This document shows, in pieces, positions 1 to 64,000 of a DNA stretch of 64,000 nt. The notes under the pieces were generated by a model. That model searched no databases and was not told the DNA's origin. It saw only the letters and a list, made by a program, of their open reading frames with translations. Positions within the stretch are counted from its first letter, which is position 1; every line of letters begins with the position of its first letter. Source of the stretch: an uncultured Candidatus Saccharibacteria bacterium (GTDB taxonomy: Bacteria; Patescibacteriota; Minisyncoccia; Phycocordibacterales; XYD1-FULL-46-19); contig CAZXCI010000003.1 in the NCBI GenBank assembly GCA_964639285.1, positions 31,187 through 95,186 of the forward strand, given 5' to 3'. The position numbers and the translations under genes were made by a program.

Positions 1-216
1 TATGAAAAAATTCGTTCTTTCTGGGTAGAAGAAAATAAAGAAGACCATAGCCCTACTCTTATCCTTCACTACCAACGTTTATTTGTTCCCAATATTCATA
101 TCCCCATCATTGGCCCCAGCCCTGAGGAGGTAAGAGAAACGCTCCTTAAGTTTGGCGAGGAAGAAAAGCATCAGGAAACAGCGACCGAACATATCTTTGA
201 GACGTTTGGCTTTTAG
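1..216 (+). CDS. 3' end of a CDS entering from upstream (hypothetical protein, C-terminal 71 codons; ...EEKHQETATEHIFETFGF*)
   Basis: Open frame from position 1 to TAG at 214-216; no recognisable family. The ORF-track entry 152..385 is a different frame overlapping the tRNA. Confidence 0.3.
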   Translation, partial: YEKIRSFWVEENKEDHSPTLILHYQRLFVPNIHIPIIGPSPEEVRETLLKFGEEEKHQETATEHIFETFGF

Positions 217-269
217 AAAATTTGTGATAAAGTTTCAGAGTTACCTTTTTGTCCCTAAAAGCAACCCCT

Positions 270-341
270 CCCCCTGTAGTTTAACGGATAGAACGCGAGC
301 TTGCGGAGCCCGTAATCGAGGTTCGATTCCTCGCGGGGGGA
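270..341 (+). tRNA. tRNA (72 nt), anticodon ambiguous; most likely loop TTGCGGA giving anticodon GCG (Arg), with an A-C mismatch in the anticodon stem; no encoded CCA
   Basis: Cloverleaf by eye: acceptor CCCCCTG/CGGGGGG (C1:G72), D-arm GTTT-AACGGATA-GAAC, T-arm CGAGG-TTCGATT-CCTCG, discriminator A. Confidence 0.5.
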
Positions 342-349
342 CCCAAAAC

Positions 350-378
350 AAAAATCCCCAATCGAGGGGATTTTTGTT
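350..378. terminator. Bidirectional intrinsic terminator hairpin (AAAAATCCCC-AATCGA-GGGGATTTTT) shared by the tRNA (+) and rpsT (-)
   Basis: Perfect 10-bp stem flanked by an A-tract on one side and a T-tract on the other; lies between convergent genes. Confidence 0.5.
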
Positions 379-629
379 TACTTAGAAATTTTAATTGATT
401 TGGCTAGGCGAGATTTCTTGCGAGCGGCCGTATTCTTCTTGATAATCCCCCGCTTAGCCGCTTTGTCGATAGCCTTGTAAGCTTTAGAGAGCTCGGCCTT
501 AGCTTCTGCCCCGGTCAATTTCTTAACTCCCTTAATAGCAAGTTTCATCGCCTTGGAGCGACGATCATTGTAAACTTTTTTTGTCTTCGAAGCACGAAGT
601 GCTTTTTGAGCCGATTTGATTATTGGCAT
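378..629 (-). CDS. rpsT: 30S ribosomal protein S20
   Basis: MPIIKSAQKALRASKTKKVYN... lysine/alanine-rich, S20 length and motif pattern; start taken at the second Met (MPIIKS). Confidence 0.85.
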   Translation of the reverse strand: MPIIKSAQKALRASKTKKVYNDRRSKAMKLAIKGVKKLTGAEAKAELSKAYKAIDKAAKRGIIKKNTAARKKSRLAKSIKISK

Positions 630-696
630 ACAGGGCAAGAATACAAGATTTTTACCTTAATTGCAAGCCCCTACCCCGCTAGTGTATTATAGAGAA

Positions 697-1278
697 ATGA
701 TCGGTCAACTTACAGGCAAAATCTCTCATGCTGAAGAACGCTTCTTAATCCTAGAGGTTGGGGGTGTTGGTTATAAAATTTTCACCTCAACCGAAACGCG
801 AGAGAAACTCAAGAAAAGCTCAGAGAGCACAACAATCTTTACCCATTTAGTAGTGAGAGAAGACGCCCTTGATCTTTATGGCTTCCTCGAAAAAGTCGAG
901 CAAGACTTCTTCGAATTGCTCATCGGTATCTCTGGCGTTGGACCCAAGAGTGCCCTTTCAATACTATCTCTCGCCCCCCCGGAAACCTTAAGAAAGGCAA
1001 TTTCTTCTAACAATACGAGCTACTTGACCCAAGTCTCAGGCATTGGACGCAAAATTGCCGAAAAGATTGTTCTTGAATTGCGTGACAGAATTGATGCTCT
1101 CGATAACGACGATACTAGTCTCAACCAAGAAAGCGAAGCGATCATGGCAATGGAAGCGCTTGGCTATTCCACGAGAGAAGCCCGTGAAGCTCTTCGTCAT
1201 GTCCCCGTCGAGATTACAGAGACTAGTGCCAAGATTAAAGAAGCTCTTAAAAATTTAGGTAATAAAAACCGCAAATAA
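697..1278 (+). CDS. ruvA: Holliday junction DNA helicase subunit RuvA
   Basis: MIGQLTGKISHAEERFLILEVGGVGYKIF..., helix-hairpin-helix region GISGVGPKSALSIL, C-terminal RuvB-interaction domain; start chosen at the internal Met (ORF opens at 661). Confidence 0.85.
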   Translation: MIGQLTGKISHAEERFLILEVGGVGYKIFTSTETREKLKKSSESTTIFTHLVVREDALDLYGFLEKVEQDFFELLIGISGVGPKSALSILSLAPPETLRKAISSNNTSYLTQVSGIGRKIAEKIVLELRDRIDALDNDDTSLNQESEAIMAMEALGYSTREAREALRHVPVEITETSAKIKEALKNLGNKNRK

Positions 1279-1280
1279 AT

Positions 1281-2510
1281 ATGATAGAAAAAATATTAGA
1301 TATTTTAAGAAAATTTATACCAAGAAAAGCCTTCACTTTCTTCCAACCTTTTTATCACTACGCCTTGGCCGTCGTGGGAGCGATAATTTGTCGTTTCCCT
1401 TCCCGTCAGATTAAGGTCATTGCTGTTACTGGCACCAAAGGGAAAACCAGCACGACCGAAATTTTATCTAAAATCCTCGAAACGGCCGGCCACAAAGTCG
1501 CTACCACTTCTACTCTCCAATTCAAGATTGATGGCAAAATTCGTCGTAACTTATACAAAATGAGTATGCCGGGACGAATGTTTATGCAAAAATTCTTGAG
1601 ACAAGCCGTCTCAGCCAAGTGTGATTTTGCTGTCCTCGAGATGACCTCTGAAGGATCTAGGATGTTTCGTCACAAATTTATTGATCTCGACGGCTTAATC
1701 TTCACTAATATTTCTCCCGAGCATATTGAATCTCATGGCTCTTACGAAAAATATCTAGAAGCTAAACTTTCTTATGCTCGAGCTCTAAATAATTCTGCCA
1801 AAAATAACAAAATTATTGTCGTCAATGGTGAAGATCCCGAAGCCCCTAAATTCTTAGCCCTTGCTCCCGAAGCTCGGCAAATAAAATTTGGTTTTGCTGA
1901 CAATGAAAATTATCCAGAGACAGCTCTCGTCGGCAAGTTCAATCGCTACAATATTATCGCAGCTTCCAAAATGGCAGAGGCGCTTGGTGTGAGTAAAGAG
2001 AAAATTGCTGAGGCCCTGACCAAACTCACTATAATCCCTGGCCGGATGGAGCAGATAAAATCTGGCCACCCCAAACAAGACTTCGAGGTTATCGTGGATT
2101 ATGCCCACACCGCTGACTCTCTTACTAAAGCCTATGAGGCTCTTGGCGACAAAAGAAAAATTTGTGTTCTTGGCTCTTGTGGAGGAGGCCGAGACCGCTG
2201 GAAGAGACCTCAGATGGGCACTGTCGCGAACAAATTCTGCGATCAAATAATTCTTACCAACGAAGACCCTTATGACGAGGACCCCAACCTGATTATCTCT
2301 GAAGTCGCCCAGGGAATTAAAAAACCTTTTCAGAAAATTCTTGATCGCCGAGAAGCCATCAATACCGCCATTCGCCTGGCGAGACCTGATGATGTCGTCA
2401 TCATCACCGGCAAGGGCACTGACCCCTTCCTGATGGAAGCCGGCGGCAAAAGAACTCCCTGGAGTGACCACGACGTCGCTCGTGAAGAAATTTTAAAAGT
2501 TTTAGGCTAA
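1281..2510 (+). CDS. murE: Mur ligase family protein, MurE-like (UDP-MurNAc-tripeptide synthetase); N-terminal domain reduced
   Basis: Walker-type VIAVTGTKGKTST; C-terminal GRMEQI...VIVDYAHTADSL...GSCGGGRDRWKRPQMG motif block characteristic of MurE; only 409 aa. Confidence 0.6.
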   Translation: MIEKILDILRKFIPRKAFTFFQPFYHYALAVVGAIICRFPSRQIKVIAVTGTKGKTSTTEILSKILETAGHKVATTSTLQFKIDGKIRRNLYKMSMPGRMFMQKFLRQAVSAKCDFAVLEMTSEGSRMFRHKFIDLDGLIFTNISPEHIESHGSYEKYLEAKLSYARALNNSAKNNKIIVVNGEDPEAPKFLALAPEARQIKFGFADNENYPETALVGKFNRYNIIAASKMAEALGVSKEKIAEALTKLTIIPGRMEQIKSGHPKQDFEVIVDYAHTADSLTKAYEALGDKRKICVLGSCGGGRDRWKRPQMGTVANKFCDQIILTNEDPYDEDPNLIISEVAQGIKKPFQKILDRREAINTAIRLARPDDVVIITGKGTDPFLMEAGGKRTPWSDHDVAREEILKVLG

Positions 2511-2516
2511 CCCCGA

Positions 2517-3401
2517 ATGCCCGAATTACCCGAAGTAGAAACTTTAAAACGCGAATTGTCCCGCGTTGTTGTTGGTTTGAAAATAAAAAACTGCAAAGTC
2601 CTTTGGGCTAAAACGGTAAGCCCCCTCTCTCCTAAAAAATTCGCCAAACAAACTAAGAATAAGAAAATTGTCGGGGTAAGGCGAAGGGCTAAAATGCTTT
2701 TTCTCGATCTCGAAGGTAGTCAGGCTCTGGCGGTACATCTCAAAATGACGGGGCAACTTATTTTTCTCCCCCCAAGGACAGTCCTTAGGGGCAGTTCAAG
2801 GGCTGTCCTCGGGGGTCACCCAGATGACCAAATGCTCGAGAAACAGCCTTCTAAATATACTAGACTAATTTTTGAATTTACCGATAAGTCCAAGCTCTAC
2901 TTCAACGACCTGCGCAAATTTGGTTGGATAAAGCTTGTAACAGATAAAGAAATGAGTAAGCTGACAGAAAAGGTCGGCCCTGAACCACTCTCCCCCATCT
3001 TCACACCAAACCTTCTCATTGAGATATTTAAGAAATATAAAAATAGAACAATCAAGCAAATTCTCTTAGACCAAAGTCTAATTGCCGGTATTGGTAATAT
3101 CTATGCTGATGAAGCCTGCTTCTTGTCCAAGCTAAGGCCAGATAGAAAAACCCAAACGTTGAAACCAGCCCAAATAAAAAATCTGAGAGAAAATATTATA
3201 AAAGTTCTCAAACTCTCAATTCAGAAAAAAGGTACCTCGTCGCGCAATTATCGCCGGAGCGACGGCTCACGGGGCGGCTTCGTCCCCCACCTAAATGTCT
3301 ATGGTCGAGAAAGTGAACATTGCAAAGTTTGTCACCGGACCATCCAAAAAATCCGCCATATTGGACGAGGGACCCACTTCTGTCCCCATTGCCAGAAGTA
3401 A
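2517..3401 (+). CDS. mutM: Formamidopyrimidine-DNA glycosylase (Fpg/MutM)
   Basis: N-terminal MPELPEVET catalytic Pro2/Glu3 signature, H2TH region, C-terminal zinc finger CxxC...CPHCQ. Confidence 0.85.
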   Translation: MPELPEVETLKRELSRVVVGLKIKNCKVLWAKTVSPLSPKKFAKQTKNKKIVGVRRRAKMLFLDLEGSQALAVHLKMTGQLIFLPPRTVLRGSSRAVLGGHPDDQMLEKQPSKYTRLIFEFTDKSKLYFNDLRKFGWIKLVTDKEMSKLTEKVGPEPLSPIFTPNLLIEIFKKYKNRTIKQILLDQSLIAGIGNIYADEACFLSKLRPDRKTQTLKPAQIKNLRENIIKVLKLSIQKKGTSSRNYRRSDGSRGGFVPHLNVYGRESEHCKVCHRTIQKIRHIGRGTHFCPHCQK

Positions 3402-3508
3402 TTTCCCTTGTTAAGATCAGGGCAAGCCATCGCAACTCCCTAATAGTGGAGCGGACTGCGCTGACCTGCCTATTTTGGCGGGAAACCCTGAGGGCTCCAA
3501 CTCAAATC

Positions 3509-3538
3509 AAAAAAGGCCCGCCTGCGATGGCCTTTTTT
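3509..3538. terminator. Bidirectional terminator hairpin AAAAAAGGCC-loop-GGCCTTTTTT between mutM (+) and the SpoU methyltransferase (-); the methyltransferase stop codon lies inside the 3' arm
   Basis: 10-bp perfect stem with A-tract/T-tract symmetry. Confidence 0.5.
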
Positions 3539-4019
3539 ATATACCAAGAATCCGAAACAAGGCTACACCCACAGATACAGAAACATTAAGTGACTCCTTC
3601 TCCCCCCTCATAGGGATCTCAGCAATTGTGTCACACTTTTTAAGAATATTTTTTGCTAAACCATCAACTTCATTACCAAAAATAAAAGCAGTTTTGCTCT
3701 TAGCCTGAACTTTTTTATAATCAACAGAATTGTCCGCTTGCTCAATTGCAATTAAATAAAAACCCTCTTTTTTTAACTTGATTAATAATTTCGAAATATC
3801 TTCAACTTTTTCCCAAACAATATTTTTCTCAGCCCCGAGGGCCGTCTTCTCGATCTCCTTATTAATTCTCCCAAACTTATCAATCGGCGCCGGTGTGTAC
3901 CCCGTTAGATAAATCTTATTTACCCCACAAGCATCCGCTGTACGGAAAATCGAACCCACATTAAGAGCGCTCCGAATATCCGGGAGAATAACGAAAACTT
4001 TTTTCTTCTTCTTTTCCAT
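3537..4019 (-). CDS. SpoU/TrmH-family RNA 2'-O-methyltransferase (TrmL-like, 160 aa)
   Basis: ALNVGSIFRTADACGV and FGNEVDGL motifs of the SPOUT fold; size typical of TrmL. Confidence 0.7.
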   Translation of the reverse strand: MEKKKKKVFVILPDIRSALNVGSIFRTADACGVNKIYLTGYTPAPIDKFGRINKEIEKTALGAEKNIVWEKVEDISKLLIKLKKEGFYLIAIEQADNSVDYKKVQAKSKTAFIFGNEVDGLAKNILKKCDTIAEIPMRGEKESLNVSVSVGVALFRILGI

Positions 4020-4039
4020 ACTTTACTACTCTACTACTT

Positions 4040-4453
4040 TTGTTACTTTTTTGTTACAATACCAGCATGTTAAGTTTATTGCCAGGCCTCCTAGATTTCT
4101 CCTCCTTCGCCCCTATTCTTTTGAGACTCGCCCTTGGTGGGACCTTCCTTGGTTATGGCCTAAGTGAATTGATTAAACCCAGATATCTACCAACCGGAGT
4201 TGGCATTTCCCCAAAACTTGCTCGCCTTATTGGACTCTGGGAATCACTTCTGGGATCTCTCCTTATTATTGGCCTCTTCACTCAAATTGTGGCCCTCTTA
4301 ATGGGGCTTGAACTCTTGGGCTACCTATTCCTCCGTCTGAAGGACAAAACCAAAATGCCCCTCCCAATCGACCACCTCCTCGTCATGTTGGCAATTGCCG
4401 TCTCCCTCATGCTTCTCGGTCCGGGCCTAATTGCTTTCGATTTGCCTCTCTAG
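4040..4453 (+). CDS. Small polytopic membrane protein (DoxX-like), hypothetical
   Basis: Four predicted hydrophobic helices; LALGGTFLGYGL motif reminiscent of DoxX; start may be the downstream Met at about 4067. Confidence 0.4.
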   Translation: MLLFCYNTSMLSLLPGLLDFSSFAPILLRLALGGTFLGYGLSELIKPRYLPTGVGISPKLARLIGLWESLLGSLLIIGLFTQIVALLMGLELLGYLFLRLKDKTKMPLPIDHLLVMLAIAVSLMLLGPGLIAFDLPL

Positions 4454-4475
4454 TTTTATGGGCCTTAATTTGGAG

Positions 4476-4503
4476 TTGAAAATACTAGAATTTCTGGTAT
4501 TAT
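4476..4503 (+). promoter_or_regulatory. Sigma70-like promoter for tRNA-Lys (TTGAAA - 16 nt - TATTAT)
   Basis: Consensus-like -35/-10 hexamers about 20 nt upstream of the tRNA 5' end. Confidence 0.35.
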
Positions 4504-4524
4504 TTTTTTGTTAGCTAATAATAT

Positions 4525-4597
4525 CCGCCCATAGCTCAGTTGGTAGAGCAGCTCCCTTTTAAGGAGACGGTCCAAGGTTCGAATCCTTGTGGGCGGA
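4525..4597 (+). tRNA. tRNA-Lys (anticodon TTT), no encoded CCA
   Basis: Acceptor CCGCCCA/TGGGCGG, D-arm GCTC-AGTTGGTAG-AGC, anticodon loop CTTTTAA, T-arm CAAGG-TTCGAAT-CCTTG. Confidence 0.8.
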
Positions 4598-4599
4598 CA

Positions 4600-5334
4600 C
4601 TAAACACTCAGCAATATCTTCTCCAAACCAAACTCAAATTCGTCGGTGCCGAGATAAGTCATGTGGTAGAGATCAAGAAAGCTAGCGGAGAGTCTTTTAA
4701 GTTCTTCATTAGAGAAAGTTTTGGCTGCCGCTTTAGCCTTAGCTAGCGGATAGGGCTTCAACTTAAGCTTATTGGAATCTTTGGTATTCTTAACTAAGAG
4801 CAAATTATTAGTTGACCAAATCAACTTCCACAATATTTCTTCAGCTGAGATCCCATGAATTAAGGCTTCTTGATAGAGAACCCAAGCTCGATTCTTGTTC
4901 TTCGCGGCAAAAGCGTCGGTAATAGAGAAAATATTAAAGGCCCCATGCTTAGATAACTCTCCTGCTTTCTTCTCAAATTTCTGAGCCTTGCTAGCCAACT
5001 TCTCAAGTTCAGCCAAAACCTTCGCGTCCGTGTTATTCTCCAAGAGGAGAAAGACGTTATCTGATCGAACCATGAGAGAAAGTCGGCCCCTAGCCTTTCT
5101 CAAGATCTCCTCATTGCCTTTGGTACTCGAAAATAAATTATCACAACCAACAATAAATTTTTGATAAAAGAGACCCTGGCCCTTTGTTAACTCCTCAAGC
5201 GTCTGACTGGCAAAATTCTCACTCGTTAATTTGAAGAGGCTAGCTTCAGGATTCTTGGCCAACAACGAACTACTAAGCGCCCGATATTTATCACGACTTC
5301 TTAACTCATCATTACCATAAATTAAAATTATCAT
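4600..5334 (-). CDS. holA: DNA polymerase III delta subunit (HolA)-like, short form
   Basis: N-terminal LIYGNDELRSRDKY (compare LLLGNDPLL of HolA) and C-terminal FNIFSITDAFAAKNKNRAWVLYQEAL...ILWKL block matching the delta C-terminal domain pattern. Confidence 0.5.
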   Translation of the reverse strand: MIILIYGNDELRSRDKYRALSSSLLAKNPEASLFKLTSENFASQTLEELTKGQGLFYQKFIVGCDNLFSSTKGNEEILRKARGRLSLMVRSDNVFLLLENNTDAKVLAELEKLASKAQKFEKKAGELSKHGAFNIFSITDAFAAKNKNRAWVLYQEALIHGISAEEILWKLIWSTNNLLLVKNTKDSNKLKLKPYPLAKAKAAAKTFSNEELKRLSASFLDLYHMTYLGTDEFEFGLEKILLSV

Positions 5335-5340
5335 AAAAAA

Positions 5341-6132
5341 TTAAATCTCAAGAACGATCCCGACTGGGCAATGGTCTGAGCCGAGGACAGTATCGACGAT
5401 AAAAGCTTCCTTAAGAGACTTCTTCAATTTAGCACTTATGAGAAAATAATCTATCCGCCAACCAATATTACGCGCTCGCGCCGCGAGCCGATAGCTCCAC
5501 CACGAATATTGTACCTTGTCGCCATTAATCAATCTAAAAGTGTCAATTAAACCATGATCAACAAAGCGCTCAAACCAAGACCGCTCCTCTTTGGTAAAGC
5601 CGGCATTCCCGACATTATCTTTGGGCCGAGCCAGGTCAATCTCTTGATGAGCCACGTTGAAGTCGCCACAAGTGACCACCGGTTTTTTCTCCTCCAATTT
5701 CTTAATATAGTTTAACCAATTTTTATTAAATTCTTCTTTGAACCCGAGTCGCGATAATTCGTGATTGGCGTTAGGGAAATAAGTATTAACAAAATAGAAT
5801 TTCTCAAATTCTAGGGTAATCACTCGCCCCTCGTCATCCCCCTCTCCTTGTTTTTTTGAACTCGGCACATTAAATCCCCTGCTTATAGTGCTGGGTTCTA
5901 TTTTTGATAAGACAGCTGTCCCACTATAGCCTGGCCTATTGGCCGAGTGCCAATATTCGTTGTAACCGGCAAAATCAAAAGTCTCCTTGGCCCGAGCCTC
6001 ATCATTGATCTTGATCTCTTGCAAGCCCACAATATCGGGCCTCTCCTCTTTGAGCCACTCGACAAAACCATTCTTCACACAAGCGCGAATCCCATTAACG
6101 TTCCAAGAATAAATTTTAAGTTTTTGCAACAT
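5341..6132 (-). CDS. xth: Exodeoxyribonuclease III / AP endonuclease (Xth family)
   Basis: MLQKLKIYSWNVNGIRA N-terminus, GLQEIK, catalytic motifs through ...SDHCPV at the C-terminus; alternative upstream start at 6153. Confidence 0.8.
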   Translation of the reverse strand: MLQKLKIYSWNVNGIRACVKNGFVEWLKEERPDIVGLQEIKINDEARAKETFDFAGYNEYWHSANRPGYSGTAVLSKIEPSTISRGFNVPSSKKQGEGDDEGRVITLEFEKFYFVNTYFPNANHELSRLGFKEEFNKNWLNYIKKLEEKKPVVTCGDFNVAHQEIDLARPKDNVGNAGFTKEERSWFERFVDHGLIDTFRLINGDKVQYSWWSYRLAARARNIGWRIDYFLISAKLKKSLKEAFIVDTVLGSDHCPVGIVLEI

Positions 6133-6227
6133 AGCTGTTTTATAGACATTCAACCTTATTACAACACATTTGCCCCCAAGACCAAGGACGATCCTTCTAC
6201 TAATTCTACTATCATACTTCTTGTTAA

Positions 6228-6836
6228 TTATTTAAATTTTTCTAAAACTTTAAAATCTTTCTTCAGGGTCTTAATCAGATTCTGATTATAAATCGCGGCG
6301 GCGGGGTGGTAGAGCGGGACTATAGATATCTTACCATATGGCGCTTCTGTCTCGAAAACTTGACCATGAAGCCCACTGATTGATCGACTGGCCTCACTTA
6401 GGCCAAATTTTTCTAAAATATATTTGGTTGAATAACGACCAAGAGTTGCTATTACTTGGGGCTGAATAAGGTTAATTTGACGATCTAAGAAAGGACCATA
6501 AATCCTGATCTCTTCAAGTGAGGGGTCACGATTATTCTCCGGCCGATCTTTTACTATGTTGGTGATATAGACTTCTTCCCTTTTTATCCCCACTCCAACT
6601 AAAAGGTTATCGAGAATTTTGCCGGCCGAACCACAAAAGGGGCGCCCCGCCTTGGCCTCGTTGCGACCAGGAGCTTCACCAATTAGCATAATTGAAGCCA
6701 AATGACTCCCCTCGCCAATCACAGGGAAATACTTATTTTCTGTGCGATAAGAAAAAAGGGGCGAGTCGCTTAAAGCCAAGACCTCGTCCCTGATTTTCTT
6801 AAGTTCTAAATCCCGATGATTAAGATCCTTCACCAT
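6228..6836 (-). CDS. Uracil-DNA glycosylase, family 4
   Basis: GEAPGRNEAKAGRPFCGSAGKILDNLL motif and C-terminal HPAAAIYN block typical of family-4 UDG; start set at the internal Met to limit overlap with mgtC. Confidence 0.75.
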   Translation of the reverse strand: MVKDLNHRDLELKKIRDEVLALSDSPLFSYRTENKYFPVIGEGSHLASIMLIGEAPGRNEAKAGRPFCGSAGKILDNLLVGVGIKREEVYITNIVKDRPENNRDPSLEEIRIYGPFLDRQINLIQPQVIATLGRYSTKYILEKFGLSEASRSISGLHGQVFETEAPYGKISIVPLYHPAAAIYNQNLIKTLKKDFKVLEKFK

Positions 6837-7323
6837 TGGCTTCCTTAATTGTCTTCTCTCTTCCCAAGGTCTTGGCAAGATCACGCTGAACATAGTCACG
6901 TTCAATTATCCAGAGAATAGTAAAGATGGAAATCGACAAGCCGGTCGCAAATAAAGCTAAAGTGTAGAGACCAAAACCGCAAGCCATCCCAATCCCAGCC
7001 GAAACCCAAAGGCCAGCGGCCGTGGTAACCCCCGTTAAGTGTCCGCCCCTTAAGATAACGAGTCCTGCTCCGATGAAACCAATTCCGGTAACAACCTGAG
7101 CGGCCAAACGTAAAGGATCATAATTTACCCCCACTACTCCTGCGTCAAGAATAACCAGACGAGAAATATCGACAAAAAGGGCCGAACCCATGCTAACAAG
7201 AGCATAAGTTCTCATGCCAGCCATCTTGCCTGACAAATTACGCTCTACTCCCAAAAGAGCACCAAAAAAAAGAGCGGCCAACAAACCAATAAAAATATCC
7301 GGATAACTGATGATAGTAAGCAT
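6820..7323 (-). CDS. MgtC/SapB family membrane protein
   Basis: LLGVERNLSGKMAGMRTYALVSMGSALF signature of the MgtC family; polytopic. Confidence 0.7.
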   Translation of the reverse strand: MLTIISYPDIFIGLLAALFFGALLGVERNLSGKMAGMRTYALVSMGSALFVDISRLVILDAGVVGVNYDPLRLAAQVVTGIGFIGAGLVILRGGHLTGVTTAAGLWVSAGIGMACGFGLYTLALFATGLSISIFTILWIIERDYVQRDLAKTLGREKTIKEANGEGS

Positions 7324-7357
7324 ATTCCTAAATTATAAACTTCTTTAAAGAAATAAT

Positions 7358-7390
7358 AAAGGCCTCAACATTAAGCTGAGGCCTTTATTT
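7358..7390 (-). terminator. Intrinsic terminator hairpin (AAAGGCCTCA...TGAGGCCTTT) downstream of the 68-aa membrane protein gene
   Basis: 10-bp stem followed, on the minus strand, by a U-rich tract. Confidence 0.45.
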
Positions 7391-7406
7391 TGAATTAAGT
7401 GCAAAC

Positions 7407-7613
7407 TTATTCAGCAACAGGAGCTTCTACGGTAGGAACCTCATCAACGGCAGGAGCAGCCTCGACATTGACATCAACGACATCAACCGGAGCTGGTTCA
7501 GTGGTAACAGCTTCCTCACCAGGGACAACAGGAGCTGGGCTCTTCATCTTGAACCATACAACACCAACAATAATGAGGATGATGATAATGGCTACGATAA
7601 CGTAATTCTTCAT
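7407..7613 (-). CDS. Small membrane-anchored protein (N-terminal TM helix, Pro/Val/Glu/Ala-rich tail), hypothetical
   Basis: Clean ORF with its own terminator; hydrophobic N-terminus IVAIIIILIIVGVVWF. Confidence 0.35.
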   Translation of the reverse strand: MKNYVIVAIIIILIIVGVVWFKMKSPAPVVPGEEAVTTEPAPVDVVDVNVEAAPAVDEVPTVEAPVAE

Positions 7614-7741
7614 CTTGAAAATTCAAAAAAGGTTAATAAACGACCTTTATTTTTGGTTTGCAATTTCTCTTGCTCTTTAAGCATAACGGTTAAGACCCTA
7701 AAAATCAAGCTTCCGCCTTTGTGGATAAAGTGGCTTAATTT

Positions 7742-10195
7742 TCACGCCATTTTCTCAAGCCCGCCCCAACAAGAGCCAATAGCTGAAGAAACCTCAATTG
7801 GAACTGATACCGACACCACCTTCTCCATGGCTTTCTTAATAATCGGTAGAGCCTCTCCGACCACCCCCTCTTTAAGTTCAAAAATTAATTCATCATGTAT
7901 CTGAAGCAAGAGAAAAACTCTGTCGGACAAACCAGCCTCCCGAAGACCTTGGTCGGCCCTAATCATAGCAAGCTTAATAATATCAGCTGCCGTTCCTTGA
8001 AGTGGGGCATTCATCGCCATCCGCTCAGCCCCGGCCTTAATCTGTGGCAAAGATGAGCGAAGGGCTGGTAAATAGCGGCGGCGACCAAACAGAGTCTCGG
8101 TATAACCCCGTTCTCTAGCCTCGACAATAACTGAATCAAAATATTTTTTGATCGTTGGGAAAGAAGCAAAATAATTATCCATGAAGGCCTGAGCCTCATC
8201 TCGTGTTGTGCCCAAATTTGTCTTAAGCGCATTGACCCCCATACCATAAATAATGCCAAAATTAATAACCTTGGCCCTTCGCCTCATCTCTTTAGTCACT
8301 TCGTCCTCGCCAACACCGAAGACTCGGGCTGCTACCGAAGCGTGAATATCTTTCCCCTCTCGGAAAATCTTAACCAAGTCAGGATCCTCCGACAATACAG
8401 CCAAGACTCGTAACTCAATTTGCGAATAATCAAGAGATAAGAGCTCGTAGCCGGGGCGAGAGATAAAGGCATTCCTAACAACCGCCCCCTGCTCACCTCG
8501 AGTTGGGATATTCTGAATATTTGGGTTCGTCGAGGACATGCGCCCGGTAGTTGTCCCCGCCTGATTTAGAGTTGGGTGCAAAATATCGCCCTTATCTAAG
8601 AGATCCGGAATATTGTCAATATAAGTCGAAAGCAATTTCTGCAACTCACGATAGGCCAAGATCTCTTCGATAATTGGGTGAACGTCCTTCAGTTTCATTA
8701 GTTCTGATTCACGAGTGGATTGGCTCCCGCCGGCAGTCTTCTTCAGCCCCTTAATTGATAGATTCAATTTGGTAAATAGAATCTCGCCAAGCTGTTTGGG
8801 CGAATTAATGTTGAACTCACTACCAGCAAGGACATGAATCTTCTTTTCTAGTCCTGATAATTTGCTGTGGTAATCCTGAGAAAGTTTCTCCAACAACTTC
8901 TTGTCAACTTTAATCCCTCGCTCTCTCGCTCTATCTAATATTGATATAAGGGGTAACTCAATTTCTTGGTAAACTTTTGTTAAACCAAGCTTCTCGAGAT
9001 CAGCAATAATTTTTTCTCTAGCTTTAACCAAGTTATCGGTCCCGGCTTCGGTAGGCAAGCCGACGTAATTGAAGATATCTTCGGGCTTAGGATTGGTTAA
9101 GTCAGAATTGATGAGCCAGAGGGCAAGGGCGAGTTTTTTGATTTCTGTTTCTTCTGGCTCGGTGCGAAAAACGACTTGGCTACGCGAAGTCGCATTTCTC
9201 ACCTCGCCAGATGTGACTTCTTGCCCAGAAGGTCCGTCCTTAAGTGTGCCCAAGGTCGGACCTTGATTGGGGCCCGTTTCTTTCAATTTCTTCAATCTCC
9301 CAATTAAAGTTCGAAAATCTAGCTCGATAAATAATTCTTCAGCCAATTTAGTGTCAAAAGTTTCTACCCAAGTTTCTTTCGATAATTTGAAGTCAATCTT
9401 AGCGTCACGCCGGATCATCGCTAAAGTTTTAGAAAAAACGGCTTCTTCTTCACTCGCCTTCAAAATCTCAACAATTCTCGGTTTAATCCCCTTCTCTGAA
9501 AAAGATTCCTCGTTTTTCTTAATTTTTTTATAAAGGTCTTCAATTGTCCCAAATTCTTGAATCAGGGTCGTCGCCGTCTTCTCCCCTACACCTTCAACAC
9601 CAATAATATTATCAGATGGATCTCCACGCAAACCCTTATAATCAGTTAAGAATTTGGGCTCAAAACCATAACGCTCTTTTACCAATTTCTCATCATAAAT
9701 AACCGTATCGTTCAAACCCTTCTTCAAGGTAAAGACGACCACGCGATCATTATCAACCAACTGGAGAGTATCCATATCGCCAGAGGCAATAATTATCTGT
9801 GCCTCTTTCTCCTTCTTCAATTTCTCGACAATCGTCCCAATAATATCGTCCGCCTCAAAACCAGGTTGATCATAAATGGGGATATGGAAAGAAGTAAAAA
9901 TGTCTCGCGAGCGAATAATCTGTGAGATTAGCCCCGGCTCTGCCTTTGGTCGCTTGGCTTTATAATCATCATAGATCTGTTTGCGAAAAGTTGGTTCGGC
10001 TCGATCATAACAGGCAAAGATATAATCAGGTTTAAGATCGGTGATAATACGCATCATCATCGAAGCCAGCCCATAGAGACCCCCAGTTGGTTCCCCTTTG
10101 CTCGACGAGAAATCTGGTAAAGCGTGATAAGCTCGATGCAAGATCGCATGAGCGTCAATCAAAACTATTTTTGTCTTATAAGTTTTCTTAGCCAT
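7742..10195 (-). CDS. polA: DNA polymerase I (5'-3' exonuclease plus polymerase domains; 817 aa, 3'-5' exonuclease region reduced)
   Basis: N-terminal 5'-3' exo motifs (IVLIDAHAILHRAYHAL), polymerase motif A/B/C region (RRRAKVINFGIIYGMG, QIHDELIFE). Confidence 0.9.
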   Translation of the reverse strand: MAKKTYKTKIVLIDAHAILHRAYHALPDFSSSKGEPTGGLYGLASMMMRIITDLKPDYIFACYDRAEPTFRKQIYDDYKAKRPKAEPGLISQIIRSRDIFTSFHIPIYDQPGFEADDIIGTIVEKLKKEKEAQIIIASGDMDTLQLVDNDRVVVFTLKKGLNDTVIYDEKLVKERYGFEPKFLTDYKGLRGDPSDNIIGVEGVGEKTATTLIQEFGTIEDLYKKIKKNEESFSEKGIKPRIVEILKASEEEAVFSKTLAMIRRDAKIDFKLSKETWVETFDTKLAEELFIELDFRTLIGRLKKLKETGPNQGPTLGTLKDGPSGQEVTSGEVRNATSRSQVVFRTEPEETEIKKLALALWLINSDLTNPKPEDIFNYVGLPTEAGTDNLVKAREKIIADLEKLGLTKVYQEIELPLISILDRARERGIKVDKKLLEKLSQDYHSKLSGLEKKIHVLAGSEFNINSPKQLGEILFTKLNLSIKGLKKTAGGSQSTRESELMKLKDVHPIIEEILAYRELQKLLSTYIDNIPDLLDKGDILHPTLNQAGTTTGRMSSTNPNIQNIPTRGEQGAVVRNAFISRPGYELLSLDYSQIELRVLAVLSEDPDLVKIFREGKDIHASVAARVFGVGEDEVTKEMRRRAKVINFGIIYGMGVNALKTNLGTTRDEAQAFMDNYFASFPTIKKYFDSVIVEARERGYTETLFGRRRYLPALRSSLPQIKAGAERMAMNAPLQGTAADIIKLAMIRADQGLREAGLSDRVFLLLQIHDELIFELKEGVVGEALPIIKKAMEKVVSVSVPIEVSSAIGSCWGGLEKMA

Positions 10196-10196
10196 C

Positions 10197-10703
10197 TTAG
10201 AAAGAAGAGTCTATCTCTCTTGTCTTCTCGTCGATAAATTTAAAATTAATTTTGTGCTCAGCCCTGGTAAAAAGGTCGGCAACTTTCTCTGGCCATTCTA
10301 CCACAATTAGATTGTCGGGGTTGGCAACGAGTTCAGCCCAGCCCAAATTTAATAAATCCGCCCCCGAATTCAAACGATAAGCATCGATATGGACCAAATT
10401 TTTCACTGAGAGGTGGAACTTCTCCGTCGCGGACGGTGAGATTTTATAACTTTTCATTAAAACAAAGGTTGGACTAGTTACATAATTTTTAACGCCCAAC
10501 TCACGAGCAAGAGCTTGAGTAAAAGTAGTTTTGCCCGAGCCCAAGTCCCCTTCTAATAACAAAACTACTGCTCCGTTTCTAACTAAGTGCGCTTCCGAAC
10601 TTTGAGCTCCCAAACTTAATAAAATTTTAGTCGCAAAGTTAGAAGTTTCTTCAATAGATTTAGAAAGAGTTTCCATCTCTTTAAGATTAGCAAACGAGAA
10701 CAA
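10197..10703 (-). CDS. tsaE: tRNA threonylcarbamoyladenosine biosynthesis protein TsaE
   Basis: P-loop GDLGSGKTTFTQALAREL, about 160 aa, YjeE/TsaE family pattern. Confidence 0.75.
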   Translation of the reverse strand: MFSFANLKEMETLSKSIEETSNFATKILLSLGAQSSEAHLVRNGAVVLLLEGDLGSGKTTFTQALARELGVKNYVTSPTFVLMKSYKISPSATEKFHLSVKNLVHIDAYRLNSGADLLNLGWAELVANPDNLIVVEWPEKVADLFTRAEHKINFKFIDEKTREIDSSF

Positions 10704-10711
10704 AAAGAAAA

Positions 10712-10742
10712 GGCGCCGGGAAAGGAAACCTTTCCCGGCGCC
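10712..10742. terminator. Strong GC-rich hairpin (GGCGCCGGGAAAGG-AAA-CCTTTCCCGGCGCC) between convergently ending genes
   Basis: 14-bp perfect stem; flanked by an A-tract upstream and GAAACG downstream. Confidence 0.5.
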
Positions 10743-10757
10743 GAAACGCCTGCGCAG

Positions 10758-11267
10758 TTAATAACGAAATCGATTTAACTGCGCTTGATAATTCAGGTTC
10801 AACTGGTCACAGGCCAGTCGATGATCCAGACTTAGCTGGTCCAGCCGAAGTTGGTAATCCAGGCTGAGCTGAGAAAGCTGGTCCTGCTGGCCCCGAAGCT
10901 CATCTCTTTCGGCTTGGTACCAAATCTGAAGTTGGCCCTTTTGGCTCCGATATTCCATATCGAGCCGACCTTTCTCCTGACGGTACCACATTTGGAGCTC
11001 ATTCCTCATCTGGCGATTCCGGTCAGACTGAGCCCGCTGAATACTTCTTCCGATTCCCCGAAATAAAGAGCTGGCCACGTTATTATTGTGGTAATAACGT
11101 GGGGCCGAGCAATGAGAAGAAGAGTGGTGCCCAGAGCCAACCGACACCCGGAGACCTCCATGACCGATGAACACGGAGACAGGTCGATGGCTACTGTGAC
11201 CCGCAAAGGCCGGACCGGCAACCAGGACAACCAACAACACGATAACAATAACGACAAAGTGCTTCAT
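10758..11267 (-). CDS. Secreted His-rich protein with tandem Q/L/Y/R heptad-like repeats (CpxP/Spy/ZraP-like?), hypothetical
   Basis: Signal peptide MKHFVVIVIVLLVVLVAGPAFA, His clusters (HSSHRP, GHHSSSH), C-terminal repeats LQMWYRQEKGRLDMEYRSQKGQLQIWYQAERDELRG...LSLDYQLRLDQLSLDHRL. Confidence 0.5.
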   Translation of the reverse strand: MKHFVVIVIVLLVVLVAGPAFAGHSSHRPVSVFIGHGGLRVSVGSGHHSSSHCSAPRYYHNNNVASSLFRGIGRSIQRAQSDRNRQMRNELQMWYRQEKGRLDMEYRSQKGQLQIWYQAERDELRGQQDQLSQLSLDYQLRLDQLSLDHRLACDQLNLNYQAQLNRFRY

Positions 11268-11593
11268 GATCTTTCTCCCAAGCTTCCGTCTTAGGCGGAG
11301 CCATTGTAGTTTTCGTTCAGAATTTTAACACTAACTCTATTTTCTATTATAGCACAATGCCTATCTCTTTGTCAAGCTAATTTGACGAAATTGCCAGAAA
11401 ATGGCCTATTTAAGGGACTTATCCACTCCTCTGGGTTGCCGAAATACTCAGTCCTGCTAGTAATGAATAAGGAAAAAAGGTAAAATAATTGAAATGAGTC
11501 CCGTTAGAAATTTAAACATAAAAAAAGAAGTGCTTTTGATACCTGGTAAAAACAAAGGTCCAAAATTTTATAATGAAGTAAATTTCTAATGGG

Positions 11594-13309
11594 ATGAGTG
11601 ACGAACAAAGCAACATCCAAACCAGTAATCGCCAGATCGAGGAGCTCCGAGCCAAAGAGGCTGAAGAATTAGCTCAAGTGTTAGCTGACCACTACAAACT
11701 CCCCTATCTTGACCTCTCGAAGACACTTATAAACACCGACGCCCTTCGACTTATTCCCGAAAACGAGGCCAGACAAGCTGGAGTCGCCGCCTTTCGTTTA
11801 AACGGCAAGAGTCTTAGCCTGGCGTTAATTTCTCCAGAAAGAAATGAAGCTCAAGCCTTAATTGAAGAGCTAAAAAATAAAAACTTTAAATTGTCTCTCT
11901 ACTTGGCCTCCGAACCAGGGATAGAGACGGCCTGGGAAAAATATGCCGAAATTTCTAAATCTAACCGTTCTCGAGCTGGTTTAATCGAAATCTCCAGCGA
12001 AAGCATTGCTGAGTTTAGTGAAAAGTTTAAAACACTAAAAGATATTGAAGCCGAAATTACCAAAGAAAGCCTCATTGCCGAAAAAGAAGGGGGGATCTCT
12101 GGCATCCTAGAGATTATTATGGCCGGCGGTCTCGTCACCGAAGCCTCCGATATCCATATCGAACCAGAGCAAGACGACATCCGTCTTCGCTATCGACTCG
12201 ACGGCGTCCTTGAGGATATTTCCTCTTTTCCAACCAAAATCTATATCCAAGTGATTTCCAGACTTAAACTAGTCTCAGGAATGAAATTAAACATCAAAAA
12301 ATCTTCTCAAGATGGCCGCTTTAGTATTGTTCTTAAAAATACCGAGATTGAAATTCGTACCTCTGTCATCCCTTCAGCTTATGGCGAGTCTGTTGTCATG
12401 CGTATTCTTAACCCAGAATCAATCAATGTCACTTTTGAGAAACTAGGGATTGAGCCAGAACTTTTCGCCACCTTCAAGAGAGAGATTAGTAAACCAAACG
12501 GTCTCGTCTTGCTTACTGGTCCAACAGGATCAGGTAAGACAACGACACTCTACTCTTTCTTGCGAGAAGTTAATTCAACTGAGAGCAAAATTATAACGAT
12601 TGAAGACCCTATCGAATACCACCTTGAGGGAATAAACCAAACTCAAGTTAACCGTGGGCAAGGTTATACTTTCCTTTCAGGTCTGCGAAGTGCTCTGCGT
12701 CAAGATCCCGATATCATAATGGTGGGAGAAATTCGTGACCCAGAAACAGCCAAGATCGCGATTCAGTCATCCTTAACTGGCCATCTCGTTTTCTCTACGC
12801 TTCACACCAACAATGCTCAAGGTGCTATTCCTCGCCTAATTGATCTCGGCCTTAACCCTAAGATTATCACCTCGGCCTTAACCCTCTCTATCGCCCAACG
12901 CCTTCTGCGTAAACTTTGCGAATCTTGCAAAAAAGAGCGGGAAATGAAAGATTGGGAAAAAGATCTTATTGAGAAAGTTCTCGAAAGCGCCAAGAAGAAA
13001 CGTCCTGAGCTAATCCCGGCTAATTGGACCGGCGAAATTACCGGCAACAAGATTTATGAAAAAGTTGGTTGTGAGAAATGTCACGGCACCGGCTTCAAGG
13101 GCCGAGAAGGTATCTTCGAGGCTATTTATATGGATGACGCTGTTGCGGCCGCAGCTATTTCTAACCCAAACGAAAAAGAAATTAAGATTGCCGCCATACC
13201 ACAAAAAATCCTCGACATGCGCCAAGATGGAATGCTAAAAGTGGTTAAGGGTGAGACAACAATAGAAGAAATGGGGAGAGTTATTGACCTTTACGAGGAA
13301 ATTATTTAG
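11594..13309 (+). CDS. pilB: Type IV pilus assembly ATPase PilB (GspE family)
   Basis: N-terminal GspII_E N domain, Walker A LLTGPTGSGKTTTLYS, Asp/His boxes, tetracysteine motif CESCKK...CEKCHGTG. Confidence 0.85.
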   Translation: MSDEQSNIQTSNRQIEELRAKEAEELAQVLADHYKLPYLDLSKTLINTDALRLIPENEARQAGVAAFRLNGKSLSLALISPERNEAQALIEELKNKNFKLSLYLASEPGIETAWEKYAEISKSNRSRAGLIEISSESIAEFSEKFKTLKDIEAEITKESLIAEKEGGISGILEIIMAGGLVTEASDIHIEPEQDDIRLRYRLDGVLEDISSFPTKIYIQVISRLKLVSGMKLNIKKSSQDGRFSIVLKNTEIEIRTSVIPSAYGESVVMRILNPESINVTFEKLGIEPELFATFKREISKPNGLVLLTGPTGSGKTTTLYSFLREVNSTESKIITIEDPIEYHLEGINQTQVNRGQGYTFLSGLRSALRQDPDIIMVGEIRDPETAKIAIQSSLTGHLVFSTLHTNNAQGAIPRLIDLGLNPKIITSALTLSIAQRLLRKLCESCKKEREMKDWEKDLIEKVLESAKKKRPELIPANWTGEITGNKIYEKVGCEKCHGTGFKGREGIFEAIYMDDAVAAAAISNPNEKEIKIAAIPQKILDMRQDGMLKVVKGETTIEEMGRVIDLYEEII

Positions 13310-13326
13310 TTCTTTCCGTTCTTTGT

Positions 13327-13514
13327 CAATCAAGGGTACAAATCTCTAAACAATCTCTTTCGTAATGCAACTAAAGTTAGGAAAATTATCCAGGAGAGTT
13401 CCCGTCTGATCCACTGCGAGGGTGGGGACCGGAACATCCTATCAAAAAGACCCGTTAGGTCAATAAATTGACCTAGATTGTTTAGAGATTTGTAGGCTTG
13501 ATTGTCTGAGTTCT
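13327..13514. repeat. Intergenic element bounded by 29-bp near-perfect inverted repeats (CAATCAAGGGTACAAATCTCTAAACAATC / GATTGTTTAGAGATTTGTAGGCTTGATTG) enclosing a 130-bp core with an internal palindrome (TAGGTCAATAAATTGACCTA)
   Basis: 27 of 29 nt complementary between arms at 13327-13355 and 13486-13514; sits between pilB and ruvB. Confidence 0.6.
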
Positions 13515-13536
13515 ATGTTAGCACAAAAGAAATTAT

Positions 13537-14535
13537 ATGTCAAGTATAGAAAATGATGTTTTTTTAGACCGCTCCCTCCGCCCCTCAACCTGGGACGAGT
13601 ATGTTGGGCAGAAATCAATCAAGGACAACTTGGTAATCCTCCTCCAAGCGGCTAAAGAGCGCTCCCATCCACCAGAACACCTCTTATTTTATGGTCCCCC
13701 AGGTCTGGGAAAAACCACTCTGGCTCACCTTATCTCACACGAAATGGGTACTCCTATTAAGGCCACCTCCGGACCAGCCATTGAGAAGGTCGGCGACCTC
13801 GCCTCTATCCTCACTAATCTCTCGCCGGGAGACATTCTCTTTATTGACGAAGTCCATCGTCTCAACAAAATGATTGAAGAGGTGCTCTACCCCGCCATGG
13901 AAGCCGGATCTCTTAATATTGTTATTGGCAAGGGACCGGGGGCTCGAGTCATCCAAATTGATCTGCCTCCCTTCACCCTCATTGCCGCAACCACCAGAGT
14001 TGCCATGATCTCTGCCCCTCTTCGCTCACGCTTCTCAGGTGGAACTTACCGCCTAGAGTTCTATACTGAAAATGAAATAAAGACAATTATTAAGCGCTCA
14101 GCCCAACTTCTAGGAATTAAGATTGATGATGAGGCCAGCACCGAAATCGCTCGTCGATCCCGCTTCACTCCCCGCTTGGCCAATCATCTCCTAAAGCGTT
14201 GTCGAGACTATGCCCAAATTTCTAAGAAACCCCTCTCAGCCAAAATAGTAAAAGAAGCACTGGCCATGCAAGGCATTGATGAATTAGGTCTCTCTGAAGC
14301 TGATCGAAAATTACTGGAAGTGATCATTAGTAAGTTTAATGGCGGCCCAGTAGGGCTTGGCACCGTCGCGACCGCCCTGTCTGAAGAAGAAGAAACCATC
14401 GAAGACGTCAATGAACCCTACCTTATCCAACTCGGCTTCCTCGAACGCACCCCTAGGGGTCGTATTGCCACCCCAAGAGCCTATGAGCATCTAGGATATG
14501 ACGCGCCAACAAACAAACAAGAGAAATTAATTTGA
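13537..14535 (+). CDS. ruvB: Holliday junction DNA helicase RuvB
   Basis: LLFYGPPGLGKTTLAHLISHEMG Walker A, sensor motifs, C-terminal winged helix. Confidence 0.9.
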   Translation: MSSIENDVFLDRSLRPSTWDEYVGQKSIKDNLVILLQAAKERSHPPEHLLFYGPPGLGKTTLAHLISHEMGTPIKATSGPAIEKVGDLASILTNLSPGDILFIDEVHRLNKMIEEVLYPAMEAGSLNIVIGKGPGARVIQIDLPPFTLIAATTRVAMISAPLRSRFSGGTYRLEFYTENEIKTIIKRSAQLLGIKIDDEASTEIARRSRFTPRLANHLLKRCRDYAQISKKPLSAKIVKEALAMQGIDELGLSEADRKLLEVIISKFNGGPVGLGTVATALSEEEETIEDVNEPYLIQLGFLERTPRGRIATPRAYEHLGYDAPTNKQEKLI

Positions 14536-14538
14536 CAC

Positions 14539-14568
14539 AAAAAAACCGGCCTCAGGCCGGTTTTTTTT
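14539..14568. terminator. Bidirectional terminator AAAAAAACCGGCC-TCAG-GCCGGTTTTTTTT after ruvB
   Basis: Perfect stem with symmetric A/T tracts. Confidence 0.55.
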
Positions 14569-14572
14569 GTAA

Positions 14573-14791
14573 TTATTGTTTCTCTAAATTATGCTGCTCG
14601 TCTAAAACGTCATAAAGCTTAGCTAAACTAGAAGCGGCTTCTTCATCTGAAATTTTATCAGCTGACAACCGGGAGAAAAGATCACGGCCAATAGCCAAAG
14701 ACTCTTCTTTTTTTGCGACGTCAACAAACTCATCTTGAGCTCTCTGTAAGAAATTTTCGACCCCTGAGATCAATTGTCCTGTCGTGACCAC
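14573..14791 (-). CDS. Hypothetical small acidic protein (72 aa, GTG start)
   Basis: ORF only; no family recognised; alternative start codon. Confidence 0.2.
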   Translation of the reverse strand: MVTTGQLISGVENFLQRAQDEFVDVAKKEESLAIGRDLFSRLSADKISDEEAASSLAKLYDVLDEQHNLEKQ

Positions 14792-14927
14792 CTCAAAAAA
14801 CTCTTGTAAGCCACCTCCTCATCATCGAGGGGAACAAGGGCGCCTTTAACCCTTTGGGGGAGAACTTGACCAAGGTCGAATAACTTCCCCACCCCCCGTC
14901 TCTCGGCCAATCACCAACCCGCTACTG

Positions 14928-14970
14928 TTCCAACGGAAAATCCGCTGAGAGGTAGCGGGTTTTCTTTTTG
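14928..14970 (+). terminator. Plus-strand intrinsic terminator (CCCGCTAC...GTAGCGGG followed by TTTTCTTTTT)
   Basis: 8-bp stem with 24-nt loop and a T-tract; no plus-strand CDS precedes it, implying a non-coding transcript from 14.8-14.96 kb. Confidence 0.4.
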
Positions 14971-14971
14971 C

Positions 14972-14998
14972 AATGTTCAACACTGGGTGTTGAACATT
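14972..14998. promoter_or_regulatory. Perfect 12-bp-arm palindrome AATGTTCAACAC-TGG-GTGTTGAACATT (operator-like site) immediately upstream of a promoter
   Basis: Exact dyad symmetry seen in sequence; located 14 nt upstream of the -35 hexamer at 15013. Confidence 0.35.
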
Positions 14999-15012
14999 TT
15001 GACTGAAAAAAC

Positions 15013-15040
15013 TTGACTTTTTGATGAGAAAGTCTATACT
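15013..15040 (+). promoter_or_regulatory. Sigma70-like promoter (TTGACT - 16 nt - TATACT) driving a roughly 60-nt transcript that ends at the 15076-15110 hairpin
   Basis: Near-consensus hexamers; downstream hairpin GGAAGCCCCC-TAAA-GGGGGCTTCC plus U-rich tail. Confidence 0.4.
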
Positions 15041-15075
15041 GTAAGGACATTTTGCTTCCCTTGTGGAAGTTCCGA

Positions 15076-15110
15076 GGAAGCCCCCTAAAGGGGGCTTCCG
15101 TTTAGTTTAG
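15076..15110 (+). terminator. Hairpin GGAAGCCCCC-TAAA-GGGGGCTTCC followed by GTTTAGTTTAGTT
   Basis: 10-bp perfect stem; the U-rich tail is on the plus strand only, although it also abuts the 3' end of the minus-strand MazF-like gene. Confidence 0.4.
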
Positions 15111-15515
15111 TTAAAAAAACTTTTTTAGTTCTTTCACCACTTGTTCGAAATCAGGTTCAGCCATTTCTCCAACCTTTCTGATAAACCTTCGACTATCAAG
15201 GGTCCTCAATTGGGATAAATTGACTGTGTTCTTGGCGCCTTCACCATTCATAAATTCTATTTTATATCTCCCCCTTTTGATCGAACTTGAAATCGGGGCA
15301 ACCAAAGAGGAGTCTTTATTAAAAACCTTGGTGACAAGAACAGGCCTTTCAAATTTTTTATTCTTACCATTTGTCTCGACTCCAACATTCTGACCAAGGC
15401 TAACCCACCAAATCTCTTTCTTATTAGGAAAAGTAAGACTTTCCGTAACATGTATCCTTATTTTTAGTTTAATCCAGTCAGCAAAGATTTTTACCAATTC
15501 TCTAGTTATTTCCAT
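15111..15515 (-). CDS. PemK/MazF-family endoribonuclease toxin-like protein with a roughly 30-aa N-terminal extension; no adjacent antitoxin gene
   Basis: EIWWVSLGQNVGVETNGK..RPVLVTKVFNKDSSLVAPISSS...VNLSQLRTLDSRRFIRKVGEM matches the Kid/PemK pattern (EIWLVSLDPTAGHEQQGTRPVLIV...PVTS...DQ.RTID). Confidence 0.5.
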   Translation of the reverse strand: MEITRELVKIFADWIKLKIRIHVTESLTFPNKKEIWWVSLGQNVGVETNGKNKKFERPVLVTKVFNKDSSLVAPISSSIKRGRYKIEFMNGEGAKNTVNLSQLRTLDSRRFIRKVGEMAEPDFEQVVKELKKFF

Positions 15516-15553
15516 GGCTTTTATTTTATCACAAAGTTTGTTATCTTAGGATT

Positions 15554-16090
15554 ATGTCAGGGCATAATAAATGGTCACAGATTAAAGTGAAGAAGGGGGC
15601 CGAAGATGCCAAGCGCAGTAAATTATTCTCAATGCTCGTCCGAGGAATAACAATGGAGGCCAAGAAGGCCGGCGGGAACCGCGAAGCTCCCGGGCTAAAA
15701 GCGGCTATTCAGCGAGCCAAAGATGCCAATATGCCACTTGATAATGTAGAGCGCGCTATTCAGAAGGGTTTTGGTAGTGAGGGTGATAACTTTGAAGAGG
15801 TTATCTATGAGGCCTATGGGCCAGCTGGGGTGGCTTTAATTATCGTTGGTGTTACTGACAACAAGAATCGAACGACACCAGAAATCAAACATCTTCTCTC
15901 TCAAAAGGGCACGACTTTAGGCGGGGCTGGTTCAACCACCTGGGCTTTTATCAGACAAAACGACGGGAACTTTGTAGCCCAAAATCAAGTCCCCCTTATT
16001 GATACAGACAAAGAGAAATTACTCGAGTTAATCGAAACACTAGAAGAACACGAGGATATTAAAACTATCTATCACACAGCAAACCTTTAG
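15554..16090 (+). CDS. yebC: YebC/PmpR family probable transcriptional regulator (short, 178 aa)
   Basis: MSGHNKWSQIKVKKGAEDAKRSKLFSMLVRGIT N-terminal signature. Confidence 0.8.
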   Translation: MSGHNKWSQIKVKKGAEDAKRSKLFSMLVRGITMEAKKAGGNREAPGLKAAIQRAKDANMPLDNVERAIQKGFGSEGDNFEEVIYEAYGPAGVALIIVGVTDNKNRTTPEIKHLLSQKGTTLGGAGSTTWAFIRQNDGNFVAQNQVPLIDTDKEKLLELIETLEEHEDIKTIYHTANL

Positions 16091-16132
16091 CCCCCCTACA
16101 TACTACATACTAAATACTATATACTGTTTATT

Positions 16133-16627
16133 ATGGTAATTTTAGGTATTGACCCGGGATATGAAAGATTAGGGTTAGCTGTTGTTGACCAAGAAAACAG
16201 TAAAACAAAACTCTTATATTCAGACTGCTTTACAACAAACAAAAAAAGTCTCTTTAATGAGCGACTTCTTTCTCTTGGTATTGAGATAGAGCGGGTTATT
16301 AAAGAATGGAAGCCAGATTTTGTTGCAACAGAAAAACTTTTTTTCACGGTCAACCAAAAAACAGCCATGAATGTGGCTGAAGCTCGAGGGGCAATAAACT
16401 ATCTTTGCGCCAAACATAAGTTACCAGTCATTGAATATACCCCCTTAGAAATTAAAACCTGTATTACCGGCTATGGTTCGGCTGACAAAAAACAGATGAC
16501 AAGCATGATTCCGCACTTGATAAAAATTGATAAAAAAATAAAGTATGATGATGAATATGACGCCATCGGTGTAGCCCTAACTCACCTTGCTCGCGCCCCC
16601 CTCTCGAGGTTATCCACAAGTAAGTAG
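16133..16627 (+). CDS. ruvC: Crossover junction endodeoxyribonuclease RuvC
   Basis: MVILGIDPGYERLGLAVVD catalytic N-terminus, yebC-ruvC synteny. Confidence 0.85.
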   Translation: MVILGIDPGYERLGLAVVDQENSKTKLLYSDCFTTNKKSLFNERLLSLGIEIERVIKEWKPDFVATEKLFFTVNQKTAMNVAEARGAINYLCAKHKLPVIEYTPLEIKTCITGYGSADKKQMTSMIPHLIKIDKKIKYDDEYDAIGVALTHLARAPLSRLSTSK

Positions 16628-16705
16628 CGTACTTTTCTTGCAGAAAAAAACCCTCCATGATAAAAAGATTAAGAAATTGTTATATTAAAAATTAATTTTT
16701 AATTT

Positions 16706-16858
16706 ATGGTTGATGACCAAGATTGGAGTGACGATCCGGGTGCCGTCCTGCCGGTAGACACCGAGCTAGATGACGGCGACGATCTTATCTCTTCAGAAGA
16801 TATGGACCTCTACTCAGGAAACGACCCAGAGGACGCTGATAACCCAGAAAATTGGTAA
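16706..16858 (+). CDS. Possible 50-aa highly acidic small protein (MVDDQDWSDDPGAVLPVDTELDDGDDLISSEDMDLYSGNDPEDADNPENW)
   Basis: Below the ORF-track cutoff; clean ATG-to-TAA frame in an otherwise empty 280-bp gap; followed by a hairpin; no SD. Confidence 0.2.
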   Translation: MVDDQDWSDDPGAVLPVDTELDDGDDLISSEDMDLYSGNDPEDADNPENW

Positions 16859-16906
16859 GACAACAAAAAAGAAAAGCCCAAGCAAGTCTTAGTTGGGTTT
16901 TTCTTT

Positions 16907-19195
16907 TTGACAAAATATGCTAATATGGTGCAAATGAAAAGGACTTTTTTTTCTTTTAGGAAGATTGCTCGGCTTATCCTCTTTGGAGGTATACTTATTT
17001 TTCTGTTTGGAGGGTTTTCAACAATTTGGGCCATTACCCTTCCCGTCCCCGACTTTGAATCTTTTTTTGAAAAACAAATTACTGAACAGTCAACAAAAAT
17101 CTACGATCGTTCAGGGGAAATATTACTTTATGACGTTAGAGGGGTCAGGCAAACAGCTGTCGGTTTTGCCGAGATTCCATCAGCTATTAAACTAGCCACT
17201 CTCGCAATAGAGGATGCTGGCTTCTATCAACATCAGGGAATACAACCAAGCTCTATAGCCCGAGCTTTCTTGGTAAATTTTAAATCTGGCGGGGTTAAAC
17301 AGGGTGGTTCAACTATCACTCAGCAGGTTGTTAAGAATTCTCTCCTAACCAGAGACAAAACTCTTACTCGTAAAATTAAAGAGGTTATCTTGTCTGTTAA
17401 ACTAGAAAAAACGATGTCTAAGGATGAAATACTTAATGTCTATCTAAACCAAACGCCTTACGGTGGCAACATTTATGGTGTTCAAGAGGCTTCTCGAGCT
17501 TATTTTAAGAAAGATGTCCGCAACATCACGCTTGCTGAAGCTGCTTACTTAGCTGCGATGCCTCAAGCTCCAAATTATTATTCCCCTTATGGAACACATC
17601 GCGACAAATTAGAAGAGAGAAAGAACCTTGTTCTTGATCGTATGTTTGACGTTGGTTTTATCACAAAAGATATTCGCGATCGAGCCAAACAAGAGAGAGT
17701 TGTTTTTTATGAAAAAATAAACCAGAGCATTAAGGCCCCCCACTTTGTCTTCTGGCTTAAAGATTATCTAGATAAAAGATACGGTAAAGATAATATTGAA
17801 ACAAACAGTTTTAAAGTTATCTCTACTATTGATTGGAATCTGCAACAAAAAGTTGAAGAATTAGCAAAAACATACGGCGACCAGAATGAAAAGAATTTTG
17901 GTGCCCAAAACAACAGTGTTGTTGTTATTGACCCGAGAACAGGACAGATTCTCGCTCTTACGGGGTCAAGAGATTACTTTAACCAAGAGATTAGTGGTAA
18001 CTTCAATGTCGCTACCGCTCATCGCCAACCAGGATCATCTTTCAAACCTTTCGTCTACGCGACAGCCTTTAATAGGGGTTACACCGACAAAACAATCCTC
18101 TTTGACCTCAAAACAGAGTTCAACACCAACTGTGACCCAACAGGAAAGCCTTTAGCTGGAGCAAAAGCCTCCGATTGTTATATGCCTAGAAACTATGATA
18201 ATACATATCTAGGTCCAATGACCCTAAGAGACGCCTTAGCCCAATCAAGAAATATCCCGGCGATCAAAGTTCTTTATCTTGCAGGTATTAACAACTCCCT
18301 TGCCACAGCCAAAAAAATGGGAATTACGAGCCTTGGGACAAAAAATCAATATGGTTTAACTTTAGTTCTTGGTGGTGGTGAAGTTTCCCTCCTCGAAATG
18401 ACTGGGGCTTATGGAGCCTTCTCCCAGGAGGGTGTTAAACATGAGACAGTTGGTATTCTTAAGGTGACTGGCCCCCAAAATAACACCTTAGAAGAGTACA
18501 CTGATAAAAGTGAGCAGGTTCTACCAACAAACACAGCAAGAATGATAAGCGATATCCTCTCTGACAACAAAGCGAGACAGCCTGCTTATAGCCCAAACTC
18601 TCCCCTCTTCTTCCCAGGACGACAGGTGGCAGTAAAAACAGGAACAACAAACGACTATAAGGATGCCTGGATTATTGGCTACACCCCAAGTTTTGTAGTT
18701 GGAGCTTGGGCTGGCAATAATGACAACACTCCAATGGAAAAAAAGGTGGCCGGGACTATTATTGCTCCACTTTGGCATGCAGTAATGGCTGAGGTGACAA
18801 AAAATACCCAAGCTGAAACCTTTATCCCTCCTTCAATTAATTATGTTGGTTTGAAACCGGTTCTAAGAGGTTTTTGGCAAGGGGGACAAATTAGAGATTT
18901 TTATCTACCAACAATTCCAGGCCAAACAGCAAAAAAAGTAGAAATACTTACTGTTAATGCTCATTCTATTCTTTATTGGCTAGACAAAAATAACCCCCTT
19001 GGCCCAGCTCCATATAATCCAGAAGCTGATCAACAGTTCAGACTTTGGGATTACCCCGTTCAAATGTGGTTTAGAACAAATAAACTCAAAAATGGTCAGG
19101 AAATAATTATTGATCAACCAGAAAACAAACAAGGACCCTTAGAACAACTTATAAATATTTCTTCTTCAACAGCCAGCTCAACTCTTCCTAATTAA
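16907..19195 (+). CDS. mrcA: Penicillin-binding protein 1A family (bifunctional glycosyltransferase/transpeptidase)
   Basis: GT51 motifs (ATLAIEDAGFYQHQGI, GGSTITQQ), transpeptidase SxxK (PGSSFKPF), SxN, KTGT (KTGTTND); true start may be a downstream Met at 16925 or 16934. Confidence 0.85.
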   Translation: MTKYANMVQMKRTFFSFRKIARLILFGGILIFLFGGFSTIWAITLPVPDFESFFEKQITEQSTKIYDRSGEILLYDVRGVRQTAVGFAEIPSAIKLATLAIEDAGFYQHQGIQPSSIARAFLVNFKSGGVKQGGSTITQQVVKNSLLTRDKTLTRKIKEVILSVKLEKTMSKDEILNVYLNQTPYGGNIYGVQEASRAYFKKDVRNITLAEAAYLAAMPQAPNYYSPYGTHRDKLEERKNLVLDRMFDVGFITKDIRDRAKQERVVFYEKINQSIKAPHFVFWLKDYLDKRYGKDNIETNSFKVISTIDWNLQQKVEELAKTYGDQNEKNFGAQNNSVVVIDPRTGQILALTGSRDYFNQEISGNFNVATAHRQPGSSFKPFVYATAFNRGYTDKTILFDLKTEFNTNCDPTGKPLAGAKASDCYMPRNYDNTYLGPMTLRDALAQSRNIPAIKVLYLAGINNSLATAKKMGITSLGTKNQYGLTLVLGGGEVSLLEMTGAYGAFSQEGVKHETVGILKVTGPQNNTLEEYTDKSEQVLPTNTARMISDILSDNKARQPAYSPNSPLFFPGRQVAVKTGTTNDYKDAWIIGYTPSFVVGAWAGNNDNTPMEKKVAGTIIAPLWHAVMAEVTKNTQAETFIPPSINYVGLKPVLRGFWQGGQIRDFYLPTIPGQTAKKVEILTVNAHSILYWLDKNNPLGPAPYNPEADQQFRLWDYPVQMWFRTNKLKNGQEIIIDQPENKQGPLEQLINISSSTASSTLPN

Positions 19196-19196
19196 A

Positions 19197-19448
19197 TTAT
19201 CTTAGGTCCCCTATTTTTAAACCTTGCTCCTTAAAGACAGAGAGTATTTTTTCTTTTTTTAAAATAAGCTCAAGTTTATATTTTGGTTTAATCTTTAAAA
19301 AAAGGACCCCCTCTTTCAGTCTTACTTCCTCATTAGTAATAGTTAAACCTGTTTCTTTTTTTATTGTCTCAACAATTAAAGACAACTCAAGGGCCTTATT
19401 GTTAAAGAGATTTTGATAGCGAGCCAATAAACCACCAATTAATTCCAT
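19197..19448 (-). CDS. Small protein downstream of dnaN, possibly DUF721/DciA-like
   Basis: Position immediately after dnaN; C-terminal half (GVLFLKIKPKYKLELILKKEKILSVFKE) resembles the DUF721 pattern; weak. Confidence 0.3.
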   Translation of the reverse strand: MELIGGLLARYQNLFNNKALELSLIVETIKKETGLTITNEEVRLKEGVLFLKIKPKYKLELILKKEKILSVFKEQGLKIGDLR

Positions 19449-19450
19449 TT

Positions 19451-20554
19451 TTATTTATTAATAGGCATCACGAGATAAAGAAAGTTTTCATCCCCTACTC
19501 CAGATATTAAGAGAGGTTGGTTTTTATCAGTAAAACGAAGATAAACATCATCGGCGCCTATTGACGGCAAACAATCTAAAAGATATTTGGCATTAAAACT
19601 GCTTTCCAAATTATCTCCTTTTACTTTTGTAATTAAAGAAAAGTTATTTTCCCCAATATCTTGATTGCGAGAACTTATCTCTAAAGTGTTTGTTTTATTA
19701 TCAATTTTAAAGTCAATCTGATTGAATTTATCAGTAAAAATGTTTGATAATTTGAGGATACTAGACAACTCATCTTTTTTAACATTAAGTTCTGTTTTGA
19801 ATTTTGTTGGAATAATTTGTTGATAATCAGGATAAGAACCATCAATAATTCTAAGAGTTAAATATAGGTTGTCGGTTTGAATCGCCAGCTGATTCTTATT
19901 AAAACTAACAATAAGGTTTGCTTGGAGCCCATCAATTGTCTTTATTATCTCAGTGACACTCTTAAGAGGAATAATTAGAGCAATTTGTTCTTTAAATTTA
20001 TGGTCAACAACTATCTTTTTTTCGACTAGACGGAAAGAGTCGGTTGCAACAAAAAATAATTCATTTCCTTTATTGTAAACATAAACACTAGATATTTCAG
20101 GTTTAATATCCGATAAGGCAGCAGCAAAGATAACCGACTTTAACCCAGCGGTTAAGGTGGTTGAATCAATAGTAAAACCATTTTCTTGATTAATTTTAGG
20201 AATAATAGGAAAATCATCAGTATTTAAACCTTTTATTAAAGTATTAGTATTTTCTGTTGTTATTTTAAGATTATCGCTTATTGTCGTTAATTCAACTTTT
20301 ATCTCTTTATTTAAATTGGAGAGAAAATTATTTAAAACAGTGGCACTAACGGTAATTGATCCAACTTCTTGAATCTTGGCCGGAATTTCTATTTCTACCC
20401 CAACCTCTAAATTTGTTGATTTTATAATTAAAGCCTTATTGCTCGTCTCAAGGAGAATTGATCCTAAAATTGGTAAAGTTAAATTACGACCAGCAACTCG
20501 CTCAGCAATTGCTACTCCGTCCTTTAATTTATCTTTTACACATTCAATTTTCAT
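19451..20554 (-). CDS. dnaN: DNA polymerase III beta sliding clamp
   Basis: MKIECVKDKL...LTLPILGSILLE N-terminus, three-domain length (367 aa), dnaA-dnaN synteny. Confidence 0.9.
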   Translation of the reverse strand: MKIECVKDKLKDGVAIAERVAGRNLTLPILGSILLETSNKALIIKSTNLEVGVEIEIPAKIQEVGSITVSATVLNNFLSNLNKEIKVELTTISDNLKITTENTNTLIKGLNTDDFPIIPKINQENGFTIDSTTLTAGLKSVIFAAALSDIKPEISSVYVYNKGNELFFVATDSFRLVEKKIVVDHKFKEQIALIIPLKSVTEIIKTIDGLQANLIVSFNKNQLAIQTDNLYLTLRIIDGSYPDYQQIIPTKFKTELNVKKDELSSILKLSNIFTDKFNQIDFKIDNKTNTLEISSRNQDIGENNFSLITKVKGDNLESSFNAKYLLDCLPSIGADDVYLRFTDKNQPLLISGVGDENFLYLVMPINK

Positions 20555-20757
20555 ATTTTTTATTTTTAAGACTTATTAATATTAAACTTGTGGATATGTT
20601 GATAAGTTTAATATATCTTTATAGATAAAGAGTTTTTGTTTTTTTAAATTACCCATTCCTGTTAATTAAAGTGTTTATAAAAATCTTTTTTAAAATATCA
20701 ATTCAACTCTTGTTTTTTATCCCCAATTAATACTAATCTTTATCCCAATTTTTTCCA
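20555..20757. promoter_or_regulatory. AT-rich dnaA-dnaN intergenic region with DnaA-box-like 9-mers (TGTGGATAT at 20589; TTATCCCCA at 20717; TTATCCCAA at 20740): candidate oriC / DNA-unwinding element
   Basis: DnaA box consensus TTATCCACA with one or two mismatches, both orientations, in a roughly 75 percent AT spacer. Confidence 0.45.
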
Positions 20758-22152
20758 CTAGCTATTAACATAAAGTAAAGACCTGATCTGTTCTACTTCT
20801 TGATTTAACAGAGAATCTGTTTTTATATCTTTTTTTATTTTCTCATAAGCGTGGATAACGGTTGTGTGATCTCTTCCTCCCAATTTTTGCCCAATATAAG
20901 GATAAGATGTATTAAAATCCTCTCTTAGTATATACATAATAACCTGTCTTGGTTTTACAATCTCTTTACGGCGGGTCTTTTCATAAAGAACTTTTTCTTC
21001 AATATTATAATAATTGGCAACAACACCGAGAACGTCCTTAATTGAGAGGGTTTTTTGTGGCTTGGTGTTGTTTTTTATTATCCCTTTAACCTCTTGAAGA
21101 GTGACATCTCTTTTTTTTGCTTGAGCTTGGCAAATAATAGAATTAAGGGCCCCTTCCAACTCTCGAATACTATCTTGGACAACAGAGGCAATGTATTCAA
21201 TAATTTCTGGAGCTAGAGAGAGATTGTTTACCTTAATTTTATTATTTAAAATAGCTAATCGAGACTCATAATCTGGTTTGGCAACATCAATAATTGTTCC
21301 TCCTTCAAAACGAGATCTTAAACGTTCTTCAAGACTTGGTATATACTTAGGCGGTTTGTCAGAAGAAAAAATAATTTGTTTATTATTTTCATAATAATGA
21401 TTAAAAAGATGAAAAAGCTCTTCCTGAGAATGTTCTTTATTGGAAAAAAATTGAACATCGTCAATGATTAGGAGGTCATATTTACGATAACGCTCTTTGA
21501 AAGCGTTACCTTTATTGTTTTGGATATTATTAATAAGTTCAACTATAAAATTCTCTGAGGTTATATAATAAACCGTCTTGTTTGGGTAGTTCTTCTTGAG
21601 CTGGTTGCCAATAGCCTGAAGAAGATGTGTTTTACCTAATCCTGTACCCCCATAAATAAAGAGTGGATTATGAATTGTTCCAGGATTTTTAACAATCGCC
21701 TGGCTAGCAGCATAGGCGACATCGTTAAAAGAGCCAACTGTGAAGGTTTCAAAAGTGTATTTAGGGTTAAGATTACTCTCTTTGTTGATATAGAGGTCTT
21801 TCAAGCCGAGATCGTTCACAATTAAGGCTGTTTTGTCCCCCTGAGAGCCCTTGTTCTTCTGTGAACTGTCTTTTTCATCATTTCGACTGATGATGTACTC
21901 TATTGAGCGTACCCCCTCCTCTATCTCGCGCAGGGCCTTAAGGATGAATTTGTGGTACTTAGTCATAAGCCAATCTCGAACAAAGGCGTTTGGGACTCCA
22001 ATATAGATGACACCCTCGTCATTCTTAACAATATGGGTGTTTTTAAACCAAGTACCAAAATTGGCTTTAGAGAGAGATAATTCTATCTCGTTGAGGGCGC
22101 TATCCCAGAGCTTCTTGTTATCTAAAATACTCTCCATAGCAATTGTCCCCAT
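20758..22152 (-). CDS. dnaA: Chromosomal replication initiator protein DnaA
   Basis: AAA+ Walker A GGTGLGKTHLL, sensor motifs, C-terminal DNA-binding helix YIGQKLGGRDHTTVIHA. Confidence 0.9.
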   Translation of the reverse strand: MGTIAMESILDNKKLWDSALNEIELSLSKANFGTWFKNTHIVKNDEGVIYIGVPNAFVRDWLMTKYHKFILKALREIEEGVRSIEYIISRNDEKDSSQKNKGSQGDKTALIVNDLGLKDLYINKESNLNPKYTFETFTVGSFNDVAYAASQAIVKNPGTIHNPLFIYGGTGLGKTHLLQAIGNQLKKNYPNKTVYYITSENFIVELINNIQNNKGNAFKERYRKYDLLIIDDVQFFSNKEHSQEELFHLFNHYYENNKQIIFSSDKPPKYIPSLEERLRSRFEGGTIIDVAKPDYESRLAILNNKIKVNNLSLAPEIIEYIASVVQDSIRELEGALNSIICQAQAKKRDVTLQEVKGIIKNNTKPQKTLSIKDVLGVVANYYNIEEKVLYEKTRRKEIVKPRQVIMYILREDFNTSYPYIGQKLGGRDHTTVIHAYEKIKKDIKTDSLLNQEVEQIRSLLYVNS

Positions 22153-22161
22153 TATAGTGAT

Positions 22162-22222
22162 TGTGGATAAACAAGCAAACTTCCCTAATTTGTTTATATA
22201 TGGTGGATTACTTGTGGATTAT
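22162..22222. promoter_or_regulatory. Cluster of three co-oriented DnaA boxes upstream of dnaA (TGTGGATAA perfect at 22162-22170; TGGTGGATTA; TGTGGATTA at 22214-22222): oriC / dnaA autoregulation region
   Basis: Exact reverse complement of TTATCCACA plus two one-to-two-mismatch copies within 60 bp. Confidence 0.55.
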
Positions 22223-22230
22223 TTCAAACC

Positions 22231-22258
22231 TTGCCAAAAGACAAATTTTTGTTATACT
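22231..22258 (+). promoter_or_regulatory. Sigma70-like promoter for rpmH-rnpA-yidC (TTGCCA - 16 nt - TATACT); the predicted start site lies only 1-3 nt before the rpmH ATG (leaderless)
   Basis: Hexamers seen directly; ATG at 22267. Confidence 0.4.
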
Positions 22259-22266
22259 AGCGGGGT

Positions 22267-22407
22267 ATGTCATTTACCTACAAGCCATCTAAGAAGAAAA
22301 GAGCTACCACTCACGGCTTTTTGTCTAGAACCAAAACTGCTAATGGTAAAAAAGTTTTAGCTCGTCGCCGTACTAAGGGACGAAGCAGTTTGTCTGTTTC
22401 TAAATAA
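22267..22407 (+). CDS. rpmH: 50S ribosomal protein L34
   Basis: [46 protein letters not shown], a classic L34 sequence; below the ORF-track length cutoff. Confidence 0.85.
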
Positions 22408-22758
22408 ATGCTTCCTAAAAACAGGAGAATATCCACCTCTCTTCTTCTCCCGGCGCTTAAAAGAAGCACTGTTTATTCTTCTGAAAATCTAACCCTCAGA
22501 ATTCATCGTCTATCCCCTAATGAACAAACTAAACCCGCTAAAATTGCCATTATCGTCCCCCGTAAGGTCAATAAATTAGCTGTTGATCGTCATCTAAGTA
22601 AAAGAAAAATTAGCGCTTTTTTAGAAAAAGAATTAAAATTAATTAAGCCTGGCCAATATCTTATTTTTCAAATTAAGAAAGATATTGCCAAGCTCCCTTC
22701 TTTAGTGTTAGCACAAGAGGTTAAGGGTCTTCTTTTAAATCATGATTGCCTTTTTTAA
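22408..22758 (+). CDS. rnpA: Ribonuclease P protein component
   Basis: Immediately follows rpmH (stop/start abutting); basic 116-aa protein with an RnpA-like LLKRSTVYSSENLTLRI region. Confidence 0.75.
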   Translation: MLPKNRRISTSLLLPALKRSTVYSSENLTLRIHRLSPNEQTKPAKIAIIVPRKVNKLAVDRHLSKRKISAFLEKELKLIKPGQYLIFQIKKDIAKLPSLVLAQEVKGLLLNHDCLF

Positions 22759-23488
22759 AGTTATCCTCTTTATTCCCCTATATAACCTCCTTGTTTTTAT
22801 TACCTCGGTTATTCCTGGTGGAGATTTGGGCTTAGCAATAATTATTCTAACGCTTTTGGTGAAACTGCTTATTTTTCCTCTCTATACCAAGTCTGTCAGA
22901 ACTCAAATCAAATTAAAATCGGTAGAAGCGAAACTAAAAGAAATCAAAGAGAAATATAAAGACAATCTCTCCGAACAGTCTCGTCAAACAATGGAACTTT
23001 ATCGACAAGAAAGGATTAATCCTTTCTCAACAATTATTGTTCTTTTTATCCAAATCCCAATCATTATCTCTCTTTTTTATGTCTTTAGAGATAGCTTTAC
23101 TATCCACACTGAGATTCTTTATTCTTTTATCACCGCTCCTCTTCAGATCAACACCAATTTCTTGGGTTGGTTCGACTTGACGGCGAGTAGGAACATTATT
23201 CTGGCGGCCTTAACCGGAGTCACTCAATATCTTCAGGTTCGTTATTCTCTTCCCCCTCCCCCCATTAAAGATAAAAAAGTTGGTGAATCTTTCAAAGAAG
23301 ACTTGATGCGTAGTATGGACCTTCAGATGCGTTACTTTATGCCCCTAATAACTGTCTTTATTGCCTTCACTCTTCCCTCGGCTATTGCCCTCTACTGGAT
23401 AACAAGCAATAGCTTCTCAGCCATCTATGAGTTAATGGTGATTAAGAAAATAAAGAAGGAAGCCGAGCTTTCTAAAGTGGCAAACTAA
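22742..23488 (+). CDS. yidC: Membrane protein insertase YidC (short Oxa1-type)
   Basis: Five-TM 248-aa protein, conserved YidC core (PLYTKSVRTQIKLK..., LIFPLY), rpmH-rnpA-yidC synteny. Confidence 0.8.
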   Translation: MIAFFKVILFIPLYNLLVFITSVIPGGDLGLAIIILTLLVKLLIFPLYTKSVRTQIKLKSVEAKLKEIKEKYKDNLSEQSRQTMELYRQERINPFSTIIVLFIQIPIIISLFYVFRDSFTIHTEILYSFITAPLQINTNFLGWFDLTASRNIILAALTGVTQYLQVRYSLPPPPIKDKKVGESFKEDLMRSMDLQMRYFMPLITVFIAFTLPSAIALYWITSNSFSAIYELMVIKKIKKEAELSKVAN

Positions 23489-24719
23489 AAGATTGGAGAG
23501 AATTATCTATTTTGTTAATAGCATAGATCCACCCTCTCTCTGGAGCGACAATAAGATTTACAAGGTCGAGAGAACCTTTAATTGGGGCGATTAGAGTGAC
23601 AGTCTTTTGTTTCAGGTTAACCTTCCAAATATCATCAGAAAAAGTAATTTTGCCTTGGTACCAGTTGTCGGGGTATGAGCCAGTTGGAATTGTTTTTGGC
23701 ACAGCACAATAGAGAGTGTCACTGTCTTGCCACAAGCATTTCTCGGGCAGGGTTTTAACTCCAACTGGTAAGGCTTTTTCTGTTTTTACATCATGTAAAT
23801 AGAGATCAAGAAGACCTAAGTTATTGCGAGAAAAAATAATCTTGTTTCCATCAGGGGAAACGCTTGTCGTTAGGCCGTTGATACCACTAAGAATTTTGAT
23901 AAAAGATCCAGTGTTGGGATTAAGAAAGTAGAGGTGGCCAGAACTACGAGCACTTGGGGTGGTGGTAAGGCTGATGATGTCACTTTTGGGCCAAGAAGCT
24001 TGCCAGTCACCATAAGGGAAGGACCAAACCTTCTTCTTGTTTTTCCCTGCCCAGTCATTAACGTAGCCTATTACCCCGGATCCAGATGTCTCTAAAGTAA
24101 AAAATTTGCTTCGGTCTGGGGAGACAGCAATTGCCGAGATATTCGTACCTAGAGCTTGATTTTTCAACGAACCAAGTTCTGTCCCAACTGGTTCTTTGAT
24201 GAGTCCAACAAGGGTGATAGTTTGGTCGAATTGGTAAAATCTAGTAATCAGTCTTTCTCCCGTTTTGTCTTTCCCCCACAAGACCTCTTGGATGTTGGTG
24301 AGAGTCTCCCCGGTGAGGCGAGAGAGATCATTTTGACTGGTTATTTCGTAAATATTACCACTTGATTTCTCAACAAAAAGAACTCGTTCTGTTTTACCCT
24401 CTCCTGCCATCGTTAGTCCAATGGCGCTAGTTCCGGCTATGGTCGGATTGATTATTGGTTCTGGTTGGTCAAAAGAAATAATGTTGGTCGGCTGGTTTGC
24501 GACGTTGGTATTGTTGGAAAAGCCAGAGTTAGAGATCATCGCTCCCTCGGGGAAGAAATTCTCAGGCACAGGAGGAACCTCTGTTCCAGATTTAACTCTC
24601 AATGGCCACAAGCTGGTTAGACTAGATGCCCCGCCTTGAGATAAGACTATATAACCAATAACTCCGAAGGAAGCAATGATGAGGACGATGAGAATGATGA
24701 TAATTACCTTTTTTATCAT
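23472..24719 (-). CDS. Membrane-anchored WD40-like beta-propeller protein (PD40/TolB-like repeats), last gene of the T4SS-like operon
   Basis: N-terminal TM helix; repeated SPDG/SPDR...F.. PD40-like motifs (SPDRSKFF, SPDGNKIIFSRNN). Confidence 0.5.
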   Translation of the reverse strand: MIKKVIIIILIVLIIASFGVIGYIVLSQGGASSLTSLWPLRVKSGTEVPPVPENFFPEGAMISNSGFSNNTNVANQPTNIISFDQPEPIINPTIAGTSAIGLTMAGEGKTERVLFVEKSSGNIYEITSQNDLSRLTGETLTNIQEVLWGKDKTGERLITRFYQFDQTITLVGLIKEPVGTELGSLKNQALGTNISAIAVSPDRSKFFTLETSGSGVIGYVNDWAGKNKKKVWSFPYGDWQASWPKSDIISLTTTPSARSSGHLYFLNPNTGSFIKILSGINGLTTSVSPDGNKIIFSRNNLGLLDLYLHDVKTEKALPVGVKTLPEKCLWQDSDTLYCAVPKTIPTGSYPDNWYQGKITFSDDIWKVNLKQKTVTLIAPIKGSLDLVNLIVAPERGWIYAINKIDNSLQSFSLPL

Positions 24720-24725
24720 AAGAAA

Positions 24726-25169
24726 TTAAATCGCATCTAGTAGTAAATTAAGATTAAGTAGGTCGGGATTTATTAAATTAAGTAACAGATAAGAGGTCAG
24801 AGCGATAAATAAACCCAGAAGAGCTTTCCGAATTTTACTTTTACCATCAAGTTTGATTCCCGGGATATCGGATGTAATATATTCAAGTCCGCCAAGGATA
24901 AAATAAAAAACAGTCGCACTGATGATAAGGACAAACATGAGGAGATAAATGGTCTTAAGATAATCAGTTAAGCCATATTCTGTTGGTTGTGTTCCTCCTT
25001 GGTCGATGATAATCGTGGGTTCAAGCAAGGTGTAACCATCAACGGCGAAAGCAAGAGACATTGGTAAATTGAAAACCATGAAGCAAAAAGTCATTAAACA
25101 GAGGGAGACTAATTTTCTTTGGAAAGGGGTCATATCTTTATTGTAATGGTTTAAGTAGGCCATTGCCAT
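24726..25169 (-). CDS. Small two-TM protein with a signal-peptide-like N-terminus, candidate VirB2/TrbC-type pilin of the T4SS-like operon
   Basis: Hydrophobic N-terminus ending LAFA, then two long hydrophobic helices; size and topology typical of conjugative pilins; start may be an internal Met. Confidence 0.35.
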   Translation of the reverse strand: MAMAYLNHYNKDMTPFQRKLVSLCLMTFCFMVFNLPMSLAFAVDGYTLLEPTIIIDQGGTQPTEYGLTDYLKTIYLLMFVLIISATVFYFILGGLEYITSDIPGIKLDGKSKIRKALLGLFIALTSYLLLNLINPDLLNLNLLLDAI

Positions 25170-26139
25170 ATTTAATAATAAAAGAATTATTGGCAGACGA
25201 AAGGAGGCTTTGAGCTAAGAAATTTACAAGATTAGATCCAGAGACCTCTGTGGATCTTCTCAGGGTAATTGCTTGGGGGTCATCGGATTTTCCTTGGGCA
25301 TTGGATCGGTCAATTTGCCAAGAATATTTGTAGTCATTGTCGTTTCCCAAGGGTAGAAAATAGGGTTCAGCTTTGATAGTGACTTCCTCCTCAAAGAGAG
25401 GGTATTCTTTAGGAATAATCTTTCCGTAAATTACCCCCTCCAGAGGCTTCTTCTCATAAAAAAGAACTTCTGGCGAGACAAGATTGATGACCACGTTTTC
25501 GTTGGCCGTTATGTTGTCGGTGACGCTCTTGGCCTCAACTTCAAGTTTAACTTGAGAAGCCCCCTTGTCTGTTTCTAAAGAAATAACATTTTTCCCTACG
25601 CCCGAGAGGTTCGTCAGAATCGCCCCATTCTTTTTCCAAGTATAAGATAGTTTGGCGGGATCTATTTTTTGTCCAGACCTACTTACAATATAGGGCAGGG
25701 CGACAATTTTTATCTTAGCCCCAGCGCTAGGCAAAGCCTTCCCCTTGTAAGGGCCAGGCTTTGAGGTCTTAGTTTCCCAAAAGAGCTCTAGCTCGGTTGG
25801 GTCAAAAATGAATGTTTTGCTCGCTTTTTGTCCTCCTCGAGCTTGAACATAAACTGAAATTTTTGTTTGGACTCCGACGGGGCCGAGATTAAAAGAAAAT
25901 TTATCAGTCCCAATACCGCGACTTTTTAGCTCATTGTCAACATACCAACTTATTACGCTGGTGTTTATTTTGAAACCATAACTCGATAAACCAATAGTGA
26001 CTGTCTCCCCCGCTCCTGGGCTAGTCGGGCTAACTTCAGCAACCAAATTATTATTCATACTCGTCTCTTGGAAAGCTTGTAGCCCCAAAGGAAGAGCCAG
26101 GAGGAAGAGAGTTGTAATTAAGGGGATTTTTTTAAACAT
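25138..26139 (-). CDS. Secreted protein with tandem Ig-like/beta-sandwich-like segments (hypothetical; T4SS-associated)
   Basis: Signal peptide MFKKIPLITTLFLLALPLGLQA; beta-rich repeats; no family recognised. Confidence 0.5.
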   Translation of the reverse strand: MFKKIPLITTLFLLALPLGLQAFQETSMNNNLVAEVSPTSPGAGETVTIGLSSYGFKINTSVISWYVDNELKSRGIGTDKFSFNLGPVGVQTKISVYVQARGGQKASKTFIFDPTELELFWETKTSKPGPYKGKALPSAGAKIKIVALPYIVSRSGQKIDPAKLSYTWKKNGAILTNLSGVGKNVISLETDKGASQVKLEVEAKSVTDNITANENVVINLVSPEVLFYEKKPLEGVIYGKIIPKEYPLFEEEVTIKAEPYFLPLGNDNDYKYSWQIDRSNAQGKSDDPQAITLRRSTEVSGSNLVNFLAQSLLSSANNSFIIKYGNGLLKPLQ

Positions 26140-26144
26140 CTTAT

Positions 26145-26579
26145 TTAAGTGGCAACACTTCTGGCCTTACCAAGTTTAGAACCACTTAGGGCCTTGGATA
26201 GTGCTGCCGCTGCTTGTGGCGATAATTTAGCGACAAGATCTTCGCTATAAGTCATCGCTAGAAGTATTATAACACTTAAAGTTATGGTTGGTATATTACT
26301 AAGAAGAGGAATAACTTCGATCAAATAAGAAACACCCACTGTCATGGCTTTTCCTGGTTTAGCATAACTGACTCCAAATAAAGAGAACCAGGTGAAGAAG
26401 GTCAGGAAAGACCAAAAAGAAATGAGCGGATTAATAATCCAGCCGAGAAGGCCAAAAGACAGGAGATCAACTAGGTTTTGAGAACCATCATAAATTAACG
26501 CCACACCAACCATCAATATGCCGATAAAGACATGGATTCTTAATTTGGGCTTTTCTTTTTTCTTTTCATCATTCTCCAT
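26145..26579 (-). CDS. Polytopic small membrane protein (hypothetical; T4SS-associated)
   Basis: 3-4 predicted TM helices; lysine-rich N-terminus; translationally coupled to neighbours. Confidence 0.45.
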   Translation of the reverse strand: MENDEKKKEKPKLRIHVFIGILMVGVALIYDGSQNLVDLLSFGLLGWIINPLISFWSFLTFFTWFSLFGVSYAKPGKAMTVGVSYLIEVIPLLSNIPTITLSVIILLAMTYSEDLVAKLSPQAAAALSKALSGSKLGKARSVAT

Positions 26580-26581
26580 TA

Positions 26582-28414
26582 CTAATTAGGTGTCGCCCCG
26601 GCTTGTCTAGATGTTTCGAAGTCAGCTTTAGCTTTCTTAATCGCTAAAATTTGTGACGGATCAGAAGTAATAATTTGCTCTTCAGTGTAAGAGGCGATAA
26701 CTTTGATTTCTACTCGCTTGAGACCAGCAATGAAGATGCCGTGACCGATGGGGGCCTCAAGTAAGAAGTATTTCTCTTCCTCGGTGAGGTTAAAAGTTTT
26801 TTGGACAAGATCAATAGACGCAGAAGATTGTTTGAGGAGTATTTGGATAGAACCGTTGGTGATAATTGGCCCACCATACTCAGACTTTAGGAAGTCATCA
26901 ACATCCTGGGTAATTGTGGCAACCCCGAGATAATATTTGCGACCTCTTTTTACCAAAGAATACAGGAAGGAGGCGGCATCTTTGGACTTCATCATAACCC
27001 AAGCCTCATCAACAACGAAGAGGCGTTTCTTAAGATTACGACGAATAGCATTCCAGATGTGGTGAGTAATGATATACATGGCAACAGCCTTTAATTCCTC
27101 CTCCATGTCTCGAATGGAGAAGACGACGAATTTCTTGTTGATGTCAACGTTCGTTGGCTTGTTAAGGAAGCCAGCCCAAGTTCCTTGGGTGTATTTAAGG
27201 AGGCGTTGGGCCAAAGACTCCCCTCCTTCCATCCCCGCTAGGACTAATTCTAGGTCAGAGAGAAGTGGGGCTGGTTTATTAGTGAAATCGGAGTCAGGGG
27301 TAATATCTTTAAGGGCATAAGTTTCAGAAATAGCGTTGTCGAGGATAGAATCTTCCTCTGGGGTAAGTCCGCCGAGCATAATGCGGAAGAGCCCTACGAG
27401 GTTGATGATGTTTGAGCGAAGAACGTCTGATGGCGCCTCATCTTCACGAGGAAAAGGTAGGTCAAAGGGATTAAGGTGGTGTTCGGAAGTTAGTGAGATA
27501 TTGAAGTAACGGCCGCCAACCGCTTCAGCCAAGAACTCGTATTCCCTCTCTGGGTCGATGACGAGAACATCGGTGTCAAACATGAGGCTACGGAGAATCT
27601 CCAGCTTGGTCGTAAAAGATTTTCCTGAACCAGATTTAGCAAAGATAACTGAGTTGTAGTTCTCTAGGGAAAAACGGTCGAAGATAATAAGGGAGGAGTT
27701 ATGAAGGTTTTGTCCATAGAGGATACCTTTATTAGATGTTAAGTCAAAAGAAACAAAGGGAAAGATGCTTGAGAGGGGGGAAGAATTTAACTTAGAGTTA
27801 ACCCCTAAGTAGTCAGTGGCAAAGGGCACTACACTCTTGAAGCCTTCATCTTGCTGGAAGAGAGCCGTCTTGAGATAAATGAGGCGGGAGTCAAGAATTG
27901 ACTTAACCTCATTTTCTACATGTTCAAGCTCATCTTCGTTGTCGGCGTAGATGGTAAGGTAGAGACCGACGTTAAATATCTTCTCAGTAGCTTGCTGTAA
28001 TTGGTCACGAAGGTTCTCGATATCAGCCTGGGCGGTATCGAGTTGGGGGTCACGAACCATTCCCTTCTGCTCTCGGACCATTATCTGACTCTCTACCTCG
28101 GCAATTTTTTTCTGCAGGGCGCGAAGGGCAGTAGTGGTATCTAATGGATGAATGAAAATAGAGATATCGAAGACTTTATCTAAATTTACAATCGGAGAAA
28201 ACCATTCCTCAGGCAAGAAGCGGGGGTAGGAAATGACGAAGAGGGTTCGAGCGACCTTCTCGCCGAGATTGAGGTTCTTGGGGGTAATACGAAGAGCAGA
28301 AGGGGCAATAATATCCCGCAGTTCAAGCTCCCCCATCTGGTAGATATCTTGAGGGAAAATAGGAATAAGGTTTTCCTGTTTCTTGTTTGATTTGCCTAAA
28401 AAGGGTATCTTCAT
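26582..28414 (-). CDS. VirB4/TrbE/TraC-family conjugal-transfer ATPase, C-terminal two thirds (contains Walker A and B)
   Basis: Walker A FAKSGSGKSFTTK, Walker B LFVVDEAW, AAA-like (DUF87) architecture; the N-terminal region resembles the start of the ATPase part of Gram-positive ConE/TrsE-type VirB4. Confidence 0.75.
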   Translation of the reverse strand: MKIPFLGKSNKKQENLIPIFPQDIYQMGELELRDIIAPSALRITPKNLNLGEKVARTLFVISYPRFLPEEWFSPIVNLDKVFDISIFIHPLDTTTALRALQKKIAEVESQIMVREQKGMVRDPQLDTAQADIENLRDQLQQATEKIFNVGLYLTIYADNEDELEHVENEVKSILDSRLIYLKTALFQQDEGFKSVVPFATDYLGVNSKLNSSPLSSIFPFVSFDLTSNKGILYGQNLHNSSLIIFDRFSLENYNSVIFAKSGSGKSFTTKLEILRSLMFDTDVLVIDPEREYEFLAEAVGGRYFNISLTSEHHLNPFDLPFPREDEAPSDVLRSNIINLVGLFRIMLGGLTPEEDSILDNAISETYALKDITPDSDFTNKPAPLLSDLELVLAGMEGGESLAQRLLKYTQGTWAGFLNKPTNVDINKKFVVFSIRDMEEELKAVAMYIITHHIWNAIRRNLKKRLFVVDEAWVMMKSKDAASFLYSLVKRGRKYYLGVATITQDVDDFLKSEYGGPIITNGSIQILLKQSSASIDLVQKTFNLTEEEKYFLLEAPIGHGIFIAGLKRVEIKVIASYTEEQIITSDPSQILAIKKAKADFETSRQAGATPN

Positions 28415-28417
28415 ATC

Positions 28418-29086
28418 TTATTTTTTTGGTGATTCGTCGATGGTCGGAGTCCCAGATTCTCCGGGGTTAAAAATCTTAAAGTAAATCTCGATTAACTCTT
28501 CAGTCTCTAAGATCTCATTTCTTAGGCCAACACGAGAAAGTCCGCTTCGGATAACATTGACACGTTGGTTGAGCTGGGCAACATTCTCTTCAAAATTGCT
28601 GTTGGCGATTTCTTGACTCGATGATTTATCGTTACGACCCAAAAGACCCGACAAGAATCCCCCTTTTCGGGTGTTTAGTATTGGCGGAGTATAAGGAATG
28701 ACAACAAAGAAATTCTTAGTCATGACGTTATGGGTATCGGTAAAAAATTTGATGAACTCAATGTACTCCTTAATCTGGACCTTCAGAAGCTCGTTTGTTT
28801 GGGCGAGCTTCCTCTCCTCTAAGATATTCAGATATGGTCTGATATCAAGACGTCTCGATTGAATAAAAATCTGGATAGAGAAGTCGATAGAGTTTAGAAA
28901 ATTCTGAAATTCGGCAATAATGGCCAGGCGCTCATCACTTGACTTGAGTCCGAAGTTAACTGAAGAGACCATAACCAAAGAGCGGAGAGAACCATCCTTG
29001 AGAACCGCCACCCCGCTCCTGATCTCTCTGATCGGGACGAAGTCTTGGGTCGTATTAGAAACCTTTATAATATCTTTAAAGTCCAT
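28418..29086 (-). CDS. VirB4-family N-terminal domain encoded as a separate 222-aa ORF (stop TAA directly abuts the ATG of the ATPase ORF)
   Basis: FKDIIKV...VAVLKDGSLRSLVMVSSVNFGLKSSDERLAIIAEFQNFL...IQIFIQSRRLDIRPYL matches the N-terminal pattern of Gram-positive VirB4 homologues (IKDG...ILEV.PINF.L.S..E...II..F). 222 + 610 aa is about a full VirB4. Confidence 0.55.
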   Translation of the reverse strand: MDFKDIIKVSNTTQDFVPIREIRSGVAVLKDGSLRSLVMVSSVNFGLKSSDERLAIIAEFQNFLNSIDFSIQIFIQSRRLDIRPYLNILEERKLAQTNELLKVQIKEYIEFIKFFTDTHNVMTKNFFVVIPYTPPILNTRKGGFLSGLLGRNDKSSSQEIANSNFEENVAQLNQRVNVIRSGLSRVGLRNEILETEELIEIYFKIFNPGESGTPTIDESPKK

Positions 29087-29196
29087 CCCGTTAGAAACAG
29101 ATCGCGATCAAAAAATCGCTCTCTCTTCTTAATTTATTTTTTAATAATATCGGATTCATGTTTTGTTTCAATAAGTTATTTGAGCGATCGCGGTTT
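29087..29196. repeat. Intergenic 110-bp element bounded by a perfect 11-bp inverted repeat (CCGTTAGAAAC ... GTTTCTAACGG) with internal GATCGCGATC palindromes and an AT-rich core carrying a minus-strand promoter-like TTGAAA-16-TATTAT
   Basis: Seen directly; fills the exact gap between the PrgI-like gene stop and the VirB4 N-domain ORF start. Confidence 0.4.
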
Positions 29197-29637
29197 CTAA
29201 CGGGGTCCATTATCTTCTTCTTTTAAATTAGTATTGTCTTTAACATCGAGACTCCAGGAGAGTTCCTTCAATTTACTCTCAGAGAGTCGAGGGAGATTGA
29301 GGTTGGCTGTGGTCTCTCCGGCCGTTTTTGTTGTAGATTTTTGAGTAATGACCTGGCGTTCAGACTTCTTCCATAAATAGAGTTTCTTGGTGGTACTATA
29401 CTTGAAGAAGGATTCAGCTAGAAAAATGAAATCTCGACCGTTGTATTTGTAGAAAGTTAGAGCGGCGGCTAAGCTAAGACAGCCAAAGATGAAAAAAATT
29501 GATATATAGATAGGTAGATAAACGTAGAATATAAAGCTAAGACCAACCCCGCCCGCCATGTAGAGGAATTGTTTGAAGGTAAATGGCCCAAAAACCTTAT
29601 CTTCGACTTCAATAAATTGTGGAACTTGGAATTGCAT
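29197..29637 (-). CDS. PrgI-family / VirB3-like small membrane protein
   Basis: MQFQVPQFIEVEDKVFGPFTFKQFLYMAGGVGLSFIF... N-terminal pattern and two-TM topology typical of PrgI-family proteins that sit immediately upstream of VirB4 in Gram-positive T4SS. Confidence 0.5.
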   Translation of the reverse strand: MQFQVPQFIEVEDKVFGPFTFKQFLYMAGGVGLSFIFYVYLPIYISIFFIFGCLSLAAALTFYKYNGRDFIFLAESFFKYSTTKKLYLWKKSERQVITQKSTTKTAGETTANLNLPRLSESKLKELSWSLDVKDNTNLKEEDNGPR

Positions 29638-30164
29638 TAAACAATGGGCTCACGATATGGATCCCTTGTCTTATTATCTCCTGTTTGAGGCGTAACGGCA
29701 ACTTCTTGTTTGGGGACATTGGCGATTGTTTTCATCTTATTGTCGAAAACTTGGGTTGCCGAAGGGCCAGGGGAAGCGGGAGTTGTCGCAGAACCCTCAA
29801 TTTTCTCTGGAGGAATTTGTTTTTGCTCCGTTTCTTTGACGGGTTCGGCTCGTTCCCGAGAAAGTTCCTCTAGTTCTCGACGAATCTTGGAGAAAATTTG
29901 TTGGTTGAGATCGTAGATTATCAAGTTGACAATATCTTGAGCTAGACCAGTTTTATCTTTTATTTTTTGGCTAAAGTCCGTTACTTTAGTTAGTCCAACC
30001 ATGGCTAGGGTGATTTCTTCAGCGATTCTTCCCAGTTGATCAACGTGTAAATTGTATTTTTTTCGTAATTCATCAGTGATAGCTCCCATATCGAGGTTGG
30101 CGATAACACTCTTTAGTTTTTCGGGCAGAGTGTCAAATTTTTTTCCGATTTCTTGTTTATTCAT
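29637..30164 (-). CDS. Hypothetical soluble protein (175 aa) of the T4SS-like operon
   Basis: Translationally coupled (1-nt overlap) to the PrgI-like gene; Pro/Thr-rich C-terminus. Confidence 0.45.
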   Translation of the reverse strand: MNKQEIGKKFDTLPEKLKSVIANLDMGAITDELRKKYNLHVDQLGRIAEEITLAMVGLTKVTDFSQKIKDKTGLAQDIVNLIIYDLNQQIFSKIRRELEELSRERAEPVKETEQKQIPPEKIEGSATTPASPGPSATQVFDNKMKTIANVPKQEVAVTPQTGDNKTRDPYREPIV

Positions 30165-30193
30165 TTTTCTATTTATCTTTTAGCCTTTTATAA

Positions 30194-32713
30194 TTAGAAA
30201 GCTGCTCCTCCTTGACGAGGATCGTTTAGGTATTGATAAGCGTTCTCGATGGTTCGGTCTGTCGGGTGAGGACCTGCACCACGATGGTGTTCGATCGCAG
30301 TTCTGATCGCTTGCCTCTCTGTATGTGGAACACCCATAGTTAAGGCACTTCGCAACTGTTCATTTGTTAGATAGGGGTATATGTCAGCATAAGCACCATT
30401 AAAGAGGTCGGTATTGGTGGCAAATTCGACAAATTCTGGCCCTGCAAGATTTCTTAGGGCATTTATTCTATTTATCTCATTAGGATTAGCAGCTGCCCAT
30501 GCTGGATTAAAGGAAGACATTGGGTGGGCAAGGGGCGTTCTCCCTGGGGTTCCAATATTTAATTCGGCCGTTGCCTGTTCTGTTCTGTTGACTCGACCCC
30601 TTTCTCTTGCCACTTCGCCCCTCGCTGTGGCTGTCGTCCTGGCATTTCTTTCAAAGGCCCCTCTTGCTGTTGCAACGTTAGCTCCTAGTGCCGATGGTAT
30701 TGGTGGTGCGCCGGCTACTCCTGGTGTGGGAGGAGCCATCCTGTTGACAAAAGCTTCAAGGTCCGCCTTTTCTCTGGCATTTAATCCTTCATAGAGATTA
30801 TTGAGCTGAGGTCCATCTAGGGAATTGAGATGGGCTAGTCTTTCGGCATCATTCCCTGGGTCGATTCCTCTCCAAGAGGCGGCGGATGTTTCTCTTGCTG
30901 CTCGTCCGCTTCCACTGGCTAGGAGTCTATTGGCCTCATTTCCTCGCCCTTGAGTTCTTAATTGCTGGACGACAGTGGCCTTGTCCTCTGGTGATAAGCT
31001 ACGGAAATAGGCATCTCTATCATCAGTTGACCTCAAACGTGACATATAAGAGGCTCTTTGGGCCCCAGCTTGTGGACCAGTGAAACCTGCGGCCCTCTGT
31101 TGTTGAGCTCTCTGTCTTTCTTCCACTCTTGTTCTGTAACCACGAGTGCCTGTGCCAAAGCCAGAGTTACCAATAGAACCAAGCGCTCGTCGGGCCCCCA
31201 TTGCTACTCGTCCAGTGATTGGTCTTGCCGACGAGGCCCAGGCCTGCATTCTCTGGCTCGTTGCTAGCCGGTTAGCAAGGTTACCGACGGTGTAACCTCC
31301 GGCTATACCGAGGGCTCCAAAACCGAGTCTCCTGCCCCAACTTCGGGCAGCCCCGGCTCCAGCGGCACCAAGGCTGTTTGCAATTAAGATACAGCCAAAG
31401 AGAAGGCCAACAATCATGAAATTCATAAAGACAAGGATCATTGGCCCCATAGACCCTAAACTGTTGGCGTCCTTGCCCAGTAGTCCTCCGATTCCATCCT
31501 TTAAGAAAATGAAAACTACATAAAGTGGAACGATTATTCCAGGGGCAACGAAGGCTTGATGAAGAAGTTTCTTAAGCCAGGTGTCAAAGTGATGTCTACC
31601 ATTTGGTATGACGTATAAGACAAAAGCAATGGGTGAAATAACATAGAGAAAAATAAGATAAACAGTTCTAATGAGAAACATAATTGACATAGCTATTAGG
31701 ACAAAACAAGAAACCAGAATAATAATAATGTTCCCGAAAGTTTGAATAATTATACCAGCGATACTTAAGCTCCCGATCACTGGGGCGAGAATAATGACTT
31801 CATTTCCATCAGCATCAGTCGCCTTAACCGGGATTGAAGGACCACCAAGAAACTGTTGGCTTAAATTTAGCTTACTAACTAATTGTCCGCCGATGCCAAG
31901 TTTGTTTCCCCCTGTCGCGATACCACCACCCATCTTGACGTAGAATTCATAAGCAACAACATTGGAGGCATCGATAATGATTCTAGTGAAGAAACCGCTG
32001 AAGTTGACAAGGAGAGCAATAATTATAACATTGACGATTAATTTCTTGGGATCACCTATTCCTTGGAGTTCAAAAATTGTCCCGATGGCGATATAGAGTA
32101 AGATGAAAACAAAACAGAGATTCCCGATGTCACGCAATACTGTCCAAGCGTTATCGATGCCGGAGTTTATTAACCAATCCTTTACGCTTAGGATAGAGAC
32201 TTTTATCGAGATATCTAGAATAGTTCCTGCGGCGACTAAGAGACTACCAAAGACCCAAGTTAAAGCATCGCCGATGGCGGCGAGGACTCCCCGGACACAC
32301 CCTCCGATATTTAAGGGGCTACAAGAATCATCTTGGTTTGCTTCAAGGTATTGTCTAGCTGATTCTTCGTCAACAAATTTTCCTCTAAATTCTCCAAATC
32401 CTCCTCCTGATATGAGAGCAGCTTCTCGCATGGCAGCTAAACCCTCTTTTTGGCTTTTCCCTACAGACAGATCGGGGAACCAGGTAAAACCGTAATTATG
32501 AAGGGTTGAAGAGACTCCTGATACAGGGTTCAGTATCATCGCCCCATAATGTAGCCCCATGTCCCAGAAATTACCAACCACTGATGTTATCGGTGCACTA
32601 TAACCTCCACCGATAGGAACGTTCTGGCTTAGGCTTATCAGGGGGAAGACTATTGCTAAGAGCAATACCCCTGAGATAAGAATATTTATTTTTAATTTCT
32701 TTCTTAAGCTCAT
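30194..32713 (-). CDS. VirB6/TrbL-like polytopic membrane protein (839 aa) with a long Ala/Arg/Gly-rich hydrophilic C-terminal tail
   Basis: N-terminal signal/TM, extracytoplasmic segment, at least 6 closely spaced TM helices in the middle third, then a roughly 380-aa low-complexity tail; architecture typical of TrbL/VirB6. Confidence 0.5.
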   Translation of the reverse strand: MSLRKKLKINILISGVLLLAIVFPLISLSQNVPIGGGYSAPITSVVGNFWDMGLHYGAMILNPVSGVSSTLHNYGFTWFPDLSVGKSQKEGLAAMREAALISGGGFGEFRGKFVDEESARQYLEANQDDSCSPLNIGGCVRGVLAAIGDALTWVFGSLLVAAGTILDISIKVSILSVKDWLINSGIDNAWTVLRDIGNLCFVFILLYIAIGTIFELQGIGDPKKLIVNVIIIALLVNFSGFFTRIIIDASNVVAYEFYVKMGGGIATGGNKLGIGGQLVSKLNLSQQFLGGPSIPVKATDADGNEVIILAPVIGSLSIAGIIIQTFGNIIIILVSCFVLIAMSIMFLIRTVYLIFLYVISPIAFVLYVIPNGRHHFDTWLKKLLHQAFVAPGIIVPLYVVFIFLKDGIGGLLGKDANSLGSMGPMILVFMNFMIVGLLFGCILIANSLGAAGAGAARSWGRRLGFGALGIAGGYTVGNLANRLATSQRMQAWASSARPITGRVAMGARRALGSIGNSGFGTGTRGYRTRVEERQRAQQQRAAGFTGPQAGAQRASYMSRLRSTDDRDAYFRSLSPEDKATVVQQLRTQGRGNEANRLLASGSGRAARETSAASWRGIDPGNDAERLAHLNSLDGPQLNNLYEGLNAREKADLEAFVNRMAPPTPGVAGAPPIPSALGANVATARGAFERNARTTATARGEVARERGRVNRTEQATAELNIGTPGRTPLAHPMSSFNPAWAAANPNEINRINALRNLAGPEFVEFATNTDLFNGAYADIYPYLTNEQLRSALTMGVPHTERQAIRTAIEHHRGAGPHPTDRTIENAYQYLNDPRQGGAAF

Positions 32714-35700
32714 ATACTCATTGTCTTCTGGGTTGTCCCTTTGTCATTGGTGCAATCTAATTTATATTCTCTGGCGGTGGTGGAAGCGGTGACAAGGAGG
32801 TTTGCTCGCTTGGTGAGACTATCCCCTTTTTTCTTAATGATCTCTTCGCCGTTGGCCCAATCATTTCCGGCTTTGCAGTCGGTGGCATTGGGTGAAGCCC
32901 AGTAGAGAAGATATTGGCCGTCTCCCTTATCTTTATCAGCAAAGTAGACGAGAGGCTTAATATTCTTATAAGCGTTGGCTAGGAATTCTATGAGTAATTC
33001 TAGTAGATTGAGACTGTCAGATGACGGAGAGTCTGATTCCCCGATTACTAAGTCGAGTAAACCGGTGAAATTTGACCATTCGGTGCCTCCTTCACCCCCA
33101 TCAGTGCCATCACCATCATCGCCTTCACCAGTTCCTCCCTCGGTTCCCCATTCGCTCGTATCGGGAGTATAAGTGCTAGCTTGTTCAATTTGGTCAGGAA
33201 TCCCGTCAGGGCCGACCATGCCCGGGCCAGGGGCCCCACCCCCGTCAGTCGTGGGGGTGAAGTTGTAGAGCTCACTCACGTTCGGCTCATTGCCCACGTT
33301 GATATCACCCATATCTTTGGCTGTCTCATATTGCGTTAGCCTGGTTCCCATTCCTTGAGCAGCTGTTTCTTTGACGATACTAGCAGGAGTTTGGGTTTCC
33401 CACATAATACATGTTTTGATTGAAGAATCTTCTGGGTCAGTAATCCATTTATTGCATTTTCGGACCGGAAGGAATCCTTGGCCAGCGATCATCTCATCTC
33501 GGACATTTGCTTCGGCTAAGGCCTGACTTCTTTTTAGTTGATCATTGGCGATTAGATAGCTACCATAACGGTTGTTTTGCGGTTGGAACATTTTGAGTAG
33601 GGCTGTCCAATATTCTGCGTCTGTGTAATCCTCAGAATCTGAGGCTTCTTCTTCCGCATAACTAGTTTTTATCCCAAAGAGGGAAGACAGTTTGTCTATC
33701 GGATTAGCCAAATAGCCTAAGAAAGGGATGTTTCTCAGTGTGGCAAGAATCGAAGTATTTTTTTCTTGAGCAACTATTTCTTCCGACTGATCACTGGCCT
33801 TGAACCCATTTTCTTCGGCGGAGCTGATTATTTTTATCTCTTTCTCTGTAAGCGTTGGCTGGAAAGGACGGCCAACTGAATCTATCTGCAAGGCATCGGC
33901 GATCTCATCTTTGTACATGTTCTTTGAGTTTCTAATGCGATCAAGGACAATTCTTTTTGCTTCATCTCTTGCCTGAGCGATTAAGACTCCTTCGTTGACG
34001 ACATAGAGAGGAGCACTATTCCCGTTGGAGTCTTGATATCCCTTTTTAATAAGCCCTTCTTCTCCCAACAGCGCCCCCTTATACTGTTCAATCACTGTTG
34101 AGGCGGCTCGTCTTACGGCGGCATCCTCAACCATTTTTTCTTCAAATCTCTGTTGGATACGTTTAACGGCGCGGATATGGGTACAAATTTGAACATTTAA
34201 CTCTCTTATCTCTCTTGTTCTTCTCTCGATACTATTGGTTAGACTCATTAGTTGGCCGTTTTGCTCGACAACCGGGACATAGAGACCACCGGTGACAGTG
34301 TCTGTCACGGTATCGACGACCGTGTCGACAACTCCCCCCTCGTCGAGGATCCCTTCTAGTCCGGGAATGCTGTTTATAATATCGCTAACACCTGGTAATT
34401 CGTCTAAGGCACCAGAGAAGTCATCGATAAGACCATCGACAGATAGTCCGTTGACCATATCACCCAATAAATCTTCTGGTAGGTCAGAGAGGACACTGTC
34501 AACAATTTCGGGGAGGCCGTTGTTTAGAATATTGCCCAAAGCCCCTTCGCCCAAGAGGGAGAAGACGGTCTCACTCACGTCTCCGTCTAAGAAACTCAGG
34601 ACTTGATTGAGCTGGCCACCACCCAACTGGCTGAAGATGTCATTGAGAGAACTCATGTTGAGATTGCCAAGGATAGAGTTAAGGTTACCTTCACTCAAGT
34701 TACCGAAGATGCCGTTGATGGCCCCATCTCCGAGTCGTCCGATAATTCTATCAAGACTCCCTGATGAGATGTTGTCTATGACGTCGTCAAAATCTTCTAG
34801 ATTATAAGTATTGTTGATGAAGTTATTTAGAGAAGTATCGTTCAGGTCATTGAGCAAACTTGTCAGTTGAGAGGAAGAGAATTGAGTGAGGATGGTCTCG
34901 TTTGACTCGTAAGATAGCCGTCCAATAATACCACCAAGATTACTAGAGGGGAGTTCATCAATAACTTCACTTAGATTACTAATGTTTAAGTTTTCGAGAA
35001 CATGATTGAGGCTATCATAAGGGAGTTTGGTGATAATATCTCGAATATTTATTGTGCTCTCTGTTGGAGAGGAGAGTATCCGATTGAATGAGTCATTAAT
35101 TTGCGATTCGTCGAGAGCCAAAAGTATTTCTGATAAATCGGTGGGGGTGGCCTTATCTAAGTCAACCGGTGTTGTCCCAAGGAGAACAGTCCTTACGGGG
35201 TCGGTCTTCTCAGCATGCACAAGGTTATGAAGAGATAAGTTGTCAGAAAGGAAGTTATCAATATAAGTAATTAGTTTGTCCAAAGGCGAATCAATGAGGG
35301 CTGTTTTTCCCCCGCCGACAGTTCCGCTGAGTTTTGCGTGCCAATGATCACCATATTTTGCACCTTTTTCTCGAGTGAAGACGTCTCCGTTATCGAGATA
35401 ATGTGTTTTAAACTTGGTTTTTTTAGATATTGTGGTGCTTACTGTGTGTTTTTCAATATACTCATTGAGTTTTGCGTTGTCGGGACTATAGTCTACGACG
35501 TTAGCACCGGGTTTATGTTCAACATGCCCAGCCTCTGTTCCAGAAGTTATCACTAGGCCACCTCCTATTTCCCTATTTATCTCGGCGGATCGGTCGATTG
35601 AATGTTGGGGTAATCCGCCGACACTGGTACAGCCACCTTTGACCGTGCGGAAGTCTCTTCCTGCACAATCAGCTTTGTTCACGGTTATTCCTTCCGCCGC

Positions 35701-36276
35701 AAGTTTGTCTCTTGTTTCTTGTTCGCCTCCCGCTGGCTCTCCGTAACCGTTCGCTCCTTCTCCGCCTTGCTCGTCTGAGTCAGGATTCTGAACGGGGTCG
35801 CTATCGCTGGGTTGGCCTTGGTCTCCTGCCCCATCCCCTTCCCCAGTTGTGCCATCTCCTGTTCCGCTCCCCGTCCCGGTCGTGCCAGAACTTCCACCGC
35901 TATAACCGCCAGCCTCAGCTTCACAACGGATCTCGTCTTCTTTTTGGAGTTTGGCCAACTCTTCGGCTTCTTTGTCTGTAGTTTTCTTATCTTTCCCTAC
36001 TCTTTCTTCTAGGGAGTCTTCTCCGCTATTGCCACTGGCGCCATTACTGCCACTATCTCCACCGTCGCCTCCACTGTTGATGATGATGTCGGCGACGTCA
36101 TTTATATCAATGTCGCCAACGCTATCACTTCCTCCACCACTGGGGAAACCCGTATCAGGGACAGGAAGGTTAGATATCTGAGCCCCAGTATTTTGGGCGA
36201 TTAAGAAAATAACTAAGGCTGAGAAAATGACCAGAGTTAGTTTCTTGAATATATTTTGTGAGGTTCTCGTGGTCAT
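32710..36276 (-). CDS. Giant secreted/surface protein (about 1190 aa) with acidic Gly/Asp/Ser-rich N- and C-terminal regions and a central array of degenerate Leu/Asn/Ser-rich repeats
   Basis: Signal peptide after the internal Met (MTTRTSQNIFKKLTLVIFSALVIFLIAQNTGAQ); the ORF opens at 36321. Repeats of the form S/N-L-N-x-x-L-x-x-L-x-(I/L)-x-x (LNHVLENLNISNLSEVIDEL, LGGIIGRLSYESNETIL, LDRIIGRLGDGAINGIFGNLSEGNLNSILGNLNMSSLNDIFSQLGGGQLNQVLSFL). 4-nt overlap with the VirB6-like gene. Confidence 0.6.
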   Translation of the reverse strand: MTTRTSQNIFKKLTLVIFSALVIFLIAQNTGAQISNLPVPDTGFPSGGGSDSVGDIDINDVADIIINSGGDGGDSGSNGASGNSGEDSLEERVGKDKKTTDKEAEELAKLQKEDEIRCEAEAGGYSGGSSGTTGTGSGTGDGTTGEGDGAGDQGQPSDSDPVQNPDSDEQGGEGANGYGEPAGGEQETRDKLAAEGITVNKADCAGRDFRTVKGGCTSVGGLPQHSIDRSAEINREIGGGLVITSGTEAGHVEHKPGANVVDYSPDNAKLNEYIEKHTVSTTISKKTKFKTHYLDNGDVFTREKGAKYGDHWHAKLSGTVGGGKTALIDSPLDKLITYIDNFLSDNLSLHNLVHAEKTDPVRTVLLGTTPVDLDKATPTDLSEILLALDESQINDSFNRILSSPTESTINIRDIITKLPYDSLNHVLENLNISNLSEVIDELPSSNLGGIIGRLSYESNETILTQFSSSQLTSLLNDLNDTSLNNFINNTYNLEDFDDVIDNISSGSLDRIIGRLGDGAINGIFGNLSEGNLNSILGNLNMSSLNDIFSQLGGGQLNQVLSFLDGDVSETVFSLLGEGALGNILNNGLPEIVDSVLSDLPEDLLGDMVNGLSVDGLIDDFSGALDELPGVSDIINSIPGLEGILDEGGVVDTVVDTVTDTVTGGLYVPVVEQNGQLMSLTNSIERRTREIRELNVQICTHIRAVKRIQQRFEEKMVEDAAVRRAASTVIEQYKGALLGEEGLIKKGYQDSNGNSAPLYVVNEGVLIAQARDEAKRIVLDRIRNSKNMYKDEIADALQIDSVGRPFQPTLTEKEIKIISSAEENGFKASDQSEEIVAQEKNTSILATLRNIPFLGYLANPIDKLSSLFGIKTSYAEEEASDSEDYTDAEYWTALLKMFQPQNNRYGSYLIANDQLKRSQALAEANVRDEMIAGQGFLPVRKCNKWITDPEDSSIKTCIMWETQTPASIVKETAAQGMGTRLTQYETAKDMGDINVGNEPNVSELYNFTPTTDGGGAPGPGMVGPDGIPDQIEQASTYTPDTSEWGTEGGTGEGDDGDGTDGGEGGTEWSNFTGLLDLVIGESDSPSSDSLNLLELLIEFLANAYKNIKPLVYFADKDKGDGQYLLYWASPNATDCKAGNDWANGEEIIKKKGDSLTKRANLLVTASTTAREYKLDCTNDKGTTQKTMSI

Positions 36277-36280
36277 GTTA

Positions 36281-36973
36281 TTAATTACTGACAAAAATCT
36301 GGATTTTTTCGTTATCAGCAAAAGTTACCTTATTTAAAACAAAGAATTGGTTTAGCGTTTCGATAGATTTGATGAAGTCTGAATAATCATGGTTGAAGGT
36401 CTGGCTATTTTCCAGAGCGAGAGTCGGCTGAGACAAGGCTTGTTCCATATTCTTAAGACGACTGACAAGCAGATTTATTTGACTGACGATTTTGAAATGG
36501 CGGCTGGCCAATTCCTTGGGAACGGGAATTTTTGTCAGACTTAGAGCTACCTGCTCGTGGAGAATCCTAGAGAAGGTTACTGATTTGATGAACGAACCGT
36601 CATTTTTATCAATGGCCGACAGCACGGCCCTGGCCTCACTCTCTCTCCTCCCGCTTAGGGGTTTGAAGGTCTCGGCCAGACGAAGTCCGTAGGTTCGGAA
36701 GTCTTGCGGACTGCTTACTCCAGTAGTCGAACTAGCGATGATCGGTTTCTCGGCCAATTGACTGATCGAGACATTTGTTTTATTGGAGGAGAGTTCCTGT
36801 CGAGAGAGGTCCTCGAGGTTCTTATGTTTTTCTAAAATGTCGCTTAGATAAGCTTGTCGTTTTTTTTCTTCTCTGGATTTTTTTTGATGGCCGACAAACC
36901 ATAAAGAGACAATGGTAAGTACCACTAAAACAATCACTAGCCGTATCACATTTTTGCTTGGTAAATGGGCCAA
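36281..36973 (-). CDS. Membrane-anchored hypothetical protein (230 aa), first gene of the T4SS-like operon
   Basis: N-terminal TM (LVIVLVVLTIVSLWFV), coiled-coil-like remainder. Confidence 0.45.
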   Translation of the reverse strand: MAHLPSKNVIRLVIVLVVLTIVSLWFVGHQKKSREEKKRQAYLSDILEKHKNLEDLSRQELSSNKTNVSISQLAEKPIIASSTTGVSSPQDFRTYGLRLAETFKPLSGRRESEARAVLSAIDKNDGSFIKSVTFSRILHEQVALSLTKIPVPKELASRHFKIVSQINLLVSRLKNMEQALSQPTLALENSQTFNHDYSDFIKSIETLNQFFVLNKVTFADNEKIQIFVSN

Positions 36974-37058
36974 CTGTACTCAATATTATATAACGGTCAG
37001 CTACTTTATGCACTGAAAAAAGGTGGATAAATAAACAATTTTAATCTATTATTTAGGG

Positions 37059-38096
37059 ATGAGAAATTTTTTTTTAATTTTTCTAATTTTGTTGATGGTT
37101 CTTCTGTCTTTCCCTACTCCCTCTTCCGCTCAAGTTCTGCCTTTTGGTGGGAAAATCCTCTATACAGACTGGTGTTCTTGTTCAATGAATTTACTCATTT
37201 ATTATTTGCGGGTTCGCGATTTCATGCCTCAACTTCTCTCTTATCGGGTCGGAGGGAGTAAGCTGTATTCTTATTATAATCTTACCGAGGGGATGGAGAT
37301 CTTGGGGACGACCGTTTCTCCTGATGTTTGTTTGACAGGATCACATTGCCATCCTCATCCTCTTGTCGCGGCCATGGGAACTCCTTGGCTAATTAGTATT
37401 GTCGGGACTTCTGACCCTTCTCATCGAGCCTCTGGCTCTGGCTCTGGCTCCGGTTCGGGCTCAGGTACAGGTACAGGGACAGACACGGGGACAACTGGCC
37501 CCACTTCGACCACGACCCCAGACGGAGCTCCTCCTTGTTCTAGTGATGCTGACCGTCTCGCTTCTAGTTATATTATGGCCAATGAGGGTTGGAGTAATTC
37601 CTGTTATCCCGATGCCGGAGGACGCTCGGTTGGAGTTGGCCACTTCATCACTCCTGGGGACGGGATTGATTGTAGCCGTCCTCTCTCAGATGCTGAAGTC
37701 CAAGAGCTCTTTGAAGAAGATTATCCTCAATATCGGGCTGATGCTGAAGCTTCAGCCGCTCGTAACGGTGTCGATTGGGATGCTTTGTCGCCAGAGCGAC
37801 AGGCGGTGCTCACTGATATGGCTTACAATATGGGAGCTGAAGGGGGAGGGGGGCTGAACGGCTTCACTGAGATGTGGGGGGCGATAAGACAAGCTCAATC
37901 AACCAGTGGGACCCAAAGTCAGCATCATTGGAATACGGCTGGTGATGAAATTATCGAGACTACGACACCTTATGGACAAGGTGCTCGAGCCGGGCGAAAC
38001 AGGACAATAATGAGGACGAATGGTAGTTCGACCATCAATCGCCAAGTTAATTCCGATCCTCACGCTAGAAATTATTGCGCTGAAGAGACAACTTAG
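37059..38096 (+). CDS. Secreted GH24 (phage/T4-type) lysozyme-like muramidase with an N-terminal Cys/His-containing domain and a (SG)n/(TG)n/Thr-rich linker; candidate VirB1/PrgK-type cell-wall hydrolase
   Basis: Signal peptide; linker SGSGSGSGSGSGTGTGTDTGTTGPTSTTTPDG; C-terminal domain ANEGWSNSCYPDAGGRSVGVGHFIT...LSDAEVQELFEEDY...NGVDWDALSPERQAVLTDMAYNMGAEGGGGLNGFTEMW parallels T4 lysozyme (EGYYTIGIGHLLT...KDEAEKLFNQD...[31 protein letters not shown]). Confidence 0.65.
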   Translation: MRNFFLIFLILLMVLLSFPTPSSAQVLPFGGKILYTDWCSCSMNLLIYYLRVRDFMPQLLSYRVGGSKLYSYYNLTEGMEILGTTVSPDVCLTGSHCHPHPLVAAMGTPWLISIVGTSDPSHRASGSGSGSGSGSGTGTGTDTGTTGPTSTTTPDGAPPCSSDADRLASSYIMANEGWSNSCYPDAGGRSVGVGHFITPGDGIDCSRPLSDAEVQELFEEDYPQYRADAEASAARNGVDWDALSPERQAVLTDMAYNMGAEGGGGLNGFTEMWGAIRQAQSTSGTQSQHHWNTAGDEIIETTTPYGQGARAGRNRTIMRTNGSSTINRQVNSDPHARNYCAEETT

Positions 38097-38497
38097 GGCA
38101 AGACCCCAGCGTTTATTTCTAAAGCAAAACTAATTTTTTGGGGTGGGTAGATTACTTGTGGGTAAGAGCTTGGTTCAAAATTCTTTTCTATCCCGATAAT
38201 TTTTTTGTTTTCGTCAAGCCAAACAATATCAATAGGGAAATTCATGTCTTTCATCCAGAAACCAGGCTGGCTTGGTTGATCGAAGACGAAGAGCAGGCCG
38301 TGATCTCTGGGGAGACTCTTCCGGCCAGAGAGACCGAGAGTCTTCTTTGCTTTGGTATTGGCCACTTCGGCGGTGAAGGTCCTTGAGCCGATTTTTATTT
38401 TAGTAGTCTGATAATTGTCGAAACTATGTTGTCTCAGACCAAGACAAAGCCCGATAAGAAAAATAACGACAAAACTCCAAAGAATTATTTTTTTCAT
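38093..38497 (-). CDS. DUF192 (COG1430) family secreted protein
   Basis: AEVANTKAKKTLGLSGRKSLPRDHGLLFVFDQPSQPGFWMKDMNFPIDIVWLDENKKIIGI...ALEINAG matches the DUF192 signature. Confidence 0.6.
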   Translation of the reverse strand: MKKIILWSFVVIFLIGLCLGLRQHSFDNYQTTKIKIGSRTFTAEVANTKAKKTLGLSGRKSLPRDHGLLFVFDQPSQPGFWMKDMNFPIDIVWLDENKKIIGIEKNFEPSSYPQVIYPPQKISFALEINAGVLP

Positions 38498-38501
38498 CTT
38501 T

Positions 38502-39326
38502 TTATTCTTTATTTATTTGTTTATCATTTATCTCTTTTGCCAAACATTCCCAATTCTCAAGACTTAAGTTTTCGGCCCGGGCTCTTGGTGGAACTTGGCA
38601 TGCCTGGAGAGTGGCCTCTTCTACTTCGAGATTACTCTTGAGTAGTTTTCGCTTTTGTTTGAAGCCTTTTTTCAAAATTTCAAAAAATGTTTTTTCTTTG
38701 ATCTCGCTAAAGAAATCACGAGAAATATTTTCGATTAGGAGAATAGCTGAATCAACTTTTGGTTTGGGTTCGAAGGCTCCCGCCGGGACAGTTTTAACAT
38801 ATTTGGGGGTACCATAAACTTTGACCGAGATCGAGAGGAGAGATTCTTTTTTATCGCTGGCGATAATTCTCTTGGCCACCTCCTTCTGTATCATCAGGAC
38901 CATTCGGCCTGGCTGGCATTCTTCTTCGCTCAAGAATTTCCTGATTACTTGGCCGGTGATGTAGTAAGGAATATTGGCCACTAATTTGTAATTTTTCTCC
39001 GAGAAAAGTTTCGAGGCGTTGACTGTCAGGATATCGCCGTGAGCGATAAACATTTTTTTGTCATTTATTTCAGGCGCAAATTCTTCAAGTAAGTGATCGA
39101 GGAGTTCATCGTCCTTCTCGACGGCGAGAACCTGAGCCCCTGTCTCGATTAGGGCGCGAGTGAGGGCGCCTCTTCCTGGTCCAATCTCTAGGACTTCCTC
39201 CCCCTCCTTCAAGTCAGCTGTCTTGATGATTTCTCTAATTGCACTTTCTGATTTTAGCCAATTTTGCCCTAGGGATTTCTTGGCTCGGGGCTTCGTCTCT
39301 AAGTTTTTATTTTCTTCTTTCTCCAT
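38502..39326 (-). CDS. rsmA: 16S rRNA (adenine1518/1519-N6)-dimethyltransferase
   Basis: LGQNWLKSESAIREI, SAM-binding LEIGPGRGALT, NIPY motif. Confidence 0.85.
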   Translation of the reverse strand: MEKEENKNLETKPRAKKSLGQNWLKSESAIREIIKTADLKEGEEVLEIGPGRGALTRALIETGAQVLAVEKDDELLDHLLEEFAPEINDKKMFIAHGDILTVNASKLFSEKNYKLVANIPYYITGQVIRKFLSEEECQPGRMVLMIQKEVAKRIIASDKKESLLSISVKVYGTPKYVKTVPAGAFEPKPKVDSAILLIENISRDFFSEIKEKTFFEILKKGFKQKRKLLKSNLEVEEATLQACQVPPRARAENLSLENWECLAKEINDKQINKE

Positions 39327-39434
39327 TTCTCTAATTATGCCCTAAATAATCTTTTTTAGACAGAGGCTTGTTAAACTCCTGTCCTTTGCGATATAATCGA
39401 GGTATTAAAAGTCTTAATTTAAAATATAAATAAT

Positions 39435-39647
39435 ATGTTAAATGATATGGAAGGAACTCCTAACTTAGAAAATCCGGCTGAAATACAGAAAGTTATCGAG
39501 AGGACAAAGGCCGAGATTGATGAAATTTGCACCGAGTTAGAAGGAAAGAACAAAGAGCAAGAAGTTCTCTTGGCGTCTCTCAAAAAGGCGACCACCGAAT
39601 TAGCTAGGCTCATAAGCGTCTTAGAAGGGTTTCTCCCTTCTGCCTAG
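39435..39647 (+). CDS. Hypothetical 70-aa coiled-coil protein
   Basis: Clean ORF exactly filling the gap between two minus-strand genes; no family recognised. Confidence 0.3.
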   Translation: MLNDMEGTPNLENPAEIQKVIERTKAEIDEICTELEGKNKEQEVLLASLKKATTELARLISVLEGFLPSA

Positions 39648-39653
39648 AGCTTG

Positions 39654-41570
39654 TCAGACTATCGTCCAGAGGCCGGATTCGGCCTCAATGAGGTTCTCCT
39701 CGATATCGAAGATAAATTCGGACGGCATATTGACGCGACGTTGACCGAAAACCTGGCGAGTTTGAGCGTAAGAAAGATAGAGCTTGTGGCGGGCTCGAGT
39801 AATCGCCACGTAGAAAAGTCGGCGTTCTTCCTCGCCGTCTTTTTTGCTATCGCTTAAGCCGGCGTGCGGGAAGAGGTCCTGTTCGAGACCAGTGACGAAG
39901 ACATAATCAAATTCAAGCCCTTTGGCTGCGTGGACAGTCATTAATTTTACTCCAACCTTCGGCTGGTCGAGCTCGTCTTGGTCTGTTGCCAGAGCAATCT
40001 CGGTCATCATGGCCTCTATCGCCTCTTCTGGCTCTAAGTTGTCATATTTGGTGGCGACACTGACTAATTCTTTAATATTTTCTAATCTTTCTAATCCTTC
40101 TTCGCCGTCTTCCCTTAGACTTTTTTCTAGGCCGGTTTGGGTGAGGATAAATTTTATTAACTCAGAGGGTTTATTACTTAGAGCAAAATCTCCAATCTCG
40201 CTCACGATTTTCTTAAATTGGGAGATTTTCTGTCTCATCGTCGCTGGCAATTCTTCGAATTGTCCGCTGGCCAATTTAAGGAGCGTTATTTTACCAATGC
40301 CTCGAGCGGGTATATTGATGACACGTTTTGCACTTTCCCAATCATCAGGGTTAAGACTAACTCTAATGAAGGCGACGATATCTTTGACCTCTTTGCGTTC
40401 GAAGAAGCGGGTGCCGAGTACTTGGTAGGGCACATTTTCTCGAAGGCAAGCCTCTTCAAGCACTCGGGATTGGAAATTGGCTCGATATAATACAGCAATC
40501 TCGTTTGGGTGTGTTTCTTCCCCGATCAATTCCTTAGCTTTCTGGGCGACAAAACCAGCTTCATCCCCCTCCTCCATACCGGTATAGAGTCCGATTTTGG
40601 CCCCGGCTTTATTTTTAGTAAAAAGTTTTTTCTCGTGACGTTTTTTGTTTTTTTCAATGATTTGGTTAGCGGCAGTGAGGATTGTTTGGGTCGAGCGATA
40701 ATTTTCTTCAAGCAGAACAATTTTGGCCTTAGGATAATCTTTCTCAAAATGAAGAAGGTTGGTGAAGTCGGCTCCGCGCCAGCCGTAGATAGATTGGTCC
40801 ATGTCCCCTACCACACAGATATTCTTTTCTTTGTGGGCTAGAAGATTGGTTAGTTCGTACTGGATAACGTTGGTGTCTTGGTACTCATCGACGTGGATAT
40901 AGTGGAAACGGTCTTGGTAATGAGCGAGAACGTCAGGATTCTTTTTAAGAAGTTCCACGGTCTTTAGCAGGAGATCGTCGAAGTCGAGGGCTTTGTTGGT
41001 CCTTAATAATTCTTCATATCTGGCCCAGACTTGGCTAATAACTCTGGCAAAAGGATTATTCGAATTACTATTCTGGAATTCTTGCTGGCTAATGTTGTCT
41101 CCTTTTTGGCGAGAAATAGTGTTGAGCACCTTCCTTGGCTCATATCTCTTCTCGTCAAGACTCATGGCACGCATTGCCTCTTTAACCTTAGAGATTGAGT
41201 CGTCACGGTCGAGAATTGAGAAGTGGTGAGAGAGCCCAAGTCGGTCGCCATGGTGTCTTAATATATAGACTCCGAGAGAGTGGAAGGTGGTTACCATGGG
41301 TTCAACCCTTACTCGCCCCTCCAAGAGTTTAGTTACTCGTTCGCGCATTTCGCGCGCCGCCTTGTTGGTGAAGGTGATGGCCAAGATATTCTCGGGTTTA
41401 ATCCCTGACTCAATAAGGTGCAAGATGCGATAGGTGATGGTTCGTGTTTTGCCCGCGCCAGCACCAGCAATGACTAATAAGGGCCCGTCTTGATGCAAGA
41501 CAGCCTCCTTCTGTGGTGGATTTAATTGGTCAAGATAAGACATAAAATGTTTTAATTGATAGACGAGCAA
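39654..41570 (-). CDS. pcrA: ATP-dependent DNA helicase, UvrD/PcrA/Rep family (638 aa)
   Basis: LNPPQKEAVLHQDGPLLVIAGAGAGKTRTITYRILHLI helicase motif I, motifs II-VI (VDEYQDTN, TFHSLG ... VHAAKGLEFD). Confidence 0.85.
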   Translation of the reverse strand: MLVYQLKHFMSYLDQLNPPQKEAVLHQDGPLLVIAGAGAGKTRTITYRILHLIESGIKPENILAITFTNKAAREMRERVTKLLEGRVRVEPMVTTFHSLGVYILRHHGDRLGLSHHFSILDRDDSISKVKEAMRAMSLDEKRYEPRKVLNTISRQKGDNISQQEFQNSNSNNPFARVISQVWARYEELLRTNKALDFDDLLLKTVELLKKNPDVLAHYQDRFHYIHVDEYQDTNVIQYELTNLLAHKEKNICVVGDMDQSIYGWRGADFTNLLHFEKDYPKAKIVLLEENYRSTQTILTAANQIIEKNKKRHEKKLFTKNKAGAKIGLYTGMEEGDEAGFVAQKAKELIGEETHPNEIAVLYRANFQSRVLEEACLRENVPYQVLGTRFFERKEVKDIVAFIRVSLNPDDWESAKRVINIPARGIGKITLLKLASGQFEELPATMRQKISQFKKIVSEIGDFALSNKPSELIKFILTQTGLEKSLREDGEEGLERLENIKELVSVATKYDNLEPEEAIEAMMTEIALATDQDELDQPKVGVKLMTVHAAKGLEFDYVFVTGLEQDLFPHAGLSDSKKDGEEERRLFYVAITRARHKLYLSYAQTRQVFGQRRVNMPSEFIFDIEENLIEAESGLWTIV

Positions 41571-41597
41571 CTTATATCATAATATAATTAAAGACAT

Positions 41598-42029
41598 ATG
41601 AATAATCTTGAAAGTGAGATCGCTGAATTACAAAAAATGATCGAGGCCAAGCGCGATCAATTAGAGAAGGAGGTAGGCATTGTTGAAGAGAAGGAGTTGG
41701 TTCGTCAGTCGGTGCGAGAAATGTTTCTCGATACGACGACACCGCCTCTTTCTTCGTCGGCCAACCCTTTGCCTGCTCAAAGTCCCACCCCGGTTAGCAC
41801 GCCTTCGGTCAAAGTTCAGCCAAATTCTGCTAGCGCTAGTTACTTAGATTATCTCGATGCCGACACGACAGAGAAGATCAACCACTTGATCGAAGAGATT
41901 CCGGCTAAGGGTGTAGCTCTTGTCATTGACGAGGTCGCGGCACAGGAGCCTTTTGTCATCGACGCTTTCCATGATGCCCTTGTTGACAAGCTCTACGATG
42001 AGCTCAAGGCTCGTGGTTTAGTAAAATAA
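41598..42029 (+). CDS. Hypothetical protein (143 aa), 8 nt upstream of the coupling-ATPase gene
   Basis: N-terminal coiled coil, Pro/Ser-rich linker, C-terminal alpha-helical part; no family recognised. Confidence 0.45.
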   Translation: MNNLESEIAELQKMIEAKRDQLEKEVGIVEEKELVRQSVREMFLDTTTPPLSSSANPLPAQSPTPVSTPSVKVQPNSASASYLDYLDADTTEKINHLIEEIPAKGVALVIDEVAAQEPFVIDAFHDALVDKLYDELKARGLVK

Positions 42030-42036
42030 ATTAATA

Positions 42037-44400
42037 ATGCCCCCCCATCTAATTTTAAGTTTTGCAATTATTGTTGTCGTGGTCGCTGTGGCCGGTATTG
42101 TTCTTTGGTATAAGCGGAAGCATCGCCAATGGGAAAGTCTTAACCTCAAGATTCTTTCAATTAAGATTCCTCGGACCGGAAGCGAAGACAAAGTAGATTT
42201 TCTGAAGGAGATAAACTTGACCGAACAACTTTTTAATTCACTCTCTTCAATTAAACAGCCTTTTGTTTTTGAGCTGTCGGTTAAGAATGTGGGCGAAGAA
42301 ATTAATTTTTTCCTCTCGGTCCCTCGCTCGGTTGTTGATTTTGCTAAGCGGGAGATTCAAGGTCTCTTCTTAGACGCCAAGGTTGAGGAAGTTCCCGACT
42401 ACACCATCTTCCAACCGCAAGGGACGGCCGTGGCTGGTTATCTCGCCCTAGACAAAGAATATTTTTTACCGATCGGCACATACCAAGAGGCTCAAGCTGA
42501 TATTTTTGCCCCGATCCTAAGTACTTTATCTCGGGTTAATGAACGTGATGAGGGGGCTTCGGTTCAGATTGTCGTGCGCCCAGCTCCTGAGAAAACGAAA
42601 AAGACTCTCATTTGGGTCGCTGAAAAACTTAAAAGCGGGGCCAAGTTTTCCGATGTTTCTCGTCTTGGAAGCCTAAGTTTAAAAGATGTTAGTCAGGAGT
42701 GGAGTGGTAAACCAAAACCAAAGGAGGGGGAAGCCGGTCCCCCGCCCAAGATCGATGAAGAGATGGTCAAGGCGGTGGGACTTAAGCTGGCCAAACCGCT
42801 CTTCGAGGTTAATGTTCGTCTTGTTACCTCCTCGGTTGATGTTAACCGAGCGGAGGATATGTTTGTGGCTCTCTCGAGTGCTTTTTCTAAATTTTCTTCA
42901 CCGATTCGCAATGGTTTCAAAATTATCAAACCAAAGAAAAATCGTCACCTTGTCTTCAATTATGTCTTCCGTGATTTCAATCGTTATCAGACGATTGTTC
43001 TCAACACTGAAGAATTGGCCAGCATCTTCCACCTTCCAACTCACACTTCTGATGTCCCTAATGTCTCTTGGCTCCGGGCTAAGGAAGCCGCCCCTCCAGA
43101 AGTTATGCCCAAGGAAGGTCTCAAGTTGGGGGATAGTGTCTTCCGGGGAGCAATTAAAGAGGTTCGTTTGACCGACGAGGACCGTCGACGTCATCTCTAT
43201 GTTGTTGGGCAGACTGGTACTGGTAAATCTGTCTTGATTCAAAATTTGGCAATGCAAGACATGATTAATAATAAGGGTCTTTGCGTTATTGACCCTCATG
43301 GCGAGACAATTGAGAAGATCCTGGCTTACGTTCCTAAAGATCGGATTGACGATATTATTGTCTTCGACCCCGGTGATCGGGAGCGACCAATTGGGCTTAA
43401 TATGCTCGAATATGATTTTAACAAACCAGAAGAAAAAACCTTTATCGTTAATGAACTTCTGTCTATTTTTAATCAACTATTTGATAAGCAGGCGCTTGGA
43501 CCAATGTTTGAACGATATATGCGCGGAGCTCTCAATCTCTTAATGGACGATATGGTCAATGAACCGGCGACTTTGGTGGAAGTTCCCCGCGTTTTTACCG
43601 ATGACGAGTTTCGCAAGCGCAAATTAGCCCGCTCGCAAAATCAGCAAATCATCGATTTTTGGACAAAGGAAGTGCCTAAGACCTCGGGTGATCAGAGTCT
43701 TGGTAATTTTGCTCCCTACGTTTCGTCCAAATTTGATAATCTTATTTCCAATTCCTATATTCGCCCCATTATTGGACAACCCAAATCTTCTTTTGACTTC
43801 CGCCAAGCTATGGATGAAGGGAAGATTATTCTGGTAAACTTGTCTAAGGGTAAAGTTGGTGATCTCTCCTCATCTCTATTGGGCATGGTGATCGTAGGTA
43901 AAATTCTTAAAGCTGCTCTTTCTCGCGTTGATATTGCTGATGAGCGTTCTCGTCGGGATTTCTATCTCTATATTGATGAGTTCCAGAACTATACGACCGA
44001 ATCAATTGCTACTATTCTCTCTGAGGCCCGTAAATATCGGCTCAACCTTATTGTCGCCCATCAATTTATTGCTCAACTCAAAGACAACATTCGCGAGGCT
44101 GTATTCGGCAATGTGGGTAACATGATCTCCTTCCGAGTTGGCCCGCCTGACGCTGAGACCCTGGTTAAACATTTCGGTCCGGTCTTCAATGAGAAGGATC
44201 TCATTAGTATTGAGAATCTCAATGCTTTTACCAAGATTCTTGTCAATGGTGAACCGTCCAAACCTTTCAATATGAAGATTACTTGGCCCACGGGTGGCTC
44301 AGCCGTCGTTCGAGATGGTCTTAAGGAGCTCTCTCGCCTTCGTTTCGGCCAAGATCTCGACCAAATTGAGGAAGATATCCTTAAACGCCTGAGAGATTAA
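42037..44400 (+). CDS. Membrane-anchored type IV secretion coupling-protein-like ATPase (VirD4/TraG/TraD- or FtsK-like)
   Basis: N-terminal TM helix; Walker A HLYVVGQTGTGKSVLIQN; Walker B LYIDEFQNY; NLIVAHQ; overall 787-aa architecture typical of T4CPs. Confidence 0.55.
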   Translation: MPPHLILSFAIIVVVVAVAGIVLWYKRKHRQWESLNLKILSIKIPRTGSEDKVDFLKEINLTEQLFNSLSSIKQPFVFELSVKNVGEEINFFLSVPRSVVDFAKREIQGLFLDAKVEEVPDYTIFQPQGTAVAGYLALDKEYFLPIGTYQEAQADIFAPILSTLSRVNERDEGASVQIVVRPAPEKTKKTLIWVAEKLKSGAKFSDVSRLGSLSLKDVSQEWSGKPKPKEGEAGPPPKIDEEMVKAVGLKLAKPLFEVNVRLVTSSVDVNRAEDMFVALSSAFSKFSSPIRNGFKIIKPKKNRHLVFNYVFRDFNRYQTIVLNTEELASIFHLPTHTSDVPNVSWLRAKEAAPPEVMPKEGLKLGDSVFRGAIKEVRLTDEDRRRHLYVVGQTGTGKSVLIQNLAMQDMINNKGLCVIDPHGETIEKILAYVPKDRIDDIIVFDPGDRERPIGLNMLEYDFNKPEEKTFIVNELLSIFNQLFDKQALGPMFERYMRGALNLLMDDMVNEPATLVEVPRVFTDDEFRKRKLARSQNQQIIDFWTKEVPKTSGDQSLGNFAPYVSSKFDNLISNSYIRPIIGQPKSSFDFRQAMDEGKIILVNLSKGKVGDLSSSLLGMVIVGKILKAALSRVDIADERSRRDFYLYIDEFQNYTTESIATILSEARKYRLNLIVAHQFIAQLKDNIREAVFGNVGNMISFRVGPPDAETLVKHFGPVFNEKDLISIENLNAFTKILVNGEPSKPFNMKITWPTGGSAVVRDGLKELSRLRFGQDLDQIEEDILKRLRD

Positions 44401-44472
44401 GGTGCTTTTTCTAGATCTTGCCGAGGGGATAACTTGATTGAAAAAAGGCTCTTTTTGGGCTAAGATGCGAAG

Positions 44473-45519
44473 GTGAAAAAGATCTGGATAGTCCCACTTT
44501 TTTTGTCTTTATTGCTAGTGGCGCAGACGGCCGAAGGAGGCATTTTCTCCTCTATTGTCGGCTTTTTTAGTCCTTCGGTGAGCAAAGTTAGCGCCAATGT
44601 CCTCCAAGAGGAAAACGAACAAACTGAGACAAATTCTCAAAATATGGACCTCTTAGAACCAGTGCTCGGGGAAACTTCGACGAGTTCCCCTCGTGACGAT
44701 GCAGAGATGTCCATTGTCAGTGGTGGTGCCGTTCTCCCTGAATCTGGGCCTTTAGGGACGATGGCTGATATTAAGGATACTCCAATGCCCTCAGATCTTA
44801 TTAGTGTCTATATTGTCCGTCCTGGAGACACCATTGGGACAATCGCTAAGATGTATAATGTCTCAGTCAATACTATTCGTTGGACTAACGAGCTTAAGAA
44901 AAGTGATGTTATTAAGCCAGGGGACAGCCTTATCATTCTTCCGATTACAGGTATCCAACACACAGTCAAGAAGGGTGATACAATTAAGAGCTTGGCCAAA
45001 AAATATGGGGGGAATTTTGAAGAAATTCTTGCTTATAATGATCTTGACCCCGCCAAGGGCTTGGTGGTTGGCGATACTATTATTATTCCTGACGGGGAGG
45101 AAAGTACGATCATCTCTTCGACTAAACCAGTGGCAAAGTCCCCATCTAAGTACAGTGGTCCAAGTTCCTCTGGTTACTTTATGAAGCCAGTTACTAATTA
45201 TCGCCGAACTCAAGGTCTCCATGGTTATCTTCACAATGCTATTGATATGGCCGCGTCTCTTGGCACCCCTATTTATGCGGCCGCTGAGGGTAAAGTTATC
45301 ATTGCTAAAGGTAGCGGTTGGAATAGTGGCTATGGTAATTATGTTGTTATCTCGCACCCTAACGGCACTCAGACTCTCTATGCTCATCTGAGTAAGTTAA
45401 ATGTCAGTGTTGGTCAACGCGTCGACAAGGGTGATAATATCGGAGGCATGGGTAGTACGGGCAAATCAACTGGTTCTCACCTTCACTTCGAGATTCGTGG
45501 CGCTTCGAATCCTTTCTGA
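44473..45519 (+). CDS. Secreted peptidoglycan endopeptidase: two LysM domains plus a C-terminal M23 (LytM) metallopeptidase domain
   Basis: Signal peptide; LysM repeats (YIVRPGDTIGTIAKMYNVSVNTIRWTN; HTVKKGDTIKSLAKKYGGNFEEILAYN); M23 motifs HNAIDMAA...YGNYVVISHPNGTQTLYAHL...GSTGKSTGSHLHFEI. Confidence 0.8.
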   Translation: MKKIWIVPLFLSLLLVAQTAEGGIFSSIVGFFSPSVSKVSANVLQEENEQTETNSQNMDLLEPVLGETSTSSPRDDAEMSIVSGGAVLPESGPLGTMADIKDTPMPSDLISVYIVRPGDTIGTIAKMYNVSVNTIRWTNELKKSDVIKPGDSLIILPITGIQHTVKKGDTIKSLAKKYGGNFEEILAYNDLDPAKGLVVGDTIIIPDGEESTIISSTKPVAKSPSKYSGPSSSGYFMKPVTNYRRTQGLHGYLHNAIDMAASLGTPIYAAAEGKVIIAKGSGWNSGYGNYVVISHPNGTQTLYAHLSKLNVSVGQRVDKGDNIGGMGSTGKSTGSHLHFEIRGASNPF

Positions 45520-45543
45520 GCCAGTATTTAGGAGTTAGCATTT

Positions 45544-47079
45544 TTACTCAAAAATATTTTTAGGTCTGTATTGTAAAGCTTCAAGCAGATGTTGATCTTG
45601 GATGTTGTCAGAATTATCGAGATCAGCAATGGTGCGGGCCAGTTTAATTATGCGATGGTAGGCGCGGGCTGACAAATTTAATCTTTTGGCCGAGTCGTTG
45701 AGAAGTTTTGTTGCGGAGTCAGAGAGTGGGGCATATTTTTTAATCTCTTTAACACCCATCTCTCCATTGGTATTAACGGTTTTAATTCCGGCAAAACGTT
45801 TGGCCTGTTGTTCTCGGGCGAAAAGTACCCTCTCGCGAATTTTTTGCGATGATTCCCCGCTTGGTTTATCACTTGATAATTCTTCGTGTTTGACCTGGGG
45901 CACATCGAGCCAAATATCAATGCGGTCGATAATCGGCCCCGAAACTTTGCGACTATATTTCTGGATTTGGGATTGTGTGCAGGTGCAATCTTTAATCCGC
46001 GAACCCTTGAAACCGCAAGGGCAAGGATTAAGGGCAGCGACTAAGATAAAGCTGGCGGGGAAATTGATAGATCCACGAGCGCGAGCAACGCTTATCACTT
46101 TGTCTTCGAGTGGCTGGCGAAGAGATTCAATCACTTTTTTATCAAATTCGGGGAATTCATCTAAGAAGAGGACCCCACGGTGAGCCATGGTGATCTCGCC
46201 CGGCTTAGGCCAAGCTCCGCCGCCAACCAGAGAAACATAAGATGAAGTATGATGAGGGGAACGGAAGGGTGGATGGGTGACAAGTTCCTCGCTTAAGACT
46301 CCAGAGGCTGAATGAATCCCGGTAACTTCAATAATTTCGTCAATCGAGAGAGGTGGCATAATGGCAGTGAAGGCGCGAGCGAGCATTGTCTTGCCAGTGC
46401 CGGGCGGTCCATACATGGCCACATTGTGGCCACCCGCCGCCGCAATCTCTAATCCCCTTTTGGCAGTGTGTTGACTTCTAATTTCTGAGAAGTCGGAGGC
46501 ATAATCTTTGTCTATAATGATTATTTCTGTCTCTCTGGCTGGGAGGATTTTGGGTTCTTCGACCTTGGGAGATAGGTGGGCGGTAATTTCTTTAAGTGAT
46601 TGACAAGGATAAATAGTAATACCCCTAATCAGGGCCGCTTCCCTGGTATTTTCGGCTGGGAGATAAATTTCCTCGAAGCCTTTTTCTTTAGCTTTTTGGG
46701 TGATGAGAAGGGCACCGGCCACTCCACGTAAACTACCATCGAGAGCTAGTTCCCCAACAAAGAGTTTTTTCTTCGGGTTAAATTTGATCTCCGTGGCTGC
46801 GGACAGATAACCCAAGGCAATGGCTAAATCAAAAGTTGAGCCTTCCTTTCTAAGATTGGCCGGGGCGAGGGAGACGATAACCTTCTTGTTTCCCTTTTGC
46901 GGGGCCTTGAAGCCAGAATTTTTTATGGCTGAGTTGATACGATCCTTTGCTTCGGCGACGGCTTTGTCGGGGAGGCCGACAATGCTGAAGGATTGTAGTC
47001 CCCGATTGATATCAACTTCAACCTCAATAATATCGGTCTTAAGACCGATAATTTGAGCGGAGTTTATCTTTGCAACCAT
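45544..47079 (-). CDS. comM: YifB/ComM family Mg-chelatase-like AAA+ ATPase (competence-associated)
   Basis: N-terminal Lon-like domain (VEVDINRGLQSFSIVGLPD), Walker A MYGPPGTGKTMLA, Walker B VLFLDEFPEF, Cys cluster CPCGFKGSRIKDCTC. Confidence 0.8.
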   Translation of the reverse strand: MVAKINSAQIIGLKTDIIEVEVDINRGLQSFSIVGLPDKAVAEAKDRINSAIKNSGFKAPQKGNKKVIVSLAPANLRKEGSTFDLAIALGYLSAATEIKFNPKKKLFVGELALDGSLRGVAGALLITQKAKEKGFEEIYLPAENTREAALIRGITIYPCQSLKEITAHLSPKVEEPKILPARETEIIIIDKDYASDFSEIRSQHTAKRGLEIAAAGGHNVAMYGPPGTGKTMLARAFTAIMPPLSIDEIIEVTGIHSASGVLSEELVTHPPFRSPHHTSSYVSLVGGGAWPKPGEITMAHRGVLFLDEFPEFDKKVIESLRQPLEDKVISVARARGSINFPASFILVAALNPCPCGFKGSRIKDCTCTQSQIQKYSRKVSGPIIDRIDIWLDVPQVKHEELSSDKPSGESSQKIRERVLFAREQQAKRFAGIKTVNTNGEMGVKEIKKYAPLSDSATKLLNDSAKRLNLSARAYHRIIKLARTIADLDNSDNIQDQHLLEALQYRPKNIFE

Positions 47080-47121
47080 TCGCTAATTATATTACAAAAA
47101 AGCGAAATTTATAAATCAAAA

Positions 47122-47511
47122 TTAGGCGACCGTTCGGATCGAGAGATTATCGTCTTCGTGATCGAGATGTTCCAAGCAGGTTACTGAAGCCACATCAGCA
47201 TTGAGTCTCTTGTCTTCTATTTCTTTTCCGCAGACTTGGCAAATAAAACCGTGCCCTTCCCCCTCTACCCAGGCTATCGTTTTTTCTATCTCTTGGAGTC
47301 GTTCTTGGGCAGTTATGAGTAACTCCTCGTTTCTAACTCGTGATTGTTGGGTGCTAGGAAAATCATCGCCCGATACTGGCTCATCGAAATTTCTTTCTTT
47401 TAGAGTTTTAATTTCTTGGAGAGACTTTTGTTTTTCTCTCTTTAATATCTCCAAGTATCTTTGGGTTTTTCCCTCGAAGCTTTCTTTTTGGGGGAATGAT
47501 TCTGTCGTCAT
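47122..47511 (-). CDS. dksA: DksA/TraR-family C4-type zinc-finger regulator
   Basis: Coiled-coil N-terminus and C-terminal CQVCGKEI...C zinc finger. Confidence 0.65.
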   Translation of the reverse strand: MTTESFPQKESFEGKTQRYLEILKREKQKSLQEIKTLKERNFDEPVSGDDFPSTQQSRVRNEELLITAQERLQEIEKTIAWVEGEGHGFICQVCGKEIEDKRLNADVASVTCLEHLDHEDDNLSIRTVA

Positions 47512-47562
47512 AATGCGCTTATATTAGCATTATGAGGGGTTTTGTCAACGAGGTAAAATCCC

Positions 47563-48816
47563 TTATTTTACAACAGGTTTTGGGGTTAGGAACGAGCTTA
47601 AGATTTTTTCTAGAGTGATTTCGTTTGTCGTTACCGCAATCGTGTTTTTATCTAGCCAGGTATAGGCAGCTAAGGTCATGTTGTCTTGATTGGTGACCAT
47701 GCGAATATCGCGATTTTTAACCATTTTATCTTGGAAAGGGGTGAAGCGAATTCTCGTTTCTGTCTCAGTATCGATAAAGGGTAACAAAAGTTGGCTAATT
47801 ATTCTATTCTCATCATAAAGAAGAGCGTCGGCGGAATTTTTATAATATTTTGTTTTGAAAATATAAAAGGGCTCATCTTGTACCCCCAGTTGGAATCCAA
47901 GCATGAAGTCAGAATCAAGGAAACGTAATAAGTCATTGGTTATCGCAAGGCCGGTACTGGTGGCAAAAAGTTCTGGTCCGGCAATTTTCTTCTCGATGAT
48001 GAGACCTTGGTCGGTGTTTCTTGATTCTTCGTAAATAAAATAGATATCTTTGATTCTCTCTTTGGGCCCTCCTTCGAGGGAGACGGGCACAGTTAATCTG
48101 AGATCTTTAATTTCTTGTCGAACTTGCTCAGGGGTCATACCCTTTAGGTCGATGGCGACATGTTCGTCGGCAAAGATAATTGGATCATGGGTGATTTGGG
48201 TGGGGGCGATACTTTTCTGTGTTCGTTGCCAGGCTGACCAGCTAATAGCAGTTAATCCACTTAGGAAGATAATTAAGCTGAGACTAAAGATTATTGTTTT
48301 TCTCAAGGAAACGGGCTTCTCCGCTTCTTTTTTTTCTTGCTTGTTGGCTTGGGCCAATCTGGCGGCAGTCATTCCTCGATTTTTAATGGCGTCACTTAAG
48401 TCATCGGTCAGGGTATGAACCGAAGAAAGACGACTAAGGGGGGCCCTCTTTATCCCTTCAATTTTTTTCTTTGATTCAAGAATTTGTTTTATTTTCTCTT
48501 GACGAAGTTTTTCTTGAGCGAAATCTTTCTCTCTTTGTTCTCGGCCAATATCTTTTTTCCTTAATTCTTCTTGTGCCTTTCTTTCCTCCTCGAGTTCGGC
48601 CAATTTTTTTTGAGCCTCTAATTTATGGGCGATGGCTCGGTCTTTCTCTTCCTGGATTTTCTTTTGTTCGTCAGAGGCCATAGCCTTAGCCGCCTCAATT
48701 TTTCTTTTCTCAAGGTATTGTTCTTCTTCCTTCCAATTAGCAATATCTCGCTCGCCCGTTAAAGCTAATCGAGCCCGAAGCCTTTTGTCGCTGTCGTTGT
48801 TTTGAGGAATGGCCAT
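47563..48816 (-). CDS. Bitopic membrane protein: roughly 170-aa cytoplasmic E/K/R-rich coiled coil, one TM helix, roughly 220-aa extracytoplasmic domain (hypothetical)
   Basis: TM helix IIFSLSLIIFLSGLTAISW; N-terminal heptad-rich charged segment. Confidence 0.5.
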   Translation of the reverse strand: MAIPQNNDSDKRLRARLALTGERDIANWKEEEQYLEKRKIEAAKAMASDEQKKIQEEKDRAIAHKLEAQKKLAELEEERKAQEELRKKDIGREQREKDFAQEKLRQEKIKQILESKKKIEGIKRAPLSRLSSVHTLTDDLSDAIKNRGMTAARLAQANKQEKKEAEKPVSLRKTIIFSLSLIIFLSGLTAISWSAWQRTQKSIAPTQITHDPIIFADEHVAIDLKGMTPEQVRQEIKDLRLTVPVSLEGGPKERIKDIYFIYEESRNTDQGLIIEKKIAGPELFATSTGLAITNDLLRFLDSDFMLGFQLGVQDEPFYIFKTKYYKNSADALLYDENRIISQLLLPFIDTETETRIRFTPFQDKMVKNRDIRMVTNQDNMTLAAYTWLDKNTIAVTTNEITLEKILSSFLTPKPVVK

Positions 48817-48821
48817 ATTTG

Positions 48822-50132
48822 CTATTTTGCCCAGGGGAAAATCTTTTTGTTCACTCGCGCGAGGTCATCAGAGGTTATCCTATTGTCTTTTTTGGCAGTT
48901 TCAAGATCTCCCCTTAGGGTGCGCAAAGGTTCAAGTTCTCCTTCGGACTCTTTTATCTCATCAATTGTCGAACGATTTTCTCCCATTGTTTGTTTTTCTC
49001 TTTCGGCCTCAGCCTCGGCGTTCTCGCGTTTGATTCGCTCAAGTTCGAGGGCTCGGAGAAGAGCCATTTCTTTTTCTTCAGCTTCGCTTCTTGGCACTTC
49101 TTCCGAAAGAATTGTCTGTTGTTTGGGAAGAGGTTGAACCTTCGGAGTTTGTTGTTCTTTGCTTACTTCTGTCGCTTGTTTTTGGCTATTATCGATAGCT
49201 TCGGCAATTTTCTTTTTTAAATCCTGCTCCTTCTCCTGTTGGGCCATGAGGCGTCGAGTTGTTTCTGTTCTTTGTCGTTCTTCTTCGGCTTTGCGTAAGG
49301 CTTCTAGACGATCCTTTTCGAGGGATTTCATCTGCTCCTCTGTTTGTTTTTGGGCTTCGGTCTGCTTCCTCTCCTCTTCGGCGCGGAGACGATCTTCCTC
49401 TGCTCTCTTGATGTCGAGCAAGCGCTTTCTTTCGATTTCCTCAGCTCTTTTCTTCTCCTCGACTTGCCTCAAGGTGTCTTGTCGGCGTTTTTGCTCATCT
49501 AGTTCATGTTGTTGGCGCAAGACTTCTTGTTGAAGGAGCATTTTCTCGTCAATGGCTTGAATTTTTTGGCGCAGTTTTTCTTCCTGAGTGAGAAGCTCTT
49601 GATATTTTTGTTTCACCTCACTGATTTGTTCGTCGATCTTCTGGATTTTTTCTTCGATTAGCCATTTTTCTTCTTCAGTTTTTTTGCGAGACTCTTGAAC
49701 TTGCCATCGTTTTTGTTCTAATTCTCTTCTCGCTTTTGGTTCGAGGGTCACCTCTTCTTGGCTTTCTATACTTGTCTCTTCGTCCTCGAGTTTGTCCTCT
49801 CTTTCTAAGATGGGCTCAAGTATTTTCTTTAAGCTCCCTCGCTTGTCGTCGAGGTTTACCCAAGTGAGCTCCATTAACTCCTTCTCGTGATCGAGAGAAA
49901 GAAGTAGCTTGTTTAGTTGTTGTTTTTCTTCGCTTGCCTCCTCCTCTTTCTCGGTGGCTTCTCGGCGGATTGTTCGATCAAGGCCCTCCATGGCAATTTT
50001 TGCTCGACGGAGTTTTTCTTCACGACTCTCGCTTTTTTGTTTTGTCTCTGTTGGCTCAGGAACGACGGCCGGATTATCAGAATTATCATCTGTCTGCGAA
50101 ACAGGCGTTGTTTGTTTTACAACATCAACCAT
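48822..50132 (-). CDS. 436-aa E/K/R/Q-rich predicted all-coiled-coil protein (hypothetical)
   Basis: Continuous charged heptad-like sequence (EEKQQLNKLLLSLDHEKELMELT...RQQHELDEQKRRQDTLRQVEEKKRAEEIERKRLLDIKRAEEDRLRAEEERKQTEAQK). Confidence 0.5.
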   Translation of the reverse strand: MVDVVKQTTPVSQTDDNSDNPAVVPEPTETKQKSESREEKLRRAKIAMEGLDRTIRREATEKEEEASEEKQQLNKLLLSLDHEKELMELTWVNLDDKRGSLKKILEPILEREDKLEDEETSIESQEEVTLEPKARRELEQKRWQVQESRKKTEEEKWLIEEKIQKIDEQISEVKQKYQELLTQEEKLRQKIQAIDEKMLLQQEVLRQQHELDEQKRRQDTLRQVEEKKRAEEIERKRLLDIKRAEEDRLRAEEERKQTEAQKQTEEQMKSLEKDRLEALRKAEEERQRTETTRRLMAQQEKEQDLKKKIAEAIDNSQKQATEVSKEQQTPKVQPLPKQQTILSEEVPRSEAEEKEMALLRALELERIKRENAEAEAEREKQTMGENRSTIDEIKESEGELEPLRTLRGDLETAKKDNRITSDDLARVNKKIFPWAK

Positions 50133-50159
50133 TGATTAGTATTATAACCAATTATAGTT

Positions 50160-52313
50160 TTAGTTTCTAGGCGTGAAGCCATTTCGTGGTGGATTAGTCG
50201 CAGGACTTAAGCCTTTGTTCTTGGCCCAATCGGGGTCAGCTTGTTTGATAGAGAGATTGATTCTGTTTTTTTCGTCAATTTCTTTGATGATGACAGGGAC
50301 GATATCGCCAATTTTAACAGCATCGCTTATCTTCTCAATACGGAAAGGAGCAACCTCTGAGACATGGACGAGCCCGTCGGTATCTTTAGCAATTTGGACA
50401 AAGGCGCCGAAGTCCATGAGGCGGACAACCTCTCCTTCGAAACGTTCACCGGCTTTATATTCGTGACACATTGTCTCAATAATCTCTTTGGTCTTATTTG
50501 CTTCCTCGATCTTGCCGGTGATATAGACAGAGCCATCATCTTCAATTTCAATCTCAACAGAATTTTCGGCAGAGATCTTTTGAATCATCTTACCGCCGGG
50601 ACCAATGACTGAACCAATTTTCTCAACCGGGATAGTAATCTTGATAATTTTTGGGGCGGCAGTATTAATTTCTTGTCGGGGCTCAGGGATGGCCTTGGTC
50701 ATGGTCTCGAGAATTTGTTCGCGAGCGATTCGAGCGCGATCGATGGCCTCATCCAAGATTTTAACGGGGATACCGCCCACCTTGATATCAAGCTGGATGC
50801 CAGTGATACCTTCTTTGGTCCCAGCAACTTTGAAATCCATGTCACCATAATGATCTTCAACCCCTTGAATGTCAGTTAATAATTCATAAGTATTATCATC
50901 TTCTGACATTAAGCCAATTGAGATACCAGCCACTGGGTTTTTAATTGGAACGCCTCCATCCATGAGGGCAAGGGTGCTTGCACAAATCGAAGCTTGAGAA
51001 CTTGAACCGTTAGAAGCAAAAACTTCGGAAACTAGGCGGATAGTGTAAGGAAAGATGTCGCGACTGGGAATAACGCCGCGCAGAGATTTTTCGGCAAGAG
51101 CGCCATGGCCAATCGAGCGACGAGAGGGATTGCCGACACGGCCAGTTTCCCCAACCGAGAAGGGTGGGAAATTATAGTGATGCAGGAAGTATTTGGTACT
51201 CTCCCCCTCCATCCCTTCTATGAGTTGGGCATTCTTAGGACCGCTTAAAGTAAGGGTGGTGAGAACGTGGGTGGCTCCTCGGTAGAAGAGGCCGGTACCG
51301 TGAACAATATTAGAGAGGCCTCCTGCTTGAGCAAAGAGAGGGCGAACCTCATCTAGTTTGCGTCCATCAGTACGACGTTTGTTTTTGATTGCTTCTTGGT
51401 GGACAATCCCGTCAATTTTTTCTTCGAAAAACCCAAGCCAAGCGCCGAGATTTGTCTCGGGGAATTGTTCCTTTCTAATTTTGAGCCAATCTTCTTTTAA
51501 ACTGTCAGCCGACTTTTTTCCGATGCCTTCAAAAAGAATGGACTCGATTTGCAGAGCAATTTTGTCAGCAAAAATTTGAGCTGTTTCTTCAGGCAAGGTT
51601 GGTAAATCAAGTTCACGTTTTATCGTTGCCATTTCGCCGATGATTTGATTTTGCCAAGTTTGAATTTTCTCGGCTTCGTTTACAGCGAGCTGGAAGGCCT
51701 CTTTAACCTTAGCTTCAGGAATTTGGGCTCCTTCGGCTTCAATCATGTTAACTTTGCCTTGATTGCTGCAGACGAGAAGATCGAAGACCCCTACTTTTCT
51801 CTCGGCATAGCTTGGGTTGATGATTAAATCTTTGCTCGAATCTAATTGGCCGAGACGAATAGCTGAGACCGGTCCAGCCCAAGGGATGTTCGAAGTAGCT
51901 AGGGCCAAAGAAGCGCCAATGACGGCTGGGACATCGGGGTCGTTCTCTTCGTCTTTAGCTAAGACGGTAATAACAACTTGAACTTCATTTCTAATTGCAC
52001 TGTTGAAGAAGGGTCGGATGGTGCGGTCGATGATACGGCCAGAGAGAACGGCTTCTTCGGAAGGTCGGCCTTCTCGCTTCTGATAACGGCCACCGCCAAT
52101 TACTCCCGCGGCGTAATAACGCTCTTCGTATTCGACAGTGAGAGGGAAATAATCGATATCTTCCTTTTTGTTGTTGCTCATCACGGCGGTCGCTAAGAGC
52201 ATAGTCTCGCCATATTTGATAATAACCGAACCCGTGGCTTGGTCTGCGAGGTCGGTAAACATGGCCGTTAAAGTTCGGCCTCCAACCTCAAGCGAATATT
52301 CCTTTTTTGTCAT
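50160..52313 (-). CDS. pnp: Polyribonucleotide nucleotidyltransferase (PNPase)
   Basis: Two RNase PH domains, KH and S1 C-terminal domains; N-terminal FETG...EVGGRTL pattern; 717 aa. Confidence 0.9.
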   Translation of the reverse strand: MTKKEYSLEVGGRTLTAMFTDLADQATGSVIIKYGETMLLATAVMSNNKKEDIDYFPLTVEYEERYYAAGVIGGGRYQKREGRPSEEAVLSGRIIDRTIRPFFNSAIRNEVQVVITVLAKDEENDPDVPAVIGASLALATSNIPWAGPVSAIRLGQLDSSKDLIINPSYAERKVGVFDLLVCSNQGKVNMIEAEGAQIPEAKVKEAFQLAVNEAEKIQTWQNQIIGEMATIKRELDLPTLPEETAQIFADKIALQIESILFEGIGKKSADSLKEDWLKIRKEQFPETNLGAWLGFFEEKIDGIVHQEAIKNKRRTDGRKLDEVRPLFAQAGGLSNIVHGTGLFYRGATHVLTTLTLSGPKNAQLIEGMEGESTKYFLHHYNFPPFSVGETGRVGNPSRRSIGHGALAEKSLRGVIPSRDIFPYTIRLVSEVFASNGSSSQASICASTLALMDGGVPIKNPVAGISIGLMSEDDNTYELLTDIQGVEDHYGDMDFKVAGTKEGITGIQLDIKVGGIPVKILDEAIDRARIAREQILETMTKAIPEPRQEINTAAPKIIKITIPVEKIGSVIGPGGKMIQKISAENSVEIEIEDDGSVYITGKIEEANKTKEIIETMCHEYKAGERFEGEVVRLMDFGAFVQIAKDTDGLVHVSEVAPFRIEKISDAVKIGDIVPVIIKEIDEKNRINLSIKQADPDWAKNKGLSPATNPPRNGFTPRN

Positions 52314-52422
52314 AATTAACTTGGGAGTGCTGGCCAGATTTTAGATCTGGCTTTTACCAAACCTACATATCTAACCACCACTCAATTTAATTTATTAATT
52401 TACCCCGTAGAGTAAACTTTAC

Positions 52423-52457
52423 CACAAAAAAAACCAGGCCGCCACTTCGTGGCGGCC
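52423..52457 (-). terminator. Intrinsic terminator (GGCCGCCAC-TTCG-GTGGCGGCC followed by an 8-U tract on the minus strand) between the 66-aa ORF and pnp
   Basis: 9-bp GC stem, tetraloop, T8 tail (A8 on the plus strand). Confidence 0.5.
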
Positions 52458-52477
52458 CGAGATGTTTTTGCCCTTCT

Positions 52478-52678
52478 TTATTGCTTTGGGCGAAAGATAA
52501 TAAGAGCCGAGAATCTTGTGTTGCCAGAGTTATCTTTTTCTTGGCCACTCTCCCATTTTACGATCCTAACTTTCGGGTGATCGCGAAACCACTCTTTCAC
52601 TCTGGTGACATAGGCTGAAAATCCTTGCCCCATCACACTGTCTACTGTCGACCCCTCTGTCTCAAATCCTGTCTCCAT
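52478..52678 (-). CDS. Hypothetical 66-aa protein
   Basis: Discrete ORF bracketed by two minus-strand terminators, which argues for independent expression; no family recognised. Confidence 0.35.
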   Translation of the reverse strand: METGFETEGSTVDSVMGQGFSAYVTRVKEWFRDHPKVRIVKWESGQEKDNSGNTRFSALIIFRPKQ

Positions 52679-52697
52679 TGGAAATTCCTTTCCTCAA

Positions 52698-52735
52698 AAA
52701 GAAAAAAACAAAAAGCTCATCGTCCTTAATGAGCT
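52698..52735 (-). terminator. Terminator hairpin (AGCTCAT-CGTCCTTA-ATGAGCT) with a U-rich tail on the minus strand, downstream of the NYN-domain gene
   Basis: 7-bp stem; the plus-strand A-rich tract 52698-52713 equals the minus-strand U-tract. Confidence 0.45.
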
Positions 52736-52762
52736 GTCTGTTTATATAATTACATAACTCCT

Positions 52763-53320
52763 CTATTTAGCAAGCGGGGCGGATTTTTTCTTATAGTCAG
52801 GATTATGTCCCGAACTCATGATCAAGTATTTCTTTGGATTTTCGCAAAGATCTAAGAAGTCATCGGTTGCCTCCTTAAGCTTAGAAGAAGAACTCTTGCC
52901 GAAGGCAACAACTTCAACCTGGGCGCCCATATTTTCCTTAAGATATTGGACAAGAGGGACGAAGTCGCCGTCACCCGAACCGATAATAACGGTGTCGAGT
53001 TTGGGGGCCATCTTAATTGCGTCGACAGCCAGACCGACGTCCCAGTCGGCCTTCTTGGACCCATCAACGAAAATTTGGAGATCTTTGGTCTTAACTTCAA
53101 TCCCAATTTTCCCGAGAGCCTCAATAAAATTCTTTTCATCGCCGGCTTCGGTGGTGACCATATAAGCCAAGGCGCGGATAAGTTGGCGGCCGCCAAGGGC
53201 ATCCTTCAGCACTTGACCGAAATTAACCCTCGCTCCCCCATAGAGATTCTTAGCACTATGATAAAGGTTCTGGGTATCAATAAAGACCCCAACCCTCTGA
53301 TTTTTGTGTTTAATAGACAT
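52763..53320 (-). CDS. NYN/LabA-like domain protein (predicted RNase)
   Basis: VGVFIDTQNLYHSAKNLYGGARVNFGQVL...IRALAYM...VIIGSGDGDFVPLV, the NYN/LabA signature. Confidence 0.7.
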   Translation of the reverse strand: MSIKHKNQRVGVFIDTQNLYHSAKNLYGGARVNFGQVLKDALGGRQLIRALAYMVTTEAGDEKNFIEALGKIGIEVKTKDLQIFVDGSKKADWDVGLAVDAIKMAPKLDTVIIGSGDGDFVPLVQYLKENMGAQVEVVAFGKSSSSKLKEATDDFLDLCENPKKYLIMSSGHNPDYKKKSAPLAK

Positions 53321-53417
53321 AATATATTTATTAAAAAATAGAACTTAATTTATAAAAACAAACGACCTAGGCAAATAATACCACGGCAACAGAGTAAAGA
53401 GAAAAATGATTTAAAAT

Positions 53418-53666
53418 CTAGACAGCAAGCTTGAGCTCTGCCTTCTGCTTCTTGGTGTCGAGATAGCGTTGGTGAGCACGTCGATCGGCTACAAGTTTAA
53501 GTAAACCTCGGCGAGAATGGTAGTCTTTAGGATTTTTCTTCAAATGGTTGGCTAACTCTTCAATACGTTCAGTAATCAAAGCGATCTGGACATCAGCGGA
53601 GCCGGTATCCTTATCGTGTTTAGCCACTTTTTTGATAATTGTCTCTTTCTTTTTTGTTGAAATCAT
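53418..53666 (-). CDS. rpsO: 30S ribosomal protein S15
   Basis: ...[42 protein letters not shown]..., a classic S15; start at the internal Met (the ORF opens at 53687). Confidence 0.85.
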
Positions 53667-53764
53667 GGTGCTATTAGTATAGCACACCCCCTAAAATAAT
53701 GCAAGCCCCTTTTTTGTTTATGAAAAAGGCCAGGGGTTCTGTCGGTAGAACCCCTGGCGTGGGC

Positions 53765-53998
53765 CTAGGCTAAGGTATTGGCAATTGCCTCGGCCGAAAT
53801 TTGGGGCGGAACATTTATCCCCCTTTGTCTGGCTAGGGCAACGAGTGCTAACCTTCCTCCTTCGAAGTTTCTTTTTGCCTCTGCTAGAGCTACGGCTGCC
53901 TTTCGTTGATCAATAGCGAGAAGAGACAAAGTGTCGACTGCTTCTCCTAGGCCGGCACCTCGGCAATCATCGAGGAGTCCTCGTGTGTCGTCTGACAT
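53765..53998 (-). CDS. Hypothetical 77-aa Ala/Arg/Leu-rich protein; its start abuts the stop of the upstream ORF
   Basis: Noticeably higher GC than its surroundings; no family recognised. Confidence 0.35.
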   Translation of the reverse strand: MSDDTRGLLDDCRGAGLGEAVDTLSLLAIDQRKAAVALAEAKRNFEGGRLALVALARQRGINVPPQISAEAIANTLA

Positions 53999-54445
53999 TT
54001 AATCACCTCCTATCCTTTCTTTTATGATACGGGTTGAAACATTCAAAGCCCAATCTCTAACTTGATTCCTATGAGACCCTACCACATTCCTCCAGTTAGT
54101 GTCAAGCCCATTTTTGACACAATAACGAGAGAGAATATTTAAATTACTGATCAGAGCTTCGTGGGCTGATCGTCGGGCTCGGTCGGCATTCTCTGTTTCT
54201 TTGGGATCCTCCTTTCTTATCCTAGAGCTACTCAACTTGTCAACCGCCCCAACATATCGAATGACCGAATCTTCGAGATCTTTGACCAGGGCCTTGGATG
54301 TCTCGTCATGATTTCTGAGCTTTTTTATCTCTTGATAGACATTAAGCGCCTTTTCTTCTTCTTTTGTATAGATCTCATCAAAATCGTGACCCTCTTCGTG
54401 CTTAGCCAAATCTCCCCAAGATTCATTTAAAAATGGTTCAAACAT
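53999..54445 (-). CDS. Hypothetical 148-aa protein with an R-x(4-6)-H (HEPN-like?) motif RARRSAHEAL; possible toxin-like partner of the 77-aa ORF
   Basis: Start set at the internal Met (the ORF opens at 54613 and would overlap the xer promoter region); motif assignment is weak. Confidence 0.4.
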   Translation of the reverse strand: MFEPFLNESWGDLAKHEEGHDFDEIYTKEEEKALNVYQEIKKLRNHDETSKALVKDLEDSVIRYVGAVDKLSSSRIRKEDPKETENADRARRSAHEALISNLNILSRYCVKNGLDTNWRNVVGSHRNQVRDWALNVSTRIIKERIGGD

Positions 54446-54649
54446 ATAATTAATAATACTACGTTTTGTGGCAAATAGGGAATTTTCTCTCTTGTTGGGG
54501 TTAATATGTCGCACAATATTTGATATACTTAGAGGTGTGGCAGATTTAAATAGATTAAAACAAGAATTTCCTGCCCTACTTCGCCCCGACTTCACTAAAG
54601 TTTCGCCGGGCAAGCAAGGCTTCGTAGGACCAAAAACTCTTATTATTCT

Positions 54650-55675
54650 ATGAATGACATTTTTAAATTAAAGAGGGAATTTTTGGAATATCTGGAGATT
54701 GAGAAGGGGCGGTCGTTGAAGACGGTAGAGAATTATGATCGTTACCTGACGAGATTTTTCAAACAAGCGGGCGTCAAGTCCCCTGCCGATATTACCGATG
54801 ACGCAGTAAGGCAGTATCGGTTGTGGTTGAATAGGCAAAGCGCTAACCCTACTTCGCCCGCTGACAACGGGCTACGAAGGGTTCAAAGTAGCTCTGCTAC
54901 TTTGAAGAAAAATACACAGAATTATCATCTGATTGCCTTGCGGGTGTTTCTCAAGTATCTGGCCCGGCGCTCTATCTCCTCTCTGCCACCGGAGAAAATA
55001 GAATTGGCCAAGACCGCCGGGCGAGATCTCGACCTGATCTCTGATGCCGAATTATCTCGGCTGATTGAGATGCCAGGCAAAGATCTCTCGGGCAAGTCTC
55101 AGGGCAAGAAGGCTGGCTCAGGTAAGAATGATGAGGTCAAGAGGTTGCGAGATAAAGCAATGCTTGAACTCTTCTTCTCCACGGGCTTACGTGTCTCGGA
55201 GTTGTGTTCGCTTGATCGCGATACCATCAACCTCGCTCGTGACGAGTTCTCTATCAGGGGTAAGGGTGAGAAAGTACGCTTGGTCTTTCTCTCCGACAAA
55301 GCGCGCGAAGCAATTAAGGATTATCTCGTCAAGCGCCAAGATATGGACGAGGCACTCTTCACCAATCTCTCGCTTATCAATTCTAATTCCTCGGGTTCTC
55401 TCAAGGTTAATAAGGGTGGTGGCAGTGATAGGCTGACACCAAGAAGTGTCGAGAGAATTATCAAGAAATATGCGATTAAAGCGGGCATCACCAAGAAGGT
55501 TACGCCCCATACTCTTCGTCACTCCTTCGCTACCGATCTTCTGCAAAATGGCGCGGATATTCGTTCGGTGCAAATGATGCTTGGGCACTCTAGTGTCTCA
55601 ACAACGCAAATTTATACTCACGTGACCGACAAACACTTAAGAGATATTCATAAAAAATTTCATAGTCGGTCATAA
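54650..55675 (+). CDS. xerC: Tyrosine site-specific recombinase, XerC/XerD family (with an inserted Ser/Gly-rich linker)
   Basis: N-terminal SAM-like core-binding domain; catalytic R...HxxR...Y block LRHSFATDLLQNGADIRSVQMMLGHSSVSTTQIYTHV. Confidence 0.85.
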   Translation: MNDIFKLKREFLEYLEIEKGRSLKTVENYDRYLTRFFKQAGVKSPADITDDAVRQYRLWLNRQSANPTSPADNGLRRVQSSSATLKKNTQNYHLIALRVFLKYLARRSISSLPPEKIELAKTAGRDLDLISDAELSRLIEMPGKDLSGKSQGKKAGSGKNDEVKRLRDKAMLELFFSTGLRVSELCSLDRDTINLARDEFSIRGKGEKVRLVFLSDKAREAIKDYLVKRQDMDEALFTNLSLINSNSSGSLKVNKGGGSDRLTPRSVERIIKKYAIKAGITKKVTPHTLRHSFATDLLQNGADIRSVQMMLGHSSVSTTQIYTHVTDKHLRDIHKKFHSRS

Positions 55676-55687
55676 TTTTTTTGTCTT

Positions 55688-55724
55688 GTGGATAACTCTC
55701 ATTTTTGAGTTATCCACTTTTTAT
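55688..55724 (+). terminator. xer terminator: hairpin GTGGATAACT-loop-AGTTATCCAC followed by TTTTTAT; each arm is itself a DnaA-box consensus TGTGGATAA / TTATCCACA
   Basis: 10-bp perfect stem; DnaA-box identity seen directly. Confidence 0.5.
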
Positions 55725-55738
55725 AAGGGACAAGGGCT

Positions 55739-55766
55739 TTGACTCACTTGTCCTATAAGTTATAAT
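55739..55766 (+). promoter_or_regulatory. Sigma70-like promoter TTGACT - 16 nt - TATAAT driving the downstream non-coding transcript
   Basis: Consensus hexamers; no CDS follows before the 56049-56089 terminator. Confidence 0.45.
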
Positions 55767-55772
55767 TCTATT

Positions 55773-56089
55773 GGACGTGATTTGGTCTTCGCACTTACCT
55801 CCAACCGATAGGACTGTCCTCTTAAGGACAATGTCTTGAAGTAATTAAGGTTTGGCGGTAGCTTGAGATAAGCAGTACGTTTCTCGTGTGGTACCCTAAG
55901 GTGTTTGGTGTATAGTAGCAGTTTGAGACCACAGAAGCGGTGTTATCTTAAGAGGTTGGGCAGAATTCGTTGATCTGCCAAGGGTTCGCCAGAACCTCAG
56001 GGAATCTGGAACAATTGCGGCTTGTTATCATTGCCGCTACTCTATATCGGGCCAGCTGACTCATCATTGGGCGGGTGGCCCATTTTTTA
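55773..56089 (+). ncRNA. Candidate roughly 315-nt non-coding RNA of unassigned family, delimited by a consensus promoter and an intrinsic terminator (GGGCCA...TGGCCC followed by ATTTTTT)
   Basis: No credible ORF on the plus strand; multiple internal hairpins; short tmRNA- and RNase P-like sequence resemblances were examined and not considered sufficient. Confidence 0.3.
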
Positions 56090-56108
56090 TCCAGAATTTT
56101 TCGAGGGA

Positions 56109-57593
56109 TTATTTTACTCGATATTTATCCCTGATTTTTTTGAGCTCTTCTTTTTCTACTTCTTCTTTTTTATTTTTTCCTTTTTCGGCCAGTTCAATCA
56201 ACTCTTTTTCTGACAATTTTGATAATTCTCCTGCTCGTTTCACGAGAAACTCTTCACTGTTTATATCAGGGTTCTCTAGAGCTTCTTCTAATAAAGCGTT
56301 TAAAATATGGCCTATTTTTGGTCCGGGTGTTTCGCGTGTAACAGCCATGACTTGTTTCCCGTCTATTTTCAACATACCAACTGAGGTTGGAGAACGGAGA
56401 GCTTCTTCAATCATGGACTCGTATTTTCTTAATCTGTAAGGCTCTTCCTTGGGTCGGCCCATCCCGATGCGGTCACAAATGCGTAAATTCATTAGGTCCC
56501 AGATATATTCTGGCCCCACATTGGCGATAACTCGCCTGACGGCTGATAAGGTAATTTTCTCTGGATCAGCAAAAAACATGTGATTTCGAACCATTTTTTG
56601 CACTAGCTCTATCTCTTTGTTAGAGAATTTTAAGCGCGACATTATCTCTACGGCCATTCTCTCCCCGACTACCTCGTGTCCGTAGAAGGTATATTCTTTG
56701 GACTTTTGCCCTGTTCGGCGAGATTTGGGCTTCCCTAGGTCATGAAATAGGGCCGCTAGTTTCACGTGTAAAGGGTAATTTTTGTCAGCCGCATGTTGCA
56801 CGGAGCGAAGAAGGTGTTCCCAAACGTCATAAATATGTTCTCCCTTCTGCTCTATCCCTATCCCCCTCTCTAATTCTGGTAAAATATACTGCAAAATGCC
56901 GATTTTGTGGCTAAGAATAAGACCATCCATCGGCTCTGGGGAGTCTATTATCTTAACCAATTCCTCCCTAATTCTCTCGGTGGAGATCTCCCTAAGTAGG
57001 CTAGAATTGCGAGAAATGCTGTCTAAAGCTTCCTTGTTGCACGTGAAACCAAGCTCGCAAGCGAATCTAACGGCCCTTAGCATGCGTAAAGCGTCCTCAG
57101 CGAAGCGTATATCAGCCTCCCCTACTGTTTTGACAATCTTGTCCTTTATGTCCTTTACCCCACCATATAGGTCGATTAATTCGCCCTCAGCGGGGTTATA
57201 GGCCAGTGCATTGATGGTAAAGTCGCGACGAGACAAATCATCTTCGAGCTTATCGCTAAATTTAATATTGTCAGGATGTCGTCGATCAGAATAATTGGCT
57301 TCGGTGCGGAAGGGTGTGACTTCGACATTTTTTAATTTTTCGTCCCCTGCTTCTTCGTTGATCACTGTGACTGTGCCAAACTTATTCTCATAAACAGTTT
57401 TGGGGAAAAGAGCCACAATCTCTTCGGGCGTGGCGTTGGTGGTAATATCCCAGTCCCTGGGCTCACGTCCAATCAAGCTATCCCGGACGCATCCGCCGAC
57501 AAGATAAGCCAAAAAGCCACTATTTTGTAAGGTTTTAGTGATTTCCATGATTTCACGTGGAACGTTTAAGTTTATCTTGACAGTATTGATCAT
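56109..57593 (-). CDS. cca: CCA-adding tRNA nucleotidyltransferase (poly(A) polymerase head domain plus HD domain)
   Basis: GGCVRDSLIGREPRDWDITT nucleotidyltransferase motif, HD domain (HDLGK), 494 aa. Confidence 0.85.
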   Translation of the reverse strand: MINTVKINLNVPREIMEITKTLQNSGFLAYLVGGCVRDSLIGREPRDWDITTNATPEEIVALFPKTVYENKFGTVTVINEEAGDEKLKNVEVTPFRTEANYSDRRHPDNIKFSDKLEDDLSRRDFTINALAYNPAEGELIDLYGGVKDIKDKIVKTVGEADIRFAEDALRMLRAVRFACELGFTCNKEALDSISRNSSLLREISTERIREELVKIIDSPEPMDGLILSHKIGILQYILPELERGIGIEQKGEHIYDVWEHLLRSVQHAADKNYPLHVKLAALFHDLGKPKSRRTGQKSKEYTFYGHEVVGERMAVEIMSRLKFSNKEIELVQKMVRNHMFFADPEKITLSAVRRVIANVGPEYIWDLMNLRICDRIGMGRPKEEPYRLRKYESMIEEALRSPTSVGMLKIDGKQVMAVTRETPGPKIGHILNALLEEALENPDINSEEFLVKRAGELSKLSEKELIELAEKGKNKKEEVEKEELKKIRDKYRVK

Positions 57594-57681
57594 GCCGTTA
57601 TTTTATCTTTTTATGGTGAGCTTGTCGAACTAATTTTTGCTAAATATTCAAAAAGTCTATAGAATTAAGGGGTCAATCACC

Positions 57682-57754
57682 CGCCCCTGTGGTGAAATGG
57701 ATATCACAACAGTCTTCGGAACTGTCGTTGGGGGTTCGAGTCCTCCCGGGGGCA
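57682..57754 (+). tRNA. tRNA-Arg (anticodon TCG), no encoded CCA
   Basis: Acceptor GCCCCTG/CGGGGGC, D-arm GTGA-AATGGATA-TCAC, anticodon arm ACAGT-CTTCGGA-ACTGT, T-arm GGGGG-TTCGAGT-CCTCC. Confidence 0.75.
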
Positions 57755-57804
57755 CAGGCTCAAAAGAACAAAAGTGTTTAGATGAAGATATCACAACAAA
57801 GAAA

Positions 57805-57888
57805 GCCGAAGTGGTGGAATTGGCAGACACGCACGCTTCAGAGGCGTGTAAGCGCAAGCTTGTGAGGGTTCAAATCCCTCCTTCGGCA
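57805..57888 (+). tRNA. tRNA-Leu (anticodon CAG), class II with a long variable arm
   Basis: Acceptor GCCGAAG/CTTCGGC, anticodon arm CACGC-TTCAGAG-GCGTG, variable arm TAAGCGCAAGCTTGTG, T-arm AGGGTTCAAATCCCT. Confidence 0.75.
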
Positions 57889-57936
57889 CATGGTAGTTTG
57901 AAAATAGAATAATTTTTGTTAGAATAGAAAAGTTCT

Positions 57937-58007
57937 GCGGGTATGGTTTAGTGGTAGAACACGTCCTTGCCAAGGATGAGACGGGAGTCCGATTCTCCCT
58001 ACCCGCA
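57937..58007 (+). tRNA. tRNA-Gly (anticodon GCC)
   Basis: Acceptor GCGGGTA/TACCCGC, D-arm GTTT-AGTGGTA-GAAC, anticodon arm CGTCC-TTGCCAA-GGATG, T-arm GGGAG-TCCGATT-CTCCC. Confidence 0.8.
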
Positions 58008-58218
58008 CACACTAGCTTGTCTAAAATACTCTAAAACTGTGGATAACCCTGTGGTTAAGGGGGATAAAAGACGTCTTTTCTTTCTAAAGACTTTCTTATA
58101 GAAACTAAAGGAAAATGGCTAAAAATAAGGGTTTTTTATATAAAACAGTCTATAAAAATGTCGTTTTAGAAGCTTTGACCTATAGTGTTTCATACGAAAC
58201 GTTTTAATATAGTTACAC

Positions 58219-58623
58219 GTGGCACAATTACCTAAGAATAAGACCCAAAAGCAGATAATTGGGCAAAAAGGGGAGGACGAAGCAGTAAAATACCTTCAAA
58301 ATAAAGGTTTTTCTGTCCTTGACCGTAATTATCTTAAACCTTGGGGGGAGTTAGATATTATTGCCAAGAAAGGGGAGTGGCTCTATTTTGTCGAAGTAAA
58401 GACAGTGACTCGTGAGGCGCAAGCTTGGAAGGCGAACGACAATTATGAGCCCGAAGATAATATTCATCCGTGGAAAATCAAGCGTTTGTCCCGCGCGATC
58501 AATACCTATCTCCTAGAAAAAAAGATTGATGACGAATCCGATTGGCAAGTGGACTCAATTTCTGTCTACCTCAATGGTAGGGGAGAGCTCCTCAAAATTG
58601 ACCACCTGGAGGATATTTTTTAG
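58219..58623 (+). CDS. yraN: YraN/UPF0102 family endonuclease
   Basis: GQKGEDEAVKYLQNKGFSVLDRNY...GELDIIAKKGEWLYFVEVKT, the YraN signature; GTG start. Confidence 0.7.
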   Translation: MAQLPKNKTQKQIIGQKGEDEAVKYLQNKGFSVLDRNYLKPWGELDIIAKKGEWLYFVEVKTVTREAQAWKANDNYEPEDNIHPWKIKRLSRAINTYLLEKKIDDESDWQVDSISVYLNGRGELLKIDHLEDIF

Positions 58624-58819
58624 TTACGCTAACTATTGCAAAGTATCTTTAACTTATGTTAAGCGTTTGGCTGTCGCTACTTTATTGATCTTTCTAATTA
58701 AAAATAGAGACTCTAGCTAACTGCTATAAGGTGTGCTAAGATATGACGGTAACCTTAATCGCCTACGCGAAATTCGACGGGCTTTGCCACGCCGTAGATT
58801 CGCTTCGACGAATCGAAGA

Positions 58820-58891
58820 CGGGGTGTAGTGCAACGGCTAGCACGAGTCCTTTGGGAGGATTTAATCCGAGTTCGAATCTCGGCACCCCGA
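58820..58891 (+). tRNA. tRNA-Pro (anticodon TGG), C1:G72
   Basis: Acceptor CGGGGTG/CACCCCG, D-arm GTGC-AACGGCTA-GCAC, anticodon arm AGTCC-TTTGGGA-GGATT, T-arm CCGAG-TTCGAAT-CTCGG. Confidence 0.75.
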
Positions 58892-58895
58892 CAAA

Positions 58896-59555
58896 ATGTT
58901 GAATGGCTTAATTCAAACTTTAACAGCCAGTCTCTTGCTTTGGGCGGAGAGTGCCCCGGTTCCGCTTTTTGTTTTTGTTGGCTCGATAGTAGAAGAGCTT
59001 ATCCCGATGATTCCTTCATCGGTTGTGATGATTACGGCTGGTTTCATGGCTCAAGTCCAGGGCGATCATTGGTGGTGGTTATTAGTTCTTGCTCTTCTTG
59101 CTTCAATAGGCAAGACGCTCGGTTCTTGGGTTTTCTATTTTCTTGCTGACAAGGCCGAAGATTTGGCCACTGGTCGTTGGGGAAAAGTCTTGGGCCTTTC
59201 TCATCAAGAAATTGAACATGCGGGAGAAGTTTTGAGTAAGAAAAAATTGGATACCGTCTTCCTCTTCACAACTCGAATTATTCCAGTTTTGCCCACCACT
59301 ATTTTCTCGGTAGCTTGCGGGTTGATAAAGCTGGATCTCAAACTTTATCTTAAGGTGACGTTGGCTGGTTTCTTTATTCGTTCATTGATTGTCATTGTTA
59401 TTGGTTATCTTGGTGTAACGGGTTCTCATTGGATTGCTACCATGCTTGATCAAACTGAGACGGCAATTCTTGGCATTTTAGTTTTGACTGTAGTTATCCT
59501 TTTAGGATATTTTTATTGGCGACGTCGGCGACAAAAAAGAAAAGATATTGATTAG
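58896..59555 (+). CDS. dedA: DedA/TVP38-family membrane protein
   Basis: VPLFVFVGSIVEELIPMIPSSVVMITAGF...LFTTRIIPVLPTTIFSVACGL, DedA core motifs. Confidence 0.75.
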   Translation: MLNGLIQTLTASLLLWAESAPVPLFVFVGSIVEELIPMIPSSVVMITAGFMAQVQGDHWWWLLVLALLASIGKTLGSWVFYFLADKAEDLATGRWGKVLGLSHQEIEHAGEVLSKKKLDTVFLFTTRIIPVLPTTIFSVACGLIKLDLKLYLKVTLAGFFIRSLIVIVIGYLGVTGSHWIATMLDQTETAILGILVLTVVILLGYFYWRRRRQKRKDID

Positions 59556-59576
59556 ATTTTAAAATCATTTAAAATC

Positions 59577-59648
59577 GGAGTGTAGTGTAACGGTAACATC
59601 CACGATTCGGGTTCGTGGGACTCAGGGTTCGAATCCCTGCACTCCGAC
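59577..59648 (+). tRNA. tRNA-Pro (anticodon CGG), C1:G72
   Basis: Acceptor CGGAGTG/CACTCCG, anticodon arm CACGA-TTCGGGT-TCGTG, T-arm CAGGG-TTCGAAT-CCCTG. Confidence 0.75.
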
Positions 59649-59683
59649 AAAACTGAAGGTTTTGGAGGAGGGTGAAAAATCAC

Positions 59684-59754
59684 GGGCTGTAGTATACCGG
59701 TAGTACGTGCCCATGGGGTGGGTATAGACCGAGTTCGATTCTCGGCAGCCCGAC
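59684..59754 (+). tRNA. tRNA-Pro (anticodon GGG), C1:G72
   Basis: Acceptor CGGGCTG/CAGCCCG, anticodon arm TGCCC-ATGGGGT-GGGTA, T-arm CCGAG-TTCGATT-CTCGG. Confidence 0.7.
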
Positions 59755-59928
59755 AAAAGAAAAAGACAGGGGAGTATTTCCTTGTCTTTTTCTTTTGTCG
59801 TGAGAATCGAACGGGAAGGGGTCGGGAAACGGGAGTTTCCCGTGGCGGAATTATTCAAACCGAGGGGTTTGAAAGCGGAGCGAGTGACAATGAAGCGAGC
59901 AGTGAGTGTTCTCGGCAGCCCGACAAAA
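59740..59928 (+). repeat. Exact 20-bp direct repeat TTCTCGGCAGCCCGACAAAA: copy 1 at 59740-59759 is the 3' end of tRNA-Pro(GGG), copy 2 at 59909-59928 is 149 bp downstream; the intervening segment forms a long imperfect palindrome that includes the tRNA terminator
   Basis: Identity seen directly; classic signature of integrase-mediated insertion at a tRNA 3' end (attL/attR-like), here with only a remnant between the repeats. Confidence 0.6.
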
Positions 59929-59974
59929 AAGTCCTTATTGACATTGTACACACAATGTATATACTTAGTGCATT

Positions 59975-60223
59975 ATGACGACTTTAAATATAAGAATTGA
60001 AAACAAGGCTAAGGCTGATGCGAATAGGGCTCTTGCTCGCATGGGTCTTGACATGTCCAGCGCGGTCAAGCTCTTTCTCTCTCAGGTGGTGAAGGAGGAC
60101 GGCCTTCCTTTCTTGCCAACAAATAATCCGATAGTTATTAAAGCGCGTTTTGATGCACAAGTGGCCGAAGCCAGGAAGAGTCGCGGATTCAGGACGGGCA
60201 AAGGGGCACTGCGTGGTTTATAA
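59975..60223 (+). CDS. dinJ: Type II antitoxin, RelB/DinJ family
   Basis: TLNIRIENKAKADANRALARMGLDMSSAVKLFLSQVVKEDGLPF matches the DinJ/RelB ribbon-helix-helix antitoxin pattern. Confidence 0.7.
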   Translation: MTTLNIRIENKAKADANRALARMGLDMSSAVKLFLSQVVKEDGLPFLPTNNPIVIKARFDAQVAEARKSRGFRTGKGALRGL

Positions 60224-60229
60224 TTTGTC

Positions 60230-60517
60230 ATGCCTTTTCTCATAAAACGAACTAAGGATTTCGAAAAATCTTTCAAAAGAATTAGTCGCTCTGGTTTAAG
60301 TCTGAGAACGAGAGGGAAATTGGAGACGATAATTGATTCTCTTGCTAGTGGCGAGAGACTAGAAAGTAAACACAAAGACCATCGACTAAAAGGGGAGCTT
60401 AATGCTTACCGCGAATGTCACATCATCCCCGACCTTTTGCTTATTTATAAATTGGAGGAAAAAGAAGATGTCTTAATCTTGGTTGATATTGGGAGCCACT
60501 TCCAGTTATTTGGCTAG
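60230..60517 (+). CDS. yafQ: Type II toxin, YafQ/RelE family mRNA interferase
   Basis: ...KDHRLKGELNAYRECHIIPDLLLIYKLEEKEDVLILVDIGSHFQLF matches the YafQ signature (KDHPLTGNWKGYRECHIKPDWLLIYK...RTGSHSELF). Confidence 0.7.
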   Translation: MPFLIKRTKDFEKSFKRISRSGLSLRTRGKLETIIDSLASGERLESKHKDHRLKGELNAYRECHIIPDLLLIYKLEEKEDVLILVDIGSHFQLFG

Positions 60518-60638
60518 CTTTCTCTCTTATAATCTCTACTTGACAAGATACTAGTCATTATGCTATACTTAAAGGGTATTAAGGTGCTAATCGATGGTCG
60601 GTTAGCAAAACTTGGTCTTTGAAAGGAGGTGAAAAGTT

Positions 60639-60926
60639 ATGCCTATAACGCAAGAAAGAAGGACGCAGATTTTGGAGAAGCTAGTCTCATTGGCTATTGC
60701 CAACGAGAGGGTATCTCTCCTTCCGCAGAACGAGTTTCGCCGCAAGATGCACTCCACTGCTCAGAGTATCGATGTGAGAGTAGAAGAGCTTCGTGAGGTC
60801 ATTGTTCCTATTATTCAGGAACGTTTTGACGCAATGATTTCTCTGCCGGAGGCGAATTCGGGCTCTTCAAAAGGCGTCCCGGTTTCTGGCGGGCCGTTCG
60901 ATCCAGGCCCTAATCACCAAGAATAA
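60639..60926 (+). CDS. Hypothetical 95-aa protein with a strong SD (AAGGAGGTGAAAAGTTATG)
   Basis: Only gene in the window with a canonical Shine-Dalgarno sequence, consistent with a foreign-island context; no family recognised. Confidence 0.45.
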   Translation: MPITQERRTQILEKLVSLAIANERVSLLPQNEFRRKMHSTAQSIDVRVEELREVIVPIIQERFDAMISLPEANSGSSKGVPVSGGPFDPGPNHQE

Positions 60927-61141
60927 CTGGCAAGGTCTGAGCTGTGACAGCTCACTAAAGGGTAATTGACTCTCCCAAAATTTTTGGCTAGAGTCAGAAC
61001 AAGAACCTCACCTTCCAGCCCAGTTCCCTGTCTTCCCCAGAACCCCATGCTAGCTAGTATGGGGTTCTTCTTTTGTGTGTAAAACGTTTCATCGCTAGCA
61101 GGGCTCTTGAGAAGAAATTTTTAAATTGGTAATCTGGGGGT

Positions 61142-62032
61142 GTGAAACAAGACTTAGCTTCAAAAATAAAAGCTGATTTGCGCCAAGTGGCCAGCAAAGA
61201 TAAGGCCAAGATTTTGGCGCGCTTCTTCAAAACGGGGAGAGGGGAGTATGGCGAGGGCGATAAGTTCTTGGGCGTGGTGGTGCCAGAGCAGAGGCGGATT
61301 GCGAAGGAATGGCTTAGAGGTTTCACCTCGGCCTGCCCGCAATGCTTTGCAACGCAAGGCAGGCGGGGCTCACTTGAGGAGAAACCTCAAGCCGTGCGAA
61401 GTCTCAATACTCGTTTAGTTGTGAGAAGTCGTTTCTCGCGTAGCCAGATGCGACTTCGCACAACCCTCGATGAGCTTCAAAAACTTTTGCAAAGTCCGTT
61501 TCATGAAGAGCGACTAACAGTACTTCTGATTTTGATTGAGTTGTATAAGAAGGGAGATAAGGAGAATAAGAAACAAATTTTTAATTTTTATATCAATAAT
61601 ATTAAAAACATTAATAATTGGGATCTTGTTGATTTAAGTGCGCCGAATATTGTAGGCGATTATTTATTAAACTTTTATCTAAACGGGAAAGAGGTTAATA
61701 AGTTTTTATTAAAACTAGCGCGGTCAAAAAATCTTTGGTCCCGCCGGGTGGCGGTCTTGGCTACTTTCCCTTTTATAAAAAATAATAAATTTGCCGAAAT
61801 CTTGGCACTTACCAAATTTTTACTTTTTAAACAAAAAGAAAAACATGATCTCATGCACAAGGCCTTGGGTTGGATGCTCCGCGAAGTGGGGAAGCGCGAC
61901 AAAAAAGTTTTAATTAATTTCTTGGATGAGTCTGGGGCGCGACTTCCTCGCGTTACTCTTCGTTATGCGATTGAAAAATTTCCCGAGAAAGAAAGGCGGG
62001 AATATCTGACTCTTCGGTATTGTTCAGAGTAA
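61142..62032 (+). CDS. alkD: DNA alkylation repair protein, AlkD/AlkC-like HEAT-repeat glycosylase family, carrying a roughly 46-aa in-frame insertion
   Basis: N-terminal ...KILARFFKTGRGEYGEGDKFLGVVVPEQRRIAKEW and later ...NNWDLVDLSAPNIVGDYLL...WSRRVAVLATFPFIK parallel AlkD (...MKNHFLFLGIRTPVLRKIAKRIY...VDNWDSVDSFAPHVVGDLL...WVRRAALLALL); GTG start. Confidence 0.6.
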   Translation: MKQDLASKIKADLRQVASKDKAKILARFFKTGRGEYGEGDKFLGVVVPEQRRIAKEWLRGFTSACPQCFATQGRRGSLEEKPQAVRSLNTRLVVRSRFSRSQMRLRTTLDELQKLLQSPFHEERLTVLLILIELYKKGDKENKKQIFNFYINNIKNINNWDLVDLSAPNIVGDYLLNFYLNGKEVNKFLLKLARSKNLWSRRVAVLATFPFIKNNKFAEILALTKFLLFKQKEKHDLMHKALGWMLREVGKRDKKVLINFLDESGARLPRVTLRYAIEKFPEKERREYLTLRYCSE

Positions 62033-62086
62033 AATAAAAAACCTGATCATTTCTAGATCAGGTTTTTTAGATTAAGAATTAAATAA

Positions 62087-62353
62087 TTATTTTTTGCCCC
62101 ACTTCTTTTTATAGACGTAGAAGTAGTAGATGATATCTAAGATCCCAACGGTGTTGACCAGGAGAAGGATGATAAACCAAATCTTGGCACCATTACGAGC
62201 TGCTCGCCACATGGCTAGACCTTTCCACAAAAGGGTCCAGACAATGATCGCGATTAATAAAGTGGTCATGCCAGCAACGCTGGCGATAACCGTACCCCAA
62301 GCGCCAGTGGGCAAAGCACTGAGGCCTTCGGTTGCATTGATAATGTTTTCCAT
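62087..62353 (-). CDS. Small two-TM membrane protein (hypothetical)
   Basis: Two hydrophobic helices, basic C-terminus KKKWGKK. Confidence 0.4.
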   Translation of the reverse strand: MENIINATEGLSALPTGAWGTVIASVAGMTTLLIAIIVWTLLWKGLAMWRAARNGAKIWFIILLLVNTVGILDIIYYFYVYKKKWGKK

Positions 62354-62441
62354 ATATTAACTATTATATCACAATTTTTATTTGTGCTATAATCAAACTG
62401 TTAATAATAATTATTAGTAATCTTTTAATCTATTTTTTGTT

Positions 62442-63443
62442 ATGGAAAAATTAATTGGCGTTGGTGATCTCTTCAAGAATACTTGGAAGATCTATCGGGA
62501 AAAGTTTGCTTTGCTTGTTGGTCTTATGGCCCTACCTTTCTTACTAATGGCTCTCAATCAAGTTCTGATGAGTCTGGGGAAAGGGATAATTATTACGCTT
62601 GGTTCGTTGATTAATATTGTTGTTTCAATCGGCGTGATCTGGGCTTTAGCCGGGATCTTGCTTGTTCTAAGTAATAACCAAGTGTTAACGGTCAAAGAAG
62701 CTTATCGTCTTAGTAGAGGGAAATTGCTTTCGTATCTCTGGGTTTCAATCTTGGCGATGTTTATTGCTGGTGGGGGTTTCATGCTCTTTGTTATACCGGG
62801 AATTATTTTGTCTGTTTGGTTAGCCTTTGCTCAGATTATTTCTGTTGTCGAGGGGGAGAAAGGGCTTCGAGCTATTGTCAAAAGTCGTGAGTATGTTCGT
62901 GATTATTTCTGGCCAATTCTTGGACGTTTCTTGCTCCTGTCTGTAATCTTGTTTGTTGTCTATTTCATTCTGATGGCTATTGCTGGCTTTGTCGCTTCGT
63001 TATTTAGTTCTTTCGGTTCCACGGTCTTTGTTTTAGTTTTGAGTCTTCTTGGCTCTGCTATTAATTTTCTCTTTGTTCCCTTAGGAGTTATCTATGCCTA
63101 TCTTCTTTACGGGAATGTTAAGCAGGTTAAAGGAGAGGTCTTAATTGACCCGGCCAAAAAACAAGGACTTCGTTACCTCTTAGTTGGTCTTGCTGGTTGG
63201 GTTCTTATTGCCGTTGTCAGCATCTTTCTCCTATCACTTCTTGTTAGTCTTTTCGCCGGACTCTTCTTTGGCCAAGCTTTGAGTGGAATGAATTCTGGAG
63301 CGATAAATGAGCTTCCTAGGGTTATTCCCAAGATCCCAACAGAGATGCCTGCTGGGTTGACAGCTGAACAACAGCAACAATTGCAGACGCAATTAGATGC
63401 GATGAAAAAATTACAGGACAAACTTAATATCCCGACCGAGTAA
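62442..63443 (+). CDS. Polytopic membrane protein (6-7 TM) with a Gln-rich C-terminal tail (hypothetical)
   Basis: Multiple long hydrophobic segments; no family recognised. Confidence 0.5.
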   Translation: MEKLIGVGDLFKNTWKIYREKFALLVGLMALPFLLMALNQVLMSLGKGIIITLGSLINIVVSIGVIWALAGILLVLSNNQVLTVKEAYRLSRGKLLSYLWVSILAMFIAGGGFMLFVIPGIILSVWLAFAQIISVVEGEKGLRAIVKSREYVRDYFWPILGRFLLLSVILFVVYFILMAIAGFVASLFSSFGSTVFVLVLSLLGSAINFLFVPLGVIYAYLLYGNVKQVKGEVLIDPAKKQGLRYLLVGLAGWVLIAVVSIFLLSLLVSLFAGLFFGQALSGMNSGAINELPRVIPKIPTEMPAGLTAEQQQQLQTQLDAMKKLQDKLNIPTE

Positions 63444-63685
63444 TGCATTACGGCTTCATCATTATTACTGTGGCCTGGGTCTGGCAATGGTGGAAGATGC
63501 GCTCAGGCCAACGCAGTCTTGATCCTTGGTTTCTCCGTATCTACGCTTTGGGCCTCTTAGTGATCTTACTCGACACCTTCCGTACCGGTGATTGGCTCAC
63601 TTGGGCCAATGTTGCAGCCATGACCATTATCCTCCTGCTTATCTGGCGGATTAAGCGACGGGGGAAGAAAGGTGGGTTGATCTAA
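63443..63685 (+). CDS. Small Trp-rich two/three-TM membrane protein (hypothetical), start overlapping the upstream stop
   Basis: ATG overlaps the TAA of the upstream gene (TAATG); hydrophobic. Confidence 0.4.
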   Translation: MHYGFIIITVAWVWQWWKMRSGQRSLDPWFLRIYALGLLVILLDTFRTGDWLTWANVAAMTIILLLIWRIKRRGKKGGLI

Positions 63686-63695
63686 ATTTACAACC

Positions 63696-63738
63696 TCCCC
63701 CGTTGTGCCGTTTTAAGGCCACGGGGGCCTTTTTTTTA
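63696..63738 (+). terminator. Intrinsic terminator (CCCCCGT...ACGGGGG with a nested GGCC hairpin, then CCTTTTTTTT)
   Basis: 7-bp outer stem plus T8 tail directly after the membrane-protein operon. Confidence 0.45.
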
Positions 63739-63782
63739 TTCAAAATTTTTGCTAAGATACTAAGGTCTAGTTAGAAGGCGGG

Positions 63783-63814
63783 CCCCGTTAGAGGCTCTCA
63801 AGCCTCTAACGGGG
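63783..63814 (+). other. Perfect 14-bp-stem hairpin CCCCGTTAGAGGCT-CTCA-AGCCTCTAACGGGG whose 3' arm ends at the first nucleotide of tRNA-Gly(TCC)
   Basis: Seen directly; no U-tail, so not a canonical terminator. Confidence 0.5.
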
Positions 63815-63887
63815 CGGGATTAGTTTAGCGGTAAAATATCAGTTTTCCAAACTGAGGTCGGGAGTTCGACTCTCCCATCCCGCACCA
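63814..63887 (+). tRNA. tRNA-Gly (anticodon TCC) with genomically encoded CCA
   Basis: Acceptor GCGGGAT/ATCCCGC, D-arm GTTT-AGCGGTAAAAT, anticodon arm TCAGT-TTTCCAA-ACTGA, T-arm GGGAG-TTCGACT-CTCCC, ACCA 3' end. Confidence 0.8.
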
Positions 63888-64000
63888 TGCTAAAGAAATA
63901 TATCTGGGTCAACGGCCCGACTGCGCAGGCAGGCAAAATCGTGCTGGCTAGCAAGCCGGCGGTTTTAGTTAGCGATATCGGTTTTCTCCGTGGGTATGGG
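63887..64000 (+). CDS. 5' end of a CDS running off the window (MLKKYIWVNGPTAQAGKIVLASKPAVLVSDIGFLRGYG...), higher GC than its surroundings; its ATG overlaps the tRNA CCA
   Basis: Open frame to the window edge; no family assigned. Confidence 0.25.
   Translation, partial: MLKKYIWVNGPTAQAGKIVLASKPAVLVSDIGFLRGYG

Follow-up and report, generated by a model that had tools for sequence, protein, structure and literature searches.

Patescibacteria provide the first reported case of a type IV secretion system (T4SS) without which the bacterium bearing it cannot survive (PMC12857230; PMC10633639). In Southlakia, two hydrolases of the T4SS cluster, SEML1_0006 and SEML1_0007, are essential according to the supplements of PMC10633639. 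A survey found that, except in Paceibacteria, most classes show poor linkage between canonical VirB1 and virB4, and left the glycosidase for T4SS passage through the wall unsettled; it also describes how the T4SS hydrolases of monoderms pair a glycosidase with a peptidase (PMC12102498). In Brucella, the T4SS autolysin SagA, which resembles T4 lysozyme (T4L), has been described as making peptidoglycan pores for the T4SS (PMC8334348). The locus presented here supplies a concrete GH24 candidate for the glycosidase job, together with a conserved, unannotated family of predicted OB-folds that marks a fixed slot and carries swappable wall-hydrolase modules. Further work could start from three points: what the OB domain binds, which substrates the lysozyme accepts, and whether the OB family co-occurs with the VirB4 clade.

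Gene neighborhood and protein layout

The window, by which we mean the whole 64,000-nucleotide stretch of DNA that was analyzed, contains a 345-residue open reading frame with an ATG start at 37059 to 38096 on the plus strand, exactly where a sequence-only reading of the same DNA had placed it. Coordinates of the reading frame and its codons were checked, and the features of the locus are as follows.

24726 to 36973, minus strand: divergent T4SS-like operon (Pfam scan, precomputed Pfam of orthologues, synteny)
37024 to 37052, plus strand: promoter-like site TGGATA-17-TATTAT, upstream of the lysozyme gene within the 85-bp divergent intergenic region (consensus scan, 9/12 matches; a weak scan, with 5 sites found versus 2.3 expected in shuffles)
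37059 to 37130, plus strand: predicted Sec signal peptide, residues 1-24, cleavage after SSA (sequence features)
37131 to 37418, plus strand: N-domain, residues 25-120, predicted OB-fold
37419 to 37532, plus strand: Ser/Gly/Thr/Pro low-complexity linker, residues 121-158 (composition, TRF, AF2)
37533 to 38093, plus strand: GH24 (T4-lysozyme-type) domain, residues 159-345 (family profile, Pfam, phrog_7, Foldseek)
37584 to 37586, 37611 to 37613 and 37626 to 37628, plus strand: predicted catalytic codons Glu176, Asp185 and Ser190
38093 to 45519, both strands: downstream block (Pfam scan, precomputed Pfam of L001 orthologues, synteny)
42037 to 44400, plus strand: gene for a VirD4-like coupling protein

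An 85-bp gap separates the lysozyme gene from the minus-strand operon, which encodes a T4SS pilin, two unknown proteins, a VirB4-like ATPase, TraC-like and PrgI/VirB3 proteins, orf175, an 839-aa VirB6-like protein, a 1203-aa protein with MgtE_N repeats, and orf230. The lysozyme gene does lie divergent from a T4SS-like operon, as claimed earlier. The 1203-aa protein has the motif H-x7-D ... HxH in a putative peptidase module. We did not adopt an assignment to the LAS/M15 metallopeptidases, as the motif is the sole resemblance and the module has no Pfam or PDB sequence match; its relatives carry no informative annotation except fusions to T4SS pilins. On the other side, the downstream block holds DUF192, KsgA and UvrD/PcrA genes on the minus strand, orf143 on the plus strand, the VirD4-like gene, and orf348 on the plus strand. 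The orf348 orthologue in a related locus (L001) has LysM and Peptidase_M23 domains in precomputed Pfam annotation. Additionally, the window encodes a class A penicillin-binding protein (PBP; 16907 to 19195), and dnaA and dnaN lie 15 kb from the lysozyme gene. A Pfam scan of the neighborhood found no phage genes flanking the lysozyme gene, and an Rfam scan of the window returned tRNAs only and no rRNA.

The N terminus of the protein reads MRNFFLIFLILLMVLLSFPTPSSA up to the predicted cleavage site, followed by QVLPFGG. It has a charged n-region, a 15-residue hydrophobic core (Kyte-Doolittle values up to 3.7) and small residues at -3 and -1 of the predicted site, between SSA and Q. Hydropathy analysis revealed no other hydrophobic segment in the 345 residues. 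The same signal-peptide-like layout, ending just before the PFGG motif, occurs in 25/25 OB-family members inspected, and we infer from these features that the protein is Sec-exported and cleaved at Ala24.

Between the two domains, the linker reads SHRA(SG)6 TGTG TD TG TTGPTSTTTPDGAPP, with a composition of G11 T10 S8 P3. It had been described as (SG)6(TG)3; the (SG)6 part is correct, but the tail is (TG)2-TD-TG. Part of its DNA consists of hexanucleotide repeats, at 37430-37482 (period-6 arrays in TRF), its AF2 pLDDT is about 25-30, and both its length and its sequence differ among homologues.

The lysozyme and predicted OB-fold domains

By profile comparison and structure prediction, the C-domain is a GH24 homologue of T4 lysozyme, as the sequence-only reading had proposed, and this assignment withstands the refuting condition set out there. 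A profile of the C-domain family matches T4L with E = 9.5e-11 and aligns with its E11, D20 and T26. The Pfam family PF00959 is matched by 4/5 family members (best E-value 3.3e-9), but the window's protein alone has no Pfam match at E<=10, so a Pfam test of the single sequence would have come out falsely negative. By itself, the protein does match the phrog_7 endolysin family at 1.7e-9, and phage endolysins are the best library matches of the C-domain. One homologue (P0035) is already named GH24 by both NCBI and JGI. In the AF2 model, block-mean pLDDT of the C-domain is mostly 63-94, and a Foldseek search of the model against the PDB placed only T4L entries among the top matches (target TM 0.6-0.68; probability 1.00).

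The GxGHxxT and DAE...F motifs noted previously are present and align with T4L: GVGHFIT pairs with GIGHLLT, and SDAEVQELFEEDY pairs with TKDEAEKLFNQDV. Glu176 and Asp185, both invariant in alignment A1, are separated by eight residues, the spacing of Glu11 and Asp20 in T4L. The expected Glu-8-Asp-5-Thr triad therefore holds in its first part, but Ser190 follows Asp185 after four residues, where most homologues have five residues and then Thr. Across 17 relatives, Glu is found in 17/17, Asp in 16/17 and Thr or Ser in 15/17; the GxGH motif is conserved too, as are those of the substrate cleft. Two cysteines, C160 and C340, are invariant across the five-sequence C-domain family. We conclude that the lysozyme domain is an ordinary member of the GH24 family, and its sequence suggests that it would have muramidase activity. 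Searches of Pfam, NCBIfam and phrog libraries gave no match to SLT, CHAP or NlpC/P60 domains in the protein. Because the catalytic domain is GH24 rather than SLT or CHAP, the protein is an analogue of VirB1 and not a member of its family. A prophage endolysin was considered and rejected, since phage genes are absent nearby and chromosomal synteny is conserved.

The N-domain is confidently predicted to be an OB-fold, a small, closed beta-barrel capped by a helix, with a pLDDT of 94.7 (AF2 and structure comparison). Its conserved motifs are PFGG, CxC, LG, C..C and VGTS, and its cysteines are C39, C41, C91 and C97. The family comprises 342 clusters at 50% identity. A Pfam search with 68 diverse members gave no match at E<=1, Gp5_OB included; precomputed Pfam annotation is likewise blank for P0005-P0007, NCBIfam has no match for the window's protein, and the family profile matches PDB sequences only at E>=1. 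Previously unannotated, the family is new, and so is the fixed slot that it occupies. Elsewhere, its members are fused to PG_binding_1, NlpC/P60, 3D, TIG, a VirB5-type T4SS family (PF07996) and TraW_N.

The conserved cysteines probably form two disulfides, C39-C91 and C41-C97, judging from how they vary within the family. The cysteine count is even in 144/150 OB domains, and the second and fourth cysteines are lost jointly while the first and third are kept (Fisher p=2e-13, uncorrected for phylogeny). The N-domain had been singled out as containing Cys and His; CSCS and HCHPHP are indeed there, but they do not form a metal-type motif, as the cysteines are family-wide and the histidines of HCHPHP occur in only 10-11/154 members. 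We rejected a Cys/His metal site on these grounds, the cysteine pattern fitting two disulfides better than a four-ligand site. Nucleic acid binding is unsupported, with net charge near neutral (-1 in this protein; family mean +1.7, sd 3.5). Neither T4 gp5 nor any other viral protein has support as a homologue of the OB domain, with gp5-type entries in BFVD reaching E-values of about 0.2.

The conserved slot and the proposed role

A gene for the OB domain occupies the same slot at 14 further distinct loci (L001, L005-L012, L014, L016, L018, L019 and L021). This count treats L002-L004 as copies of the L001 gene context and leaves out the contigs holding P0072, P0054 and P0043, which are too short for gene context. 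On one side of the slot are the divergent orf230, big protein, VirB6-like, PrgI, TraC-like and VirB4 genes, and on the other side are DUF192, KsgA, UvrD and VirD4. This holds for whole-protein identities down to 38% and for profile matches with E-values of up to about 2e-6. In all loci examined, the OB gene and the T4SS operon have a common divergent promoter region. T4SS companionship had already been suggested; because synteny is kept in every related locus examined, the association is stronger than that suggestion could know. The implied setting among Saccharibacteria and Actinobacteria is not supported: the nearest genomes are labeled Paceibacterota and Vogelbacteria, plus two metagenome-assembled genomes auto-labeled 'Saccharibacteria', all at <=51% identity.

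In this slot, the OB domain may stand without a further module, or it may be followed by GH24 or by a second putative hydrolase module. In the window, L005, L006 and L012, GH24 is part of the OB protein; it lies behind the second module of the OB protein in L007-L010, and within the big T4SS-operon protein in L011 (PF00959, 3.2e-6). The OB protein has no lysozyme at all in L001-L004, L014, L016 and L021. The second module has three kinds of carrier: the big protein, OB proteins and T4SS pilins. Since the OB protein of close relatives lacks a lysozyme, GH24 is dispensable for the function of the slot protein, and a wall hydrolase need not come from this gene.

We consider it reasonably probable that the protein is a two-module, Sec-exported wall enzyme of a Patescibacteria (MPF-FATA-like) T4SS locus, comparable to VirB1, PrgK and SagA and positioned by its OB module. 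Removal of the signal peptide at Ala24 would leave a mature OB-fold (25-120), a flexible tether of about 38 residues and the GH24 domain (159-345). Glu176 would serve as general acid, with Asp185 and Ser190 positioning the attacking water, and the muramidase would cut MurNAc-beta-1,4-GlcNAc bonds. As the constant part of the slot, the OB module appears to be the part tied to the T4SS; most likely, it would dock the protein to an extracellular T4SS component, to wall glycan, or to both. Such docking would keep lysis local, and local lysis could open the sacculus for a channel or pilus, as with VirB1, PrgK/TraG and Brucella SagA. The VirB1 role could instead be covered by the LysM/M23 protein beside VirD4 or by the putative peptidase module of the 1203-aa protein, and a gene order frozen near oriC, rather than function, could account for part of the synteny with housekeeping genes.

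A more far-reaching version, which we regard as possible but doubtful, makes the OB-fold domain an overlooked, near-universal extracellular subunit of Paceibacteria-type Patescibacteria T4SSs, such as a wall-spanning or pilus/tip adaptor, that carries interchangeable wall-degrading modules. GH24, the H..D/HxH module, 3D and NlpC/P60 would be the pluggable parts. In epibionts, adaptor and enzyme would breach the host wall at the contact site, where the T4SS would exchange material; if true, this would give a direct handle on the parasitism of hosts by CPR bacteria.

In our best reading, the wall that the enzyme would cut is the cell's own. The organism synthesizes peptidoglycan itself (class A PBP), and the first wall that an exported muramidase encounters is therefore that of the producing cell. 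That argues against a host-directed lytic factor, which we think unlikely, in which an epibiont exports the enzyme to cut host rather than own peptidoglycan for attachment, nutrient release or passage of a T4SS pilus at the contact zone. Such a factor would suit the largely epibiotic life of Patescibacteria and the need of Southlakia for its T4SS when growing on hosts (PMC10633639, PMC12857230). It would also agree with the gain and loss of GH24 among close relatives, as expected of an accessory host-adaptive function, with a long flexible tether that would let the catalytic domain extend past the cell's own wall, and with the TIG, PG_binding_1 and other surface-type domains to which the OB family is often fused. 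However, the predicted N-terminal Sec signal implies that the protein is not a T4SS substrate, and no candidate immunity gene tracks GH24; DUF192 was rejected as an immunity protein because its presence is independent of the lysozyme across loci.

It is quite improbable that the protein is a general autolysin for growth, division or wall turnover, or a domesticated phage endolysin, whose T4SS adjacency is a by-product of gene order near the replication origin. The housekeeping flanks (KsgA, UvrD and DUF192), with dnaA and dnaN so close, are compatible with this, as are the general abundance of these housekeeping genes near virB4 (PMC12102498) and the phage endolysins (phrog_7) that head the library matches. 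Southlakia has an unrelated, non-essential RpfB-like wall enzyme encoded between RsmA and UvrD (PMC10633639 supplements). Against this reading stand several fusions: of the same GH24 domain into the large protein of the T4SS operon in L011, of the second module to T4SS pilins, and of OB-family members to VirB5-type and TraW_N domains. The absence of flanking phage genes and the promoter region common to this gene and the T4SS operon in all loci examined point the same way. Finally, most relatives have Thr at the position equivalent to Thr26, but this protein has Ser, P0004 has Asp and P0015 has Ala; its Asp-Ser loop lacks one residue relative to T4L, and the protein falls below Pfam thresholds. 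These features could suit a non-catalytic glycan-binding module in a purely structural or adhesive part of a surface apparatus, which we judge highly improbable, as Glu is invariant and Asp nearly so in the 17 relatives, the GxGH and cleft motifs are conserved, and Ser is chemically able to replace Thr in positioning water.

Comparison with known systems

Compared with T4 lysozyme and GH24 enzymes generally, the C-domain has the same fold (target TM about 0.65), Glu-8-Asp spacing, GxGH motif and D/E-x-x-x-L-F helix. Identity to T4L is only about 20%, however, with Ser in place of Thr26 in a loop one residue shorter, some 25 additional residues at the C terminus, and the conserved C160 and C340. 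The gene is also chromosomal, and its product has a predicted signal peptide and an N-terminal OB-fold with a tether. Brucella abortus SagA and Salmonella TtsA are T4L-type muramidases with a Glu/Asp/Thr triad that serve secretion systems, and the candidate described here resembles them in its lysozyme domain. For SagA, which is not among the listed sequence or fold matches, the likeness is drawn from the literature. SagA differs in its diderm source, its C-terminal helical peptidoglycan-binding domain and its lack of an OB-fold.

PrgK (pCF10), TraG (pIP501) and VirB1 are likewise encoded with T4SS genes, extramembrane and often multi-module, and the monoderm pairing of glycosidase and peptidase is paralleled by the OB-module-GH24 variants in L007-L010. 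Their parts are different, with GH23 SLT and CHAP or NlpC/P60 domains and a membrane anchor in place of GH24, a predicted cleavable signal peptide and an OB-fold. In Southlakia epibionticum, SEML1_0006 and SEML1_0007 place lysozyme-like and DD-peptidase-like domains inside a Patescibacteria T4SS cluster, and SEML1_0007 (about 1100 aa, with a peptidase domain) resembles the 1203-aa protein of the window. SEML1_0006 has PF18013/PF01832-type lysozyme-like domains and a cysteine protease rather than GH24, neither protein has an OB-fold annotated among the supplementary rows listed, and the gene order differs from that of the window.

The order of domains, OB-fold followed by a GH24-type lysozyme, is that of the T4 tail lysozyme gp5, whose lysozyme domain is among the weak PDB matches of the protein (7cn7, E=0.0075). 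Unlike gp5, the protein is predicted to be Sec-exported, and its OB domain is predicted to be disulfide-rich. It has no beta-helix needle, since the chain extends 187 residues from the beginning of the lysozyme domain to its end. Most likely, the resemblance to gp5 is convergent.

A tethered GH24 domain

The open reading frame of the query protein lies where the sequence-only reading had placed it, at 37059..38096 (+), with an ATG start, 345 codons and codon positions that we checked. The exact protein is absent from a 15-billion-sequence collection. The closest reference genomes, at 38-51 % identity, are labelled Candidatus Paceibacterota, Vogelbacteria or 'Patescibacteria group', with two auto-labelled Saccharibacteria MAGs, so an implied Saccharibacteria/Actinobacteria pairing is unsupported. 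In residues 1-24 of the protein (MRNFFLIFLILLMVLLSFPTPSSA) the n-region is charged, the core is strongly hydrophobic and positions -3/-1 carry small residues; no further hydrophobic segment was found in the whole 345-aa protein. After the N-domain (residues 25-120) comes a Ser/Gly/Thr/Pro linker, residues 121-158, that reads SHRA(SG)6-TGTG-TD-TG-TTGPTSTTTPDGAPP. It had been described as (SG)6(TG)3; the (SG)6 part is exact, but (TG)3 is only nearly so, the real order being TGTG-TD-TG. Two adjoining hexanucleotide arrays at 37430-37482, CTCTGG x5.5 and CAGGTA x3.5, encode the SG/TG linker, and slippage in them could alter its length. Both length and composition of the linker vary among homologues.

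The C-terminal domain had been read as a T4-type lysozyme, and this assignment is borne out. On its own, the query matched nothing in Pfam even at E<=10, and its other single-sequence signals were modest (phrog_7 endolysin, 1.7e-9; T4 lysozyme chains, ~4e-3). All four full-length homologues, at 44-57 % identity, carry a precomputed match to PF00959, the Pfam family of GH24, and our own scan matched four of the five family members (best 3.3e-9). A five-sequence family profile matched T4 lysozyme at 9.5e-11, with Glu11, Asp20 and Thr26 of the phage enzyme falling on conserved columns. Their counterparts in the query are Glu176, Asp185 and Ser190; compared with T4 lysozyme and the closest homologues, the query has Ser in place of Thr and an Asp-Ser loop one residue shorter. 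Among 17 non-identical relatives, Glu is present in all, Asp in 16 and Thr/Ser at the third position in 15; the lone Asp exception seems to come from a local misalignment. The structures of both domains are predictions. Over the C-domain, an AlphaFold2 model computed from a five-sequence alignment has moderate to high confidence (block-mean pLDDT mostly 63-94), and T4 lysozyme accounts for all of its top PDB matches (probability 1.00, target TM 0.6-0.68). Profile and Pfam homology, the conserved active site and the structure matches agree, so that, as regards homology and active-site conservation, the GH24 assignment is secure. P0035, a database homologue of the same architecture from a Paceibacterota MAG, is named 'GH24 family phage-related lysozyme' by NCBI and JGI.

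The catalytic loop YPDAGGRSVGVGHFI(T/V)PGDG (window 37611-37660) is almost identical in the slot genes of L007 and L008 (the 546-aa Vogelbacteria and 'Saccharibacteria' variants) despite overall identity of ~50 %, which hints that the GH24 module was recombined or exchanged between lineages. We also noted that the 286-aa database homologue P0003 is a truncated gene call: at L005 9833-10861 the ORF reaches upstream to 342 aa and, unlike P0003, takes in the signal peptide and full N-domain.

An unannotated, predicted OB-fold family

A first profile search with residues 25-120 retrieved stand-alone proteins of 122-144 aa, each a signal peptide plus the N-domain. When 1.84 billion cluster representatives were searched exhaustively with HMMER, the family grew to 342 clusters at E<=1e-3, 34 of them at E<=1e-10. 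Across 154 sequences, the domain stands alone after a signal peptide in 88, forms the C-terminus of a larger protein in 35, is N-terminal and followed by an extension in 19, and is internal in 12. AlphaFold2 (68-sequence alignment) predicts a small beta-barrel with one short helix, an OB-fold, at mean pLDDT 94.7 and pTM 0.86. None of 68 diverse members has a Pfam match to this domain, NCBIfam returned nothing, the profile matched no PDB sequence, and a viral structure library gave only generic, non-significant OB matches. The net charge is approximately neutral, which argues against a nucleic-acid-binding role.

Conserved motifs are PFGG right after the signal peptide, CxC, LG, C-x5-C and a terminal VGTS. 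The four cysteines occur in 96, 91, 99 and 77 % of members, and their number (insert columns counted) is even in 144 of 150 domains. Ten domains lack Cys2, and every one of them is also without Cys4 but retains Cys1 and Cys3 (Fisher p=2e-13, ignoring phylogeny). Because of these even counts and this joint loss, two disulfides, C39-C91 and C41-C97, would fit the domain better than a metal site. We rejected the metal site, as the histidines of the query's HCHPHP are not conserved either (10-11 of 154 members).

A fixed slot with interchangeable modules

The features that surround the query gene in the window are as follows.

19.4-23.5 kb: dnaA, dnaN and yidC
24726..36973, minus strand: T4SS-like operon, divergent from the query gene across an 85-bp gap
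35323-35739, minus strand: ~150-aa putative hydrolase module, residues ~195-333 of the 1203-aa protein (32710..36321)
42037..44400: VirD4-like coupling protein, downstream of the query gene
44473-45519, plus strand: orf348, directly after the VirD4-like gene

Products of the operon are a T4SS pilin, a VirB4-like ATPase (TraG P-loop/AAA_10), TraC-like and PrgI/VirB3 proteins, an 839-aa VirB6-like protein, the 1203-aa MgtE_N-repeat protein and a protein of 230 aa. At 20001-24000, beside dnaN, dnaA and yidC, GC content drops to 0.325 and cumulative GC skew has a minimum; together these probably mark the replication origin, so the T4SS-like locus would lie within ~3-25 kb of oriC; such proximity matches a report on Paceibacteria (PMC12102498). 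The L001 orthologue of orf348 (8e-144) is a LysM + Peptidase_M23 protein, a type counted as a VirB1 homologue in Paceibacteria (PMC12102498), so at least one further wall-hydrolase candidate is present in the locus. Elsewhere in the window, a strong AT-skew anomaly (-0.43) at 47563-50132 (minus) reflects two adjoining genes for Glu/Lys/Arg/Gln-rich, coiled-coil-like proteins of 417 and 436 aa. Six tRNA genes cluster at 57.7-59.8 kb (57683-59753), three more lie at 270, 4525 and 63814, and Rfam detected no rRNA or family other than tRNA in the window.

Wherever a related locus extends far enough to show the flanks, an OB-domain gene occupies a window-like slot, 14 further distinct loci in all: L001 (same gene and context in L002-L004), L005-L012, L014, L016, L018, L019 and L021. 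This upholds the proposed T4SS association of the lysozyme gene. On the divergent side lie orf230, the large protein, VirB6-like, orf175, PrgI, TraC-like and VirB4; on the other lie (DUF192), KsgA, UvrD, orf143, VirD4-like and LysM-M23. The arrangement persists where whole-protein identity has dropped to 38 % and profile E-values are as weak as ~2e-6, in a synteny sample skewed to N-terminal and stand-alone members. The sole C-terminal-type member with enough context, P0140 in L019, adjoins KsgA. The window and each profile-scanned locus (L001-L013) contain one copy of the domain. What follows it differs:

Modules attached to the OB domain in the slot
Nothing: L001-L004, L014, L016, L021
Linker and GH24: window, L005, L006, L012
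150-aa module and GH24 (~546 aa total): L007-L010
150-aa module alone: L011

In L011, from a Vogelbacteria MAG, a GH24 domain (PF00959 3.2e-6) is instead found within the large protein's 1353-aa counterpart (9386-13447, +), where it spans residues 205-353, a case of GH24 hopping between two T4SS-locus proteins. The 150-aa module behaves likewise: it lies within the window's 1203-aa protein and after the OB domain in L007-L011, an order found in seven representative clusters. Its motifs TxGxExGH-x2-H-x7-D and HxH are invariant and suggestive of LAS/M15 zinc peptidases. Other CPR proteins join it to T4SS pilins (PF18895), it occurs as stand-alone ~160-aa proteins in Streptomyces, Micromonospora and basidiomycete fungi, and sequence searches with it matched nothing in Pfam or the PDB. 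Pfam partners of the OB domain include PG_binding_1 (five members), NlpC/P60, 3D, TIG, a VirB5-type T4SS family and TraW_N. At L016 7018-8333 and L021 7246-8324, a separate PG_binding_1 + TIG gene immediately precedes the stand-alone slot gene, with matches confident in L021 and only faint in L016; PG_binding_1, split from the OB domain here and fused to it in the five other members, provides a Rosetta-stone-type link. Because the slot is fixed while the attached modules differ, we conclude that the OB domain is what stays constant and is tied to the T4SS, and that wall-hydrolase-type modules are cargo hopping among T4SS-locus proteins.

A probable wall hydrolase for the T4SS

Genomic context is the strongest functional clue, and we think it probable that the query is a T4SS-dedicated wall hydrolase. 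The preprotein would be exported by Sec and lose its signal peptide, and the OB-fold would be oxidised to its two-disulfide form and would hold the protein at the T4SS-like apparatus and/or wall glycan. On its 38-residue tether, the GH24 domain would reach over a restricted radius and cut glycan strands, opening the sacculus locally for a channel or pilus.

That the host wall is the main target seems rather unlikely to us. A general autolysin whose position is incidental is less likely still, and a non-catalytic GH24 domain, with Glu kept in all 17 relatives, we regard as very improbable.

Patescibacteria T4SSs are MPF-FATA-like, often near dnaA and KsgA, and mostly without a relaxase (Quinonero-Coronel et al. 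2025, PMC12102498). Most classes, Paceibacteria excepted, show a poor association between canonical VirB1 and these systems, and other glycosidases may take over its role (PMC12102498); the main text of that study mentions neither an OB-fold protein nor the slot. A recent T4SS review names OB-folds only as cytoplasmic relaxosome auxiliaries (PMC12857230). In the T4SS cluster of Southlakia epibionticum, two proteins are reported as essential: SEML1_0006, which combines a cysteine protease with two lysozyme-like domains, and the 1113-aa SEML1_0007, with a Hedgehog/DD-peptidase domain (PMC10633639). This makes a LAS/M15-type (Hedgehog/DD-peptidase) zinc peptidase a plausible, unproven reading of the 150-aa module. 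Brucella SagA sets a precedent for a T4SS served by a T4L-type muramidase that has a Glu/Asp/Thr triad (PMC8334348). The query lysozyme adds one more ordinary member to a known family, in a role of a type already described; the novelty lies in the unannotated OB-fold family, which marks out a fixed position in the Patescibacteria T4SS locus and bears interchangeable wall-hydrolase modules.

Follow-up and report, generated by a model that had tools for sequence, protein, structure and literature searches.

Gene content of the locus and its surroundings

Three forward-strand open reading frames (ORFs), which an initial annotation had delimited in a window of 64,000 nt (the whole stretch of DNA analysed here), were confirmed and are listed below with two promoter-like sites found by consensus scan.

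41556-41588, + strand: promoter-like TTGATA-16-CATAAT, overlapping TAGACG-17-TATAAT, between uvrD and the small ORF
41598-42029, + strand: small ORF (143 aa), with no transmembrane (TM) helix, signal peptide or Pfam family
42037-44400, + strand: ATPase of the VirB4/VirD4 superfamily (787 aa), with a TM anchor, a DUF8128 domain and a motor like that of type IV coupling proteins (T4CPs)
44438-44466, + strand: promoter-like site of the LysM/M23 gene
44473-45519, + strand: secreted 2xLysM + M23 endopeptidase (348 aa, GTG start), catalytic motifs intact

More than 3,654 homologues were found for the ATPase, the best 120 of which are full-length at 53-87% identity, and 52 for the small ORF. Because of these numbers, the ORFs are regarded as genuine genes and not as chance reading frames. 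Seven nucleotides separate the stop codon of the small ORF from the ATG of the ATPase. The divergent UvrD more plausibly starts at ATG 41543 than at TTG 41570, which would therefore leave a 54-bp divergent intergenic region holding the promoter-like TTGATA-16-CATAAT. A transcript from this site would be nearly leaderless. The scan returned 12 sites in the region, where 8.0 +/- 3.3 were expected, and the promoter-like site is therefore weak evidence.

The wider gene context agrees with the initial annotation, which had reported a type IV secretion system (T4SS)-like operon, rsmA, UvrD/PcrA, comM/yifB and pilB.

11594-13309: PilB, 30 kb from the ATPase gene, amid unrelated housekeeping genes
23472-36973, - strand: MPF-FATA-like, origin-proximal T4SS operon, straight after dnaA-dnaN-rnpA-yidC
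24726-25169, - strand: T4SS_pilin of the operon, a weak profile match
26582-28414, - strand: VirB4 of the operon
29197-29637, - strand: PrgI/VirB3 of the operon
38502-39326: RsmA
39654-41570 (as annotated): UvrD/PcrA, divergent from the small ORF
45544-47079: ComM/YifB
54650-55675: XerC/D-like match to the integrase family, the only such match, ~10 kb from the ATPase gene

The operon also holds large unannotated proteins, and DUF192 followed by RsmA lies between it and UvrD. No Pfam match to a relaxase was obtained in the 64,000-nt window. Membership of a defence system was considered and rejected, as PADLOC returned only a generic mad8 match (55 bits) and weak HerA matches and the context is that of a core gene; UvrD matches the GajB models in PADLOC, as any UvrD would.

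The third gene had been described as encoding a secreted double-LysM M23 peptidase, which is borne out by two LysM domains, an N-terminus resembling a signal peptide and an M23 domain (PF01551, 116.5 bits) with intact zinc-binding motifs HNAID (HxxxD) and HLH (HxH). Its placement in one unit with the ATPase was not sustained. The gene adjoins the ATPase gene only in loci L001, L003, L007 and L010; in L001, two genes on the opposite strand come between them. Synteny of the LysM/M23, UvrD and ComM genes and of the nearby T4SS operon is confined to close relatives (~54% identity or more), and they are missing around the orthologue in most of 80 species-level GTDB loci. Given this restricted adjacency and the intervening genes in L001, the peptidase was rejected as a component and is probably a lineage-specific neighbour; judged by synteny, UvrD and ComM are likewise neighbours conserved in this lineage only, outside the machine. 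Beyond close relatives, the neighbours of the orthologue are housekeeping genes, often dnaX, which lies downstream on the same strand in 25 loci.

Architecture of the ATPase

The features of the ATPase are as follows.

42046-42108, + strand: single N-terminal TM helix (~residues 4-24), then KRKHR (sequence, hydropathy and predicted model)
42133-43122, + strand: DUF8128 domain (residues 33-362), folded like the N-terminal domain of VirB4/TrwK
43150-44286, + strand: RecA-like motor domain (~residues 372-750; profile, homologue and structure comparisons)
43207-43230, + strand: Walker A GQTGTGKS (residues 391-398), invariant in 34 homologues
43426-43818, + strand: all-helical insertion in the motor (~residues 464-594), at the position of the TrwB all-alpha domain
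43969-43986, + strand: Walker B YIDEFQ (residues 645-650), invariant in 34 homologues

The membrane anchor and both Walker motifs had been noted previously and were upheld. The anchor is one hydrophobic helix (Kyte-Doolittle 19-residue mean of 3.2; residues 3-36 are helical in the predicted model), and by the positive-inside rule the KRKHR that follows would place the remainder of the protein in the cytoplasm. Of 85 orthologues, 70 have a TM-like segment; the 12 fused forms all lack one. The motor also carries invariant EARKY and AHQ motifs.

The protein had been called a VirD4/TraG- or FtsK-like ATPase, and profile searches for the T4CP and FtsK/HerA families were proposed to tell these apart. 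The VirD4/TraG part of this assignment stood. PF02534 matched residues 372-684 with 35.8 bits (threshold 20.1) and PF10412 with 26.1 (threshold 20.5), and TraG-D_C, at 21.9, was barely below its threshold of 22. The FtsK part did not stand, as FtsK_SpoIIIE gave 15.7 bits in the Walker A region, below threshold; DUF87 matched with 26.5 (threshold 23.2) over residues 384-423 only. The NCBIfam T4CP equivalogs were far under all cut-offs (e.g. 43.7 vs 366), so that membership of the T4CPs holds at the superfamily/Pfam level only. A weak match to CedD of NCBIfam was also obtained (24 bits, cut-off 600). Among VirB4 profiles, AAA_10 scored 15.1 (threshold 27.5) and TIGR00929 30.2 (cut-off 643), the CagE_TrbE_VirB profile had no match in the Pfam search, and a PDB sequence search at E<=1 returned no chain named VirB4 or TrwK. 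The nearest structures to the AlphaFold model are the coupling proteins TrwB and DotL, with FtsK clearly more distant, although the margins are small (TrwB 23.9, VirB4 C-terminal domain 22.5, HerA 22.4) and HerA and DptH are nearly as close as TrwB. On profile scores and the predicted model, the motor is closest to type IV coupling proteins. Profiles and the predicted model revealed no FtsK gamma domain, HerA HAS barrel or other recognisable DNA-binding module, and no NurA-like partner was found among the neighbours.

The initial annotation overlooked the VirB4-like N-terminal domain, as it did the fusion evidence for the 143-aa partner described below. The DUF8128 (PF26449) assignment is the precomputed annotation of an identical protein (P0001), and is also given, N-terminal to the P-loop domain, to nearly all full-length homologues listed. 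Carriers of the domain fall into 2,889 clusters at 50% identity, and full-length proteins are always ~800 or ~920 aa. In the predicted model the domain has the VirB4-type N-terminal fold, which structure comparison found elsewhere only in VirB4. As in T4CPs, the nucleotide-binding domain contains an inserted all-alpha domain, but in place of a two-helix TM domain straight before it there are one helix and a 330-residue domain. Because this domain has the VirB4/TrwK fold, the ATPase is classed as a VirB4/VirD4 hybrid and not as a canonical T4CP. The VirB4 N-domain of R388 makes contacts within the inner-membrane complex (entries 7o41, 7o42 and 8rtb). A literature search for DUF8128 returned no papers, and hhalign gave no signal between the ATPase profile and the 222-aa ORF adjoining VirB4.

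The small partner and the distribution of the family

In the product of the small ORF, a linker rich in P, S and T connects a charged N-terminal helix to a conserved helical module at the C-terminus, with the motif KGI...P..lD.FHD.Lv..lY..L. The proposed coupling of this ORF to the ATPase gene was strengthened, in that the partner gene lies directly upstream in 35 related loci (iterated HMM) and is fused in frame to the N-terminus of the ATPase, in place of the TM helix, in 12 further loci. By this linkage and fusion, the 143-aa product is a genuine partner of the ATPase. Homology of this Paceibacteria partner (family A) to family B, the 165-aa ORF that lies upstream in other classes, was not supported (hhalign probability 0.2%); family B may be an analogue.

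Based on sequence comparisons, the DUF8128 ATPase is a strongly conserved core gene of the ultra-small Patescibacteria (CPR) and not a mobile element, because its homologues are so numerous, its neighbours are housekeeping genes and the G+C of the locus equals that of the flanks. The T4SS operon is ~5 kb away from the gene here, an arrangement kept in L001, L003 and L007. Among the 80 GTDB loci, none has a VirB4 or PrgI homologue within 10 kb of the orthologue.

Near-universal, mostly virB4-unlinked T4CP homologues of Patescibacteria have been known since 2025 (Quinonero-Coronel et al., PMC12102498). They occur in 2,918 of 3,035 genomes (~96%) at roughly two copies per genome, which would imply a second T4CP-like paralogue in the present genome, and only 148 of 5,713 are near virB4; VirB4 itself is found in fewer genomes (2,417 of 3,035). 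The same study reported that the patescibacterial T4SS is relaxase-less throughout the phylum, raised exaptation of the T4CP homologues, and described a Southlakia t4cp homologue, which may not belong to the DUF8128 family, as non-essential for epibiotic growth, whereas T4SS genes were essential (PMC12102498). The patescibacterial T4SS cluster has no recognisable coupling protein (PMC10633639). Patescibacteria are naturally competent, CPR members share a conserved canonical com system, and transformation in Southlakia, the one genetically tractable member, requires ComEC (PMC10633639).

Candidate roles and comparison with known systems

We tentatively favor, at somewhat short of an even chance, a two-protein Patescibacteria-specific module in which the DUF8128 ATPase provides the coupling or energising activity for the origin-proximal T4SS, which lacks a relaxase. 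Whereas the family of the protein, its domain folds, its linked or fused partner and its status as a core gene are established, we infer a hexamer, its docking onto the T4SS and the nature of the substrate. Judged by homology, this P-loop ATPase, which belongs to the branch of the FtsK-HerA superfamily that comprises VirB4 and VirD4, is probably hexameric. It would lie on the cytoplasmic side of the membrane, and its VirB4-like N-domain would dock it onto the inner-membrane platform (VirB3/VirB4/VirB8-type) of the T4SS, which is chromosomal and relaxase-less. The docked protein would be the substrate-coupling or energising ATPase that the T4SS otherwise apparently lacks. The small, soluble partner may serve as an adaptor or regulator by binding the ATPase at its membrane-proximal end, and in fused lineages would take over targeting from the membrane anchor. 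Proximity to the operon in this lineage, the pairing of a T4SS cluster devoid of a recognisable coupling protein with nearly ubiquitous T4CP homologues, and the R388 precedent speak for T4SS coupling. Against it stand the small structural margins, NCBIfam scores far below cut-offs, and the fact that the structures are predictions.

Further observations that count against T4SS coupling also favor a serious rival, to which we assign a substantial but minority probability: an exapted, T4SS-independent translocase, cytoplasmic or membrane-associated, that would work with its small partner in the metabolism of DNA or the chromosome (segregation, repair or replication-associated remodelling). T4CP homologues are more widespread than VirB4 and mostly unlinked to it, none of the 80 loci has VirB4 nearby, the fused orthologues are anchorless, and the Southlakia homologue, if it is of this family, is dispensable where the T4SS is essential. 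In addition, DNA-metabolism neighbours recur (dnaX, and in this lineage uvrD/pcrA and comM), and the structural distance to HerA and DptH is little greater than that to TrwB. However, such a translocase would have neither a recognisable DNA-binding module nor a NurA-like partner, its N-domain fold is otherwise that of a secretion-machine component, the TM anchor is retained in most orthologues, and housekeeping neighbours in tiny, gene-dense genomes are weak functional evidence.

The role in DNA uptake originally proposed, in which the ATPase would act as a competence translocase with ComM, PilB and the peptidase, is improbable. T4SS-derived uptake systems exist, namely ComB of H. pylori and the archaeal Ced system, and natural competence, the ComM/YifB and PilB genes in the window and the weak CedD match are in keeping with this role; however, ComB operates without a T4CP, the ComM and M23 adjacency is lost beyond close relatives, PilB is distant, and transformation in Southlakia depends on ComEC, and the canonical com system is found CPR-wide. 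The missing relaxase had been taken to favor uptake over export, but its absence is phylum-wide and is therefore no specific guide to the direction of transport.

A canonical coupling protein of a present or former integrated conjugative element is very improbable, since above-threshold Pfam T4CP matches and a nearby T4SS operon are offset by the lack of a detected relaxase, a sole integrase match that is XerC/D-like and some distance away, G+C equal to that of the flanks, vertical phylum-wide conservation among housekeeping neighbours, and a non-canonical architecture. An FtsK/SpoIIIE chromosome-partitioning translocase, suggested by the single-pass anchor, the P-loop motor and the weak match over Walker A, is effectively refuted, as the Pfam scores and the model comparison contradict a best match to that family.

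In the only species tested, epibiotic growth depends on the patescibacterial T4SS, and the cargo and substrate selection of this system are at stake; a concrete candidate for the missing coupling function is an ATPase that is near-universal, combines a VirB4 docking domain with a coupling motor and has an obligate small partner. A bolder reading, which we consider doubtful, is that DUF8128 ATPases form a third, previously unrecognised VirB4/VirD4 lineage as well as, with a dedicated small adaptor, the 'missing' coupling ATPase of the essential T4SS by which Patescibacteria would exploit their hosts. If so, they would be either an intermediate predating the VirB4/VirD4 split or a later chimera, and the TM-anchored and adaptor-fused soluble forms would be two recruitment routes for one motor. 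The hybrid architecture also bears on VirB4/VirD4 divergence. If the ATPase is T4SS-independent, it would represent a secretion ATPase exapted to a core cellular function in reduced genomes.

Unlike the HerA, FtsK and DptH translocases, the ATPase has no HAS barrel, FtsK gamma domain or NurA/Sir2/DUF partner, and its N-domain is of VirB4 type. It differs from VirB4/TrwK/TraC in that VirB4 sequence profiles are not matched above threshold and that it has its own TM anchor, whereas those proteins rely on an adjacent VirB3; moreover, the operon in the window already has a bona fide VirB4. Compared with T4CPs (VirD4/TrwB/TraD/DotL; PF02534, PF10412), which usually have two TM helices and a periplasmic loop, it has one helix, or none in the fused orthologues, and canonical T4CPs lack the 330-residue VirB4-like domain that it carries between anchor and motor. 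No relaxase was detected in the window, and the ATPase gene belongs to the chromosomal core and is in most cases not linked to a T4SS. The counts in PMC12102498 derive from HMM hits only, and the DUF8128/VirB4-like N-domain, the small partner and the fusions are not described there. The window reproduces the dnaA-proximal T4SS arrangement of that study, with the ATPase gene within ~11 CDS of virB4, which is the minority arrangement there, and the 787-aa ATPase fits its description of T4CP homologues that are VirD4-type, present in ~96% of genomes, rarely by virB4, relaxase-less and possibly exapted.

The ATPase locus and its surroundings

The features that concern us here are the following.

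Features of the ATPase locus and related secretion genes (window position, strand, description)
11594-13309: PilB
23472-36973, minus: type IV secretion system (T4SS) operon encoding VirB3-like PrgI, a VirB4-type ATPase and a weakly matching T4SS pilin
41598-42029, plus: small partner ORF, 143 aa, stop 7 nt before the ATPase ATG
42037-44400, plus: ATPase ORF, 787 aa
44473-45519, plus: LysM/M23 ORF, 348 aa, 72 nt after the ATPase ORF

The three plus-strand ORFs lie exactly where the initial annotation had placed them, and the locus is a real, well-conserved feature. The gene context it described also holds in the window annotation, with DUF192, RsmA and UvrD/PcrA following the T4SS operon and separating it from the ATPase, ComM/YifB downstream, and PilB. 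Remaining genes are housekeeping (ruvABC, polA, fpg, PBP1, PNPase, CCA-adding enzyme, tRNAs), and G+C is uniform across the region. The operon is directly preceded by dnaA-dnaN-rnpA-yidC, the replication-origin region (19451-23488; dnaA at 20758-22152), where G+C falls to 0.33 at 20-22 kb. The UvrD/PcrA ORF (39654-41570, minus) as listed has a TTG start 27 nt from the small partner's ATG; the ATG at 41543 appears the more plausible start and would leave a 54-bp divergent promoter region.

Several other features of the window were recorded. Two very large T4SS-operon proteins, of 1,203 aa (32710-36321, minus) and 839 aa (30194-32713, minus), have almost no Pfam signal; the sole match, to MgtE_N, covers residues 426-503 in the larger protein and is not usual in T4SS components, and their homologues are syntenic in three relatives carrying the ATPase orthologue (loci L001, L003, L007). 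AT skew is strongly anomalous at 48-50 kb (-0.43) because of two adjacent genes (47563-50132, minus) for highly charged E/K/R/Q-rich coiled-coil proteins of 436 aa and 417 aa, the latter with a central TM segment; the two fall in no Pfam family and are syntenic in close relatives. A PemK/MazF-type toxin gene (15111-15515, minus) lies between ruvB and yebC/ruvC. A tyrosine recombinase (54650-55675, plus), XerC/D-like by domain content, adjoins a DUF3232 protein (53999-54613, minus), and a tRNA cluster including three tRNA-Pro (57683-59754) follows this pair.

Motor, N-terminal domain and distribution of the ATPase

As initially described, the ATPase carries Walker motifs and an N-terminal membrane anchor, the latter a single strongly hydrophobic helix followed by KRKHR. 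Across 34 homologues, neither Walker A (GQTGTGKS, 391-398) nor Walker B (YIDEFQ, 645-650) varies. The proposed family, VirD4/TraG- or FtsK-like, stood at the superfamily level and failed for FtsK. Pfam T4SS-DNA_transf scored 35.8 bits (threshold 20.1; residues 372-684), TrwB_AAD_bind 26.1 (threshold 20.5) and DUF87 26.5 (threshold 23.2, around Walker A only), whereas FtsK_SpoIIIE (15.7 vs 24) and AAA_10 (15.1 vs 27.5) remained below threshold. TraD and VirD4-like models rank top in NCBIfam, yet far under their cut-offs. A profile of the 34 homologues matched TrwB (2.9e-6), DotL (4.3e-4) and HerA (7.8e-4) among PDB sequences, with no VirB4- or FtsK-named chain among the nine matches at E<=1. 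Whole-protein structure comparison scored TrwB 23.9 (362 residues aligned), DotL 23.0, the VirB4 C-terminal domain 22.5, HerA 22.4, DptH 21.4, Cag-beta 21.4, TcpA 16.8 and FtsK 16.1, the lead of TrwB over VirB4 and HerA being small, and placed a helical insertion (residues 464-594) at the position of the TrwB all-alpha domain. Based upon these sequence matches, the structure comparison and the insertion, the motor is coupling-protein-like and clearly not FtsK-like.

Residues 33-362 are DUF8128 (PF26449) in precomputed annotation; a scan with the Pfam copy used here gave no match. Modelled alone (pLDDT 83.3), this domain returned 14 Foldseek matches at E<=1e-3, all of them TrwK chains of R388 T4SS structures (4e-8 to 7e-6). 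Using hhalign, the ATPase aligned weakly with the window's VirB4 from the segment ILNTEELASIFHLPT through Walker A (E 0.002, probability 13.5%). Given the TrwK matches and this alignment, the ATPase, as modelled, combines a VirB4 two-domain layout with a VirD4-type-scoring motor and its own TM anchor. The N-domain profile found 2,889 clusters at 50% identity (356 at E<=1e-30), in which full-length proteins fall into size classes of about 790-860 aa (domain start near residue 35-60) and about 910-977 aa (near residue 145-210).

More than 3,654 ATPase homologues were found by homology search. The best 120 are full-length with 53-100% identity, and all their source-given taxon names are patescibacterial (Paceibacterota, Vogelbacteria, Parcubacteria, Patescibacteria and one record labelled Woesebacteria). 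Scanning GTDB species representatives with the ATPase gave 594 confirmed loci, of which 80 (39-59% identity) were retained; these add Komeili-, Falkow-, Kerfeld-, Uhr-, Sung-, Nomura-, Yonath- and Campbellbacteria and Kazan, many automatic record titles being unreliable. From these numbers and this spread we conclude that the gene is a vertically inherited core gene and that the source of the window is a Paceibacteria-type CPR bacterium.

Small partner, fusions and the limits of the unit

The 143-aa ORF that had been called coupled to the ATPase proved to be its partner. An iterated HMM seeded with it showed that 35 non-redundant loci carry a same-strand homologue directly upstream of the ATPase, with gaps of -7 to ~240 nt (in one locus the called ORF runs into the start of the ATPase). 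In 12 further loci (L030, L057, L059, L060, L066, L070, L073, L077-L080, L083) the ATPase itself begins with the partner domain, fused in frame. Stand-alone and fused forms share a C-terminal helical module, KGI...P..lD.FHD.Lv, and in the fused proteins the partner domain passes straight into the first conserved DUF8128 strand, the TM helix being absent. Of 85 orthologues, 70 carry a TM-like segment; all 12 fused ones lack it, L030 being less certain owing to masked residues. Such in-frame fusion is classic evidence that the two proteins are physical and functional partners, and it puts the small one at the end of the ATPase nearest the membrane. It has no Pfam family, and its homologues are annotated only as hypothetical.

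In other classes, 20 loci have a different ORF of 150-200 aa at the same upstream position; since it has no detectable homology to the small partner, it may be an analogue. There, a same-strand string of this ORF (family B), the ATPase, a ~200-aa protein and dnaX recurs (L039, L045, L047, L048, L050, L052, L053, L056, L061, L068, L069, L071, L084, L085 and others); the ~200-aa protein, without a Pfam family, could be a further partner.

The LysM/M23 protein has a signal-peptide-like N-terminus and the two LysM domains and M23 domain initially reported, the last with intact HNAID and HLH motifs. It had been drawn into the unit wrongly. Neighbours were surveyed using tblastn and phmmer of window proteins against relatives' loci. 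The peptidase gene directly follows that of the ATPase in L003, L007 and L010, comes after two intervening opposite-strand genes in L001, and is farther off in L016, L051 and L086. With adjacency limited to close relatives and a promoter-like site of its own, it is best read as a cell-wall enzyme, a conserved neighbour by chance in this lineage, and was rejected as a module member. A 345-aa ORF (37059-38096, plus) between the T4SS operon and DUF192 has no Pfam matches; because its L001 counterpart (49% identical, 548 aa) weakly matches Phage_lysozyme, it may be a VirB1-like cell-wall hydrolase of the T4SS, and if so would be a better such candidate than the LysM/M23 protein.

UvrD, RsmA, DUF192, ComM, a DksA-like protein, PNPase and the T4SS-operon end are syntenic in the closest relatives only (L001, L003, L007). 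Neighbours elsewhere include cysS, serS, map, ndk, corA, a GT39-type glycosyltransferase and a GtrA-like protein, most commonly dnaX (same strand, after one short gene, in 25 loci). Within 10 kb of the orthologue, the 80 GTDB loci contain no VirB4 or PrgI homologue.

Possible roles and relation to known systems

Stand-alone genes resembling type IV coupling proteins (T4CPs) are already known to be ubiquitous in Patescibacteria. Among 3,035 genomes, Quinonero-Coronel et al. 2025 (PMC12102498) reported VirB4 in 2,417 (a monophyletic clade nested in MPF-FATA, often near dnaA), relaxases in only 103, and 5,713 VirD4-type T4CP homologues in 2,918, of which 148 were near virB4. These authors noted that the Southlakia t4cp homologue is non-essential for epibiotic growth, other T4SS genes being essential, and raised exaptation. 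Wang et al. 2023 (PMC10633639) described the Southlakia T4SS cluster as lacking recognisable coupling and relaxase proteins, and found ComEC to be needed for transformation; a 2025 review (PMC12857230) sums up the same points.

We tentatively favor, at a little short of an even chance, a coupling or energising ATPase of the chromosomal T4SS. The family assignment, the predicted folds, the partner linkage and the core-gene status are established here; the oligomer, the docking and the substrate are inferred. A hexamer, by homology, would be held at the membrane by the TM helix, its VirB4-like N-domain docking on a VirB3/VirB4/VirB8-type platform. The small partner would serve as adaptor or regulator, by analogy with CagZ for Cag-beta and TraM for TraD, and in fused lineages would take the anchor's place. 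The main rival, an exapted ATPase that does not depend on the T4SS and perhaps acts on DNA, is a real possibility of somewhat lower standing; a distribution wider than that of VirB4, the lack of linkage to virB4, the reported dispensability in Southlakia, DNA-metabolism neighbours and fused forms without an anchor all speak for it. DNA uptake, as initially suggested, is improbable and unsupported: the neighbours relied on are not conserved, and relaxases are missing phylum-wide. An ICE-borne canonical T4CP is very improbable and a true FtsK hardly credible, both being contradicted by composition, context and architecture.

In the searchable literature no paper names DUF8128, and we came upon nothing there about the VirB4-like N-domain, the small partner or the occurrence of fused as well as TM-anchored forms. 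The gene class is already catalogued; the hybrid architecture and the partner and fusion evidence add new detail to it in an incremental but useful way. In the window the T4SS lies near dnaA, as has been reported for Patescibacteria. The ATPase, with its VirB4-like layout and its own TM anchor, differs in architecture from canonical T4CPs.

Follow-up and report, generated by a model that had tools for sequence, protein, structure and literature searches.

The feature described here lies in the window (the whole 64,000-nt stretch of DNA that was analysed) between a xer-like gene and a convergent cca gene. The genes and signals that frame it are as follows.

54650-55675, upstream of the RNA: xer-like gene for a tyrosine recombinase of the Xer/integrase type, with a Phage_integrase domain
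55688-55717, plus strand: terminator hairpin of the xer-like gene, found by terminator scan and followed by TTTTT
55727-55754: inverted repeat GGGACAAG / CUUGUCCU, which brackets the -35 hexamer of the RNA promoter; candidate operator
56109-57593, minus strand: cca, convergent, CCA-adding enzyme with PolyA_pol and HD domains

Transcription of the intergenic RNA is predicted to start from a sigma-70-type promoter on the plus strand, in which TTGACT (55739-55744) and TATAAT (55761-55766) are separated by a 16-nt spacer. This site matches the consensus at 11/12 positions and was the top-scoring one in a promoter scan across 55000-57000; the likely start is G55773. At the other end, the terminator scan detected an inner hairpin (56068-56082) followed by TTTTTT, and folding gave a full stem, GGGCCA (56049-56054) to UGGCCC (56076-56081), followed by U6 at 56083-56088. 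ORFs between the two signals reach merely 22-39 aa on both strands, mostly start with TTG or GTG and lack a convincing ribosome-binding site, while one 63-aa TTG-started ORF extends through the RNA terminator. The first-pass annotation had reported exactly such an arrangement, that is, a near-consensus promoter, 315 nt free of any plausible ORF and a canonical intrinsic terminator between xer and cca, and the promoter scan, the terminator scan with folding, the ORF survey and the domains of the two neighbours agree with it on each point. From these sequence signals we delimit a promoter-to-terminator RNA gene of about 315 nt at 55773-56088 of the plus strand. Since the xer-like gene has a terminator hairpin of its own, the RNA unit stands alone; 20 nt separate the end of its terminator from the cca stop codon, and no same-strand gene follows it in the window. 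Several features that generally mark an independent bacterial sRNA gene are found here: its own promoter and intrinsic terminator, an intergenic position, the lack of a conserved ORF and structure with compensatory changes (in P2, P4, P5 and the terminator, see below).

Comparison with relatives indicates that the RNA is modular: its 5′ and 3′ domains are conserved, and the centre between them evolves fast. Its parts in the window are listed below.

55773-55850, plus strand: 5′ module, the only place in the window matched by covariance model R2
55777-55792, plus strand: P1 hairpin, whose loop UUUGGUCU at 55781-55788 carries the best-conserved sequence of the family, GAUUUGKUC
55793-55811, plus strand: C-rich, G-poor linker, with ACCUCC at 55797-55802
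55812-55835, plus strand: P2 hairpin, with loop UCUUAA at 55820-55825 (UYUUAA in the family)
55839-55850, plus strand: segment 3′ of P2, AAGUAAUUAAGG
55851-55988, plus strand: variable centre, without an ORF in the window and 25-170 nt long in relatives
55959-55964 and 55974-55979, plus strand: hairpin GGCAGA/UCUGCC that ends the variable centre and covaries with L169 (GACAG/CUGUC)
55989-56090, plus strand: 3′ module, the only place in the window matched by covariance model R1
55989-56009, plus strand: P4, CCAGA/UCUGG, in the 3′ module
56010-56016, plus strand: AACAAUU, in the 3′ module between P4 and P5
56017-56037, plus strand: P5, GCGGC/GCCGC with an A/U-rich loop, in the 3′ module
56038-56048, plus strand: UACUCUAUAUC, in the 3′ module between P5 and the terminator
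56049-56081 and 56083-56088, plus strand: terminator stem and U-tract, the end of the 3′ module

Across the family the P1 loop presents an invariant heptanucleotide, UUUGKUC; UUUGGUC, UUUGUUC, UUUGAUC, UUUGAAC and UUUGUAC are listed as its variants. In P2 the inner stem GUCC/GGAC is conserved and the outer stem is variable, and the conserved block named after P2 in relatives reads AAGUAAUAA.

The CCA enzyme has homologues labelled Candidatus Paceibacterota, Candidatus Vogelbacteria and Patescibacteria (CPR bacteria), and we gathered 173 related loci, comprising 80 from reference genomes, 80 from metagenomes and 13 contigs encoding close CCA homologues. The order of xer, an intergenic region of 300-520 nt and a convergent cca is present in every close relative with readable DNA (CCA about 69-87% identical); in one close relative, for which gene order was read without DNA sequence, it is kept with a wider gap. 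When aligned, the intergenic regions of close relatives show conserved blocks alternating with divergent sequence. A -10-like hexamer always precedes a 5′ (G/A)GAC(G/A)U by 6-7 nt in these relatives, and this fixed distance supports a conserved promoter and start. Covariance models of the two modules each match the window once (R2 at 55773-55851 with 68.9 bits, R1 at 55989-56090 with 84.6 bits), and both match 14 other distinct loci from Paceibacterota relatives; R1 also detects L092, L100, L087 and L089, none of which was used in building it. Neither model gave a credible match among 80 more distant genome loci (L001-L080), so that the strict family is narrow. By these searches it is a new RNA family, restricted to one Paceibacterota clade, CPR bacteria near Vogelbacteria. 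Searches of the same 80 genome loci (55-68% CCA identity) with the single RNA sequence, by nhmmer and blastn, returned nothing, and homologues were therefore reached through synteny.

Beyond the strict family only the promoter cassette and a UUUGKUC/UUGUUCUUU motif reach further. For example, distant Paceibacterota carry, downstream of cca and behind similar promoter motifs, unannotated terminator-ended RNAs of 95-500 nt that have no Rfam match, and many of these begin with GGACAG-N4-GAUUUGRUC or contain UUGUUCUUU. Indeed, the UUGUUCUUU-type motif is enriched on the RNA strand 200-400 nt beyond cca (31 per bin vs about 5). These motifs point to a looser superfamily that reaches well beyond the strict family, or at the least to a promoter cassette that is conserved there and drives fast-evolving RNAs.

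Between the window and its two nearest relatives the four-fold synonymous sites of cca are essentially saturated (0.40-0.42 identity), while the 5′ and 3′ RNA modules retain 0.77-0.83 identity to the nearest relatives, L081 and L169. The variable centre is 0.70 identical to the nearest relative, vs 0.62 ± 0.04 for shuffles. We therefore conclude that the ends of the RNA are kept by purifying selection and that its middle is largely free to vary. Indels between relatives do not come in multiples of three, which argues against coding. The promoter, start and terminator likewise hold the same relative positions in relatives with saturated neutral sites, beyond what chance would give.

Folding of the whole RNA was modestly better than that of shuffled sequences (z -2.1 on the plus strand, -1.4 on the minus strand). 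The 3′ 101 nt fold with z -4.8, a value reached by 0/200 shuffles, and the 5′ 78 nt fold no better than shuffles (z -0.4). In a plain MAFFT alignment of 14 3′ modules, RNAalifold recovered P4 and the terminator, with compensatory changes at 10/14 pairs. When the P4/P5/terminator structure was placed on the MAFFT alignment, 91.2% of cells were paired and 13 of the 19 pairs were altered on both sides, as compared to 5.2 ± 1.6 two-sided pairs in shuffles, of which 0/500 reached 13; controls with slid partners were 29-52% paired. On a model-fitted alignment of 21 distinct hits, three of them weak (E >= 0.018) and probably due to chance, 94.8% of cells were paired and 17/19 pairs had changed on both sides. 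Such an alignment leans towards its own structure, and the MAFFT-based counts are given for that reason. P2 is 90-96% paired, with G-U pairs present and 3/3 outer pairs changed on both sides, and P1 is 69-82% paired with few double changes. Covariation thus supports the predicted structures of P2, P4, P5 and the terminator, and that of P1 weakly. The first-pass annotation had called the region hairpin-rich, a description that holds for the 3′ 101 nt, holds modestly for the RNA as a whole and fails for the 5′ 78 nt. It had also pointed to conservation across related genomes and covariation in orthologous intergenic regions as the signals to look for, and both were observed, in the identity of the modules relative to cca synonymous sites and in the compensatory changes of the 3′ pairs and the P2 outer stem.

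Several other resemblances and contacts were considered and dropped. Pairing of the 5′ UUGKUC with a 3′ GAACAA showed no covariation. A tertiary contact between AAGUAAUAA and the A/U-rich P5 loop could plausibly form in L081, L082 and L084 but not in L170 or L086, and was attributed to chance between A/U-rich sequences. The likeness of ACAAUUGC, in the 3′ module, to the dnaA leader amounts to a 6-nt palindrome that is unconserved in relatives.

The RNA could not be assigned to a known family. At gathering score, Rfam 15 found nine tRNAs and nothing else in the whole window, where ARAGORN similarly reported 9 tRNAs and no tmRNA. With permissive filters and E<=10, the 601-nt region 55600-56200 gave no tmRNA, RNase P, 6S, SRP, T-box or riboswitch match, its best matches being to snoRNA and miRNA models at E values of 0.3-6, as expected by chance; Rfam searches of 18 + 7 related loci returned tRNAs and chance matches only. 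The structures that define the candidate families were likewise absent. A tmRNA builds a tRNA-like domain from its 5′ and 3′ ends around an internal tag-peptide reading frame, but here Rfam (RF00023 and the permuted forms) and ARAGORN were negative and the 3′ end is a plain terminator with no tRNA-like end. Bacterial RNase P RNA has a conserved core of at least ~330 nt and forms its P4 helix from CR-I (GAGGAAAGUCC-like) and CR-V; RF00010 and RF00011 gave no match at E<=10, and no CR-I-like sequence occurs in 55773-56089. For 6S RNA (RF00013 and relatives), whose paired 5′ and 3′ ends close a long irregular rod with a large central bubble, there was again no Rfam match, and the fold is a series of local hairpins without a supported long-range 5′-3′ closing stem. 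SRP RNA (RF00169/RF01854) is recognized by helix 8, with conserved symmetric and asymmetric loops and a GNRA tetraloop; no match was found at E<=10, and the helix 8 motif was not seen in the sequence. A cis-regulatory 5′ leader lies upstream of a same-strand gene and holds the expression platform that controls it, so a riboswitch, T-box or ribosomal-protein leader does not fit the window, where the transcript terminates before the convergent cca and has no Rfam match. Therefore, although the RNA shares with tmRNA, RNase P, 6S and SRP RNAs a comparable length, a non-coding nature and its own promoter and terminator, it differs from them in that their defining structures are all absent and the searches all negative.

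These results also bear on the first-pass annotation, which had proposed tmRNA and RNase P RNA as candidates on account of size and had flagged weak resemblances to the tmRNA 5′ end and to RNase P CR-V. Because Rfam (at E<=10) and ARAGORN are negative, the resemblances are best put down to chance; both candidates are excluded by the same searches and by the looser relatives that share the promoter and 5′ motif, which at 95-230 nt are too short for tmRNA or RNase P RNA. The remark that a P4 partner and a tRNA-like 3′ end are missing was well founded, the fold being a string of local hairpins with a plain terminator end. The Rfam search that it recommended (tmRNA, RNase P, 6S, SRP) assigned no family even at E<=10, and its view of the RNA as a possible novel ncRNA family has gained support from conserved synteny, covariation and the absence of an Rfam match. 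The RNA locus had no blastn match in phage and plasmid collections, and a mobile-element origin was rejected, and full-text literature yielded nothing relevant on CPR/Patescibacteria small RNAs or on the motif of this RNA. The family is thus new in the sense of being absent from Rfam, from phage and plasmid collections and from the searchable literature, while its kind, the bacterial small RNA, is familiar.

The DNA of the promoter region contains further motifs. Two inverted perfect DnaA-box octamers, GTGGATAA at 55688-55695 and TTATCCAC at 55710-55717, make up the terminator hairpin of the xer-like gene, and 21 nt separate the octamer closer to the RNA promoter from the -35 hexamer downstream; the region 55680-55772 folds with z -5.3. 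TTATCCAC occurs 9 times in the window vs 1.7 expected, with sites in the dnaA-dnaN region at ~20.8-22.2 kb of the window, and a TTATCCAC box oriented the same way precedes the RNA at 44/139 dereplicated loci vs 1 in control regions. Almost all close relatives have this box, likewise oriented, ahead of the RNA. DnaA is known to act as a transcription factor at DnaA-box promoters (PMC2533591, PMC11317965). The dnaA gene is 34 kb from the RNA locus, and there are four parS-like sites nearby, within 2.2 kb. The inverted repeat around the -35 hexamer is the window's version of a TAAAGGACA / TGTCCTTTA motif that is widespread in Paceibacterota. Downstream of cca, distant Paceibacterota carry TTATCCACA; there the -35 position is occupied by TGTCCTTTA(C/T)A, and TAAAGGACA lies at the start or close to it. 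Most Paceibacterota loci have TGTCCTTTA/TAAAGGACA pairs accompanied by a DnaA box, and these are also seen beside tRNA genes. P2, read as DNA, is a near-palindrome of a TGTCC/GGACA motif found at Paceibacterota promoters, and some of its conservation could therefore reflect a DNA-binding site. Selection would act on the RNA hairpin as well, to judge from its G-U pairs and the covariation of the outer stem. We considered whether the inverted repeats might be dif sites and rejected the idea, since their arms are 4 nt or 12-33 nt apart, as compared to the 6-8 nt of a Xer centre, and the locus is near oriC and not the terminus. Three things lay beyond what the first pass could see: the RNA's modular build, the small ORF in the centre of a few relatives, and the conserved DnaA boxes with the inverted repeat by the promoter.

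That small ORF is found in L082 and L094, where a Cys-rich ORF of 55-56 aa with a strong GGAGG site exactly fills the variable centre. The two products (MxVQCCxCxK...VSHGYCxxC, with CxxC...HGYCxxC) are 52% identical to each other. L171 has the same ORF start with a stop after 14 codons, a truncated remnant; the Cys-rich ORF of L090 is a different one and extends into the 3′ module. The ORF is absent from the window and from nine close loci that have both modules (L081, L169, L084, L170, L086, L095, L087, L088 and L172), and tblastn of the three small ORFs against all loci gathered found no remnant at the window locus. An SD-like AAGG/AAGGGG persists after the AAGUAAUAA block in ORF-less relatives. 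The small Cys-rich protein belongs to no Pfam family and has 2 entries among 5.8 billion database proteins. At L082 and L094 the 5′ module precedes the small ORF, and a leader role is possible at those two loci.

We consider it rather probable that the locus holds an independently transcribed, structured sRNA gene of a new clade-restricted family, for which we infer a regulatory role and a mechanism as follows. The small RNA is probably a regulator, to judge from its anatomy. It would act in trans, its invariant loop and/or C-rich linker pairing with other RNAs or holding a protein, and its stable 3′ hairpins would protect it; in a few relatives the scaffold would double as the mRNA of a small Cys-rich protein, as in a dual-function RNA. 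Proteins bound at the conserved DnaA box(es) and at the -35 inverted repeat would set its transcription and so tie the RNA level to DnaA status; transcription is probably modulated by DnaA and by a binder of the inverted repeat. Pairing surfaces are usually marked by such elements, an invariant sequence (here of 7 nt) exposed in a hairpin loop and a C-rich linker poor in G, and UUUG in the P1 loop conforms to YUNR, a loop motif of antisense RNAs. Sequences complementary to the invariant loop show no enrichment in the window (53 matches vs 48 expected), and no consistent complementary site was found in the flanking genes of 21 relatives; with no target found, the trans-acting mechanism is proposed at modest confidence. 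An anti-SD seed was also considered and set aside, as the linker is mostly paired in the window (predicted unpaired probability 0.15) and the motif is weakly enriched, CUCCAC being present in 5/23 related sequences vs 0.9 expected. A more ambitious proposal, which we think unlikely to be right in full, is a DnaA-controlled riboregulator that, in CPR bacteria with minimal genomes and few transcription factors, would couple the RNA level to replication-initiation status and belong to a cassette-marked RNA regulon. Box-bound DnaA would then also set the level of the small zinc-ribbon-like peptide in some lineages, the invariant UUUGKUC loop would adjust the expression of other genes, and the TTATCCACA and TGTCCTTTA/TAAAGGACA cassette, here and beside tRNA genes, would mark an unrecognised regulon of stable and regulatory RNAs.

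Other explanations of the conserved locus have to be weighed against a regulatory RNA. The transcript might be the relic of a small-protein gene, descended from an ancestral mRNA with structured UTRs for a Cys-rich protein of ~55 aa, whose ORF has decayed in the window to leave a non-functional or tolerated RNA. The exact fit of the L082 and L094 ORFs, with their GGAGG sites, into the variable centre, the truncated ORF of L171, the persisting SD-like sequence of ORF-less relatives and the barely conserved centre of the window RNA (0.70 vs 0.62 shuffled) would all follow from such a history. Yet the ORF is absent from most of the 15 distinct loci and has left no tblastn trace at the window locus, the protein is very rare and without a Pfam family, and more distant relatives have shorter ORF-less RNAs with the same 5′ motif. 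Above all, both modules keep ~0.8 identity with compensatory changes in ORF-less lineages with saturated synonymous sites, and are thus under selection without the ORF, so that we rate the relic as quite improbable. For the same reason we prefer, over repeated loss of the ORF from an ancestral small-protein gene, a scaffold that would be a regulatory RNA and in some lineages would also serve as a small mRNA. Cis control of cca seems similarly improbable. On this view transcription of cca, which lacks a terminator, would continue into the RNA gene, and the strongly transcribed convergent (antisense) RNA would limit or process the cca transcripts. The RNA terminator ends close to the cca stop codon and must be one-directional, because its minus-strand reading is a hairpin followed by GAUAUAGAG in place of a U-tract, and adjacency to cca is kept across many relatives. 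However, simple transcriptional interference needs no covarying hairpins or invariant loop, and in L097 and L098 (less in L100 and L173) up to ~285 nt with parS-like sites and extra terminators separate the RNA terminator from cca.

Still less probable is conservation at the DNA level alone, with an incidental transcript crossing an origin-proximal cluster of protein-binding sites (DnaA boxes, TGTCC/GGACA repeats and parS-like sites). The enrichment of TTATCCAC in the window and its conservation at the RNA locus, the recurrence of TGTCCTTTA/TAAAGGACA with a DnaA box in most Paceibacterota loci and beside tRNA genes, the half-site palindrome in P2, the nearby parS-like sites and the distance to dnaA are all compatible with such a cluster. 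But these motifs lie upstream of the start or overlap P2 only, and TGTCCTYTWA is not enriched in the window outside the RNA locus (15 matches vs 22.6 expected). Moreover, P4, P5, the P2 outer stem and the terminator stay paired despite sequence change, with G-U pairs that make sense in RNA only, and a near-consensus promoter and an intrinsic terminator flank the conserved blocks in every close relative. A highly divergent CPR form of tmRNA, RNase P, 6S or SRP RNA, missed by the Rfam models, would match the ~315-nt size and the short similarities to the tmRNA 5′ end and RNase P CR-V, but is hardly credible, given the negative permissive searches here, in the 18 + 7 related loci and with ARAGORN, the string of local hairpins in place of a tRNA-like end, a P4 partner or a rod with a central bubble, and the hypervariable body of the 95-230-nt looser relatives.

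As a regulatory RNA, the transcript invites comparison with several better known systems. Like SgrS/SgrT, RNAIII/hld and SR1/SR1P, as generally known, it is a stand-alone promoter-to-terminator transcript of a few hundred nt with conserved structured ends, in which a small ORF is present or absent by lineage. It differs from them in having no sequence or structure homology (Rfam being negative), in that base pairing is here a prediction and in that the ORF is rare in the Paceibacterota family and absent from the window. Similarly, it resembles the C-rich-seed RNAs of the RsaE/RoxS type of Firmicutes, again from general knowledge, in its intrinsic terminator, its lack of an ORF and a G-poor, C/U-rich stretch between hairpins (ACCUCC in the window, UCUCCAC in relatives) that could pair with Shine-Dalgarno sequences. 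Unlike in those RNAs, the C-rich motif is weakly enriched and predicted to be mostly paired in the window, no homology is seen, and the best-conserved element of the window family is the UUUGKUC hairpin loop. With DnaA-controlled small genes, such as sda of Bacillus subtilis, it shares a perfect DnaA box conserved just upstream of a small-gene promoter, but its product is an RNA and not a protein, DnaA control is here a prediction, and the box in the window doubles as the terminator stem of the upstream xer-like gene.

The regulatory RNAs of CPR/Patescibacteria, organisms with tiny genomes and few regulators that so far cannot be grown alone, are almost unexplored. In this group, a structured RNA kept by purifying selection at a fixed position, its promoter accompanied by a DnaA box, offers a concrete candidate for a regulator that can be put to the test. 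If the link to DnaA is true, RNA-based regulation would be connected with the control of replication in a lineage in which both have yet to be understood; if it is not, the RNA would be one more clade-specific small RNA. In either case R1 and R2 provide two covariance models for annotating the xer-cca region, where gene callers either annotate nothing or place small ORFs, on one strand or the other, that are inconsistent and probably spurious.

The DnaA-box octamer TTATCCAC occurs nine times in the window, against 1.7 copies expected, mostly at gene ends or in intergenic sequence:

7721, 11419, 16610, 20851, 22163, 37023, 55688, 55710 and 58039, DnaA-box octamer

Because the identities of dnaA and dnaN were confirmed by Pfam, we place oriC near 22.2 kb, and in this small genome DnaA may have a broad regulatory role.

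19451-20554, minus strand, dnaN (Pfam)
20758-22152, minus strand, dnaA (Pfam)

A parS-like palindrome is also enriched, GTTTCAYRYGAAAC with at most one mismatch giving seven strand-matches in the window where 0.14 are expected, at four palindromic sites:

56237-56250, inside cca, the CCA-adding enzyme gene
56329-56342, inside cca
57036-57049, inside cca
58187-58200, past the tRNA cluster

In five related loci (L014, L097, L100, L110 and L173) the spacers between cca and the structured small RNA gene are filled with exact copies of GTTTCACGTGAAAC. Together, the sites in the window and those in the relatives' spacers suggest a candidate ParB-loading cluster around cca.

The surrounding gene block, UPF0102 - tRNAs - cca - RNA - xer - rpsO, shows largely conserved synteny among relatives. 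Many Paceibacterota carry a second, highly conserved cassette adjoining the tRNA genes, TGTCCTTTATAAACATTACYAACATAGTTATCCACA...TAAAGGACA, which lies approximately 400 nt upstream of cca in L128, L130, L133, L137, L142, L159 and other loci, and whose direct repeats at the -35 position (TGTCC-N7-8-TGTCY) resemble the geometry of a Pho box. The window holds a tRNA cluster and, next to it, a degenerate copy of the cassette:

57683-58008, divergent from cca, cluster of tRNA-Arg(TCG), tRNA-Leu(CAG) and tRNA-Gly(GCC)
58015-58095, after tRNA-Gly, degenerate second cassette, TTGTCTAAAA...GTGGATAA...ATAAAAGACG

In L016 and L020/L039 the cassette found at the RNA promoter (a DnaA box with a TGTCC/GGACA-type inverted repeat) is instead inverted, directly past the cca stop codon. 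There it drives a predicted, unannotated RNA of approximately 430 nt directed away from cca (AAGGACAUAAAAUAUCAUCAGACUAGUUUGUCAUCCGAGGUGACCGCAG...), for which an Rfam search returned no match.

In the small RNA, GGUUC-GCCA-GAACC (55983-55996) can fold into a hairpin that cannot coexist with P4, the CCAGA/UCUGG hairpin at 55989-56009. The three closest sequences prefer the former and covariation across 14 sequences favors P4; the two may represent alternative folds.

In two relatives, the RNA scaffold contains a predicted gene for a Cys-rich small protein of 55-56 amino acids (CCxC...HGYCxxC), and a third locus retains a remnant:

L082, 5608-5772, minus strand, Cys-rich small ORF
L094, 4078-4245, minus strand, Cys-rich small ORF
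L171, about 3165-3215, minus strand, 14-codon remnant of the Cys-rich ORF

A Pfam search assigned this protein to no family, and only two database entries were found among 5.8 billion proteins. The gene caller's annotation of L082 has a 61-amino-acid ORF on the strand opposite the Cys-rich ORF.
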